Assembly (NCBI RefSeq): GCF_006345805.1 | Contig: NC_043006.1 | Span: forward strand, 92,938,001-93,002,000 | DNA length: 64,000 nucleotides | Reading direction: 5' to 3' | Source: Octopus sinensis | Lineage: Eukaryota | In this document: positions 1 through 64,000 of the stretch, piece after piece | How positions within the stretch are numbered: position 1 is the first letter of the stretch | How the letters are laid out: each line of letters opens with the position of its first letter | Translations under genes and position numbers: made by a program | Notes under the pieces: model-generated | Database searches by the model: none | Seen by the model: only the letters and a program-made list of their open reading frames with translations | Told to the model about the DNA's origin: nothing

Positions 1-84
1 ATTATATATATATATATACATATGAATGTACTATATATGCATACTCGCGCGCACAGATATATGTATGTATATACGTGTACATGT

Positions 85-120
<36 letters not shown>

Positions 121-574
121 GTCCGTTCCTCCGTAGGAAAGACATCAATTGTGTTGTAATTGAGAAACATAAACTTGAAGATTTCAGAATTTTATACCTC
201 TTCTCTCTCTCTCTGTTTCTCTCCCTCCGACTCAATCTCATCCTGTCTTTCCTCCTCTCTTCCGTTTCTTCTATGAATGCACTATCGCTATATTAGTTAC
301 AATAACCCACAAACCCTTCATACGTATACCAAACCGTTGCTTTTATTGATCTCATCCTAAGTTGTTGTTCTCAGTTGTCCCTAACCAACCTTAATTGAGA
401 GCCATCTGCTTTATTCTGTTTTGCTCAGAAGTGAAACATTTTTCTATGATTTTTTTTCCCTATATTTCAACTTTAGATTATTAAAGAACATATCCAATGT
501 CGCGTTTACGACTATATATAAATAGACTTCCATGTCTGTTTTATAACAATGTAACTGTATAGAAGCATATATAT

Positions 575-828
575 ACTCTTTTACTCTTTTACTTGTTTTA
601 GTCATTTGACTGTGGCCATGCTGAAGCACCGCCTTTAGTCGAGCAAATCGACCACAGGACTTATTCTTTGGAAGCCTAGTACTTAATCTATCGGTCTTTT
701 TTCCGAACCGCTATGTTGTGTGGACGTAAACACACCAGCATCGGTTGTCAAGCGATGTTGGGGGGACAAACACAGACACAAACATATATACACACACATG
801 CATACATATACACACACACACACACACA

Positions 829-870
<42 letters not shown>

Positions 871-909
871 ATATATATAATATATATATATATATATAAT
901 ATATATATA

Positions 910-954
<45 letters not shown>

Positions 955-1127
955 CACACACATACATATATACTATACAGTTTCCGTTTACAAATTCTAC
1001 TCACAAGGTTTCGGTCGGCTCGAGGTTATAGTAGAAGACACTTGCCCAAGATGCCACGCAATAGGACTGAACCCAGAACCGTGAGGCTGGTAAGCAAGCT
1101 ACTTACCACACAGCCACTTCTGCGCCT
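575..1127 (-). mobile_element. tRNA-derived SINE with internal (TA)n/(CA)n expansion
   Basis: Minus strand starts AGGCGCAGAAGTGGCTGTGTGGTAAG (A-box-like) then GGTTCTGGGTTCAGTCC (B-box-like) and a CTTGGGCAAGTGTCTT V-like motif; tail GGCGGTGCTTCAGCATGGCCACAGTCAAATGAC followed by (AAAAGAGT) repeats. Resembles abundant octopus SINEs. Confidence 0.8.
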
Positions 1128-1140
1128 TTTTTTTAATGAT

Positions 1141-1240
1141 TACAGCACCTAGGTTTCCTAAGTGGTCACCCATCTATACTCACTAAGCTCGATGTTGCTT
1201 AACTTCGGTGATCGGACGAGAACCGGTGCTTTCAACGTGG
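1141..1240 (-). pseudogene. 5S: 5S rRNA pseudogene, 5'-truncated by about 14 nt
   Basis: Reverse complement CCACGTTGAAAGCACCGGTTCTCGTCCGATCACCGAAGTTAAGCAACATCGAGC...GATGGGTGACC...GGTGCTGTA matches the invertebrate/mollusc 5S rRNA consensus; the 5' end is missing and the 3' half is mutated. Confidence 0.9.
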
Positions 1241-2860
1241 ATGAATATGAATGTATGAACGTATGTATGTATTTATATTATAAGTGCATATAGTGCCGCT
1301 GTGTATATTGTACTCTCAGAGTATACATGATATATGAAAATATATCAAAGATGGCCAAAATAACAAACTAATTAATCTGAGAGGAATTCTGTAATATTGA
1401 CAGCTATCTAACTTGTCATATAAGGAAGAAAATCAGACGAGCTCTTCTTTCAAGTCTGTTTTTTAGCACTAATGTTGTTTTTCTTTTTCCTTCCAATATT
1501 TTAATGATCCAGAAATAAGTAATGTGAAAAGACTACTGTTCGATTGTATGAAATCTCATGAGACTGATGGCGAGTGTTGGATGTGTGTATGTAGCCTTGT
1601 CTTTTAACTATGGACTGTTCATCATAAATAGATACATTATATATGTGTGTGCATATATGTATATATATATTCACACATGTATACACACACACATGTACTC
1701 ACACGTACACAACAATATATGTGTATTAGTCTTTCTGTACACAGAGTTCATTTCCAAAAGTTCTGTAATGTATTTATAATGTCCCGCTTATTTCAAGTGA
1801 CAACCAATTTCTATAACCATGACAATGTCCATTACCAAAAACAATCCGTATACCTTTAGGATCGTTTGACATTTTGCTAATATGTATTCTTTGGAGATTT
1901 CATTTAATTCTTACACTACATTGATATCAGGTTATAATTTTTTCCTTTTCTATACAAGTTTGTCGTCTCCATTCATTTCCATTGTATACATAATTAGTTT
2001 CCCGATCTTTTGTCTCCATATTCAAAACGGTTGCAATAGATAGCTATAAAGTGAGCTTCCTTTTTATGACAATAATGACCAACGCATAAATTCTCTCCAG
2101 CTATATGCATCTTGGTCTTAACAATAAGAACACGTCTTACGAACTTTTTATGGTACTTCACTGGTCTTATAGCATTTCTTAACTCAATGTATATCGATAG
2201 TGTTAACTGCTCTCAGCCTGGTTATACGTGCCAAATAATAATTAGATCCTTGCTTTAAGCAGAATACTAGGTATATTCTAACAACGTATAGACTTTCCTT
2301 CCGTTTCCATATATTACATTTCGGTGTCATTCGATATTCAATAACGTTATGGAAAATTCCTGAATAATAACAATGTATTCGATTTTCACTTTTTGTTTTT
2401 GTTCGAGAACGTTGCTGTACCGACTGCATCTTATCGTATTTAATGTAAAAACTCTTCAGTTAGTTCTTTCCCCGTGTTATTCATTTCATTTCCCATTATT
2501 CTGAAGTATTCATCTATTCAGACGTGAATATAGCACAGCTTTACTTTATTTCGCTGCTCGTTTTTACATGGGATATTATAAGAAATAATGAGAATACGCC
2601 AAGAGCATAATTTATATCAACAACAGAAAATAAATATCGATCTATGAATGTGTTCCCGGCTTTCAGCTACCCATTCAAGGAAGTATGTGCGTATAATTCT
2701 GTCTATTATATAACCTGATATAGGGAAGCACATGATCAGAAGTATACAAGCAACTCATATGTTCTCACACACATAGACACACAGACACCTATTCACACCT
2801 ACACAAGCACTTATTTACACTAATCCACGCAGACACCTACACACAGAGAGACACAGAAAC

Positions 2861-2909
<49 letters not shown>

Positions 2910-2989
2910 TAGATAGCGACTGGGAAGGAAAAGTGTCACATTAAATAATTTATAAAGTTAATGTTTATTGAAATACATTTAATTTCCAA

Positions 2990-3640
2990 AATTTAACAAT
3001 CTGCACACAGGATTTAATGCTGTTATTTCCCACTGTATTAGATAATGAACGTCTATATCTATGCTCCGCAGATAAGACGAAGCAATGAAGTTGCAAATAT
3101 GCATGTCTTACCGTATTTGTGAGCATTCTTTTTCAATGGTTGCTTGCCCTCAATTCGTGGATTGTTGACGGTTTGGTACCAAACAGTTTATATTTTAAGC
3201 ATCCCCATAAAAAATGTTTTGTGACCTGAAGTCCTGTGAATGCGGAGTGTATTCTACACAACGTTCATCTCCAGTCAATCTGGATATGCCCGTGGATGAC
3301 CCATTACAACGCCACACTTTTAAAATCCACTTGAATAATTAATAACAGCTTGCCGCATGAGATAATTGGGCCCAGTCACCACCCCCAAACTCAATGGTCC
3401 CATTAGTCCTTCTGATGATAATCTACACCATATTCTAACTCCAGGTATATTAACAAGATTTTCTTCCGTAATATTCGGATTGTCGGTTCCCCAGTAGATG
3501 CAATTTTGGCCGTTAATTCAGCCGTTTGATTTAAATCTAACCTCATCACTCAATACTTTGTTCTGTACATCATCTTCAGCAAGTACTTCTGCAAAACTCC
3601 TCTCTTTGATTTAAATCATCTTCTTGGACTATTTTTGCAA
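2990..3640 (-). pseudogene. Decayed Tc1/mariner-superfamily transposase (mariner-like, maT/DD37D-type motifs)
   Basis: Hand translation across stops and frameshifts: EDDVQNKVLSDE..FKSNG*INGQNCIYWGTDNP..PGVRIWCRLSSEGLMGP..VTGPNYL..IFLWGCLKYKLFGTKP, matching the WSDEAxFxLNGxVNxQNCRYW, VWCGxSxxGxIGP and DFFLWGxLKxKVY motifs. Confidence 0.75.
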
Positions 3641-4199
3641 TGTAACTTTTCCATTTAAGATAAAAACACAGGTAGTCATGTTCTACACAGGTAACAAAAA
3701 GCTGAGGTGATGTCTCTACCAAGGAGTGCATTGCCACTCGGCCTTCTAAAGCATGTACAAGCTTTAAAATCTACGGAATAAAACGCACACTCGCCAATTA
3801 ATAGTATTTATATAGACAAATAAAGCGATCTCTAGAGCAATATAAATACAAATTCAATGCAATTAGTACATGACATTCTAAATCTATAGAAATGGACTAA
3901 ATGCATTACTTGAATAAAATTCATTGTAGTTATAAATTATATAAAAATGTTATCGATAATGTCAGAAGACTGGAGACAAGATCTATGACATGAAACCATA
4001 TCCTACGACATAATGTAGGACGGAAAGCACCGACATTAAAAGAAGGAATGTTATTACTATTATTACTATTATTATTTTATTTTATCAAAAGCAAATACCT
4101 AAACAACCACCCGAGAAGCCAGTTCGATGAAGCAAATTATTAATCACTACAGATTTGATTATGGGTATGAATATAGGGATAAGGAATTCCATTTCCAGT

Positions 4200-4345
4200 C
4201 ACGTGGTTTCAGGTCCACTTGCACTGCACTTCGGGTAAATGTTTTACACTATTGTCCGAGGCCGATCAATACCTTCTAAGTGAATTTGCAAGAGGGAAAC
4301 TTTAGGGAAACCCGTCGCATAAACATATATATGTGTGTGTTCGTG
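4200..4345 (+). mobile_element. Degenerate copy of the 575-1127 SINE family
   Basis: CACGTGGTTTCAGGTCC..GGGTAAATGTTTTACACTATTGTCCGAGGCCGATCAA..GGAAACCCGTCG followed by (TA/TG)n parallels the body of the 575-1127 SINE. Confidence 0.55.
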
Positions 4346-7300
4346 TTTGTCACTTCAGAATCAGGGTTGGTTTATCTACACGTACCCGTTACATTAGTAG
4401 TTTGGCGAAAGGGACAGATAGAATATTTACAAGATTATTTCTTGAAAATAAGTCCTAAAGCCTGTTTGTTCAACGAAAAGCCTTCATGGCGGTGTCGAAA
4501 CCCCGTGGTTGAAAAGCTTTTTAACCACGCAACTATGGTGAAGAATTTTAGAAAGCTGCTGTACCGCACATTCCCCAAGGACTTCTTAGCAGAATAGAAA
4601 TAACTGGATGAAATAAATTAAACTAGAACAGAGTCGTGTTTTCTATGAATGATATATATTTACATTTGTTTGAGTGTTTGTAGAGTGTATAATTGTGCTA
4701 GACAGACTGTATCTAATAGAAATTATAAAATTTTACGCTGTGATACATAAAGTGTAAAGTTATAGACTCATAAAATTCAGGAGTTTTTATTTCTGTGACG
4801 TTCTTTTCCAGTTATATTAAGTATCTTTTGTATTCTGGTTATAGGTCCATATGATCTGGCAACGATGTATATGTCTTGCAAATTATTTCGCTTTACTTTC
4901 GCCTTCTTTTGATAGATATTTTTGTTTCGGACGACATATCATTCAAGAATTTTCGATTCATATTCTCCTCTCGTAAAATATGATTATGTTTGGTCTGTTG
5001 CCTAATTCAATTTCGAAATATATTTTATTGCATGATATTATACATTTTACTTTGATTTATTTGGGAATTTATTAACTGCCAGTAACCGAATGACAATCGC
5101 TTGCTATTCTTGAATCTCTGAGATTGAAAACCAAACAATTTCCATAAGGTCATTCGTAACTATTTTCTCTCAAATGTCGAGATGAACAGAACAAAAAAAA
5201 AAAATCATTGAATCAAGGGAATTATTTAGATGGTTTCCTGCAAAAGATGATTCTGTTTTACTTCATAAAAGACTATCCTTCAGCTTATTTGACAGCTTCT
5301 GTTAAGTCTATTATGTTTATTTCTGTTAGCAATTACCAAACATGATGCTTTAGTAAGAATATAGAGTTAGGATGTACAATGAATATATAATTATAAATTG
5401 AATAATGTTAGAATTACATTCTCTCCCCGCGCACAATATATTATGTACATTATACAAAACGGATTTTTAACAGACGTGGACAATGAATATTTCTCTTTAA
5501 TTCTAGTTTATTATTTTACAACGAGATAAATTTATACAAAATCATTATAGCCTTTTGGAACGACTCTATATATGACTGAAAATTACTTTCGAATTCTTTT
5601 TGTTACGAATGTGATAAACACTAATGATGCTTAAGAAAGAAACAAACTACCAGCATTAAATAGATTCAGTATTATAATATATTATAATGTTTTAGTAAAT
5701 AGAAGTAATTCATCAAATCTGATAGGTTATCGCTACTAAAATTCCTATAGCTTGGAGCTATTCATTAACTAATTGATTTTGTTTCATTGTCACCAGAAAC
5801 GGGTAGAATAGAAACACAAACCAAATCAGAAAAGAAGCCACCATCAATGGAAGCGTGGTTTGTACTTGTAATTTAATTGGGAGGGTGAATTACAACACGA
5901 CATAGAAGTACCCTTTCATGACGGTCATTAGCATTTTTGTAGAGGGCGCTTTTCCTCCGTTTTCGTAACATACCTCCCATAATGATTCCCGTTTTTCACC
6001 TCCAAGCATTCTCACCAAGAGTAAATTCTAATGTGATCGATTCATTGTCATACGCAAAATAATTCAATTGGCAATTGCCCTCAAAGATAGAGGAAAGAAA
6101 GATATACGCTAATGCCAGTAGTAGCATCTGTGAAATAAAATATCTTGAGGTGTCCTTTAGAAGGTGGAATAACCAACAAAAACCAGAGAAAGTCAGTAGC
6201 GTTTCGATGCGACACTTACAATAGACAGACAAATAAGTTCTGACCAGTGTTGTTCGCTAAGTAGAGAGACATATACAAGTTCTTTGGTTTGGTTTACTTC
6301 AGTCAAACCTTGCACTTGTTACGAATTGAGATGGAGGGTAACAATAAAAAGTAGCTAATCACACTCAGAAATGGTCTGAAAAGAAAGCTTTGGTGAATAA
6401 CTATATCACTTGAATGGTATATTTTCGCAGGAAAACTCTAGAGGAAGATCATCGTTAATTGACTGGTTGCACTCAGAAAATGTGAACATACATTTACGCA
6501 TGTAAAGTGGACAATGATTAACACAAAAAAAAGAGAAAGAAAAAGAAAAAATAAGCGATAAGAATTTTAATGAGAACACGAATGCAAATTTATACCTTGC
6601 TGTTATTTATGCTTTCTGTTATAACATTTTAACTTCTACAAAATTGAAGGAACAAAGTTCCGTGACAGATTTTTACAATCATTTGGTTTTAATTGCAGCT
6701 ATGCTTCCCTTCGTTGGCGTAGTAACTCTAAGGCTACGTCTCCGCTATGTTAGAATCGATCAACCTCTTCTATTTCGTGTACTCTTCATAGGGTTCCCGA
6801 AGAGAAACACAGGCAGTGCTCTTTCTTATGCGTGGAAGGAATTGTTTTCCTCTTCGATTATGAGATCTGCCCGAAACTTTACAGTTCTCTTCAATTTCCT
6901 GGCATAAAATGTGTTTTATTGTCAAGTATACGTATTTGATATTCGTCGTTGACCCAGTCTATAAAATATGTGATACCAGGTAACTGTAGCACTTCAATGG
7001 ACAATTCTAGAAAGACAACGTTTACATTAAAGTCATAGAGGTACAGTGGGATAGGAAGAAATTATTAGAACGATATTGACTGATATAGATTTGATTCTAC
7101 TGGGATGTTTCATCGATTAAGAAGCAGTAGATCACGTCATTACTAATAAGAGAAATACAGAAATTTATTAGTGTTCTAGGTGAGGATAAGGAAGGCAAAT
7201 AGTTGATAGGTATCTCTTAAACGCTTATTCCACTTCGTGTATTATATGACCATTAATTATGAGTTTCAGACTTCTTCTGCCACCTATACCCTTTAATGAT

Positions 7301-8042
7301 ATTAAACATTCATTCACAATTGGATATGTTTCGTACATATGTATCATATGCATTGCTATATTCTACATTAAATAGTTTCATGTGAAACGCGTCCTATTCT
7401 GATAGCTAGCTTCATTATCATTAATAACTGTCTGTCGTACAATTATGATATTTACACAGCTTACTCAAAATCTATCATACTGCTACTGTTGCTAGAAGAT
7501 TCTCATGGCATATTATAATATACACAGCAGATAATTATGGTTGCTTTCAACCATCATATTATGCCGGCGTATAATGAAACTATAATCACACCTATCCTTT
7601 CTACTGTTACATATGTGTTGCAAATACTAATTTCCTGCTTCATGACTATGTGAGGTATAGCAGTGTATTGTTATATAACACAATGCAGAATGTAATTTTT
7701 GCAGTCGATACCAGATATTTTCCAAATGTCATTACTATTCTATAAAATTGCATCTTTCATTATAAACACATACCATGTCACTAACACCAGTCTAATTATA
7801 AAGTGATACTGAGTTTTCTCACAATTTTACAGCTTTTTAATTAAAAACAAAGAACACAAAGACCAGTACCAAAATGAATAATGTAATAGATCAACGAATA
7901 AATATGTTCTTTTCCATCTACATCTGTAACTACTAAGAATGCTTTCAATAATACACGCCAAGACCGTTCTTACTTATCATCGTCACCGACTGAATATGGT
8001 ATGCTTAATATCATAAAGATGTGTATATATGTGTGTTACTGA

Positions 8043-8085
<43 letters not shown>

Positions 8086-8124
8086 ATATACATATATACA
8101 TGTATGTATATATGTGTGTGTATG

Positions 8125-8170
<46 letters not shown>

Positions 8171-8654
8171 TACATGTATGTATATATGTGTGTATGTATT
8201 TATATACATATATATGCATGTATGTATATATATTATATATATATACATATATACATGTATGTACATATATATATATACACATATATACATGAATGTATAT
8301 ATATATATATATATATATAAGCATATGTATGTGTATATATATATATATATATAATATATATATATATATATTATATATATATATGCATATGTATATTCAC
8401 ACACACATGTGGTAGTAAGATTGATGTTGCAAGCTGAATCAAGTGATGCCAGAAGAATATGTTAAGTGTAAAAGTAGGAAGATGCTAAATATACCAAATT
8501 CGAAGACATTCATATGGTATTTCTTTGGTAAACTTTGCACATGATTTCGTTCCATTAAAGTTGTTAAGGAGATAAATTTTATATATATATATAGTTAAAC
8601 TTTATTTAAAGAATATGGTATGCGATTAGGAAACGGAACGTGTGAACCAAGCAG

Positions 8655-9300
8655 GAGAATCAGGAAAATGAAACAGTTAAAGAAGGAAAAAAATACAACC
8701 TAAGAAAGCAATGGATATTGTGCTGAGGGAGACGAAAATCCGGAACTCGTACAGCTATGCGAAGATTTAAAAATGAAATTCCGTTATGTGCAACGACATA
8801 TCCGCCGATATGAGCAAATAAAAGAAAGTAAAAGGACTCGTGAACAGTTTCTGAAGGACTCGTACGGAGTAACCAAGAAGCTGTTCTCTGAACCGAAGAG
8901 TGGTACTTTATCGTGCACAAAAGAAGATTTGGATTCTCATATCAAAGAAACCTACAGCGATTCAAGCCTTAATCAGCCACTGCCATCTAGAAATGGGCTG
9001 AAGCATCTCTTAGAACCTGATATTGAATTTCAAATTGGGGACATCAGAAAGAAAGAGGTGAATGATTTCGTGAGAAAAGCCAGAGCAACGATTACCCCAG
9101 GAGGTGATGGCGTCTCGTATAAAGTTTACAAATATAGCAATCGTCTACGAAAGAAGCTCTTTGTACTATTCAGACAGCTGTGGTGCAAAGAGACTCTAGT
9201 AGAGGAGTGGTGTAAGGCAGAAGGAGGCCAATGCAATGAATATAAAACAGTTTAGGCCGATATCTTTAGGGATTATCTTTAGGGGAATTCTCTCTAGGAG
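8655..9300 (+). pseudogene. Fragment of an RLE-type non-LTR retrotransposon (HERO/NeSL-like), pre-RT region and RT domain 0-1
   Basis: ORF 8773-9255: FLKDSYGVTKKLFSEPKSGTL..YSD..EVNDFVRKARATITPGGDGVSYKVYKY..W..W.KAEG, then QFRPISL; matches the HERO-type VRKARxxSAPGPxGxxYKVYK..WxxAEG motif. Confidence 0.65.
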
Positions 9301-9484
9301 AAGAGTGGTACATCTACAAAGTAATGAATACGTTGTAAGCGTCTAAATGCCCATCAGAAATGCATATTCCAACGCGAGTATTGAAGCTGAAATTTCACTT
9401 AGCATTATTTATAGAATTTAACATAGGAACCATGACTGATATAAATATATATATATATATATATATATGAGAAATTTTCTATAG

Positions 9485-9765
9485 AAGATGAAAGCATTAA
9501 CTCTTATCCCCACTTAAAAAATGGCGGTATCGTAGAAAACGACGCAACAACTATTTTAACCCCAAGAGCACGCTTTCACCAGCTGGTTATTCGACACTAT
9601 CTGCACCCTATGTATATTGCAAACAGAGGGAATAAACCTATACCAACATACAGCCACGAAACCACCCGACCGTACGGTTTCAACCCCTTCATGGCCATCC
9701 TCGGTGGTGGATACTCGTCCGCCAATGACGGAAACTGCGAGGCCACTGTCAACATTTTTCTTTAA
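9485..9765 (+). CDS. Candidate terminal coding exon of an unidentified gene
   Basis: AG at 9483-84 after TTTTCT, then a stop-free frame (EDESINSYPHLKNGG...GFNPFMAILGGGYSSANDGNCEATVNIFL*) with raised GC and many C-ending codons; TAA at 9763-65, AATAAA at 9770-75. No homolog recognised. Confidence 0.35.
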
Positions 9766-11014
9766 GGCTAATAAACTCACTCATACACTACACGTATGCA
9801 CACGCACACACACACACACATACATGCGCATATCTATATATTCCACAACCAAGTATTTTCTATTTGAATAGCGAAATCTCTATATGTATATTATTTACGA
9901 CTTAAAGCTTGAACCAAACAAGTGCAAACCTCTAAGTAAAGTGTCACCGTCAAGGCAATGCGACCTACATTCTCAGATATCTATCTATGAAAGGATTCTT
10001 AAACTAAACTTGCTTGAACATTAATTGGGTTTTCACGGAGTAAAACTTATATAGCAGTATGTTTAATTTTAAAATTTGTTCAATACATCATTATATAGAA
10101 TATATTATTAAGAGAAACTTAATATTACGCGGCTTTCAGTTATTCTCTGAAGTATCTGTTTCACTCTGAAGTATGTATTGAAAGATTTCTTCCTTGCACG
10201 ATTCAAATAATTCTTCATACGTGAGATTTACTCCCATCAGCAATCTTCGCTATATATCGAGCTGTAAGCGTTGCATATTTTTCAATTTATGCTAAAAGAT
10301 TTATCGCATATTTTTTTATTATTTATTGCTATAGCCATACTACCAAATCAGAAAAAAACAAATGAGCTGCCCTAATTGTATCTATGCTCGACTTTGCTCT
10401 TCATTCCTCCAGGGATCATGAACGCAAAATACTAGCTACATGCTATTGTTTCATGAATCAACTACACGCACACCGAAATGCGTGATGTTATTCCAATGTG
10501 ACGAGTCAATATTATTTCCTACAATCACTATTCATTATTATATCGTTCCTTAATATGTTATATGTTCATTCTTGTATTCTTGATACCAAACTTGCATTTC
10601 CAAATATATTCCTTTCAAACTATAGACACTCTTATTTATAGCAGAGAAAATAATCTATTTGGATTTTTACTGATTGTATCGATAATCACTACATCTGATT
10701 TCCTGAATGGCGCCATGCGCTTTACTAATACAACTCGAGGAATGCTGTCCCATATGACATTCATGCATTTTTCGAGATTGTTCTTCACCCATGGAATTGA
10801 ATTTTAACTGAAATCCTAAAGCAGTCAGTATTTTTACATTTCAACTTGCAAACACTCGAATCAATGATAATCTTCATTTCTAGATTTAGTAAATACATAT
10901 CCGTATTTGCCTGCAAAGGCTTGGTCTCTCATAAATATATTTCTTACACGTGACCATTCGTTGGAAAGTGTTAACAATACTCGTAAAGAGCAGATATATT
11001 TCACAACGTCAGCA

Positions 11015-11305
11015 ACATGAAGATTCGTGGCTCTGTAGTTAGAGTATTTGGCAATCGTGAGTTCGAGCCCCGGCAGCACGTTGTATCCTTATATTATGAC
11101 GCTGCAGTCCAATCAGCTGACAAAGATAAGTAGCACCTGTGTTTCAAAAGAACAGCCTTATCCCATTCTGTGCCAGGCTGGGTTTCCTTCACCATTATAC
11201 CTGTGGCTCAGTACATTTGCACGTTAAGTTTCCGACCTCTCTGCTTCGTTGATCGACTCAACTGGAACACTCATCGTCGTAACTGACGGAGTGCTAGTCT
11301 TTTTT
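11015..11305 (+). mobile_element. Degenerate tRNA-derived SINE
   Basis: GTGGCTCTGTAGTTAGAG / GAGTTCGAGCCCC box remnants; the tail CGTTGATCGACTCAACTGGAACACTCATCGTCGTAACTGACGGAGTGC is shared with the SINE at 25262-25655. Confidence 0.55.
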
Positions 11306-11908
11306 TCTTTTTTCTTTTTATCAGTAATTCTTTCTTTTTTTCGGAAAATGGCTCTCATAGCAAACTTTTGAACTTCCAGTAAACGACCTGTCTGTCTTTC
11401 TAACACGCCACCAAATATAATGCTAAATGACGCCTCTAATAGATTGTCCTGTAATTGCTGTCTAACGGCTTGTTTTCATTTTCCTGACGGCATAAACTTC
11501 TAGTCCTCTGTTACTAATCAATACAAACTATATTAAATACATAATTGATTCGAGTTGTATTGCTAATTATTTGATTATGTTGAACAATATTATTTCTGGT
11601 CGGCACAGAAATCTCTAAACTTGTTTACGTGGTGTTGCGTGGCTTTGTCCGTTTCATAATTAATCTAGTAAATAGTTCTGCCCGACATATATCTCTATAT
11701 TGACTATATTATATGAACATGTTTTGCGTTTCTGCGTTCCATGTGTTCAAGTTTACAGCCTCTCATAACATAGTAGGTTCAGAGCTAGATTGATCAAATA
11801 CGTAGCAGACTTTCAAATATATTCTGGGGTTGGTGTAATCGACTAAAACCTTGAATGACAACTATAACTGCATTCGAAGAATTGTTATCTAGAGAGAATA
11901 ATATTTTC

Positions 11909-11945
<37 letters not shown>

Positions 11946-12289
11946 TCTTTCTAATTTTAATAAAAAATCCAGTGGTTTCAAGAAAGGGTTGGCATCGACA
12001 ATGTAACCTGCTGGTTTTTATTTCATCGACTCGGTTAGTGTAAAATGCAAGGTTGACGTCGGCGCTATTATATACATATTTTTTCTCTCTCTCTCTCCAC
12101 TTTTTTCCTTTCATCTCTTTCTGTCGAAACGTCAAAGAATTTTCCATTCTTCCGGAGCGTCAAACTGATACGCCTGCTATTTGCCTTCTCACCTCTCTTT
12201 GCTGTAAATTTGAACCACACACACGCACTTAAATATGTATGTATATGTATGAATGTGTTTATATATGTCTGGATATACATCTGCACAAA

Positions 12290-12486
12290 CTACATACTTC
12301 CTTTGAAGTGTGTCCACCAATTTTCACTGACAAATCCTCAGTGCATGACCTGGGTAAATACATGAGCAATGATGCATCTTTCCAAGTGCGTATTGCCAAT
12401 TTGGTAATAAAATGCAGACAGCAAGCTGGATGGATTATCCTAACTTTGTGAACAAGAGGAGACACTGATGGTCCTTTGGAAGACAC
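12290..12486 (+). pseudogene. CR1/L2-like LINE fragment, RT C-terminal region
   Basis: VHDLGKYMSNDASFQVRIANLVIKCRQQAGWII..F..R....MVLWKT resembles the CR1-group VRDLGxxxSxDxSFxxHI..GWIxRTF motif. Confidence 0.6.
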
Positions 12487-12636
12487 GCATATAAATATAT
12501 TTATACACACATATATATATATACACGTGTATATATATATATACATATATTTATACACGTACATATATATTTATACACGTATACATATATATTTACACAC
12601 GTATGTATATATATGTATGTATATATAGATATGTAT

Positions 12637-12721
<85 letters not shown>

Positions 12722-13289
12722 AACACGGGCGTGCTTACATACTCAAATGCGCACACGCATGTATGTGTACATACTATGTATATATTCATATCCATACATT
12801 TCCATATATGTACACATACACATACATATAGATAGTATACATACATCACTATATATACATACATATATGAATGGCGCCTGTTAGGCTATAGGAATTATAT
12901 TCACAGAAGTTTGCCTAATTAAAAACTTTATTTGGAGTGGTGATGAGCCACAGATTCCGGAGGAGATGTCAAACTTCTATTCTAAAGAATATTCTTGAAA
13001 CTTATATAACAGGTGCTAATATATCAAGTATTCTTTTCACTCACGATTGTGCTGGCGTGTTTTATTTCGTTACCACCTAATTTTTACCCAAAACGTAAGA
13101 ATTCCCAATTATTTTATACTGGAGCTCACATAATATTTTGTTGAAGTGTCTTACTGATTAAAAAAATAAATTTTCTCACAATATTTTCATTAATTCAAGA
13201 CATACTTATATTATCAGTATATATTTTAATAAAACGTATTGAAATAAACGCTTAACCTATAATGCATACATGTATTTATAAATTTTATA

Positions 13290-13325
<36 letters not shown>

Positions 13326-13329
<4 letters not shown>

Positions 13330-13570
13330 ATTTTATCTAGTTTCAGCTCACGAGCTGTGGCCATGCTAGGGCACCGCCATATATATATATATATACAACA
13401 ACAATATAAGGAATGGCCCTGATAGGCCATTCGACTCACTAGAAATAGCAGCCAAACTCAAACCGCTAAATAGTTGTAATTCTGAAATTGGAAGAGAAAT
13501 AAAAACATTTACCCTTTTCATCTCTGGACTATGCATAGTTTCGACGAACTTAGTAAACAAATTAATTAAA

Positions 13571-13625
<55 letters not shown>

Positions 13626-13866
13626 ATTTTATCTAGTTTCAGCTCACGAGCTGTGGCCATGCTAGGGCACCGCCATATATATATATATATACAACAACAA
13701 TATAAGGAATGGCCCTGATAGGCCATTCGACTCACTAGAAATAGCAGCCAAACTCAAACCGCTAAATAGTTGTAATTCTGAAATTGGAAGAGAAATAAAA
13801 ACATTTACCCTTTTCATCTCTGGACTATGCATAGTTTCGACGAACTTAGTAAACAAATTAATTAAA

Positions 13867-13873
<7 letters not shown>
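13326..13873. repeat. Perfect tandem duplication, 296-bp period, delimited by (TA)n
   Basis: Identical ORFs 13366-13560 and 13662-13856; each unit holds a SINE tail (CTAGTTTCAGCTCACGAGCTGTGGCCATGC) and ends in (TA)n. Confidence 0.9.
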
Positions 13874-13924
<51 letters not shown>

Positions 13925-14644
13925 TATATATATTTATATGTATATATTCATTCTCTCATAAGACTGGCATTTACAAAAAGTGCTCTGATCTTATTTTTTG
14001 TTGCTATCTATTTGGGATTCTGAGGTAGAATGAATCCAAAAGTAAATGGGAATTGTAACGAACTCAACTTCAAAACAAGGCAACACAATTCTACACAGTA
14101 GCGTTAATCGAATGGTGCTTTAAAATTTGGGGAAAATAAAAAAGAGTGAAAATGTATTAAAAACGAAAATATCGAATGAAACATAGATAGTGGCAAACAC
14201 AATTAGAGATAATCTTTGGAAGTGCAGTCAGTTTGAAAATTTTGAAGAATTTTGAATGACTGCAACCACGTCTTAGAACCTTAAATCCATCCAAAGTAAA
14301 GGCTGGCAGTTTTGATCCTGTAACCTACTCATACAATTTCATGTATTTTTGAACGTTGGCACAATAAGAACAGAAACAATTATACGCATTCTACTCGCTC
14401 TTATATTGATCTCATAGATTCTTGCTTGACGTATTTCTAAAAGTGGTCTTCTCTTTTAGATCTTAATTTGAAATTCGCACTGACAAGGTTTTTGCAGAAT
14501 GAAAGAAGTATGTAATATATGTATAAAAACGCACACGCGCACACATATATATATTATTTGAGGTTTGTGTATACACATGGAAGTATGCTAATTGAAGCAC
14601 GTTCACAGAGGTCAAGTGATTTCATCAACAGTGTCGATTTAATT

Positions 14645-14910
14645 TATGTTTTTATTGCCGACAGGGAACTAAACATAGAGGGGACAAGCATGGACAGACA
14701 AAGGGATTAAGTCGATTAAATCGATCCCAGTGCATAACTGGTACTTATTTCATCGACCCCGAAAGGATGAAAGGCCAAGTCGACCTCGGCAGAATTTGAA
14801 CTCAGAGCGTAAATGCAGACGAAATACCTATTTCTATTTCTTTACTACTCACAAGGGGCTAAACACAGAGAGAACAAACAAGGACAGACAAACGAATTAA
14901 GTCAATTATC
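14645..14910 (-). mobile_element. Two tandem partial copies of the Meta-core-like SINE with a Tx1-like tail
   Basis: Contains the reverse complement of the GCCTTTCATCCTTTCGGGGTCGATGAAATAAGTACCAG core and two tails of the TTGTCCCCTCT.TGTTTAGCCCC type. Confidence 0.75.
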
Positions 14911-15829
14911 TCCCATCGGTCATACGCATCCTTCGGTACAGGAGCTTCTCATAAGGTGACTTTTCAAAGGGTATCTCCCTTAATAAAATCAGTTAATTGC
15001 CTGTAGCTGGTTGCATACGGGGTTTCATAGCTTACAATGATACGGAATGGATACAGTTCGTTTTTATAAGGCGATGGACCTACGTATGATCAATCATACA
15101 GAAAACACGTATTTTAAGAATTAAAAAGTTAGAAAATATTATTTTGATAAGCGGTGCCCCAGCATGGCCACAGCTCATAAGCTGAAACTAGAATCAATCA
15201 ATCAATCAATCATACAACGACCTGATACTATTCTTAGTTTGATAAAGATATTTCATTAAATAAAGTCATTAAAAGATAGGCAGTCGCGTGGGAGTCGGAT
15301 ACGCAAAAACACAACGGCACACTTGAGCGGTTTATTAGAGTTTAGCGACGCGACTAAAGTGTTTTATAGATACATACAAAAACACATTCACTCTCCTCGC
15401 CTCCATCTTACAGACACCGAAGAATCAGTTGGCGGGCATTTAATGTTGATTTATGATTTGACTTCCACTGTCCCCGGGATCCACCTCCTCTGTCTATCTA
15501 TACATTTATATATTCACGGAGGTACACGCTCGCACACACACACACACGCACATGGCTTCACGGACACAAATTTCCGCACGGATATGTATGGATAGTTATA
15601 TTCACAAATGCGTGAAAGATTTCATATAATGAGGTACAACATGGATATTAATAACGCAGTATAGGAATGTCAATAACACGGTATGCATTTTGCTCAAGCA
15701 ATAATAGTATGGTCAGTATATACATATTAATTGAATAAATAGCCAATAACATTTTATAAAGTCCTACAGTCTAATTTGCATGTATTTGAATACTATTTGA
15801 AAAGTCGCCTGACGCGATACAGCTACATA

Positions 15830-16088
15830 GAATCATGGCCGTGAAATTTACATGCAATTGGCTGAGCACTCTACAGACACATGTACCCTTAACGCTGTTC
15901 TCGGGGAGACACAGAGTATCACATGGCTCTCTCTTTGAATTACAGACACAACTCACTTTTGCCACCTGAGTTGACTGCAGCAACGTCAAAATAAGTGTCT
16001 TGCTCAAAGGCACAACGGGTCGCCGGGAACTGAACTCACGGCCTTACGATCTTGAGCCAAATGCTCTAACCACTAAGCCACCTGGCTT
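15830..16088 (-). mobile_element. tRNA-derived SINE with V-domain-like core
   Basis: Minus strand: GGTGGCTTAGTGGTTAGAGC (A box), GAGTTCAGTTCCC (B box), TGTGCCTTTGAGCAAGACACTTA (V-domain-like). Confidence 0.7.
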
Positions 16089-16208
16089 CATATATATATG
16101 TTTTTATAGTACGGTATGTATACCATATATATATATAGAGAGAGAGAAAGTGAGAGAGATACATAGACATATATATGTGCATACATGTAGATGTATACCC
16201 ACACACAC

Positions 16209-16241
<33 letters not shown>

Positions 16242-16369
16242 GTTTATTTAAAAGCAGCAAAAAATTCACCAAAACCTGTTACTCTGAGTTTCACGTTCTC
16301 GTTCGTCGGACAGTTTTTGCTAGAATAAGATCTTTTTTCCACCTCGTTTCACATTTATGTGTTTACTCC

Positions 16370-16439
<70 letters not shown>

Positions 16440-16730
16440 TAAGAGAGTGACCACCATGTTGTCTACTCTAGCACTAAAAATAGATCCGCAAGGTTTCAGC
16501 CACAAAAGAAATTGTTTCCGTTGAAAGTTAGCACTACTACCAGCGCAAATGAACAGGGCAAATAAACATAACAAAATATAGATTAGTTCGAGACAATTGT
16601 TTCGCTATTAATAAATTATGTGGTTTTACTTACATAAATTTATCTGTAGCTCCTCAGCCGAACCCGTCCAGAATACAATTTACCCGATCGCAGGCTAGAC
16701 TTCACCATAACGATAAACGCACGTGCGGTC

Positions 16731-16979
16731 GAGTCGATTGTTCTCGCTGTTATAATTCAAGTGCCCCTGTCATCGCCCGCCAAAATTCACGGAAAAAAAT
16801 ACTGCACTAAGCCACTTGGTGGTAAATAGATGTGCTATTAAATTAGTACCCAATTTTTTCATCCTTATCGGTTGATTGTTATTATGCTGCATTTAATTTG
16901 GGATGTAGTATTTGTTTCCGTGAATTTTGGCGGGCGATGACAGGGGCACTTGAATTATAACAGCGAGTACAATCGACTC
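16731..16979. repeat. Inverted repeat with ~76-bp arms and ~97-bp spacer (MITE-like or inverted duplication)
   Basis: 16731-16806 is the reverse complement of 16904-16979 with few mismatches. Confidence 0.85.
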
Positions 16980-16988
16980 ATCCTTATC

Positions 16989-17040
<52 letters not shown>

Positions 17041-17046
<6 letters not shown>

Positions 17047-17232
17047 ATGATACATTACTCGGTAGGCAAGATAAAACTCTGAGTTTCAGATGCCGAAGTG
17101 GAAATCCACAACACCATCTCTTCGGTTATCTGGCTATAGCCAGATAACCGAAGAGATGGTGTTGTGGATTTCCACTTCGGCATCTGAAACTCAGAGTTTT
17201 ATCTTGACTACCGAGTAATGTAACATATTGTA
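17041..17232. repeat. Spacerless palindrome with 96-bp arms
   Basis: Centre TGGCTA|TAGCCA between 17136 and 17137; only two mismatches found by hand. Confidence 0.9.
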
Positions 17233-17300
17233 TAGATAAATTTCCTCTATTTACATAATATTGAGGTCTCTTTCTTTCTTTTGTTATCTTACCGTTTTAT

Positions 17301-17415
<115 letters not shown>

Positions 17416-17499
17416 GTATATATATACATAGGTATTTATGCATATTACTCCACGTATTAATGATAATTTCAAATTTTGATACAAGACTGGCAAACTTAT

Positions 17500-17615
17500 T
17501 GATGAGAGGTGTATATCGATTGCATCGATTCCGCGATCTACTGATTGATATTCTATCGATGCTGAAAGGATGAAATGTAGAATCGATCTCGTCAGCATTT
17601 GAGCTCAGAAAGTAA
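17500..17615 (-). mobile_element. Degenerate Meta-core-like SINE fragment
   Basis: GATGCTGAAAGGATGAAATGTAGAATCGATCTCGTCAGCATTTGAGCTCAGAA is a decayed reverse complement of the SINE core. Confidence 0.5.
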
Positions 17616-17649
17616 ATTACCGGAGGTAATGACACTAAACATTGTGTCT

Positions 17650-17698
<49 letters not shown>

Positions 17699-18129
17699 AC
17701 CGTTCGTACGTTACTTCAGAGTTACTCAAATAAATCACTCGCTATTCAAAGTGATATTCCCTACATACATTCCATAACGATCTGAAAGTAGAGGTCAAGT
17801 TAGACATTGACTATTTTACCATTCTATATATATTTTGACATTTCCTGAGAAATTTTGGCATTATTCATATTGTCCGCAATGGCACTTGTGAACAATCCAC
17901 CCATTGATATAATGCCAGGATCTTAATGTAAGTGAATATTTCCATATAATTATAGAACAAAAAATTATTATTATTATTATACATACATTCTGAAATTCAC
18001 ATGTCTAATTCCAGAAATATTTATATTCACATAAGAAATTAAAATGTCAATTAGCAATAACTGTGATAAATAACTTTGTCTGATATCTCAATTGATCCTA
18101 ATGACTTTTATATCAAGCTAATATGTAAG

Positions 18130-18300
18130 GCTGACAGAATCGTTGGCGCATTGGACAAAGTGTTTCTCAGCATTTCTTCCAGATCTTTAAATCTGAGTTC
18201 AAATCTCACCGAGGACAAATCAGCCATCTTCACTTCGGAGTCGATGAGGTCCAACTCAAACAATAACTGTCTTGAGCCCAATTCGGTGTCGTTGATGTGA
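18130..18300 (+). mobile_element. Degenerate Meta-core-like SINE
   Basis: GGCTGACAGAATCGTTGGC...TCTGAGTTCAAATCTCACCGAGGACAAATCAGCCATCTTCAC...GGTGTCGTTG parallels the copy at 23754. Confidence 0.5.
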
Positions 18301-19877
18301 TCTCGTTTAGTTATAAATCATGGAAATTGAATAACCGGTCTTGCCTCACCTAGAGCGTATATGGATATAATCACACATACAAGTCTGCATAACTATACGC
18401 ATATAGGCACAGCATATATATATATATGCATGTATGCATGTATGTGTGTTTGCATACACAAGCACTATTTTACACTCAAATAATTTCAAAGAAGAGACAT
18501 GGTAATCCAATCAGGATAGACCCTTTCCTAAACGGGAAACGTGAACACACATAGAACATAAACTCAATACACAAAAGAAATATAGCCCAATGACGAACTA
18601 CCTCAGCACACAAGTATAAGAACATTCGACACAGAACAAAAACAAAACAATGCAAACAAATTGACCACCAAACAATTTGCCCAAATGACAAATCAAAGGG
18701 CGACAATCATCCAAAAGATGCCACAGGGGAATAACGTCCCTTGATTCATTGCTTCATTGTTTTATTTGCGTGAATCCAAGAGAATCTGAACGAGGCTGTA
18801 TTTCCCGAAATGGAGGCGAACTTCTTTCTCTATGTGATTGGCTTGAAAAAATGTTAAAATTGTTAGGATATTTTAGTACTTTTCTTAGCATGAAACCAAC
18901 GGTAGCCTAAATTCACAAATAAAGAAATTATATTCACCAATCCGTCGTAGAGCACTCATTTTCATCGTTCGACATTAACGTATATTAGATAGAGGCAGTT
19001 TATACATATATATGGATATATTTTAGTATATTGTTTCAAATGGTTTTGCATCTGATTTCCAAAACCCGATGAGGTCAACTTTCAGTCTTTTGCATCGAGA
19101 ACCAATAGAAAGATATGGCGATTGATAAACTGGATCAATTTTATCGACAATGCATCTCACGTACGCAAATTGGCGTTGAGTCAATTTGAAATTAATATTT
19201 TTAGATATAAATGAGTATTTCTGTCGTCATGTATATGTGTGTGTATTTGTAAAGCGGCAATGGTGTTGGTGTTGGTAGTTGCCGCGTTGTTGTTGTTCTT
19301 ATTGTTTGTCGAGGGGCGGGCAAAGGATATTTTTAGTAGTAAGTTTTGCTTTTTTCAGTATTTGATAGTGTTAATGGCCTTCACGGAGTGACAATGTCAG
19401 TAATAAAAGTGATAATTTGAAAGGCTAATTACCGAGTTCTATAAATATAATCAAGAAATGCGATACCAAGTTTTAAACCGGAAGTTGGTATTTGAGGATG
19501 AAAAGAAAGGCGTGCAATTATAGGACGTATTTACAGGAAATATATTTATAGGAAAACGATATGTAACGGAATAATAAAGAGAAAAAATATATAAATGTCT
19601 CTTAAATGAAAGAATGGTTCACATATTTTCTCTTTTGGGAAGTATCCAAAAACAATTTTAAGGGAAATAATAACAAAACCGAACACACACATGTGTGTGG
19701 GCGCGCACGCGCGAACACACACACGCGTAAGTATATATGCCTATACGTAGATATATATATATAAATATATATATACCTATTCATATAGATATAACACATA
19801 TATATGTATATATATGATTATAACTATATATCTATATATATACATATAGATACATGCACACAGACACATATACACAA

Positions 19878-19936
<59 letters not shown>

Positions 19937-20234
19937 TATACAGATAGGGATATATGTGAATATTTAAAGATACATGTATACGTATATACATGTGTATACA
20001 TATAATTTAAGTACATACTATATAAATATATAGAAATATGTATATATACGTACATACACAGACATACACATATATATATATGTATGCATACATATTTATA
20101 CGTATAAGCACACACCCTCATACACACACACCAACACGCGCACAAACACACACACATATAAGTATACATGAATAAATATAGGACAGTGGTGTAAATGAGT
20201 GTTCCATTCCTTATATGAGTGTAAATATTCTTCA

Positions 20235-20560
20235 TAGCTTAACAGAAGAATGTAACCATTGAATGCTTTGCGCAAAGAGACACAAATAATGACTAATGTT
20301 CCACAGGACACTGTATTGGGGTCGCTACTATTCATAGTGGGCCTCTCAGGCATGTTCTCAGCTGCCCGAGTTGCCACTCTTGCTAGCTGCGTAGGAGATA
20401 CAGAATGCTGGAGAGGTTGTGCATCTGCAACGGGAGTTGGACGCATTAAACAGGTGGGCTGAAGACAATAACATGCAGTTTAATGCTGGAGAATTCCAAG
20501 CCCTATGCTACCAACTCACGAATTTGAATAAAAAACAGACAGGATACACGGGACCAGGTA
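20235..20560 (+). pseudogene. CR1/L2-like LINE RT fragment (domains 4-7)
   Basis: NVPQDTVLGSLLFI (from GVPQGxVLGPLLF), a decayed YADD equivalent, then LQRELDALNRWAEDNNMQFNAGEFQAL. Confidence 0.7.
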
Positions 20561-20708
20561 TGTATATAATAAAAATACATGTGTAGTATCTATAGATTTA
20601 ATATAACAATCTATAACAAAATTGACTAAATATCAAATAATATAATACCTAATTAGCTTAAATTTAGTATTACAAATACATAATCCACCTATATATCAAT
20701 ATATAATA

Positions 20709-20773
<65 letters not shown>

Positions 20774-20939
20774 CTTATAGACACACTTTTCAATCCCCAT
20801 CGAAGAACCTGCACCATAAATCACAACAACAGGGCACTCCACCACAACAGGGGACAGCTACATAACAGCTACCGCTCCAATCACCTCAATCATTTTTTAG
20901 ACCAAATACGAAACAAAGAGATACAAGATAGCACCAGAC

Positions 20940-21690
20940 AGATTGAAGGAGCCGAAAGTGATAAAAATCATCAATCTAACACACAAAGAACTTGCAGCAA
21001 ATCAAATCAACATACTCTCCAAAGGGCTCCAACTTACCCCACCCCCAGCCCACCCCAACTCCAACAGCATGAAAGAAGACGTTGCAGAATTCTGTGGTAA
21101 ATACGACAAGCTAAGGAACTCTACGACCAATACAACGAGGATGAATTGTTAGAACGAAATAAAAGTAACTACATCCCCTCAAAAGCTAAGAACAAAATTC
21201 TTGATCATTTCTGTGAATACATCTCGAATTACTCATATCAACATATACACAAACAAAAACAAAAGTCAACCTTTAGCAAAAAGTAATGCGCTGAGCTGAA
21301 CAAAATTAAAGATGTTAAAGTAATAACAATCAAACGGGTGTAGTTGTCTTAATGGATACGGTATACTATATAACTCTAGTACTATCCATTTTAGAAGACG
21401 CAACTTATTATGGAGAGGTTTAGCAGTCAGTAGAAAATGAGAAGCCTAAAAACTATGTTAAACCTATACAGAGAAGGGCTCACCGACAAGTAATATGACT
21501 GTATGACTTTCTTCATAAGTAAATCTGACGAACTACCCAGCTTTAGAATTTTTCGCCTCTATAAATTCAGGGATGATGCAACCTATAATCAGCGCATTAG
21601 CAAAGAGTCATATTTTATCGCAAAATATAAACTCCTTTTGAATGTGTCCACAAAAATGACACTACTTACAAGGGCCTTAGAATAATACGC
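20940..21690 (+). mobile_element. Internally deleted Penelope-like element (N-terminus joined to the GIY-YIG C-terminus)
   Basis: IINLTHKELAANQINILSKGLQLTP..KEDVAEFC (PLE N-terminal NLSxxxL..LxKGLxFxP motif), GVVVLMD..YY, then an abrupt jump near 21515 to FRIFRLYK..RISKESYFIAKYKLLLN (GIY-YIG tail). Confidence 0.7.
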
Positions 21691-22236
21691 GCGCAAATAT
21701 TGAAACGGGTATATTAAGAAGAGTCAGTACACATGAACTTATTCAGAACAATTCCCCTCCCTACTATTACAACAACAACAATTCAATTTTAGGTAATTTG
21801 ATCATTTAAGAGGATTCCACCAACATCCTACTCTCTTCTTCTTCTTCTTCTTGGCTACTACTGCTGCTTAAACTATCAAGACCAAATATTATTTAGGCCT
21901 GCAACTACCTACTACCTGCTACCAAGCCTCCACAAAATCAGAAGAGAGAGAGAGACAGACAGACAGACAGGCAGAGACAGAAAAAATGGAAAATGTCCCT
22001 TGCATTTGAAAACTATGAAAATATTTTTAAAAGACATTTCATTTAATTTTGCCATAATTTAATTATTTTTCATGCTTTGCTCCAAGTTGAAAAAGTCGCA
22101 AAGACTGAAACCAGCACGAAAGTGGTCTTCATGATAAAATTATTTTAGCATTTTCTACCCTGTTTTATTTTTCTTATATATATATATGTGTGTGTGTGTA
22201 TGTGTGTGCATGTGTGTATGTGTGCGTGTGTGTGTG

Positions 22237-22291
<55 letters not shown>

Positions 22292-22875
22292 ATTTATATA
22301 TCATTATATCTATGGATTCCGGTCCACGAATCTCAATAATAATTATTGGTTAGTGCAGCAACCTAACGACATTGGTTTGAGTGCTACTTAGATTATTGAG
22401 CTCGGAAATGCGGAGAGGGCACAAACACACACTCAACACACAGACACTTATGATGGAATCGCGAGACGACAGGGAAGAAATCTATAAGAATACCTGTTTT
22501 GGTTCTCTGCGATTTTATGATCGTTGACAGTCCGGAGCTAAAGTGCGGAATTGTTAGAGCAAGAGATGAGATCCCTCTATTACGACGCACACATTTAATG
22601 ATGGAAATATAGTTTTTAGTGCGTGTGTCTTCATTGGTAAAATAATAGTCTCAAAGAGAATAATGCAAATTACACTCTGGTTGGAAATGAATAATGAAAG
22701 AATATTTTAAAATTTCAATATATATCTTAGCTTAAGCATAAATTTACAATATGAAAGTCTGAATTTCTACTTAAAGTATAAGTTAAAATGTAGTACGGAA
22801 ATATATATATGTACACACACACATACATACATACATATGGTAATAAGGCTAGCAGTGTCTGGACAGGATTTTAAA

Positions 22876-22876
<1 letters not shown>

Positions 22877-22954
<78 letters not shown>
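22877..22954 (+). repeat. Pure (CTAT)n microsatellite with no adjoining Tx1-like element
   Basis: About 19 perfect units; no LINE 3' end adjacent. Confidence 0.95.
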
Positions 22955-22956
22955 AA

Positions 22957-22994
<38 letters not shown>

Positions 22995-23145
22995 GTTATT
23001 GTATGAAAAAAATTTATAACATTCTTCAGACATAATGACTCAAATATATATTTTTTAACCTTTTAAAACAAGCCTTCTGTAGTTTTTTCACTTTTTACTA
23101 TTTTCTATATATTCAACCACGTGCTTTCACACACCAGCTTTCTCA

Positions 23146-23215
<70 letters not shown>

Positions 23216-23753
23216 TCACAAGATTAGACAAATAATTTTATTAAAGATGAACGGTACGTTAGAAAAGACAGAGCTATTCTGAGGGCGAGACAGACAGACA
23301 GAAACTGGCCAAGTGCGATCAGACAGGATCCAATTATATCAGGCATAAGTATATTCGTATGTTATATTTGGTGTCTGATTCTATAACACTTAAAATAAAG
23401 TCATGGAATATTTGCTAATCTCAGACGACGAGGAAGAGAAAAATGCTTGCGCCCCTACCATAAACAATTAACTGAAGCATTCCTTTAAAATCTCTCACAA
23501 TGTATAGTCCTGTAATAATGAATGGCACTGCAGGTGGACAGCTGATATCTCCTCTTAAAAGTACATTTAATGATCTTCCCAATTATCATCTATAAATATC
23601 GTTATAAACTATTTTCGTCTACATGGCTAATATTTGGGTTACACGTAATTAATACGATACATAAATCTCCTAATACGCTATACTGGCCGATACTTCATAA
23701 TTTCAGACTTTGCAGATGTTACTGGTAAGTCTATAGATATATAGAGATGTAAA

Positions 23754-23989
23754 GGCGGCGAGCTGGCAGAAACATTAGCACGCCGGGCGAAATGCGTAGC
23801 CGTATTTTGCCTGCCGTTACGTTCTGAGTTCAAATTCCGCCGAGGTCGAATTTGCCTTTCATCCTTTCGGGGTTGATAAATTAAGTACCAATTACGCACT
23901 GGTGTCGATGTAATCGACTTAATCCGTTTGTCTGTCCTTGTTTGTCCCCGCTGTGTTTAGCCCCTTGTGGGTAGTAAAGAGATAGGTAT
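23754..23989 (+). mobile_element. Near-complete tRNA-derived SINE with Meta-domain-like core and Tx1-like tail
   Basis: Head GGCGGCGAGCTGGCAGAAAC, B box GAGTTCAAATTCC, core GCCTTTCATCCTTTCGGGGTTGATAAATTAAGTACC (recalled as similar to the MetaSINE/Sauria core), tail TTTGTCCCCGCTGTGTTTAGCCCCTTGTGGGTAGTAAAGA. Confidence 0.8.
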
Positions 23990-25261
23990 AAAGGAATGTA
24001 ATAATAATATTATTGGTTGAGAAAATGAGAAAAGAGAAAAAAATCGGGACAGTATAGCTTATAGTCACAAAGTGCTGGCTATTGCTGACTATGTTAAGAA
24101 CATAGATTTGGAAGAATAAATAAAGTTTTTCCAACGCCTGTCATTGCCTCGTTAACAATTACTATGAGGAAGAAATAATTTCATATCTGTTGTGATTTGA
24201 AATTTAATAAATTTCAGGAAAATGATATAGAATTCACAGATCTTTGTTTTACGTATTACAAATTTCTTAAAACTTTTAATCATGTGCAGCACTATTTCCT
24301 TCGTTTATTTTCGAGACGACGTCAGTGCGCTTGAACGCAGAAATATATTCCTTTCACTTCGAGATATTTGTGCAGTAACCGTATGTATTTTACAAGCCTT
24401 CATACAATACTACCGGGGATGGCAATAATGGTCTGTAGTTTGATATAAATTGCAAAAAAAAAAAGAAAACATAATTAAATAACATATATAAAAATATCTC
24501 AGTATAATTATACGTAAAACATATATGCAATAATTCAGGAACGCTTAGTTTAGACATAGACAAACAGTTTCCCAGTGAAAATTATGGTCATTATATTGTT
24601 TCATTCAACATATTTGTCTTCAGTTTTTACACCAATACAAAGTAAACTTTCTGCATATTACGCTTATTTTTTTATATACATTTTACTACAACCAGGCATA
24701 TAATTGCTTACAAACTGATCCTTTTCTAAACTCTAAATTACATTTAACACAGATAATCGTGTGTATACTTTCCTACGCAGTCACCTGAATTTATGTTATA
24801 CTTACATAAAAATACTACGGAAATATTATCACTGTTAAGGTAGAAGAGGGAAGTTCGTGGAAAGGTGAAGTGTCCAAAGCATTGATCATCTGCATTTCTA
24901 TCCTTTTGTGTGATCACACGTATGTTTCTCAGAAAGACAGAAAAAACCATGACCAAAATAAATAAAGACAAGAAATATGAAACAAGTACCACATTGATCT
25001 GGATTAGTGAAACGGCTAAACAGAAAGATTGACTGATAAATTAATACATTTATAAGCATGCTAAATGAGAGATAGGTAGGGACATCAAACTATCTATTTA
25101 CATATAAACTTATTTATAAGTAAATTTTTGCCTTTCTCTGTATTTAACTTGCCCTTCTTGCGAACCTGTCTATCTAACAGGCAATCTAACTTACATGTCT
25201 ATCTAACAGGCAATCTAACTTACATGTCTATCTAATAGTTTACCTGTTTATCTATCCAATG

Positions 25262-25655
25262 CGGTGGAGGCGCAATGGCCCAGTGGTTAAGGCAGCGGAC
25301 TGGCGGTTGTAGGATCGCAGTTTCGATTCCCAGACCAGGCCTTATGTGTGTTTATTGAGCGAAAACACCTAAAACTTCACGAGGATCCAGCAGGGGTGTA
25401 GACGAACCCTGCTGTACTCATTCACCACAACTTTCTCTCACTCTTTCTTCCTGCTTCTGTTGTACCTCTATTTCGAAGGGCCAGCCTTGTCACAATCTCT
25501 GTCACGCTGAATATCCCTGAGAATTACATTAAGGGTACATGTGGCTGAGGAGTGCTCATCTACTTGCACGTTAATTTCACGAGCAGACTGTTCCGTTGAT
25601 CGGATCAACTGGAACCCTCGTCGTCGCGACCGTCGGAGTGCCACGATACAATGGT
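25262..25655 (+). mobile_element. tRNA-derived SINE (Octopus OR-like)
   Basis: A box TGGCCCAGTGG and B box GTTTCGATTCCC; body and tail shared with the copies at 11015 and 57780. Confidence 0.75.
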
Positions 25656-26077
25656 GCATAGCTATGCAGCCAACTTCAAACTCTTTGATCTTTAGTATTC
25701 ATTTATAACTTATCCCAAACTCTGTTTCTGTATGATGATTAAGTTACCCTATATGTTATACTAACCATCCAAGGAATTTAAGTTATCATATAAAAAGGAG
25801 ATAAATAACACGAATGAAAATTCAAGTCAATTCCCCTCACTTGAATATACCTAGAATATCCGTCTGTAACTGAATTAAAATGCTCCGCTCACGAGGCTTC
25901 ACCATCCCTAATCAACAATTTACAGTACACACAAACATTTATATATATATAACGGGAAGCTTTATGAAAATAGACAAAACACGAAGGCAGGTGGAAAACA
26001 AACAAACAATTGTATTAGTATGGCGCTCAGGAAATATAAATAAAACAAGTCTTTAACGTTTCGAGCCTACGCTCCAT

Positions 26078-26114
<37 letters not shown>

Positions 26115-26160
26115 TGATTAAATAAAAAGGGGTTTGTATGATTGTGTATAGAGGGATACA

Positions 26161-26593
26161 TATTATTCAAAGAAATTCCAACTCTGTTTTTCATGTTTTA
26201 TTTATATTCGTTTTAATATTAACGTAGAATATAGAATATATAGTATAAATAATATATATATAGTAAAATGAAATGAAGTATTGATTGTCTTATTGAATAG
26301 ATGAAATATTGAATATCAAATATTAAGGGACTAGTATACTTTCTTGCATTTAAGCAATCTTCAAGGTCCCAGGTTGTGACAGAACCTGGAACCTTGAAGA
26401 CTGCTTAAATGCAAGAAAGTATACTAGTCCCTTAATATTTGATATTCAATATTTCATCTATTCAATAAGACAATCAATACTTCATTTCATTTTACTATAT
26501 ATTTATTATACTATATATTCCATATCCTACGTTTATATTAAAAAGAATATAAATAAAACACGAAAAACAGAGTTGGAATTTATTTGAATAATA
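26161..26593. mobile_element. Foldback/MITE-like element with ~215-bp inverted arms and a 7-nt loop
   Basis: Arms meet at CAGGTT-gtgacag-AACCTG (26370-26388); AT-rich and flanked by TA-rich sequence. Confidence 0.8.
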
Positions 26594-26676
26594 TATATAC
26601 ATATATATATATATATATGCATATATGCATACTTACATATGTACATACTTACATATGTACATACTTACATCTATGC

Positions 26677-26736
<60 letters not shown>

Positions 26737-26794
26737 GTAGTAACAGAACAGAGGAATTTCGGTTGTCCCCACGTGGTGGATTGTAGTGTATATA

Positions 26795-27437
26795 AGAAAA
26801 ATAAAAACGGAAAATACGCACACTTACATGGTTATAGTATAATTTTTAATGTATCGACCGGTTTCGCAATCGCTATTCATGATACAATGTTTAATTTATA
26901 TGAAAATATATATGGTAAACACATAGAAAAATGTGCAGATAACATCAAACCAAATTTTACAGTCTTCCCTTTCTACCAGTACAAAGACACAATCTCTCAG
27001 CTAGAACGCTTAAATAAAGAAACTTTTTTCATTGAAAAATACAAGACGCGTCTGAATAAGCACGCATAACCAATTTTTATATTTTTACACATTACATCAC
27101 TGTACATAAATTCCCTACTAAACAAGACCCCCTTTTTTTAAAACCTGTGTCCTTTCTGTACACATATTTTTCCCCACCCAAAACCTAAACAGTTATCTCC
27201 CCTACACACAACAATAACAATAATAACAACCAATTACCTCCCTTTACTTGTCAACTTGTAAAATCATCCACTCGTGGATCTCATTATAAACAACATGGAC
27301 CCATTTTCTTCTTAAGTAAAAATATACTTTCATATAAATTAAACATTGTATCATGAATAGCGATTGCGAATCCGGTCGATACATTAAAAGTATACTATAA
27401 CCATGTAAGTGTGCGTATTTTCCGTTTTTATTTTTCT
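26795..27437 (+). mobile_element. Penelope-like 3' remnant bracketed by ~110-bp inverted repeats that carry a hammerhead-like motif
   Basis: 26795-26905 is inverted relative to 27327-27437; between them [37 protein letters not shown] (PLE GIY-YIG C-terminus). Confidence 0.75.
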
Positions 27438-27969
27438 GATATATATATACATATGTGGGCATAGGACGTCACGAAACGTGTACAACAAAAAAATATACGC
27501 AGTACGTGTACATGGATTATGAACTATTTTTTCGAACAACGAAAAACACAAATGGAAAACAAGACAAACAGCATAAAGAACGACCCTTCATCAGTTGTTG
27601 GCTGTTTTTCTAGTCTCGTATTTCGAGAATTTAACAACAATATACCCTTTCGATAAAACAGATGCTCCCGCAAAGCAACTTAAATAAAATTTGGGATTTT
27701 GCGGTGGGTCAAAATTTGTAACACAAGTAGGACAGGGACAATAAACATATATATGTATGCATGTATGTTTTTAAATATGTGTGCATGTATTTATATATTC
27801 GCTGACAGAAGTTTAGATATTACGTATTGAAACGAATGAAAGCACCATCTTATTCGGTTAATAGTCTCTTTTACAGGGAAAAGCAAGTTACTCTACATTA
27901 ATTTCTATTTTAATTGTTATTTGATGAATGATTTTAAATATCGAAATGATTAATATTCTTAATATTCTC

Positions 27970-28170
27970 AGTGAGCTAGCAGAATCGTTAGCAGGATGGG
28001 AGCAATGCTTAGTGGTATTTCGTCTGCCGCTACGTTGAGTTCAAATTCCAACGAGTTCGACTTCGCTTTCATTCTTTCGGGATTGATAAATTAAGTACCA
28101 GAGAAACACTGGGGTCGATGCAATCGACTAGTCTCCCCCCACCAAAATTCAGACCCTGTGCCTTTAGCAG
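27970..28170 (+). mobile_element. Meta-core-like SINE with an alternative tail
   Basis: Same head and core as 23754 but ends CCCCCCACCAAAATTCAGACCCTGTGCCTTTAGCAGAAAGAATAATT. Confidence 0.7.
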
Positions 28171-28574
28171 AAAGAATAATTTATACTTTTAGTGAATGTG
28201 ACACTTAGCTGAGAAAGTTTTTAACTGTACAACTATTAGAGAATTTTTTTTTAAAAACCGCGCGGTCACCAATGTATTGTGAAGGTGGGTGTGATTGAAT
28301 ATTTGGGTAGTTAATAAAAGTGCACCTTTGATAGTATTTACAGCTGAGCGCACTAGAGCAAGGTGAAGAACACGACATGCTGCACAGTCCGGAAATCGAA
28401 CTGCCTGCTAGCTATTGTGAGTGCAAGACCCTATATATATTTATAAGTACAGATATTCTATAATTATTAGTATAATTATAATCAGGGGTTAGCTAATTGC
28501 TTCGCCACGCACCGAATTTAGAAATAGCAGTTAAAACACCTTTTCCGCTACCATAAATATCTCCCAGACAGTAA

Positions 28575-28705
28575 CGCATGTTGCTTTTCATCATTCGGGG
28601 TTCGATTAAATAAGTACTAGTTACTCACTGGAATCGAAATAATCGATTTAATCCCTTTCTCTGTCCTTGTTTGTCCCCTCTATGTTTAGCCCCTGTAGGT
28701 AAGAA
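28575..28705 (+). mobile_element. Partial Meta-core-like SINE with Tx1-like tail
   Basis: GCTTTTCATCATTCGGGGTTCGATTAAATAAGTACTAG...TTTGTCCCCTCTATGTTTAGCCCCTGTAGGTAAGAAAG. Confidence 0.65.
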
Positions 28706-29274
28706 AGCAATGTATTTATAAGGAGGTGCAGTTTTCGATCAGGGAGTTAATTATATTTCAATAGCAATAAAAGAGTAAAATTAATTAATTAATCAATTAA
28801 TTAAGAATTTTACCAAGTAGTTCGGTACGTTAAAATAATCTTTTTAGGTAATATTATACAAATATTCTATAATTATAAGCATAATTATAATCAGAGGTCA
28901 GCTAATTGCATCGCCGAATTTAGAAATAGTAGTTAAAATACCTTTTTCCGCTACCAACTACAGTTTCTGCGGGATTACTTGTAACTCACGTGGCTATTTG
29001 AGGATAAATAGGTGTTCTCATTCGGCTGTATATATCTCGAAGTGTTGGTTAAATATCAGTTATGCGATGACGCTTGATCGCGTACATATTTAATTGTAAC
29101 ACTCAAATTTATATTTGAAATTCTGCATTGAAAATTGGAAATAAGTATATATAACATTACTTTATTCCTGAAACGCGTATGTAGCTAATGTGAGTCGTGC
29201 GGATTCGATATTTTTTCTCTTTGCCTACGTAAAAAAAGTGTGTGTTACTGTCTGGGAGATATTTATGGGGAAGG

Positions 29275-29450
29275 GGTCTATTCGGTCATATCGGCCCCTG
29301 TGCAAAACTGGTAATTATTCCATCGATCCCAAAAGATGAAAGGCAAAGTCGACCTCGGCGGAATTTGAACTCAGAACGTGTCGATGGGCGTATTACCGCT
29401 AAGCATTACACCCGGCATGCTAACCTTTCTGCCAGCTCACCGCCGCCTTA
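29275..29450 (-). mobile_element. Meta-core-like SINE (head plus core)
   Basis: GATCCCAAAAGATGAAAGGCAAAGTCGACCTCGGCGGAATTTGAACTCAGAACG...TGCCAGCTCACCGCC is the reverse complement of the 23754 head and core. Confidence 0.75.
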
Positions 29451-29826
29451 TATACAGACATATTAATGACTTAAGAAGCAGATAGATGGATGTAAGATAG
29501 AGAGAAAAGAAATTGCATATGTACGTCTGTGGTAAAGTCTGTGCTTTATCAGTCCATTTTACTTTTAGAGGAGCTTCATCTAAAACTGTATATTCACACG
29601 TAAACTAGTGATTGGCTTAGATGTTAACTGAATGTTTTCTGTATTAAATGCATTCATATTCAAACACATAGTCACACATATTCATATACACACGCACACA
29701 CACACACACACACACAACACACACACACACACATATATACATATATACATACACGTATATATGTATATATACATTAAACAAATATACATATGTATATATA
29801 TACATAAACACAAATATATATATGTA

Positions 29827-29990
29827 TATATATATATATATATATATGAAGGGCATCCAGCTGTAGAAACACTGCCAGATCTGACTGGCCTGGTGCAGCC
29901 TTCTGGCTCCCCAGACCCCAGTTGAACCGTCCAACCCATGCTAGCATGGAAAACGGACGCTAAATGATGATGATGATGATGATGATGATG
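29827..29990 (+). mobile_element. 3' tail of an RTE-type LINE or SINE ending in (TGA)n
   Basis: GAAGGGCATCCAGCTGTAGAAAC...CCAACCCATGCTAGCATGGAAAACGGACGCTAAA(TGA)n. Confidence 0.55.
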
Positions 29991-31673
29991 ATATATATAT
30001 ATAAATTCCTATATATTAGCGTACATAAACACTTGTACATGCAGTTATATAAACATTTATACAGATTCATATATATATATATATATATATATGCATATCT
30101 GTATGTATGTGTATATGCATATATGTATGTTAGTATGTGTGTGTATGTATGTAGGTTTGTTTCTACGTCTATCGGTATAAACCATTTGCAATTCTTATGT
30201 TCAGCACATTGTCTCTGTTCCTTAAACTTCTTTATCGATTGTGATGTTATTTCTCAATAATTCCATAATGAAGAAGAGTAATTAAATTTCGCCGGTTATT
30301 CATATAAATCTAATTAGCGCTGTAAAAATTCCTCTTCTCTTGAAGCGGATGTGATTTAAATATAATTATTGTTATCAACGTTGTTGCCTACATAAATTAA
30401 TTAGTCACCCTTTAAAAGCTAAATATACCGGCCCTTTCTTCAATCCTCCCTTTTAATTTTTGTTTCCTTTGATTCCTGACAATTTTATTTTGTTTTATAA
30501 AATCATATCAATTACCAACTCATGCATTTAGTTGATATATTGAAAGTGTTTCTTCCTATTGTACTTGTTCTTAGTATTGCCATCACGTACTCGACTATGA
30601 TAGTATGGTACAGATAGTATTCTGATGTATTCTCAATTCTGACATCGTATTGACGAATGTTTCTCGCCCTTGGATATGTAACATATTTTCAAAGTATTAA
30701 TGCTTACCGAATGTTTGTAAGAGATGAAAGAGAACGATTGTTGTATTCGATACGAACTAAATTTGATCTAATAAATTTTATTCAATATTTAAATGCATTT
30801 CAAGTCGAAATAATTCAAAACTTCAAGACATAATTGAGTTAGATTTAAAGTGTTCCATTTTACACTCACACGTACTCACACACATACAGACACACATACA
30901 CATAATTTTTGTTCTTAAGTATTTTGAATAATGGAACTTTGTACACTTTATCAACGATATTTTCATTGTATTTGTTTATCAATGCGTTGTCAAATTATTA
31001 ATTCAGTTGCCTCCATTTTGTGATATTCATCTCGTCGTACGATTACGGAAACGGAATACAGATGACACCAGCAATATCTGGTTCCTCTTCTGATTGTAGC
31101 CGCAAAAGTGTTCAATTCAGTACAACAGGTCAAGGAAGCACTTTTCCATTATAGAATGCCATCAGTAACAGATGGCACAGTGTATACGCACATTCGATGA
31201 CACGTATCCAAATCATAGTGCTTGACTCTCTGAAAGGAACTATGGAAGGACAAAAACTCCAGGCCTTTCAGTTTGTTGTCTCTCAATATATTAAAAATTA
31301 TTCTAGGGCATAGTGCAGTCAGCCTTCATGATCATTTGTTGAGTCTCTGGACCTCCCATAGACAGGAGTAAGTAATCCAGAAACAGGAAAAGTAAACTCG
31401 TATACTTGCAACAAAATTAAATCGACTGAAAAAACTCAAGAACGAGATAGCTCACCGTCGAAGACCTCAGAAAGTATTTCGTCTGCTGCTCTAACAGTAA
31501 TGTTAATTAACTGCTTTGAAAGGGTAATATATTTCATGCAACCTGATTCTATGAGTGACAAATTCATTTCGATGAAAATTCAGGTCTGTAAACTGAAGAT
31601 ACCGCTTTAACTATCATGAAGATTTATTTACATTATTTACATTTGACGGATACTAGTCCTCATCTTGTTTTTT

Positions 31674-31719
31674 AACACAACGTTTCGGCTGATACACCCT
31701 CCAGCCTTCATCAGTTGAC
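31674..31719 (-). ncRNA. Minimal type I hammerhead ribozyme motif; core intact, stem I imperfect
   Basis: gucaa CUGAUGA A GGCUG gaggguguau CAGCC GAAA CG UU guguu: conserved CUGAUGA and GAAA boxes, 5-bp stem II, palindromic AACGUU stem III. Confidence 0.65.
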
Positions 31720-31963
31720 TTGGGGACATTTCGATCCTGGGTTCTCATTCCTAACGTATTTTTCCATGTTGTTATTATTTTTATTATTATTATTCAGGTC
31801 ACTGCCTGAAATCGAACTCGGAATCTTGAGGTAATTTGCCCGCGCTCCTGACCACTACGACATATGCCCGTGGGCATATGACGAGTTCGATTCCAGGCAG
31901 TGACCATAATAACAACAATAATAATAATAATAATAATAATATAATAATAATAATAATATAATA

Positions 31964-31997
<34 letters not shown>

Positions 31998-32029
31998 TAA
32001 TAATAATAATATAATAATAATAATAATAA

Positions 32030-32060
<31 letters not shown>

Positions 32061-32170
32061 AAGAAGAAGAAGAAGAAGAAGAAGAAGAAGAAGAAGAAGA
32101 GAACAACAACAACAACAACAACATCGAAAAATACTTTAGGAATGAGAATCCATATTCGAAATTTCCCCAA

Positions 32171-32216
32171 GATACCTGATGAAGGCTGGAGGGTATATTA
32201 GCCCAAACGTTGTGTT
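32171..32216 (+). ncRNA. Minimal type I hammerhead motif with a G12-to-C core mutation
   Basis: gauac CUGAUGA A GGCUG gaggguauau UAGCC CAAA CG UU guguu; stem I gauac/guguu can pair, but GAAA has become CAAA. Confidence 0.55.
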
Positions 32217-33889
32217 AACAACAAACAAAATGAGAACAAATATCCGTCAAATGTAAATAATGTAAATAATTCCTCATCTCTTAAATACAGAACTGTATCA
32301 TATAATTTCTTGAATGGTTTTCGCTTTTTCCACTTCGAAAGGGCGAGTGATGAGCTCTAAACAAGCTGGTTGTGCCTCAGACTATATTAGAGTTACCCAC
32401 ATATTACCCTGGATGGGAAACATAATTACAATTCCTTTTTACTTTATTTTGTTTTTCTAGTCAAAAATACTAAGTCTCCATAAAGACGTTAACTTTCATT
32501 GAAATACCATTTTAACATTCACTTTGTCTCGTAACAGAAACCGGATATGCTCTCATTTTGGCTTTCTGGAAGAGAAGAATTTAAGTCAATAACAAGGCCA
32601 GAAACCAGTTTCGATCTCATTTAAATTAAATCCACTTCAGTTATGTTAATATTACTCTTGATTACATAAATGTCCTTACCAAATAAAAGTTTTCCATTCG
32701 CACAAAATATGCAGAATGTATTCCTAGTAAAAGGAAATTGTAGTTGAAGAAATTTTAGACAACACCAGCATATCGATCGCTGGCAGAAACTAATTCACTG
32801 CACTTAGTTTGCTAAAGAACTTTGGAAAATAGTTCTTTCTAAACAAGTAACGTCATGCCATTACGTTCCCTAAATTACAGCACTATATTTTGAATAGATA
32901 AAACGAGCAAATATGAATTCTGTTCAAGAACAATAGATTATCTTTATATAATCTTAATCTGAGGTGCTCTTACAGTGCACAGCTGGAAGCATTTCACTGT
33001 GTGTATGCTACTAATGTTCTGGAGGCATATTTCCCGTTAAATCCCACACTTAATCTCTATTTCTTGTGCAAATGGCCCTTCATAAATAGTTGAAAATAAA
33101 CCATTCTAAATAATATTAATGGGGTGAGAAACAAAACGCGTCAAAATGTGTCATCTTAGTTTAGCTCTGTACAGGATTGAATTTTCCTTTCTTTCCCTTG
33201 CGGCCATAAAATAAATATGAAGTATGAACCGGAGATGATTCAATCGACTCTTCTCTTCTTGAATAACTTTATGGCTATTGCCTGTTCAAAGATAATCATT
33301 AATATGAATCCTATCACCGTTCGAATTGTTAAAAATATGGCGCTGCCTCGAGATGACTCAACGACTAATTTCTATTCTGGATAAAAATCCTCCACTCATT
33401 TGCTTTCCCTCCAATAAAATCCATTAACAAATCGTAACCTTATTGCGTACGTAACTTTATTGCCTGAAACTTTCTGGCCCTATGATTAAATAATAAAAAT
33501 AAAATAGGAATATCAACCAATAACTCATCGTTCTTGAAGAATAACGTAACCAGGGAATATTTATCGTAATAATAGCTACGGCTTTCCAAAATTTCTATTT
33601 GCAGTTTAGGTCCGCCTTCTATAAAGGACTACAAATTTTGTTTGTAAAATACAATATAAATACACCAGGAATAATTAAGAATTTAGACACTTCTACAACG
33701 TTGCCTGTGAGGTTAGAATTGCTATAGTGTGTCAGGGCAGCAATATTGGAGGAGAAGATACGTCGATTACATCAACCCCAGTGTTTGATCGGTACTTCAT
33801 TTACCAATACTGAAAGGATGAAAGGTAAAATCGACCTCGCTGGAATAATAATAATAACAATAAATTAAGAATATAAAAGACTCCACTAC

Positions 33890-34438
33890 AGTATAGCAAG
33901 ATTTGTACATTGGACACTTTGCGACAAGTATGGACTTGACAGAGCAAAAACTTGGTACGACCACAAGCCCAAAGGATTAATCGAAAAGTAAAATGCAAAG
34001 ATCCTATGGGATTTTATGATTCAGTGCGACCATGGGATAGAGAATAGGGAACCAAACATAGTCTTAATTGAGAAAGAAACCGAACTAAGCTGGATCATAA
34101 ATATAGTATGCCTAGCTGACAACAAGGTATGCAATAAAAAAGAAAGAAAAGTCGATAAATATGACAGGTTAGCTTGGGAGGTTAAGCAGTTGTGGTCAAT
34201 GAAAAAGGTGGTAGTACCAATAATTGTCGGGACCCTGGGAACAGTGTGTAAACATCTTGAGAAGTACATGGAACAAATAGGGACAACAATAAGGGTGGGG
34301 CACTTGCAGAAAATAGCACTGCTTGGAACCGCTTGAATACTCCGGAAGGTGCTCGAAAAATTAGGTGTTAACTTAGTTTACTGGTTGTGGAGAACTGACA
34401 CTGTAGTACATCTCCAGCGTTAGAAGCTGTGCAAAGGC

Positions 34439-34440
<2 letters not shown>
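33890..34440 (+). mobile_element. 3' end of an R4/Dong-like non-LTR retrotransposon (RLE domain) abutting (TAA)n
   Basis: RFVHWTLCDKYGLDRAKTWYDHKP..KILWDFMIQCDH.I..REPNIVLIEK..K..KY..L..EVKQLW..VVPIIVGTLG..LQKIALLGTA; followed by (TAA)n at 34439-34490 and preceded by a TAA-rich tract near 33845. Confidence 0.8.
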
Positions 34441-34492
<52 letters not shown>

Positions 34493-36651
34493 GGAAATAT
34501 TTTTCAATGTTACAAGCATACACACACACATAGATCAGAGGAAGAAACACATAAACACATATCCGAAAACATCATTCACTTGTCAAACATCCATCTACAC
34601 AATTACACTTATCAACACGTATTTAACTTATTAACACGTATATAACAAAAAAAATCTTGTTGACGAAAATATATCTCTACTGACATCTCTGTTTTTTACA
34701 CGCGTAACATTTTTTCCCAATTTCATGGCCAACCATTAATTATGCGTAATTATAGAGCGGTGTGGTTCCTGTAGATTCATACACAATCTTGCGGTGATTT
34801 ATAAATAATCTTACATAGATTCATCCAGTACATAATATGAAAAATTCTCGTAACTATGTAAAAATCGAAGACTAATACATATCATTCCTATGTAAGTTAT
34901 GCCAAGTTATGTATAGCTCTGCGAGTAATGCGCAGGTGCACTGACTCATCGCTGAATCCAAGGACCACATTATGTATTGAAGGACACGTAGGAAGTTGCT
35001 TATTGAAACCAGTAACCAGTGCATTTGGTACTTTGAAGATGTCACTCATTGTATGTATGTCACTCATTGTATGTATGTCACTCATTGTATGTATGTCTGA
35101 AATTGTTATTTCAGATATTATATTATTTCATCATGCACACTTCATTTTCACACACACAAACACTCACACAACTGTATTAAAACAAGAAGATGGAATGAAC
35201 AGGCTTCAGTCATAAATCGCAACACTTGTTTCTCTGCAATGGTAACTGGTGTTAGTTGCTGAGTTTTCTATATCATACCATTACATACAATATTATATAA
35301 ACAAGAGCAAACCTTCGCCAAGGCAACACCAGCGTCCTCTCAACGATTATTAGCCGGAGATGATTTTTAAAATGAGAATATCTTAAATAAACTCGACTGC
35401 TGTCACAAACGAGAATAGTAAAAATAAAGCTGACCGCTCTCAAAAGTTAAGTAAAGAAACAGGAAAAATAATCCAGAATCCTTTTGTAGTACCTGATCGA
35501 TCCCAATGATAGTCATGGAATATAAAGGTGGGAGTGCTGGCCGTGTTTGTAATGCTGTGTGTATGTCATCTGCAGTGGGAACAGAGGCATGTTCTCTATG
35601 AAGGCCTGTTTTAGTCTATACACTGTTATAGTGTCTTTACGACCATTAAGGTCTATAGGGAAAAATTTATCCCTGCGTGAAAGATAACAGACAGACCTGC
35701 ATACGGTTCTATTAACGGAAGTTTAACAACATCGTTGCGCACAAAAGCCTGAGTCGAAGAAGTAAAGCTTTCTTCAAGGCAGAGCTAGAAGTAGTTACGA
35801 GGTTTTAAACAGGAGCGACATATTCAAAATTAGTAAAACTACTATTGTTACTGAATATGTTAGTATTATTTAATTTCTGAACGGTTTTGCTGCCATTTGT
35901 TTATGTAGTTTAATGTCTTCATCCATCAGTTTTTTACTAAGAGACGCGAGTAGAATTAATAATAGGGAAACGGAAATAAAACTTTGGAAACAGCAACGCC
36001 GCTGTAACTTAAATGGAAACTATGAGCGTATTTTTAAGGTAGATAATCAGAGAAAGACTTGAAAACGAACGTAAGATCGTAATACTTCATATAAAGTAAA
36101 TATAACAAATAATCCAGAATCCTTGTTTGCTACCGGATTGATCCAAAAATCTAATCAGTACGTGCCAATCACATGGCCAATCATCTCTGAAAGTTTCATC
36201 CGATTCACCCAGCGCTTCTTGAGATATCTTTTCCACGGTGAAACAAATAAACAAACAAGTCTGGAAACAACACATCCGCCTTTGTTAAGGCGGAGGTAAT
36301 AACATAAATACCTATGATCCAACAGCAGCAGTGTGTAGCTGCTATCAAAGGTGCTGCTGCGTCATATCTGTTTATATAATCATTTATGAAATAATGGTTG
36401 TTACCACCTGAACGTAGTTGCTCTGCAAAATACAATGCTACCTCGGTTTTGAACTCAGGAGGACACTTTCTCCTGCTGGTTAATGACAAAATATCTATGT
36501 CCGATATATTACAAACAAGGGAGTGAACATCTCGCTTCTAGGAGGCGATAGGACCGGTAGACTAGCTGAGTTGTAGGGTCTCACCCTTCATCATTACTGG
36601 TACACATGTCTGCTAGAAATGGTAGTCGTTCGCCCCAGTTCGCAATATATA

Positions 36652-36883
36652 TATGGTGTTCAGAAAGTCCCTCCCCAGTAAGTATTTAATGGTTTTCGAG
36701 CAATTCTTGTACACTGATCCTTTACTTGCTCACCAGAAAAAAATCTGCAGAGTTAAATCAGGTGCTCTTGGTGACCAGAGTTCTTTCGGAATAATCCGTT
36801 TACCAAAAATCTCTTAAAGTAGCGTCATGGCGATGCGTAGGATGAAAGAATTCACTACGAAGAGACTTTTTGGACATCCTGTA
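36652..36883. mobile_element. Degenerate Tc1/mariner-type MITE
   Basis: Imperfect TIRs TA-TGGTGTTCAGAAAGTCCCT and AGAGACTTTTTGGACATCCTG-TA, with TA flanks. Confidence 0.4.
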
Positions 36884-37875
36884 TAAATAAATGACAAACA
36901 GCTACTCATTTTAAACAACTAAAGTTGCAAGCTGTAAAAGAGATGTATGCAGTAACTCTCCTGAACAGTAATGGTTGTTACCACCTTAACGTAGTTTTTC
37001 TGCATAGAACACTGTTACTAGACATTTTAGTAGAATTACTATTTACATTACTTGTACAGATTTCAGAACTACCAACTTCGCCTATTTAAGAAATAAGTTT
37101 TTAAATAATATAAGTAAAACCCAGCAATAACAGCTGTTACCGCGGCACATAAACAATGGATGTGGTTCGTAGTTAAAGCCTGTTCGTTCTGTCTTCTTGA
37201 CCTGAAAAATTTTGTAAGCTCTGTACACACTACAGGAGTTCCACATATATGTCCAGTAAAAGGAGTAATCCAGCTTATGATGGCATATGGTAGCTGATAC
37301 CCGTATAGGAGCTTTGAAATGCATGTTATGAGATTAGTATCCTGAAGATATTGAATAAATATACATGTGAAAAAAGACACACACACACACACGCATACAT
37401 ACAGACAGACAGATAGACAGATGGACAGATAGACAGACAGACAGACAGATAGACAGATATAGCTAGATAGTCAAATAGATAGATAAATATGTTTCTTTAT
37501 TAGCCACACAGGGCTGCACACAGATAGAACAAATTACAAGGTAGAGCTTTTCTTTTGAAGGTTTAAAAAAAAAAAAAAAATTAAAATAAAATAAAATAAA
37601 AAAAGGGGGGTCGATCAAAAGGGATCGTAAAAGGAGAGAAAGAGGACAAAAAAAAGGGGGGGTTAAAAAAAAGGGGGGGAGAGGAAAAAAAATTGATCAA
37701 TAGGGATCGTTATCACAGAAATGTCAATATGAAGTGTAAAGGGGAGGACAGGTGAGGTTACCCGTGGAAAGAAAAGCCTACGGAAAAGACCACGGTAACC
37801 TCGGTCAATGAAGTCACATGTTATATTTCTTTTTTTTTTTGCAAATAAGCAACTCTCTGTATTAATTTTTACGGT

Positions 37876-40800
37876 TCATAGAATCATAGTCAAGGTGGCT
37901 TCGTCATTCATACGTGCCATCCTTGCTACATTCACCCATCTTTTTTAAAACATTCACTAGACAAAACTTGCCTCTCTACTCTCACTTTTTTCTTCAAGTG
38001 ATACTTGAAGAAGTTGATGAGAGATTGACCAGAGAGGAAAGTGTTTGTCTCTAATCCTTTCAGACGCGTCCACCAGATACATTCTTTCGCCATAGCCACA
38101 AGTATGATAAAAATAGCTCTTCCTTCCCGTTTGAAGGAAGGAGGCGTGACGATATTAACGATAGACTCGGCTGATAAACCGACACGTCCCACACGTGACA
38201 GCAGTCGTTCGACATAAGCCCACAGGTGGGAAATTGCTGGACACTGCACGATTGCGTGCAGAGCGGTTTCGTCGCTCTGCCCGCATCTCGGGCAGGTCGG
38301 CCCCGTGTTTCTCGAGCCATGCCTATAGAGCTTATCCCGAACGGGTAGCGCTTCTCGGTAGCACCGCCAGGCCAGGGATCTCTGGAAGTTGTCCATAGGT
38401 CCCGGGCCGAAAGTCGTTTGAAACAGGCGGGTCAGGTATCCTCGTCGACGCCCAGGTTTGCCCCGAGCTCGTCGTCGTACCTCCCCTCCACTAATCCCCT
38501 ATAGAATGCTTGGTTGTGTTGAAGTCACTCAAGGTCGACCCGGGACGGCAGAGTTGCTTGAGAGCAACGCGACACTCGCGGTGCCATTCGCCCTTCTTCG
38601 GCCTCTTTTTGATCCACGACTGTAGTTCGGTCATGGAGACGAGTTGCGGGAATGCGTGCCTCACAAACGGCGACCACACCTGTTCACCGTCGTCTACATA
38701 GAGCCGGAGATGTCGCAGTCTCAGCGCGTGTCTGCGCATCATCAACCACGGCATGCCCAGCCCTCCTTTTAACGGGTGTTGACAGCAAATGGATCGCCTG
38801 ACCATCGGGACGCATCCTTTCCACAAGAAGCGGAAGAGGATGCGTTCTAGTTTGGTGATGGTAGGGTCGGGACAAGGTACGACGGTCAGGCGGTAGTAGA
38901 TGATGGACGCGATGTACGCGTTCACCACCTCCGCCCGACCTTTTAGGGACAGTTTCCTCTCGGCCCATTGCTGGGCGAGAGTGACCACCCTACTCGTTAT
39001 CTCGTTCCAGTTCTTCTCCATTTGGAGGTCCGGACCGAACCAGACCCCGAGCAACTCAAACGGGCCGTCTGTCCAGCGTCCCACGACACGACGGAGGTAC
39101 TGGTGGACGGCATGGGCTTGCTTCTCCAGGTGCCGAGCCGCAAGCCCACTGACTTTTCCCGGTTGATTTTTGCTCCTGTCACCGCTTCGTAGTCTTTCAG
39201 TGTCTCGCCGACCCGCTCGATGTGCTCGTGGCTTGACACTATGACGGTGACGTCGTCCGCGTATGCAGACACGCTCGTCCCGCATCCTAATTCTCGCGGG
39301 ATGCCCCTCAGAGTCGCCAGCTTCCGCAGTAGTGGCTCAAGAGTCAATACGTATAGAAGCGCCGAGAGGGGGCATCCCTGACGGACCGAACGTGCAATGT
39401 CGAAGGGTCTCGATAGATGTCCATTTACGCGAATTACCGAACGGATGCCTCTGTACAAGGCAGCTATCCAGCCGCGGAAGACGGGACCGAAACCAGCCGC
39501 TCTCAGGACTGCCTCCAAGTATCGATGGTCTACCCTATCAAAGGCTTTCGATTGATCCAAGTTGATCAGGGCCCCACCCATGCCAGGTTCGTTAACTACC
39601 CTGTCTATGATGTAGCGCATCAGATGGAGGTTGTCATGGATGCTCCGGCCCGGCACGGCGCACGTTTGTGCGTTGTCGACCAGTTTCTCCATGACAAGCG
39701 CCAACCTCTTGGCTAACACCTTTGTCAAAATTTTCAGGTCTGCATTGAGCAGAGTGATTGGCCTAAAGTTATCTATAATGTTTCCCTTGTTTGGATCTTT
39801 CTTCAGCAGAGTTACAGCTCCTCGACTCACAAAACCGGGTATGCTCCCGTTTTGCTGCCAGTTGCAGTATACCGCTGCCAAGACGTCTCCAAACAAGTCT
39901 GGCATACAATAGTAAAATTCGTAGGGTAGACCATCCAAACCCGGTGATTTGTCCCTCGAGCATTCTGCCATCGCTTCCCGCACTTCCGCCGCCGTGATGG
40001 CACCTTCGCAGCACCTGCCTTTCTTGTCGAGAGTCGTGGCAGGCTATGTAGGTAGGCACTGAAGTCTACCCTACGTTCTTGCCCTCCACTCGTCCCGAAC
40101 AGTCGGGCAAAATGCTGCTGAAAGGCCTCACACATTTTACTTGGCTCGAGCAATTCGCGCCCTGTTCATCTACCAGTGACCGAATGGTGGCTTTGTTGCC
40201 CTGTTGCGCCTCTGCCACCCGGGCCTCTCTCGCGGCTCCAACACCTTCGTTCCTTAGAGCACGCATCCTAGCTCTGACAGCACATCCTTCGTGTTTGGCG
40301 TTGAAGTGTTGGTCGAGGGCCAACCTCGCCGCCAAAACGTCGGATGCGATGCCGCTTCTAATTGCCTCTTCTAGCTTCTTAACTAGCTCACCCTCTACTC
40401 TATTTCTATCTATGGCTAGTGCTTTGCTGTACCTAATCGCTTCTGCTTTTACTCTCTCTTGGCAAACCACCATTTGTTGTTGATGATGGCTCCCGTCAAA
40501 GCCCTCTTTACTAGTGTGCTAATCCGGTCTCTGAAAACTTGTCTGGACGGGAATGATGCGTTCAGTTTCCAGTACCCAGGACCCTGTCTATGTGCCTTAT
40601 CTAAGTCTAGCGTACACGTCACCAATTTGTGATCCGTGTAGCTGACTGTGTGGATTGTGGACATCCTAAGTTATCCTTGTCTACTGTCCTACACAGTATC
40701 CTATCTAGATACGATCTCGACGACCCACTGCGGTTGCTCCATGTCCACGTTGGTGCATTTGGGTGGTCGAGTCGGTACCTGTCAGACAGTTGGAATCGTC

Positions 40801-41305
40801 TGAGCAGGTCTCTGAGGCATTTGCATCCCCTTCTGTTTCTGTCTGTCTCTACCCACGTAGTCTACATGCGTGTCAAGGTAGCATTCCAATCCCCCACTAA
40901 GAGTAAAGGACGAGACGTTCCCAAGAATACTTCTAGACGTCGAAAGAAATCCGCCCGACCTGTTAAGGGCGGTGCGTAGACTGATACGAGTCGAAAAGCG
41001 CACCCATTGCTGCCGTCAACATCCAGAACGATCAGTCTACCCTCCGGGTCTACGAATATCGTCTTGACTTCGAGATCCAGGCTCTTGTGAAAAAGTACCG
41101 CGGTGCCACTACCGCCCATCCTCGGCAGACAGGGAGCGAAATAAATGTTAAACTGTCCGCCAAACATGGACTTTAGGGCCCGTGGCTCGTGGAGTCTGGT
41201 CTCACTTATGGCTATGATTCCCAAATCATGTGACTTGATCTAGAGGTATCCTTGTTTCCAAGGAGACCCCAAGCCACGCGCATTCACACAACCAATCTTG
41301 ACCAT
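37876..41305 (-). pseudogene. Copy A ORF2 (APE endonuclease, RT, C-terminal zinc motif), frameshifted
   Basis: MVKIGCVNARGL, AISETRL, LVSVYAP, VGDWNA, SYLDR, YWKLNAS, SPGLDGLPYEFY, FRPITLLNAD, LDQSKAFDRVDH, RQGCPLS, AYADDV, CPRCGQSDETALHAIVQC. Confidence 0.9.
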
Positions 41306-41355
41306 GATTCTATTGGGGTGTGTGCTTTAAAACACACAAATGAAAGTACAGAGAG

Positions 41356-43477
41356 TTACTTACTTGTGTCGAAAGTTTTGGCTTCCTCGTTCTTTGATGT
41401 GTCTTCGAGGAGGTTTCTATATAGTTTTTGGGACAGATATTTCTGGAAACCCCCTACAGCATTTGGAAGAGGGCTTTGAGTTTGTGGTGTTGTGTTTGTG
41501 TGATGTGTAGTATTTTGATGTGTTTGGGTGGGTGTTGTAGTCGTGATGATTGCTATTTTTAAAGTCATCTTCACAAATGTTTGTGTATCCTGTGATGTAC
41601 TCCATTAGTTTGGAGTCTTTTGTGTCTATCGCTGATAGCATTGTTTTTGTGGTGTTGGTGCTTGTTTTGTTGTGTATGGAGTTTTCAGGGTTCAGGTATC
41701 TCCCTGCTTTGGTTGCGATTTCTTGTTTGGTTTTTCTTGATCTTTTTCTTTTACCCCCTGTGGCTATTTGCCATTCTGTCGAACTTTCATCGTTAGATGA
41801 AAAGTCTGACGAATCAGCAGGGGGCAAGGGTAAAGCGTCTGGGTGGGTGTGTTTGTGCGGTTGTAGATATTGTTGTGGTGCGCGGGGAGGGTGTTGCTGG
41901 GGGGTGTTGTGGTTATTGTCTCTCCTACATCCTTGGTGCTTGTCTTCTTCGTTGTTATTCTTGGTGTTGGAATTGGTTTATTTGTTGTTGGTGGTGATGA
42001 TTCTGTTCTTGGCGCTGGTGTTGGTGTTGTTTGGTTGGGTTGGCTTGTTCTTTGTTGTTTTTCCTGCATTTCCGCATACAGCTTCTTGACTAGCTGTCCA
42101 TATTGTGGTGTGGGCAATAATCCTGGCTTTTGTGATTTTTCCTGTGGCTGTTGTTGTTGTTGTAATTTTGCGGCAGATTGCACTCCTTTTTGAGGTGTGC
42201 CTCACTGCCACATGTATAGCATCGTGGCCTTCTGCCCTCGACTACTACGTATAACTTGCGGCCATCCTCAAGATGTACGTGGGTGGGGATTTTATTTATG
42301 TCCTCTTGACTTATGTGGAAGAGGAACTCTATTCTCTTTCCCAGCCAGTCCTTGTTTTCCGAAACACCGATATCTAGGATGTTTAAGTCCTCCATTTCGG
42401 ATGTTAAGGCGGATGTAATCCACAGTGTTGTAGTCACTTGGGGGACACCACTGATAATGACTTTCGTCACCTTCTGGCCGAGGTAACTCGGTGTCAACGT
42501 TAGTTCATCAGAATGAAGGGTTATCGTTGAGAATTTCTTCGCCAACTCTTCATTCTGAAAAACCACCTGTACGTGTGCGAACTTGTTCGCCCAAGTCACA
42601 CAATCCTTGTATCCCCAGATGGGGCGTAAGCACTTTTCGACTTTGTCTGTGCTTGCCTTTTCTGGACTTTTTTTTTTTATTTGTGATTTTATATACAATT
42701 GTCTTTTTTTTCTCCTCATTCAGTATGTGCTGAGGTATGTGTAAGAGTATTTTTCCGTTTTGATTTGTAATAAGGTTTCTGCAATCTTTAATCTGTTGTG
42801 TAGTAAACGAAACTTTTGTTACCTTTTCTTTTATCGCCTCGGCGAAGTTTGTTGTTGTTTTGTTATTGTTGTTACTGCGTGGTGTTGGTGTTGATGGCAG
42901 GGGGTGGGTTGTAGGTTTGTGGTTGCTGATTATGCAACTAGCAAGGGGTGGAAAATTGCCTGCGTAATTTAGTCCTGCATTAGCGCAAATTCGGCATTTC
43001 GTTTGCTTGTCGTCGTTATTTTTTCACTTGTTGGTGATGGAGTGAGCAGTGTTGAAGGGAATGTGTTGTCGTCGTGTGTTGTTGTTGTTGTGTTGTTGTT
43101 GTTGTTGTTGTTGTGTTGTTATTGTCGTTCTTGGTGACGGCGGTGGTGTTAGTAGTATTAGTAGCATTGACGGCACGGTCTTTGGTGGCGGTGATGGTGA
43201 TGTTGGTATTGTTATTGGTGGGACGTCTTTAGTAGTAGGATAGCAGTTTTAGTAGCAGATTCTGCCATGGTGTTGTTGTCGGTGTTGGTGGTGGTGGTGG
43301 ACTCACTGATGGTGTTGACGGTGCTTGGCCTTGCGACCTTTGTTTTGTATTTGTTGCTGTTGTCGATGTTGATGGTGGCGGAGTTGTCAGGTTCAGCGTA
43401 AGGTAACAGAGCATCCTGTTTTTCTGCCTCTGCGTCACGTTGACTTGCACCTCAGCCTCGTGGTGACCAGTGGCCAT
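41356..43477 (-). pseudogene. Copy A ORF1 (gag-like), frameshifted
   Basis: Starts MATGHHEAE (ATG at 43477); Thr-rich N-terminus, RRM-like core (ORF 42090-42719), CYTCGSEAHLKKEC CCHC knuckle, Thr/Gln-rich tail; split over several frames. Confidence 0.8.
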
Positions 43478-43703
43478 TTGGGAAATAAAATGGCTAAATG
43501 AAACCACGAAGGCTATGAGAATTTTCTTTTAAATTTTGCCCACAAGGGGCAAAATTTTGTGTAGATATTAATCAAGGTTTGCAGTGGATGTTGTTGCACA
43601 ACTTTAAACACAAAATATTTCACAATAAACAATTTTCAACGTACAAAATGACCAACTTACGTGGAGCCCATTTGACTAGCGTCCGTCCATGTCGAGAGAG
43701 GAT

Positions 43704-43821
<118 letters not shown>

Positions 43822-43893
43822 ATATGTTCTTATTAGCCACACAGGGCTGCACACAGATAGAACAAATTACAAGGTAGAGTTTTCTTTTGAAGG

Positions 43894-43927
<34 letters not shown>

Positions 43928-45863
43928 AGGGGGAGGTTCGATCAAAAGGGATCGTAAAAGGAGAGAAAGAGACAAAAATAAGGGGGGTTAAAAAAAAAAA
44001 AAAGGGGGGGGGGAGAGGAAAAAAAATGATCAATAGGGATCGTTATCACAGAAATGTCCATATGAAGTGTAAGGGGGAGGACAGGTGAGGTTTACCCGTG
44101 GAAAGAAAAGCCTGCGGAAGAACACGGTAACCTCGGTCAATGAAGTCACATTTTATATTTTTTTTTTTTTTTTTTTTTTTTGCAAATAAGCAACTCTCTG
44201 TTTTCGATTTCTGGGTTCATAGGACTATGCTCAAGGTGGCTTCGTCATTCATACGTGCCATTCTTGCTACATTCACCCATCTTTTTTTTAAAACATTCGC
44301 TAGACAAAACTTGCCTCTCTACTCTCACTTTCCTTTTCAAGTGGTACTTGAAGAAGTTGATGAGAGATTGACCAGAGAGGAAAGTGTTTGTCTCCAATCC
44401 TTTCAGACGCGTCCACCAGATACATTCTTTCGCCATAGCCACAAGGATGATGAAAATAGCTCTTCCTTCCCGTTTGAAGGAAGGAGGCGTGACAATATTG
44501 ACGATAGACTCAGCTGATAAACCGACTCGTCCCACACGTGACAGCAGTTGTTCGACATAAGCCCCAGGTCGGAAATTGTTGGACACTGAACGAGTGCGTG
44601 CAGAACGGTTTCGTCGCTCTGACCGCATCTCGGGCAGGTCGGCCCCGTGTTTCTCGAGCCGTGTCTGTAGAGCTTATCCCGAACGGGTAGCGCTTCTCGG
44701 TAGCACTGCCAGGCCAGGGATCTCTGGAAGTTGTCCATGGGCCCTGGCCCGAAAGTCGTCCCGAACAGGCGGGTCAGGTACTCCTCGTCGACGTCCAGGT
44801 TCGCCCCGAGCTCGTCGTCGTACCTCCCCTCCACTAAACCCCTATAGAATGCTTTGGTTGTGTGTGAAGTCACTTAAGGTCGACCCAGGACGGCAGAGAG
44901 TTGCTTGAGAGCAACGCGACACTCGCGGTGCCATTCGCCCTTCCTCGGCCTCTTTTTGATCCACGACTGCAGTTCGGTCATGGAGACGAGCTGCGGGAAA
45001 GCGTGCCTCACAAACGGCGACCACACCTGTTCACCGTCGTCTACATAGAGCCAGAGATGTCGCAGTCTCAGCGCGTGTCTGCGCATCATCAACCACGGCA
45101 TGCCCGCCCTCCTTTTAACGGGTGTTGACAGCAAATGGATCGCCTGACCATCGGGACGCATCTTTCCACAAGAAGCGAAAGAGGATGGCGTTTGTAGTTT
45201 GGTGATGGTAGGGTCGGGACAAGGTACGACGGTCAGGCGGTAGTAGATGACGGACGCGATGTAGTGTTCGCCACCTCCGCTCGACCTTTTAGGGACAGTT
45301 TCCTCTCGGCCCATTGCCGGGCGAGAGTGACCACCCTACTCGTTATCTCGTTCCAGTTCTTCTCCACTTGGAGGTCCGGACCAAAACCAGACCCCGAGCA
45401 ACTCAACCGGGCCGTCGGTCCAGCGTCCACGACGGAGGCGCTGGTGACGGCATGGGCTTGCTTCTCCAGGTGCCTAGTCGCAAGCCCACTGACTTTTCCC
45501 GGTTGATTTCGCTCCTGTCACCGCTTCGTAGTTTTTCAGTGTCTCGCCGACCAGCTCGATGTGCTATGCTAGACACTATGACGGTGACGTCGTCCGCGTA
45601 TGCAGACACGCTCGTCCCGCATCCCAATCTCTCGCGGGATGCCCCTTAGAGTCGCAGCTTCCGCAGTAGTGGCTCAAGAGTCAATACGTATAGAAGAGCG
45701 CCGAGAGGGGGCATCCTGACGGACCGAACGTGCAATGTCGAAAGGTCTCGATAGATGTCCAGTTACGCGAATTACCGAACGGATGCATCTGTACAAGGAG
45801 CTATCCAGCCGCGGAAGACGGACGAAACCAGCCGCTCTCAGACTGCCTCCAAGTATCGATGGT
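43822..45863 (-). mobile_element. Tx1-like LINE copy B, 5'-truncated within RT, subfamily 1
   Basis: 3'UTR and ORF2 C-terminal half very similar to copy A, with many 1-2 bp indels; stops at CCAAGTATCGATGG|T-TAGATAG. Confidence 0.9.
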
Positions 45864-45896
45864 TAGATAGATAGATAGTTAGATAGATAGATAGAT

Positions 45897-45935
<39 letters not shown>

Positions 45936-45970
45936 TTAGATAGATAGATAGATAGATAGATGATAGATAG

Positions 45971-46001
<31 letters not shown>

Positions 46002-46005
46002 GATC

Positions 46006-46043
<38 letters not shown>

Positions 46044-46051
46044 ATAAGATC

Positions 46052-46088
<37 letters not shown>

Positions 46089-46125
46089 AGAGATAGATAG
46101 ATAAAGATAGATAGATAGATAGAAT

Positions 46126-46180
<55 letters not shown>

Positions 46181-46203
46181 AGATAGATAGATAGATAGAT
46201 AGT

Positions 46204-46270
<67 letters not shown>

Positions 46271-46298
46271 GTAGATAGATAGATAGATAAAGATAGAT
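45864..46298 (+). repeat. (ATAG)n spacer between copies B and C
   Basis: About 435 bp of interrupted ATAG repeat. Confidence 0.95.
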
Positions 46299-46598
46299 AA
46301 CTTTCTTTTATTAGCCACACAGGGCTGAATACAGAGGGGACAAATACAAATGCAGAGCTTTTCATTTTCGAGGGTGGAAAAAAATAAAAAATGTAAGATT
46401 GCGATCAAAAGGGATCGAGAGGAGGAAAAAAACGAAAAAAAAGGAAATCGTGTATCACAGAAATAATGATGTAAACATGATATAACAAGATGGGTTCATC
46501 CGTGGGAAGAAAAGCCTACAGAAAAGACCACGGGAACCCCAGTCAGGGAGGAAATAACCACATGAGATCGAAAATGCTCTTTTCTTTCTTTTTTACGA

Positions 46599-49500
46599 TT
46601 ACAGGATCATGCTCAAAATGGTTTCGTTCTAGCACGCACCATCTTTGCAACATTCACCCATCTTTTTTTGAATCTTTCGCGAGACAAAACTTCCCTCTCC
46701 ATTCTCACCTTCCTTTTCAAGTGGTACTTGAAAAAGTTGATGAGCGATTGGCCAGAGAGAGGTAAGTGTTTGTCTCTAATCCTTTCGCTCGAGTCCACCA
46801 CACACATTCTTTCACCATGGCCACCAGTACGATGAAAACTGCCTTGCCTTCCCGGTTGAGGGAAGGGGGCGGAGCAATTCTCACGATAGACTCGGCCGAT
46901 AGGCGGATTCGTCCCACACGTGACAGCAGCCGTTCGGCATAAGCCCACAGGTCGGAAATGGTTGGACATTGCACGAGTGCGTGCAGAACGGTTTCGTCGC
47001 TCTGACCGCATCTCGGGCAAGTCGGTCCAGTGTGTCTGGAACCGTGTCTGTAGAGCTTATCCCGAACAGGTAATGCTTCTCGATAGCACTGCCAGGCCAG
47101 GGATCTTTGGTGATTGTTCATAGGTCCCGGCCCGAAAGTTGTCCTGAACAGGCGGGTCAGGTGTTCCTCGTCGACGCCCAGACTCTGCCCGAGTTCGTCG
47201 TCGCACCTCCCCTCCACTAATCCTCTATAGAATGCCTTTGTTGTGATGGAGTCGCACAAGTTCGATCCCGGACGGCAGAGTTGCTTGAGAGCAACGCGAC
47301 ACTCGCGGTGCCATTCGCCTAGCCTCGGTCTCTGCTTGATCCATGACTGTAGTTCGTCCAAGGAGACGAGCTGCGGGAAAGCGCGCCGCACAAAAGGCGA
47401 CCACCCCTGTTCACCGTTGTCTATGAAGCGCCGGAGATGTCGCAGTCTCAGCGCATGTCTGCGCATCATCAACCACGGCATGCCCAGCCCTCCATTTAGC
47501 GGGTGTTGGCAGCAAATGGATCGCCTAACCATCGGAACGTTTCCCTTCCACAAGAAGCGGAAGAGTATGCGTTCCAGTTTGGTGATGGTAGGGTCGGGAC
47601 AAGGCACGACGGTCAGACGATACTCGATGACGGATGCGATGTACGCGTTCGCCACCTCCGCCCGACCTTTTAGGGATAGCTTTCTCTCAGTCCATTTCTG
47701 GGTGAGAGTAGCCACCCTAGTCGTTATCTCGCCCCAGTTCTTCTCCATTTGGAGGTCCGGACCGAACCAGACCCCGAGCAATTTAACCGGTCCGTCCGTC
47801 CAGCGTCCCACGATGGAGACGCTGTTGGACGGCATGGGCTTGCTTCTCCAGGTGCCGAGCCGCAAGCCCACTGACTTTTCCCGGTTAATTTTTGCTCCCG
47901 TTACCGCTTCGTATTCTTTCAGTGTCTCGCCGACCAGCTCGATGTGCTCGTAGCTCGACACTATGACGGTGACGTCATCCGCGTATGCAGACACGCTCCT
48001 CCCGCATCCCAGCTCTCGTGGGATGCCCCTCAGCGTCGCCAGTTTCCGCAGTAGTGGCTCAAGAGTCAGTACATACAGCAGCGATGAGAGGGGGCATCCC
48101 TGACGAACCGAACGCATGATGTTAAAAGGTCTGGATAGATGACCATTTACGCGAACTACTGAGCGGATGCCGCTGTATAAGGCAGCGATCCAACCGCGGA
48201 AAACTGGACCGAAACCAGCCGCTTTGAGGACAGCCTCCAAGTAGTGATGGTCTACCCTATCGAAGGCTTTTGATTGATCCAAATTGATCAGCGCCCCACC
48301 CATGCCAGGATTTTTAACTACCCTGTCTATGATGTAGCGCATCAGATGGAGGTTGTCATGAATACTTCTACCCGGCACGGCGCATGTTTGCGCCTTGTCG
48401 ATTAGTTTCTTGATGACAAGCGCCAACCTCTCGGCTAACACTTGGCCAAAATTTTCAAATATGCGTTGAGCAGAGTGATGGGCCTGAAATTATCTATGAC
48501 GTCCCCCTTGTTTGGGTCTTTCTTGATCAGTGCCACTGCTCCTCGCTTTACAAAGCAGGAATACTCCCGTTCTCTGCTGCCAGTTGCAGTAGACAGCTGC
48601 CAAGACGCCTCCAAACAAGTCTGGCATATGAAAATAAAATTCGTAGGGCAGACCATCCAAGCCTGGTGACTTGTCTCTCGCGCAGCCTACCATCGCATCC
48701 TGTACGTCCGCAGCTGTGATAGGCTTTTCACAAGACTCCACCTCCCTTGCTGAGAGTCGTGGCAAGGCATGCAGGTAGGCACTAAAGTCCACTCTGCTTT
48801 CTGACTCACCACTTGTCCCAAACAGTTGGGTGAAGTGTTGTTGAAAAACCCCACACATCCTTTTAGGCTCGAGCAATTCGCGCCCCTGTTCATCTATAAG
48901 AGACTTGATGGTGGCTCTGTTGCCTCGTTGCGTCTCCACCACTCGGGCCTCTTGGGCGGCTCCAACTCCTTCGTTCCTCAGAGCACGCATCCTAGCTCTG
49001 ACAACGCATCCCTCGTGTTTGGCGTTGAGGTGTTGGTCGAGGGCCAATCTCGCCGCCAGTACGTTGGACGCGATGCCAGTTCTAAGTGCCTCTTCTAAAA
49101 CCTTAACTAATTCTCCCTCTATTCTATTTCGGTCTAATGCTAAGGCTCTACTGTATCTGACTGATTCTGCTTTAATCGCTTTTTTTAGGGCATACCACCA
49201 TCTGTTGTTGATGATGGTACCCGTCAAAGCTCTCTTAACTAATGTGCTGATCCGGTCCCTGTAAACCTGTCGTGCTGTGTAAAAGACGCGTTCAGTTTCC
49301 AGTAACCAGGACCCTGCCTATGTGTCTTATCTAAGTCAAGTGTACAAGTCACAAACTTGTGATCTGTGTAACTGACTATATGAAATTGTGGACAACCTAC
49401 ACTATTTTATCTATTGTCCTACAGAATACTCTGTCTAAGTATGATCTGGACGACCCGATGCGGTTACTCCATGTCCACATTGGCACATTCGGGTGGTCCA

Positions 49501-50035
49501 GTCGGTACCTGTCAGACAGTTGGAAACGTCTGAGCAGGTCTTTGAGGCATTTGCATCCCCTTCTATTGCTATCTCTGCCACGTAGTCTAGATGCGTGTCC
49601 AGGGTGGCATTCCAATCCCCCACTAAAAGTAAAGGACGAGACGTTCCCATGAAAGACTCTAGACGTCGAAAGAAATCTGGTCGGCCTGTTAAGGACGGAG
49701 CATAAACTGCTATCAGTCGAAAAGCACACTCATTGCTGCCATCGACATCCAAAACGACCAGCCTACCCTCCGGGTCTAGGAATTTGCTCTTACTTTGAGA
49801 TCCAGACTCTTCGGATAAGCACCGCGGTGCCACCTCCGCCCATTCTCGGTAGACACGGAGAAAAATAAATGTTGAAATGTGTACCGAAAATGTGCTGGAG
49901 TGCCCGCAAGCTGTGGAGTCTGGTCTCACTGATGGCTATGATATTCAGATTTAGTGACTTGATGTCATTTAACAGGTAGCCTTGTTTCCAAGGCGACCCC
50001 AAGCCACGTACATTTATACTACCTATTCTGAGCAT
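46599..50035 (-). pseudogene. Copy C ORF2 (APE-RT-zinc), few frameshifts
   Basis: MLRIGSINVRGL at 50035; the uninterrupted 574-aa ORF 46717-48441 contains QTCAVPGRSI, LDQSKAFDRVDH, RQGCPLS, AYADDV and CPRCGQSDETVLHALVQC. Confidence 0.9.
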
Positions 50036-50077
50036 GTTCCGATAAAAGTGCAAAAAAGGAAAAGGAGAGAGAAAAGG

Positions 50078-52225
50078 TTACTTGTTTTTCGAAAGTTCTT
50101 TGTCTTTCACCTCACGGTCTTCTTCTATGAGGCTTTTATACAGTTTTTTTGATGAGTACTTTTGAAATCTCACTACTGCATCAGGGTAAAGAGATTTCAG
50201 GGTGCTGTATGTGTTCTGTGTCACGTGTATTATTTTAATGTGTTGTGGTGGTGTTGTATGTGGGTGGTTACTTGTTTTTATGTCGTTTTCAGTAATGTTA
50301 GTGTTTGACCTAATGTGTTCCATTAGGTCGTGGTTGTTTGTGTTTATGGCTGTCAACATTTTTGTGGGGTTTGATGATGGTGTGTTTGTGTTGATGTGTG
50401 TGTTTCTGTGGATGTTTTTGTTTCGGGAGTGGTGTATCTTCCCGCTTTGTTTGTTATTTTCTTTTCTTTTTTTTTTCCCCTTTTTCTTCTCCCCCCTGTG
50501 GCTATTTGCCAATCTTCCGTGTCTTCTTCGTCTAATGACAGATCAGACGAATCGGAGTCTGGAAGAGGGAAAGAATTGGGGTCTATTGTCGACTGTGTTG
50601 GTTTTGTTGTTGGTGTTGGTTGGTGAGCGTTTGGTTGTGGTGTATGCGGTTTTGGATGTGGGGTTTGGGTATTTTGTGTTTGAGTGAGTGATTGTGGTAT
50701 TGTTGTGTTGTTTAGGGTCTCAATTTTGTGGGGATTTGGAGTTGTAATTGTTTCTTCTTTTTGCTGGGTGTCTTTTTGGCAGATGTCCTTGGTTTGGGAG
50801 TTGGTATATTCTTGGTTGTTGTTGTTGGTGATGCTGCTTCTGTTCTTGGTGCGGCAGTTGGTGTGGTTGTTTGTTTGGTGAGGTTTGTTCCTGCAAAAAG
50901 TGGTGTGGGTAGTAAAACTTGTTTATTTGTTTTTGTTTCCGGCTGCTGTTGTTGTTGCTGTTGTTTTCTTGCGGCAGATTTGCAGTCTTTTTTGAGGTGT
51001 TGCTCACTGCCGCATATGTAGCAACGTGGTCTTCTGCCATCGACGACCACATATAACTTGTGGTCGTCTGATACACATATCTGGGGGGTATTTTTTTTAT
51101 ATCCTCATGATGTATATGTAGAAGAAATTCTACTTTTTTTCCCACCCAGTTTTTATGCTCTGTGACTGTGGTTTCCAAAATAGTATAATTCGCCATTTTT
51201 ACGCATAAGGCCTTTACAAGCCATAGACTATTGGCTATTTTGGGGACATTGTTTAGAGTGATCTTAGTCACTTTCTGTCCCCGATAGCTTGGTGTAAGTT
51301 GGAGTTCATCTGAGTGAAGAGTTAGCGTTGAGAAATGTCTAGCTAACTCTTCGGTGTAGAAAACAACTTGTATGTGGGCAAATTTGTTCCACCAGGTTAC
51401 ATATTCTTTGTGATCCCAGATGGGTTTCAAGCACTTCTCTATTTTGCTTGTGTTGGCCTTCTCTGGGATTTTTGTTTTTTTGTTAACTATTTTATAAATG
51501 ATTGTTCGTCTTTTTTCATTTTCCAAAATGTCTTCTGGTATGTTTATTTTTACTATACCTTCTGATTCTGTTATTTTGATGTTCGTGTCCTGTATTTGTT
51601 GAGACGTAAAGTATATTGTTGTTTTTTTTTTTTTAATCGCCTCAGCGAAATTTGTTGTTGTTTGGTTATTGTTGTTGCTTGTGGTGATGTTGTTGTGGCT
51701 GCAGTTTGTAAAATTGGTGTGTGTGTTGGTTCGATCGTGCTAGTAGGAAGGGGTGGAAAATTGCCTGCGTACTTTAGTCCTGCACTAGGGCAAAATTCGA
51801 CATTTCGTTTGTTGTCGTCGTTATTTTTTCACTTGTTGGTGATGGAGTGAGCAGTGGTTGAAGGGAATTGTTGTTGTCGTCGTTGTTGTTGTTGTTATTG
51901 TCGTTCTGGTGACGGCGGTGGTGTTGGTAGTATTAGTAGCATTGACGGCACGGTCTTTGGTGGGGGTGATGGTGATGTTGTTATTGGTGGCGATATCTTT
52001 AGTAGGGATAGCAGTTTTAGTAGCAGATTCTGCCATGGTGTTGGTGGTGGTGGTGGACTCACTGATGGTGTTGACGGTGCTTGGCCTTGCGACCTTTGTT
52101 TTGTATTTGTTGCTGTTGGTGGTGGTGGAGTTGTCAGGTTCGGCGTATGCTAACAGAGCATCCTGTTTTTCTGTTTCTGCGTCACGCTTCACTTGCAACT
52201 CAGCCTCGTGGTGGCCAGTGGCCAT
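50078..52225 (-). pseudogene. Copy C ORF1, frameshifted
   Basis: MATGHHEAELQ at 52225; 268-aa piece 50720-51526; CYICGSEQHLKKDC knuckle; stop at 50078. Confidence 0.8.
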
Positions 52226-52442
52226 TTTGGAAATAAAATGGCTAAATGAAACCACGAAGCTATGAGAATTTTTTCTTTTAAATTTTGCCCACAAGGGGCA
52301 AAATTTTGTTGTCGATATTTATCAAAGTTTACAGTGGATGTTGTTGCACAACTTTTAAGCACAAAATGTTTGTCAATATACACTTTTAAATGGTCAAAAT
52401 AAATGATTACCTTCGGAGCTGAAACGACATCACATCCGTCAG

Positions 52443-53504
<1,062 letters not shown>

Positions 53505-53548
53505 AGATAGATAGATAGATAAATAGATAGATAGATAGATAGATAGAT

Positions 53549-53609
<61 letters not shown>

Positions 53610-54904
53610 GTTCTAAAATATTAAACTGACTTGGCTGGTCATTTAAAGCTATGTCCATTACTTTCATTCTAATTTACCACTTAGTAATAAACCACCCGAG
53701 AAGACGAAACACATATTTGCTTACTTTACTTTTTTGCAATATTTGTTTAAATTTTAAAACAATATCTTATCTCATTTCCAAAATATGATCCTATAGTGTA
53801 ATAAAAGCAAAAATATGTGCCTTTGGTGTCTAGAAAACATCTTAGATTTGCAATGTTTTGATAAGATTTTCAAATTTCAACATACTTTTGGGAACATAGG
53901 TAGATTTGCATCTATTATTTCTTATGATTTGTATATTTCTAACCACTGCCCTTCCAAAAACTGCATTGCAAATTAATATCAGGTAGGATGCTGAGAAATG
54001 AGATTAGCTGCGAGTAGTTAAACTGTAGGAAAAAATAAAATAAGCTTTCTAAGTAATGGTTGGATTAAAAAGAGAGAGTAAGAGAGAATCAAAGATTATG
54101 GAACACAGAAAGCTGGACAGATAGATATATTTGTAAATATGATGAATATGAGATTCATAGGAAGATGTTGAAAAAAGCCCGAAACCGTGGAAAATAAAAG
54201 GAAATGTATAAAGACGGAGAACTGAAATGAGACGCATTAACCGGCAAATATATAATTCAGAAGTAAAATCAAACCGGTACAATAATGAGTTAGAGAATAA
54301 GTAAAAACGAATATTAGCAAAACTGTGCAAGGAAGTCCGATGGGTAGGGAAAGTATTTTACATGTAACAATGAGTGCAAATTTTTGAAAAAAATTCAGGA
54401 TTCAATCTCGAATCAAAGGATCTTCATAAATAAGATTAAAAGAAGACTACATACACCCTCCGGTTACGAGAGAAAAGAGGGGGAGATATATTGCATGAAT
54501 ACTTCTTAGTATTTTGGAAGGAGTCGAGACCAATATGAGATTAAAAGTAAACGTACGCAAATAGTAACATGTGCTTAAGAGGATCAATTCTTACCGACGT
54601 GGCACAGAATTTAATACAATTACACACACACTTCAACTTCTTAATTTATAAAGTGAAGGGTTGGATCTCGCGCTGGTGACCAAAGTCCACCTATCCGCTA
54701 ATGTATTCCAGAACGAATAATGTGTCCCAGAATGAACCAAAACTTTGTCATCGGAATATAACCAACGTAAACATTAGTAGGTGCATACACAGCGATATAT
54801 ATACGCACGCACACACTCGCACACATGTACAGATGCAAGGTGTGCATATAACTATGTATGTATCTATCAATCTTTCTGTCTGCTTATCTCTCTATTTATC
54901 CGAT

Positions 54905-55016
54905 ACATGATCCCTATTAATCGGCTTTTTTTCTCACGATCCCTTTTGATCGAAATTCGACCCGCATTTTTTGTTCTCTTCTTCCCAAAAAGTAAAGCTT
55001 TACTTTGTATTTTGTC
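54905..55016 (+). mobile_element. Old 3'UTR relic (F) of the Tx1-like family
   Basis: GATCCCTATTAATCG, CGATCCCTTTTGATCG and AAAGCTTTACTTTGTATTTTGTCTATC parallel the family 3'UTR; preceded by decayed CTAT-like repeats. Confidence 0.6.
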
Positions 55017-55055
55017 TATCTACCTACCTACCTACCTACCTACCTACCTACCTAT

Positions 55056-55133
<78 letters not shown>

Positions 55134-55136
<3 letters not shown>

Positions 55137-56536
55137 ATTTACTACCGCCTGAACGTCGTGCCTTGTCCTGACCCTACCATCACCAAACTAGAACGCATTC
55201 TCTTCCGCTTCTTGTGGAAAGGATGCGTCCCGATGGTCAGGCGATCCATTTGCTGTCAACACCCGTTAAAAGGAGGGCTGGGCATGCCATGGTTGATGAT
55301 GCGCAGACACGCGCTGAGACTGCGACATCTCCGGCTCTATGTAGACGACGGTGAACAGGTGTGGTCGCCGTTTGTGAGGCACGCATTCCCGCAACTCGTC
55401 TCCATGACCGAACTGCAGTCGTGGATCAAAAAGAGGCCGAGGAAGGGCGAATGGCACCGCGAGTGTCGCGTTGCTCTCAAGCAACTCTGCCGTCCCGGGT
55501 CGACCTTGAGTAACTTCAACACAACCAAAGCATTCTATAGGGGATTAGTGGAGGGGAGGTACGACGACGATCTCAGGGCAAACCTGGGCGTCGACGAGGA
55601 ATACCTGACCCGCCTGTTTGAAACGACTTTCGGGCCGGGACCTATGGACAACTTCCAGAGGTCCCTGTCCTGGCGGTGCTACCGAGAAGCGCTACCCGTT
55701 CGGGATAAGCTCTATAGGCATGGCTCGAGAAACACGGGGCCGACCTGCCCGAGATGCGGGCAGAGCGACGAAACTGCTCTGCACGCACTCGTTCAGTGTC
55801 CAGCAATTTCCGACCTGTGGGCTTATGTCGAACGACTGCTGTCACGTGTGGGACGTGTCGGTTTATCAGCCGAGTCTATCGTTAATATCGTCACGCCTCC
55901 TTCCTTCAAACGGGAAGGAAGAGCTATTTTTATCATACTTGTGGCTATGGCGAAAGAATGTATCTGGTGGACGCGCCTGAAAGGATTAGAGACAAACACT
56001 TTCCTCTCTGGTCAATCTCTCATCAACTTCTTCAAGTATCACTTGAAGAGGAGAGTGAGAGTAGAGAGGCAAGTTTTGTCTAGTGAAAGTTTAAAAAAAA
56101 GATGGGTGAATGTAGCAAGGATGGCACGTATGAATGACGAAGCCACCTTGACTATGATTCTATGAACCGTAAAAATTAATACAGAGAGTTGCTTATTTGC
56201 AAAAAAAAAAAAAAGAAATATCACATGTGACTTCATTGACCGAGGTTACCGTGGTCTTTTCCGTAGGCTTTTCTTTCCACGGGTAAACCTCACCTGTCCT
56301 CCCCTTTACACTTCATATTGACATTTCTGTGATTACGATCCCTATTGATCAACTTTTTTTTCCTCCACCCCCTTCCCCCCTTTTTTAAAAATCCTCCCCT
56401 TTTTTTGTCCTCTTTCTTTCCTTTTACGACCCCTTTTGATCGAAAGCCAACCCCCTCTTTTTTACCCCCAAAACAAAAGCTCTACCTTGTAATTTGTTCT
56501 GTCTGTGTGCAGCCCTGTGTGGCTAATAAAGAAACA

Positions 56537-56539
<3 letters not shown>
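55134..56539 (+). mobile_element. Tx1-like LINE copy E, 5'-truncated, opposite orientation, subfamily 1
   Basis: Uninterrupted ORF2 C-terminus (to TGA at 56165) and a 3'UTR ending GGCTAATAAAGAAACATAT; (CTAT)n on both sides on the plus strand. Confidence 0.9.
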
Positions 56540-56589
<50 letters not shown>

Positions 56590-57779
56590 GTCTATCTATC
56601 TATCTATCTATCTATCTAACTATCTGTCTGTCTATCTATCAATTTATCTAACTATCTCTGTGTGTGTGTGTGTCCATGTATGTCTGTGCATGTTGCCTAT
56701 TAAGTTCAACCATTTGTATCCACGTAAACTTTGTATTTTCTCCAAGAAACCAATGAAATTCTCGAACCGATATTGTCGGCCGGGTAGCTATATTATGGCC
56801 GCAGACGACAAATGACAGTCATTAGAGCAGTAGACAGCACACTTCCATGGGTTGATGATATGAATTGTCCTTTAAATATGCGTATTTGTTGAGTGGCAGA
56901 TAAAGGGATTTTGACGGTTCGATGTTTGTTGTTGAGATAGGGTTGTGTGTGTATGCCTTCGTTTCATTGCGAAGCAATTATATCCAGGTAGAATAATCTG
57001 TAACCATATATAAAACGTATGTTGAAAATATACGAATTTTGTGTATAAGAGTGCACCATTTTAAAAACCACGTGTTTCCGTGAGTCATTTTAAATATTTG
57101 ATTAAGTTTGTTATGAAAATAATGTAGAGGCTTGGTGCATTTTGTATTAGGCTCGATTTACACTTAAATGGCCTCATGTATCAAGTGGTGTTTGCTTTGT
57201 ATACACTGATTTTGTATCCCTTGTTTACAACTGAACAAACGAATTAAGCCATTTTGCGACTCAAGCTGAAAACAACATCAAGTTAGCATTTGAATAGTTT
57301 TGTTAAACTGTCATGTGACAGAAGTATCTACGGAGAGTTTTCGAGCGAGTCATTGGAGAAAACATTGTCATAAATGAAGATCAATCATGGGAAATAATCA
57401 AAACAAAACACGGTCGGTTTGCTACTGTATAGGGAAAGCGCCGGACTGCTTCCCGCCAAGTATTTCATAGGGAAAATTGGTTCTGCATAAATTGTCTGAA
57501 CATCCTAATTTCTGGCTCATATTTGTTTTTCTGTTTCTTGTTTTTTTTTCTCACCTGTAGAAAAATTGAACCTTTTTTTCTTTCGCACCGCATCTTTACA
57601 TGTATCGTATAACTGGACATTGGTCAAATGCAAAATCCTTGCATAGATATGCTGGTGATTGTGGTGTTGGTGCTGATGGTGGTATGTGTAATAATTGTAA
57701 TCAATTATTCCTTTGTTGCCATTGCTTTGTCGTGATTCACAAAACTATCGACAAAATGGGTTCTATTATATTTTGTTTG

Positions 57780-58075
57780 TTCCTTCTCGAGCCATACCTG
57801 GATCATAAGGGCCGGTTTCCCGGTTTCCTTGGCGTATAGCTTCCCCAGCAGGACTGTACGCCGGTCGGTCGCAGGTGAGCTGCACGATGCATGAGGAAAG
57901 AGTGAGAGAGAGTTGTGGCGACAGAGTAACCAGAAGTTCGTCATTACCTTCTGCCGGAGCCGCGTGGAGCTTAGGTGGTTCGCTCATAAACACACACATC
58001 GCCCGGTCTGAGATTCGAACCCGCGATCCCTCGACCGCTGCTCTAACCATTAGGCCATGTGCCTTTACTCGATTA
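57780..58075 (-). mobile_element. tRNA-derived SINE (Octopus OR-like)
   Basis: Minus strand: TGGCCTAATGGTTAGAGC (A box), GGTTCGAATCTC (B box); body shared with 25262. Confidence 0.75.
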
Positions 58076-59287
58076 TATTTAGCGGATGCAAAAATACATT
58101 TTTGAGTTGTTTCTGTGTTATGTATGCGCATCAGCAAGGTAGAAGGTGTATGTTTTATTTGCAACTACACAGAGACATACGATATAGAATCTATTGGGAA
58201 CAATAGCGCAATGCTACAAATAAGTCTATCTTCTGACTGGTAACCTGATATGAATCGTTAGGCGGGCAAATATCCCAGTAAAAAGTAAACAAAATCTACT
58301 AGTGTTAAATAGGAAGACGCGTTAATTCCACCACTCGATAAAAAGTGCATGACATTAGACCTGCATCATCTCTGACTTCCTACTCCATCTTACGATCCAT
58401 AAGCGGCAAAGCGATTGAATATGGAGCCCTCAGTTGTGAAGCGAAACTCTTAATTTCACTGCCATTGCTTCACCCATCATTAACTAATTTCATTTCATTT
58501 TAATACATGCATTTACTTCCTGATTACGTAATGATAGCACTTTCATAAAATGGTTGTAGAGGCAAGAACAGAGAATGGAACACTTAAATGAATTGCAAAG
58601 CGTCTATTACGAGAACTGCACAGCAAAATCTTCCCTGCGGCTAACTATTATAACTCTCTACTTTCCTATAACAACACAAATCCCTTATTGAAATAAATCG
58701 TTTCAAAACTGGAGGGAATTATATGTTCAATTCAATTTAACCCACACATATTGAGCATTACGATAGTTTATTCAAAATACAGATCAACACAAATTGCTGA
58801 TGTGTAAATGTAAAAATAGGTGTGCAGGTCTGCGTATACGTGTGTATACTTGAAATATATTCATATTAAAATCCTTACAAAATGTGAAACTTCCTTATAC
58901 TTTCCCCGAGGCAACACACCAATTTCAAATATGTTTTGGTCCTCAGAAGTGTTATGAAGGAAGAATAAGGTGACATTGTTATCCGCTGATTCCATCACGA
59001 AACTAAGCTATTCAGTATGAGTTTCTTAGTAAAACTGTCACATGATTCTTTGAGAGATTCACGTTACTTTAGGTTCTATGTTCGTCATATATGCACGCTT
59101 CGCTAGACTTGACGTTTACTAGTAGAAATATGCGTTATTATTGGCTGACTGCGTAACACTTTACAGTTTATGAAAAAACGAAAGACGACACAAATCTGAA
59201 ATTACTTCTCAGTGTGACTGGAATAATTATAAAAACCTTCAGTACAAAACTAACGTTGCATCTTCGCACATATCCGCAAAAAAAGAG

Positions 59288-59289
<2 letters not shown>

Positions 59290-59335
<46 letters not shown>

Positions 59336-59349
59336 TATAATAATAATAA

Positions 59350-59380
<31 letters not shown>

Positions 59381-59420
59381 AAGAAGAAGAAGAAGAAGAA
59401 GAAGAATGATAATGATAATG

Positions 59421-59457
<37 letters not shown>

Positions 59458-59480
59458 AAATAATAATAATAATAATAATG

Positions 59481-59560
<80 letters not shown>
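59290..59560 (+). repeat. Compound (TAA)n-(GAA)n-(TGA/TAA)n microsatellite
   Basis: Seen directly. Confidence 0.95.
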
Positions 59561-59800
59561 TCCTGCGACAGAAAACGAGTTCTTCCATAGTCATAATTAT
59601 TACCAAACGAGAGTTAATATTAAAAAAGGGATCTTCCAAGGTGACTCGTTTCTCCGTTACCTTTTGCAATTGCACTAAAACCCATAAAAATGATACTTAG
59701 GAAAGTTAAAGAGGTTTACCGATCTGGAAAGAAAGCTCCATCATTGAACCATGTTCTGTTTATGGATGAACTGAAATTCTTTGGGAAATCTGAACACTCA
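59561..59800 (+). pseudogene. R4/Dong-like RT fragment starting at the (TAA)n boundary
   Basis: RVNIKKGIFQGDS, then LNHVLFMDELKFFGK (cf. GIFQGDSLSP and NHLLFMDDLKL of R4/Dong). Confidence 0.7.
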
Positions 59801-60594
59801 TCAGCCAATTATAAAGGTTTTCCACTAATACAAAAATTTTCATATCAAGTGGCAACATTATAGAGAAGGTAGATACATAGACAAAGATGTGGATTTAAAT
59901 TTTAAGAACATTTGAGGTAGTGGAGCCCATCAACTGACTGACTAAGATTCAGTTGTTCCAGACTACTGTATGGTTCTGAGAGGGAAGAACAAATGAAAGG
60001 AGACAATAAAGATTTTCTAATTATAGAAATGGGGTAAAGGGATGTCATAGCTCCATATAAGGAATTTATGTAGAAGACAGCAGACACAACCAAATGCCAA
60101 TTACTACTATTTGATTAACAGATTCTGCATTAGAACTAGGTCAAAGTCAGATGGTCACAATAACATTCACAGAGAGTGCAGAGACCTTACAAACCCTATG
60201 CATATCATCAGTTGGTCTATAAGTTCCAAGTACTTTGACATGTTAGAATAAAGGAAAAAATATAAATCTAAAATTTATTCAAATTTGGAGAAAGAGACTA
60301 TCACTTATTATGAGTAGGCATAGTACTTATTAACTGGGGGGGGGACTTATTAATCAAGTGAACATATTAGTGGTCAAAATATATACTAAGAAAGATGGAA
60401 GAGGGAAAATCAAAGAAGGAAGATATTCATAGGTTTAGTGGAAGGTAATATTTTATAATATGAAGAGAGGTAATTTAGAAGAGTAAATTATTCAAATTTC
60501 ATGGATAGTGAGTTGATATTAATGAATCAAAATATAGGATCTATTGGAAATAAAATTTACTACCTGCGGATACAAGTTAATTAGTTAGGTAAAA

Positions 60595-61068
60595 ATATCT
60601 TTAGGTTAATTATATATTAAGAAATGGGAGTGAGATAATCAAGATGAACCAACTAGTTTCCCTAGGGACATAGGATTAATACTACTTAGGATTGGAGAAC
60701 ATTATAAAAAAGAAGAATTTAATTCTAAGTTTGCAATGAAGTTTTTTAATCATTTATGGGTGTTAAACTAAAACCAGTATGGTATATTCGTTCCTATTTG
60801 GTTAAATATATTTTGTAAAGATATCTTAGACTAATTATATATTAAGAAATGGAAGTGAGGTAATCAAGGCGAACTGAATAGTTTCTTTGGGGACACAGGA
60901 TTCATACTATTTAGTATTCATACTATTTAGGATTCCAACTATTTAGATTCATACAGTTTAATTTTAGAAAAAAGAAGAATTCAATTTTAAGTTTGCAGTG
61001 AAGTTTTTTTAGTCATCTATGAATGTTAAATTGGAAGCCAGTATGGTATATTCCTTCTTATTTGGTTA
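60595..61068. repeat. Diverged tandem duplication of a ~215-250 bp AT-rich unit
   Basis: 60595-60808 versus 60822-61068 share ATTATATATTAAGAAATGG, AAGAAGAATT and CCAGTATGGTATATTC blocks. Confidence 0.75.
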
Positions 61069-61109
61069 TAAAGAATTGAAATTTGAAAAATATAGGAATA
61101 TTCACAAAA

Positions 61110-61340
61110 TTATTATTTAAAGTATTTAAACGTTCGGGTCGTACGATGTATACAAGATACTCCCAGCTCCAAACGATTATTCAACAGATTTGTATTACTC
61201 TGATGTTTCAAAATGTCATAAGTTTCCACAGAACAAAGTTGACAACCATCCGTACTATCTCTATAAGGTTGCGCTCTTCTTACTATATAGCATTTTAGGT
61301 TGAATTCTATATTATTTGTTTTTAGTTCCAAAATTTTGCT
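61110..61340 (-). pseudogene. Penelope-like GIY-YIG C-terminal fragment
   Basis: ELK..IEFNLKCYIVRRAQPYRDSTDGCQLCSVETYDIL..LLNNRLELGVSCIHR matches the PLE CxLCxxEKxxI..LLNxRxE..CRH motif. Confidence 0.65.
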
Positions 61341-61355
61341 ATATATATATCATAC

Positions 61356-61419
<64 letters not shown>

Positions 61420-61865
61420 CATTAATATACTATATATAGATTATATATATTATACATATATATAATATATATATATATAGATATATATATTATATAATAT
61501 ATATATATATCATATAATCATATATAATACATATATATATATAGATTATATATATATATAGATATATAATATATATATATATAATATATATAGATATATA
61601 ATTAATATATATATATATATATATAGATATCTATAATATATATATATATATATAGATATATAATATATATATAGGGGAGGATTAACGAAAAAAGAAAAGA
61701 CGAAGACAGGTGGTGTACAAAACAACAGATGTATTAGTATAACGTCAGAAATAGAAAAGTTTTTTACGTTCCTTCTTCGCTCTTCTACAGAAAGGGACAC
61801 AGAAAAAACAAGGAGAGAGAAAAAAAATATATATATAATTTGCACGCCTGATGATTTCCTTGGGG

Positions 61866-61896
<31 letters not shown>

Positions 61897-62205
61897 TAAT
61901 CACACTCACACGCATATAGAATAACGATTGACTGAATGCTAATATTTAAGCCCATTCATAAAATAAATAATATTGAAATAACTTAAGATTATATTACTCC
62001 TAAGCAATGAATGACTGTGATGAACTGGTTACTATTATCTGGTTGAGGATGCTAACAATTATAGATGTAAATAGGGATTATCAATATAGTCAGACCTCTC
62101 ACGTTTTGTACTCGTTTGGCGCACCTATGCGTTTACTATTTATTGTGAGAGTATTGATGAGCCATATTTTTTTTATCAATCTCTTACAACAAAATTATTT
62201 AATTT

Positions 62206-62267
<62 letters not shown>

Positions 62268-63269
62268 GATAGATAGATAGATATTGATATATATGAATGT
62301 ATGTGCCCGCGTGCGTATGTGTGTATTCGCAAGTATATGCATGTGTGTATACATATATGTGTGTGGGTGGGTGTTTGTTTATACTATATAATCACTGTTC
62401 GTTTTGGTTTCCAATTATTTTTGTCTTTTATTACCATTTTTACTTCTGACGTTGAAAGTATGTCTTGATATCAAACATGTGAAAAACATTGTGAATTCTT
62501 TTAGTGCGAACTTTCTTTTTATGGCATAACAGTGAAAACACGGCTTGAAATGATTGGATAAGAAAGAAAATCACCATGAAATGTTGTATCGTTTCAGCTC
62601 CATCTCTCTTGTTCGCTTCACCATCCATTCAATAAACAGACATATCGTCTGCTGTTATTGACAATTCTCCATGATTGTGTTTACAACATAAACCACCCAA
62701 CTGCTGTAAATATTAACTCAGGTAAAAGCAATATTAAAATATTTCTCCACAGTGTTTTACGTGAAAATATTTTTGGTTCAGTTATGACGAACTTATAAAA
62801 CTAGCACATTGGTTACACTTTCGCAAGATATCAATCATTTACTCATTCTATTTCAGAAGGTGATTTTTAGAGATGTTGTCTATTTTAATTGAGTATCAAA
62901 AACATTTCGTTTGAATTCGCTTTACTGAATTTCTCTTCCATAATTGCGTATTTCCTATAAATAAGTTGCGCACACATATATATCACACTCGAATACGCGC
63001 TTATGTCTGTGTGTGGGTATATATTTTGTCTTTTAGTTTTACTGTTTCGGTCATTGAACCTCAAGCATGCTCGGACGTTCCCTTGAAGGATTTCGTAAAA
63101 CAAATTTATCCTCGTACTGATTATTTTAATGTTCCTTATTCAATCGGGATTTTATGCCGAATAATGCATAAAAAAACATTGCATCAGTTGACAAGAGGTG
63201 GTGGGAAACAATCTCAAACATACACACATACACACACCCGTGCGCGCACATTTATCTGTATATAAACAG

Positions 63270-63420
63270 ATATATCCAATGGGCTTTCACAGGGTTTCTT
63301 TCCATCAGATGCCTCATAAGACATGAGACAGCCCAAGAGATTACAGTAGAAGATACTTGCTCAATTGGACGCGAACACGAAACGATATGGTTGTCAAGCA
63401 TAATTATTAACTACACAGCC
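63270..63420 (-). mobile_element. Degenerate copy of the 575-1127 SINE family
   Basis: CAGTAGAAGATACTTGCTCAA..ATATGGTTGTCAAGCAT..ACTACACAGCC parallels 1025-1120. Confidence 0.5.
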
Positions 63421-64000
63421 AATATATAACTGTCTTTCACACATATTCCGTCAATGCATGTATATACCGCTGCGTATATCTAAAGAAATAAGCCGAAGAA
63501 GAAAAGGCTCATGGCTATCCACATGCTAGAGATAACAAACAATTTTCTATAAAGTCCAGACATGTTTTCAAGAGAACAAAGAAGCGCAAATGGCAAAACA
63601 TCTACAGAATTACAGTGTACGTTTAAAAGCAATAGGATCATTATATTCGGAACGTTTTCAATAAGCTGTATATTCACGGTGAACTGCAGTGGGGCGAAGC
63701 GTCAGCAATATTCATCTACTGAAATGAAGCCTTTTCGAAAAGAAAGGCCTACATCATTAAAATACAAATGTGGAGGTTAGAGAACTTCAACATTTTGAGA
63801 TGGAGGCCGTATACGCACAGACATAATTTGTATGTGCATATAGATACATTTGCGAGTATATATTCGTATATATGGGATAATGTAGATATACATATATGTA
63901 TGCATAAATCTCTATATATAAAGCTGAAGGTTTGGTAGCCTTCAACTAACCCTATCTCCCCCGAGAACCTGCGGCGCAAGTTGACAAAAATTGAGAGTAT

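What the first reader, a model, noticed from the sequence alone, without database searches (positions are those of the whole stretch)
14836..14883. SINE 3' tail matches the Tx1-like LINE 3' terminus: candidate Tx1-SINE partnership
Seen: the SINE tail (reverse complement of 14836-14883) CCTTG---TTTGTTCTCTCTGTGTTTAGCCCCTTGTGAGTAGTAAAGAAAT aligns with the copy A terminus CCTTGTAATTTGTTCTATCTGTGTGCAGCCCTGTGTGGCTAATAAAGAAAC at 39 of 48 aligned positions (hand alignment, one 3-nt gap). The SINE copies at ~23935-23980, ~28665-28700 and ~14650-14690 carry TTTGTCCCC(T/G)CT.TG, matching copy C (TTTGTCCCCTCTGTATTCAGCCCTGTGTGG). Established: many SINEs share 3' ends with the LINE that mobilises them (CR1, L2, RTE). 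Inference: an abundant Meta-core SINE is or was mobilised by this Tx1 lineage, an uncommon partner, and the SINE copies here are not in CTAT repeats.
Basis: partly seen in the sequence, partly recalled or inferred. Interest (0 to 1): 0.82.

Follow-up and report, generated by a model that had tools for sequence, protein, structure and literature searches.

The report
Octopod SINE shares LINE 3' tail
A short mobile element (SINE) in this octopus-like genome ends in the same ~50-base hairpin-containing tail as a long L1/Tx1-type mobile element (LINE) nearby, so this LINE lineage very likely copied the SINE around the genome; it is a sound new example of a known kind of partnership.

Summary
Both quoted strings are in the window verbatim, and the hand alignment (39 of 48) reproduces exactly. 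The SINE tail's best match anywhere in the 6.2-kb LINE, on either strand, is the LINE's 3' terminus (z 8.6; 0 of 300 dinucleotide shuffles reach it).

Related loci strengthen the homology. The terminal motif is conserved in LINE relatives from Argonauta hians and two other contigs, while the rest of the 3'UTR diverges. In Argonauta, two SINE families with different heads carry a tail 91-97% identical to the Argonauta LINE tail (z about 15). There, 9 of 13 tails abut CTAT (P about 2e-19). Three target-site duplications start with (C)TAT, the unit of the (CTAT)n arrays that hold all six LINE copies in the window.

The tail folds into a small conserved hairpin with limited covariation.

- The window's four SINE tails are older and only about 75% identical to the resident LINE tails. 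They match the Argonauta LINE no worse and lack CTAT junctions, so these LINE copies are not their direct source.
- Tx1 clade membership is consistent with the evidence but untested.
- A Tx1-SINE precedent exists (SINEU and Tx1-Mar).

Verdict: a new member of a known kind, of moderate interest.

The parts
14836..14885 (-). The SINE tail named in the finding. It is the last ~50 nt of a diverged, 5'-degraded SINE copy (about 14836-14960) and ends ...GTGAGTAGTAAAGAAAT(AGAAATAG).
   Evidence: profile E 2.2e-14.
14640..14835 (-). A second, 5'-truncated SINE copy inserted head-to-tail directly after the first one. Its own degraded tail lies at 14647-14694.
   Evidence: (E 1.6e-4).
23753..23983 (+). 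The most complete SINE copy: head with A/B-box-like motifs, core ...CCTTTCATCCTTTCGGGGTTGATAAATTAAGTACCA..., and LINE-like tail at 23934-23983.
   Evidence: (E 1.7e-14).
28583..28711 (+). A 5'-truncated SINE copy with the LINE-like tail at 28663-28711.
   Evidence: E 1e-8.
37491..43704 (-). LINE copy A, full length (~6.2 kb). It has ORF1 with a CCHC knuckle (42090-42719), an endonuclease domain (40862-41224), a reverse transcriptase (38997-39983), a C-terminal zinc-binding region, and a ~440-nt 3'UTR. ORF2 is split by frameshifts. Terminal tail at 37491-37541.
43830..45863 (-). LINE copy B, 5'-truncated (~2 kb), 92% identical to A. Tail at 43830-43874.
46302..52444 (-). LINE copy C, a diverged subfamily (77-84% identical to A), ~6.1 kb with broken frames. 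Its longest ORF is 46717-48441 (RVT_1 plus zf-RVT). Tail at 46302-46350 (TTTGTCCCCTCTGTATTCAGCCCTGTGTGGCTAATAAAAGAAA).
52695..53372 (-). LINE copy D, 5'-truncated (0.68 kb), 95% identical to A. Tail at 52695-52745.
54900..55022 (+). LINE fragment F: the last ~120 nt of the 3'UTR, running into (CTAC)n/(CTAT)n. The terminal hairpin is missing.
55136..56535 (+). LINE copy E, 5'-truncated (1.4 kb), 96% identical to A. Tail at 56485-56535.
43705..43829 (-). One of seven (CTAT)n arrays, read in the sense of the adjacent LINE, that flank every LINE copy. The others are 37375-37490, 45864-46301, 52443-52694, 53373-53607, 55015-55135 and 56536-56657. They give two layouts: unique DNA-(CTAT)n-D-(CTAT)n-C-(CTAT)n-B-(CTAT)n-A-(CTAT/CTGT)n-unique DNA on the minus strand, and F-(CTAT)n-E-(CTAT)n on the plus strand.
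27970..28179 (+). A SINE copy with the same head and core but an unrelated tail (...CCCCCACCAAAATTCAGACCCTGTGCCTTTAGCAGAAAGAATAA). Copies at about 29244-29448(-), 33716-33845(-) and 17464-17640(-) also lack the LINE-like tail. This SINE group therefore uses at least two tail types.

Best explanation
The last ~50 nt of the SINE are homologous to the 3' terminus of an octopod LINE lineage of the L1/Tx1 type (apurinic-type endonuclease, reverse transcriptase, C-terminal zinc-binding domain). In Argonauta the shared stretch is ~65 nt. The module is a small interrupted hairpin followed by AAUAAAGAAAU: an inner 4-bp stem RGCC / loop CUUGU / GGCY, extended by UGU/AUA and UCU/AGA.

Most likely mechanism:
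- The module belongs to the LINE and is the handle by which its ORF2 protein picks its own RNA ('stringent' 3'-end recognition).
- SINE RNAs that acquired the module are reverse-transcribed and integrated in trans by target-primed reverse transcription.
- Priming happens where the nicked bottom strand ends in ...ATAG and can pair with a CUAU at the RNA 3' end. Insertions therefore abut CTAT. In a (CTAT)n microsatellite, or just behind an earlier insertion, they pile up head-to-tail.

In the window's species the resident LINE copies (A-F) are a younger sublineage nested in (CTAT)n. The four SINE copies are older products of an earlier or sister member of the same lineage.

Shown: tail homology and its terminal position; conservation of the tail across LINE lineages; near-identity of SINE and LINE tails in Argonauta; CTAT at the Argonauta junctions and inside target-site duplications; (CTAT)n nesting of the LINE.

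Inferred: recognition of the hairpin by the protein; the priming model; the direction LINE to SINE; the Tx1 clade.
For: 1. Significance and position (window). The SINE tail against the whole LINE gives z 8.6 (copy A) and 7.9 (copy C), with 0 shuffles reaching the score, and the best hit is at the 3' terminus of both. Across all 20 SINE-by-LINE pairings the best local match is at the termini in 19.

2. The tail is a conserved LINE feature.
- LINE relatives carry the same terminus: Argonauta hians (L121, 66% amino-acid identity in ORF2), JGI contig L126 and ENA contig L125. They end ...CGGCCCTTGTGGCTAATAAAGAAAT...GGGCCCTTGTGGCCAATAAAAGAAAT(C)(ATT)n and ...CTCTTGTGGCCAATCAAC..., while most of the 3'UTR has diverged.
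- Window LINE A against the Argonauta LINE is 30/32 identical in the terminal stretch.

3. Independent replicate in Argonauta.
- At least 7 copies of the orthologous SINE and at least 5 copies of a second SINE with a different head carry the tail.
- SINE1 against the Argonauta LINE is 30-32 of 33 identical.
- Local alignment z is 14.6-15.6 for SINE1 and 9.6 for SINE2, again terminal.
- SINE2's GGCC...GGCC variant matches the L126-type LINE variant.

4. Shared target.
- 9 of 13 Argonauta tails are followed by CTAT, against a background of 0.004 per position (P about 2e-19).
- Three target-site duplications begin at that (C)TAT: CTATTTCAAGGAA, CTATAGRYCAGCAC and (C/T)TATTATCTTT(C/G)TGCC.
- All six LINE copies in the window sit in sense-oriented (CTAT)n.
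- Head-to-tail stacking is seen for LINEs (window), for SINEs in Argonauta (15015 then 15273; 1993, 1735, 1521) and for the window SINE pair 14836/14640.

5. Structure.
- The minimum-energy fold equals the homologous three-tier hairpin for all four window LINE tails folded (A, C, D, E), the Argonauta LINE and most Argonauta SINE1 copies.
- RNAalifold recovers the inner stem on its own. Pair 1 is G-U x5, G-C x4, A-U x2. Pair 2 is G-C x11 and C-G x1.
- In the hand-made structural alignment the inner stem is paired in 20-21 of 22 sequences.

6. LINE type.
- Pfam finds Exo_endo_phos, RVT_1 and zf-RVT.
- The best solved-structure match is human LINE-1 ORF2p at 3e-50, against 4e-24 for R2.
- L1-Tx1 is the only L1-like group listed among recently active Octopus vulgaris LINEs (PMC13282606).
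- ORF1 proteins with CCHC/RRM are described as typical of Tx1 (PMC5203782).
Against: 1. The window's SINE tails are only 25-26 of 34 identical to the resident LINE tail, no closer than to the Argonauta LINE at 26-27 of 32. SINE 23753 against copy A alone is not significant (z 1.2-1.5).

2. None of the four window SINE tails abuts CTAT or lies in a CTAT array. Three are followed by GTAT within 0-8 nt, which is not significant in this AT-rich DNA.

3. The window SINE copies fold the hairpin poorly. They are 80-90% alike, against 92-96% for A-type LINEs, so any activity is past.

4. No LINE copy in the window has an intact ORF2.

5. Covariation rests on few independent events, and copies within a family are not independent.

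6. The Argonauta evidence comes from a single 22-kb locus with two LINE 3' ends.

7. No other LINE family was available for comparison, in the window or elsewhere. A better-matching partner cannot be excluded.

8. Trans-mobilisation has not been tested experimentally.
Confidence: 0.7

Rival explanations
1. The direction is reversed. An ancestor of the LINE lineage captured a 5'-truncated SINE copy at its 3' end, for example through a SINE insertion at the CTAT just behind the LINE followed by read-through. The tail is then SINE-born and merely retained by the LINE.
For: - Insertions do stack directly behind earlier insertions, so a SINE landing at a LINE's 3' end is mechanically plausible.
- The shared segment is short (50-65 nt), as expected from a strongly 5'-truncated SINE.
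Against: - The tail is present and terminal in every LINE lineage sampled, down to 66% amino-acid identity. It is one of the few conserved blocks of the 3'UTR.
- At least two SINE families with unrelated heads carry it, and their tail variants follow different LINE variants.
- No further SINE body sequence lies upstream of the tail in any LINE.
- Even if this reading were true, the tail would since have served both elements, so the partnership inference would stand.
Confidence: 0.1
2. The tails are homologous, but the SINE is mobilised by a different LINE not seen here. That could be a separate family or clade carrying a closer version of the tail (GCCCCTTGTGGGTAGTAAAG...). The resident CTAT-nested LINE would then be only a cousin, or share the tail by exchange.
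For: - Window SINE tails are about 75% identical to the resident LINE tails and equally close to the Argonauta LINE.
- They retain the CTTGT loop that copies A and C have lost.
- They lack CTAT junctions.
- No other LINE family could be examined.
Against: - In Argonauta the LINE of this same lineage matches the SINE tail at 91-97% and shares the junction motif. A partner inside the lineage therefore exists in at least one octopod.
- The simplest version of this rival, a sister subfamily of the same lineage, is already part of the best explanation. Only a partner from another clade is a true alternative.
Confidence: 0.15
3. The resemblance is a chance match between two T/G-rich, low-complexity 3' ends and has no biological meaning.
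For: - The tails are short and pyrimidine/G-rich.
- One pairing (SINE 23753 against copy A) is within the shuffle range.
Against: - In three of the four tail-against-LINE comparisons (z 5.6-8.6) and in the full SINE against copy C (z 7.9), none of 300 dinucleotide-preserving shuffles reaches the observed score, and the match lies at the terminus of both elements; the exceptions are SINE 23753 and its tail against copy A.
- The same relation recurs independently in Argonauta with z about 15.
- A tail profile hits nothing else in 64 kb above E = 0.001.
Confidence: 0.02

Closest known systems
Stringent-type LINE/SINE pairs with a common 3' tail, such as eel UnaL2/UnaSINE1 (Kajikawa and Okada 2002) and the ~58 pairs surveyed by Ohshima (PMC3472496, PMC3747384)
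   Same: The SINE shares only the terminal ~50-65 nt with the LINE. The shared part holds a conserved stem-loop followed by a short conserved stretch and short 3' repeats. Several SINE families recruit the same tail.
   Different: The LINE here is of the L1/Tx1 type rather than L2, CR1, RTE or I. It is nested in a microsatellite. The hairpin is very small (4-bp core), and its role in recognition is inferred, not shown.
SINEU mobilised by Tx1-Mar in crocodilians (Kojima 2015, PMC4494074)
   Same: A Tx1-type, target-specific LINE is inferred to mobilise SINEs. A shared target preference is part of the evidence: the Mariner-N4_AMi transposon there, CTAT here in Argonauta.
   Different: SINEU heads derive from snRNA, and that case rests on target preference rather than a shared tail. 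Here the heads look tRNA-like with a Meta-type core, and the main evidence is tail homology. The window's own SINE copies do not share the LINE's target.
Stringent L1-clade pairs in plants and algae: maize/sorghum LINE1-1_ZM lineage with its SINEs, and Chlamydomonas L1-1_CR with SINEX-3_CR (PMC3472496)
   Same: An L1-superfamily LINE with a conserved, structured 3' end that SINEs share. This argues that stringent recognition is not confined to the CR1, L2 and RTE clades.
   Different: Those elements end in poly(A) and are not site-specific. This one is an animal lineage, ends in or abuts CTAT units, and nests in (CTAT)n.
Microsatellite-specific Tx1-clade LINEs: Kibi (TC)n, Koshi (TTC)n, and crocodilian Tx1 in (TTCC)n/(TTTC)n (Kojima and Fujiwara 2004; PMC4494074)
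   Same: An endonuclease-plus-reverse-transcriptase LINE whose copies all sit, in sense orientation and head-to-tail, inside one kind of microsatellite.
   Different: The repeat unit is CTAT. The papers read here name no SINE partner for Kibi or Koshi. Relatives of the present LINE end in other repeats ((ATT)n in L126) or a single CTAT (Argonauta), so the specificity looks labile.
MetaSINEs (Nishihara 2016, PMC4824008) and bivalve conserved-domain SINEs with Nimb, CR1-Zenon, L2 or CR1 partners (PMC11481361)
   Same: A head, a conserved central domain and exchangeable 3' tails. The window holds at least two tail types on one head and core.
   Different: No L1/Tx1 partner is reported for MetaSINEs in those papers. 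Whether the octopod core is the Meta-domain was not checked against the published consensus.

Membership tests
LINE-SINE partnership through a shared 3' tail (stringent type) | The SINE 3' end is significantly similar to the LINE 3' end. | tested here: met
   Window: z 8.6 and 7.9, with 0 of 300 shuffles reaching the score. Argonauta: z 14.6-15.6.
LINE-SINE partnership through a shared 3' tail (stringent type) | The similarity is confined to the terminal region and lies at the 3' terminus of both elements. | tested here: met
   The best local alignments end within a few nt of both termini, and there is no similarity upstream.
LINE-SINE partnership through a shared 3' tail (stringent type) | The tail holds a conserved stem-loop maintained by compensatory change. 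| tested here: inconclusive
   RNAalifold recovers a 4-bp stem: pair 1 G-U/G-C/A-U, pair 2 G-C x11 and C-G x1. The inner stem is paired in 20-21 of 22 sequences. Independent events are few, energies are small, and the window SINE copies fold poorly.
LINE-SINE partnership through a shared 3' tail (stringent type) | SINE and LINE share the same 3'-junction or target-site signature. | tested here: inconclusive
   Met in Argonauta: CTAT after 9 of 13 tails (P about 2e-19), with target-site duplications starting at (C)TAT. Not met for the four SINE copies of the window, none of which abuts CTAT.
LINE-SINE partnership through a shared 3' tail (stringent type) | SINE and LINE were active in overlapping periods. 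| tested here: inconclusive
   Window SINE copies are 80-90% alike, A-type LINE copies 92-96%, and A against C 77-84%. The sample is far too small for age landscapes.
LINE-SINE partnership through a shared 3' tail (stringent type) | Experimental trans-mobilisation that depends on the tail. | not testable with these tools
   Needs a retrotransposition assay.
Tx1 clade of the L1 superfamily of non-LTR retrotransposons | ORF2 carries an apurinic-type endonuclease, a reverse transcriptase and a C-terminal Cys/His zinc-binding motif. | tested here: met
   Pfam Exo_endo_phos 6e-9, RVT_1 1e-32, zf-RVT 6e-8. Full-length relatives show the same three domains. The sequence CPRCGQSDETVLHALVQC is visible in ORF 46717-48441.
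Tx1 clade of the L1 superfamily of non-LTR retrotransposons | The reverse-transcriptase domain falls inside the Tx1 clade in a phylogeny (RTclass1 or Repbase references). | not testable with these tools
Indirect support only: the best solved structure is human L1 ORF2p at 3e-50 against R2 at 4e-24, and L1-Tx1 is the only L1-like group listed among recently active O. vulgaris LINEs.
Tx1 clade of the L1 superfamily of non-LTR retrotransposons | Target-specific insertion, typical of many but not all Tx1 members. | tested here: met
   Six of six copies in the window are embedded in sense-oriented (CTAT)n and stacked head-to-tail. The Argonauta copies are not in arrays but abut CTAT or an AT-rich site.
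Tx1 clade of the L1 superfamily of non-LTR retrotransposons | ORF1 of the RRM/CCHC (type I-like) kind. | tested here: inconclusive
   The zf-CCHC hit has E 0.004 and 17.6 bits, below Pfam's 20.8 cut-off. A canonical C-X2-C-X4-H-X4-C is visible (RCYTCGSEAHLKKEC). No RRM hit.
MetaSINE superfamily | A central ~66-bp Meta-domain. | tested here: inconclusive
   A 19-mer of the core occurs in more than 120 metagenome contigs, inside SINEs that share ~30 nt of core and continue into a GGCGCCATCTGGTGAA (Deu-like) segment. That layout resembles published Meta+Deu SINEs (PMC4824008). No published Meta consensus was available to align.
MetaSINE superfamily | A tRNA-derived head with Pol III A and B boxes. 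| tested here: inconclusive
   ARAGORN finds no tRNA in the window or in L121. Rfam gives no hit on the SINE even at E = 10. By eye there are a B-box-like GAGTTCAAATTCC and an A-box-like TGGCAGAA.
MetaSINE superfamily | Variable 3' tails on a common head and core. | tested here: met
   At least two unrelated tail types sit on the same head and core within the window.

The most novel reading that the evidence does not exclude
A CTAT-targeting, L1/Tx1-type LINE lineage that recognises its RNA through a 3' hairpin was a main engine of the very large SINE expansion in octopods. On this reading the SINEs escaped the LINE's microsatellite confinement. Needing only a single (C)TAT or less to prime, they spread genome-wide while the LINE stayed parked in harmless (CTAT)n arrays. 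That would be an animal example of stringent recognition in the L1 superfamily in which driver and passenger differ in target range.
Probability: 0.25. Interest if true: 0.65.

Novelty: new member of a known kind. Interest (0 to 1): 0.5.

Why it matters
SINEs are among the largest components of octopus genomes: about 11.6% of the O. vulgaris genome (PMC13282606) and about 40% of repeat content (PMC8967140). None of the papers I could search names the LINE that moved them. MetaSINE partners were stated to be unknown in 2016 (PMC4824008).

A credible partner, with a defined tail module and a target motif, would make the octopod SINE expansion testable through age landscapes, insertion logos and reporter assays. 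It would also add an animal case to the few L1-superfamily LINEs that seem to need a specific 3' end; in the papers read here those cases are plants and algae.

The gain is incremental. The principle of a shared tail is decades old, and a Tx1-SINE link has been reported before.

Tried and rejected
1. Metagenome scan with the SINE core 19-mer.

2. Scans of viral and prokaryotic genome collections for SINE and tail motifs. Nothing turned up beyond one chance hit in a bacterial MAG.

3. Contigs encoding more distant ORF2 relatives (P0009, P0122, P0124, giving L123, L128, L129). They come from other organisms (GC 42-53%); L123 has no octopod SINE or tail, and L128 and L129 were only read at their 3' ends, which do not end in the octopod tail. 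L122 and L124 stop before the LINE 3' end. P0005 was not on record.

4. A second protein search seeded with the Argonauta ORF, to collect more Argonauta copies. None was found.

5. Cluster look-up for source names that could settle the clade. No names were given.

6. ARAGORN and Rfam on the SINE heads. No tRNA call.

7. Pfam on the other long ORFs of the window, to find rival LINE families. None, so the test for a better tail in a non-Tx1 LINE could not be run inside the window.

8. Literature searches, including literal sequence strings. No paper in the library describes this SINE, this LINE or the pair. Supplements that might list SINE/LINE pairs are not held.

9. Target-site duplications of the window's SINE copies. 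Candidates exist (ATGTAA, or GTA(TA)AAGG, for copy 23753), but they are ambiguous with four copies, so the exact 3' end and target of the window SINE stay unresolved.

10. Homology between the SINE palindrome GTCGAT-GTA-ATCGAC and the LINE 3'UTR palindromes (CGATCCCTTTTGATCG; CCCCTATTGGGG in relatives). Rejected: they have different sequences and positions, and the LINE palindrome is conserved across LINE relatives on its own.
Full report
**What is at the coordinates.** On the minus strand, 14836-14885 is the 3' end of a diverged SINE copy. A second, 5'-truncated SINE copy follows it directly (14640-14835). The 'copy A terminus' is exactly the minus-strand sequence at 37491-37541. An automatic local alignment reproduces the hand alignment: 39 matches over 48 aligned positions with one 3-nt gap. 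Three other SINE copies carry the same tail, at 23934-23983 (+), 28663-28711 (+) and 14647-14694 (-). Their TTTGTCCCC(G/T)CT variant is also found in LINE copy C at 46315-46344.

**Is it more than chance?** Yes.
- The 48-nt tail was aligned to the whole 6221-nt copy A on both strands. It scores 45, against 21.8 +/- 2.7 for 300 dinucleotide-preserving shuffles (maximum 38), giving z 8.6.
- The full SINE copy against copy C gives z 7.9.
- In both cases the top hit lies at the 3' terminus of SINE and LINE.
- One pairing is unremarkable on its own: SINE 23753 against copy A, z 1.2-1.5.
- A profile built from the tails hits only the four SINE tails and the five LINE termini in the 64-kb window above E = 0.001.

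**The LINE.** Between 37.4 and 56.7 kb lie six copies of one LINE:

| Copy | Coordinates | Strand | Description |
|---|---|---|---|
| A | 37491-43704 | - | full length, 6.2 kb |
| B | 43830-45863 | - | 5'-truncated, 92% identical to A |
| C | 46302-52444 | - | diverged subfamily, 77-84% identical to A |
| D | 52695-53372 | - | 5'-truncated, 95% identical to A |
| F | 54900-55022 | + | 3'UTR stub without the terminal hairpin |
| E | 55136-56535 | + | 5'-truncated, 96% identical to A |

Every copy is flanked on both sides by (CTAT)n, read in its own sense. The layout is unique DNA-(CTAT)n-D-(CTAT)n-C-(CTAT)n-B-(CTAT)n-A-(CTAT/CTGT)n-unique DNA, plus F-(CTAT)n-E-(CTAT)n in the other orientation. 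This element therefore nests in (CTAT)n and stacks head-to-tail.

Pfam finds an Exo_endo_phos endonuclease, RVT_1 and zf-RVT, plus a sub-threshold CCHC knuckle in ORF1. All ORF2 frames in the window are broken. A close relative's ORF2 matches human LINE-1 ORF2p best among solved structures (3e-50, against 4e-24 for R2).

The element is thus of the L1 superfamily. The Tx1 label fits the domain set, the CCHC-type ORF1 (PMC5203782) and the microsatellite nesting (PMC4494074). It also fits the fact that L1-Tx1 is the only L1-like group listed among recently active O. vulgaris LINEs (PMC13282606). I could not place the reverse transcriptase in a phylogeny, because no Tx1 references were reachable and no source names were available.

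**Relatives elsewhere.** A protein search with the 574-aa ORF of copy C found octopod relatives:
- one in Argonauta hians (66% identity, on a 14-Mb contig);
- several on short NCBI, JGI and ENA contigs (64-76%).

Their 3' ends show that the terminal motif is a conserved block of the LINE, while most of the 3'UTR has diverged:
- Argonauta...TTCTGTGTCGGCCCTTGTGGCTAATAAAGAAAT. One search confirms that this fragment is a 5'-truncated LINE 3'UTR.
- L126: ...CCGGGCCCTTGTGGCCAATAAAAGAAATC(ATT)n.
- L125: ...CTCTTGTGGCCAATCAAC...

Window copy A and the Argonauta LINE are 30/32 identical in the terminal stretch, although ORF2 is only 66% identical at the protein level.

**The replicate in Argonauta.** The 22-kb Argonauta locus holds at least seven copies of the orthologous SINE (same core and the same GTCGAT...ATCGAC palindrome). 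It also holds at least five copies of a second SINE with a different head. All end in the LINE-like tail.
- SINE1 against the Argonauta LINE is 30-32 of 33 identical over the terminal stretch.
- Local alignment of whole SINE copies against 2.5 kb of LINE gives z 14.6-15.6 (SINE1) and 9.6 (SINE2), again at the terminus, over 45-65 nt.
- SINE2 carries the GGCC...GGCC stem variant seen in the L126 LINE. SINE1 carries the GGCC...GGCT variant of the Argonauta LINE.

Several SINE families with different heads share one LINE's terminal block, and their variants track LINE variants. That is what donation from LINE to SINE predicts.

**Target.**
- In Argonauta, 9 of 13 tails (SINE and LINE) are followed at once by CTAT. 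The background frequency is 0.004 per position, so the binomial P is about 2e-19.
- Three SINE copies have clear target-site duplications, and each begins at that (C)TAT: CTATTTCAAGGAA; CTATAGRYCAGCAC, where a SINE inserted directly behind an earlier SINE; and (C/T)TATTATCTTT(C/G)TGCC.

CTAT is therefore part of the target, not only of the element. This links the dispersed Argonauta SINEs to the (CTAT)n nests of the LINE in the window.

A simple model fits. The nicked bottom strand ends in ...ATAG and pairs with a CUAU at the RNA 3' end to prime reverse transcription. One CTAT is enough. A CTAT array, or the junction left by an earlier insertion, is a preferred site. This explains the head-to-tail stacks of LINEs (window), of SINEs (Argonauta) and of the SINE pair at 14640-14960. 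The model is inferred.

**Structure.** The tails fold into an interrupted hairpin: UCU/AGA, then UGU/AUA, then an inner RGCC-CUUGU-GGCY.
- This is the minimum-energy fold for all four window LINE tails folded (A, C, D, E), for the Argonauta LINE and for most Argonauta SINE1 copies.
- RNAalifold recovers the inner stem on its own. Pair 1 is G-U x5, G-C x4, A-U x2. Pair 2 is G-C x11 with one C-G, the window SINE, where both sides changed.
- In my structural alignment the four inner pairs are formed in 20-21 of 22 sequences.

The support is real but thin. There are few independent events, the energies are small, and shuffle z-scores of single sequences are modest.

- The window's SINE tails are only 25-26 of 34 identical to the resident LINE tails. 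That is no better than their match to the Argonauta LINE, 26-27 of 32.
- They keep the CTTGT loop of the Argonauta and L126 LINEs, whereas copies A and C have CTGTGT.
- They fold the hairpin poorly, and none abuts CTAT.
- They are 80-90% identical to one another, against 92-96% among A-type LINE copies.

The four SINE copies are therefore best read as old products of an earlier or sister member of this lineage, not of copies A-F. The same head and core also occur in the window with an unrelated tail (27970-28179 and three more copies), so this SINE group has used at least two partners.

'Meta-core' is plausible. A 19-mer of the core recurs in more than 120 metagenome contigs, inside SINEs of another invertebrate that continue into a Deu-like GGCGCCATCTGGTGAA segment. 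That layout resembles published Meta+Deu SINEs (PMC4824008). I could not align to the published Meta consensus, and neither ARAGORN nor Rfam recognises the head as a tRNA.

**Rivals.**
- Chance is excluded.
- Capture of a SINE fragment by the LINE cannot be ruled out formally. It is disfavoured because the tail is conserved in all sampled LINE lineages, it is shared by SINEs with unrelated heads, and no further SINE sequence lies upstream of it in any LINE.
- A partner from another LINE clade with a closer tail remains possible for the window's species. No other LINE family could be examined.

**Known context and novelty.**
- Shared 3' tails are the classic signature of LINE-SINE partnerships (PMC3747384).
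- Within the L1 superfamily, tail-sharing pairs are described for plants and a green alga (PMC3472496).
- A Tx1-type LINE has been proposed to mobilise SINEU in crocodilians, on the basis of shared target preference (PMC4494074).
- MetaSINE partners were unknown in 2016 (PMC4824008). Later work in bivalves names Nimb, CR1-Zenon, L2 and CR1 (PMC11481361).
- I found no paper in the library describing this octopod pair, nor any of its sequences. Repbase and Dfam could not be consulted.

I rate it a new member of a known kind, of moderate interest. It offers a concrete candidate driver, tail module and target motif for the very abundant octopod SINEs. The evidence is purely comparative, and the direct evidence in this window concerns old, degraded copies.

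Noticed in passing
window 43536-43554 and 52285-52303 (minus strand; 5'UTR of LINE copies A and C): Both full-length LINE copies carry a perfect hairpin, TTTTGCCCCTTGTGGGCAAAA, about 150 nt from their 5' end. Its core GCCCCTTGTGGG is identical to the window SINE's version of the tail hairpin. That is a closer match than the LINE's own 3' hairpin gives. A 12-mer match of this kind has a rough chance expectation of about 0.03.
   Followed up: partly
window 1137-1252 (-): A full-length 5S rRNA match (Rfam RF00001, 63.7 bits, E 5e-11). It could be a gene, a pseudogene or a 5S-derived repeat.
   Followed up: no
window 13286-13917, and a related piece near 15170-15215: A 296-bp unit repeated 2.1 times at 99% identity, embedded in (TA)n. 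It contains TAGTTTCAGCTCACGAGCTGTGGCCATGCTAGGGCACCGCC, and a similar segment recurs near 15190. This is another repeat family, not characterised.
   Followed up: no
window 27970-28179 (+), 29244-29448 (-), 33716-33845 (-), 17464-17640 (-): SINE copies with the same head and core but tails unrelated to the LINE, for example ...CCCCCACCAAAATTCAGACCCTGTGCCTTTAGCAGAAAGAATAA. This implies at least one more partner LINE, which was not identified.
   Followed up: partly
window 54900-55022 (+): LINE stub F keeps ...AAAGCTTTACTTTGTATTTTGTCTATCTA and then runs straight into (CTAC)n/(CTAT)n. It lacks the terminal hairpin, perhaps through slippage or recombination between the internal TCTATCT and the array.
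   Followed up: no
L001-L120 (JGI metagenome contigs such as Ga0209149, Ga0126329, Ga0056133, Ga0049105): More than 120 contigs in metagenomes carry a SINE with the core ...CTCAGCCTTTCATCCTTTCGGGGTCGATAAATGAGTAGTAAGCTGCAAT... followed by GGCGCCATCTGGTGAA. This is host DNA of some invertebrate with a Meta+Deu-like SINE. It shows how conserved this ~30-nt core is across phyla.
   Followed up: partly
L126 (JGI Ga0486131_03187), about 2030-2105: A relative of the LINE (67-74% amino-acid identity) has the same terminal hairpin but ends in (ATT)n instead of (CTAT)n. The terminal repeat, or target microsatellite, is therefore labile within the lineage.
   Followed up: partly
L123 (about 12750-12800) and L128 (about 10000-10060): More distant ORF2 relatives (42-46% identity) from other organisms have GGGCCTTGTGACC or GGCCATGTGCCA near the end of their long 3'UTRs. 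These resemble the octopod inner hairpin. Their true 3' termini were not determined.
   Followed up: no
protein P0005: A protein deposited as 'MAG: zinc-binding domain-containing protein [Herbaspirillum sp.]' is 61-64% identical to the C-terminal part of this octopod LINE ORF2. It is almost certainly animal DNA mis-binned into a bacterial genome.
   Followed up: no
L121 1450-2100 and 15000-15320: Argonauta SINEs of two families are stacked head-to-tail. Each new copy is inserted at the CTAT left at the 3' junction of the previous one, which mirrors the LINE stacks in the window.
   Followed up: yes
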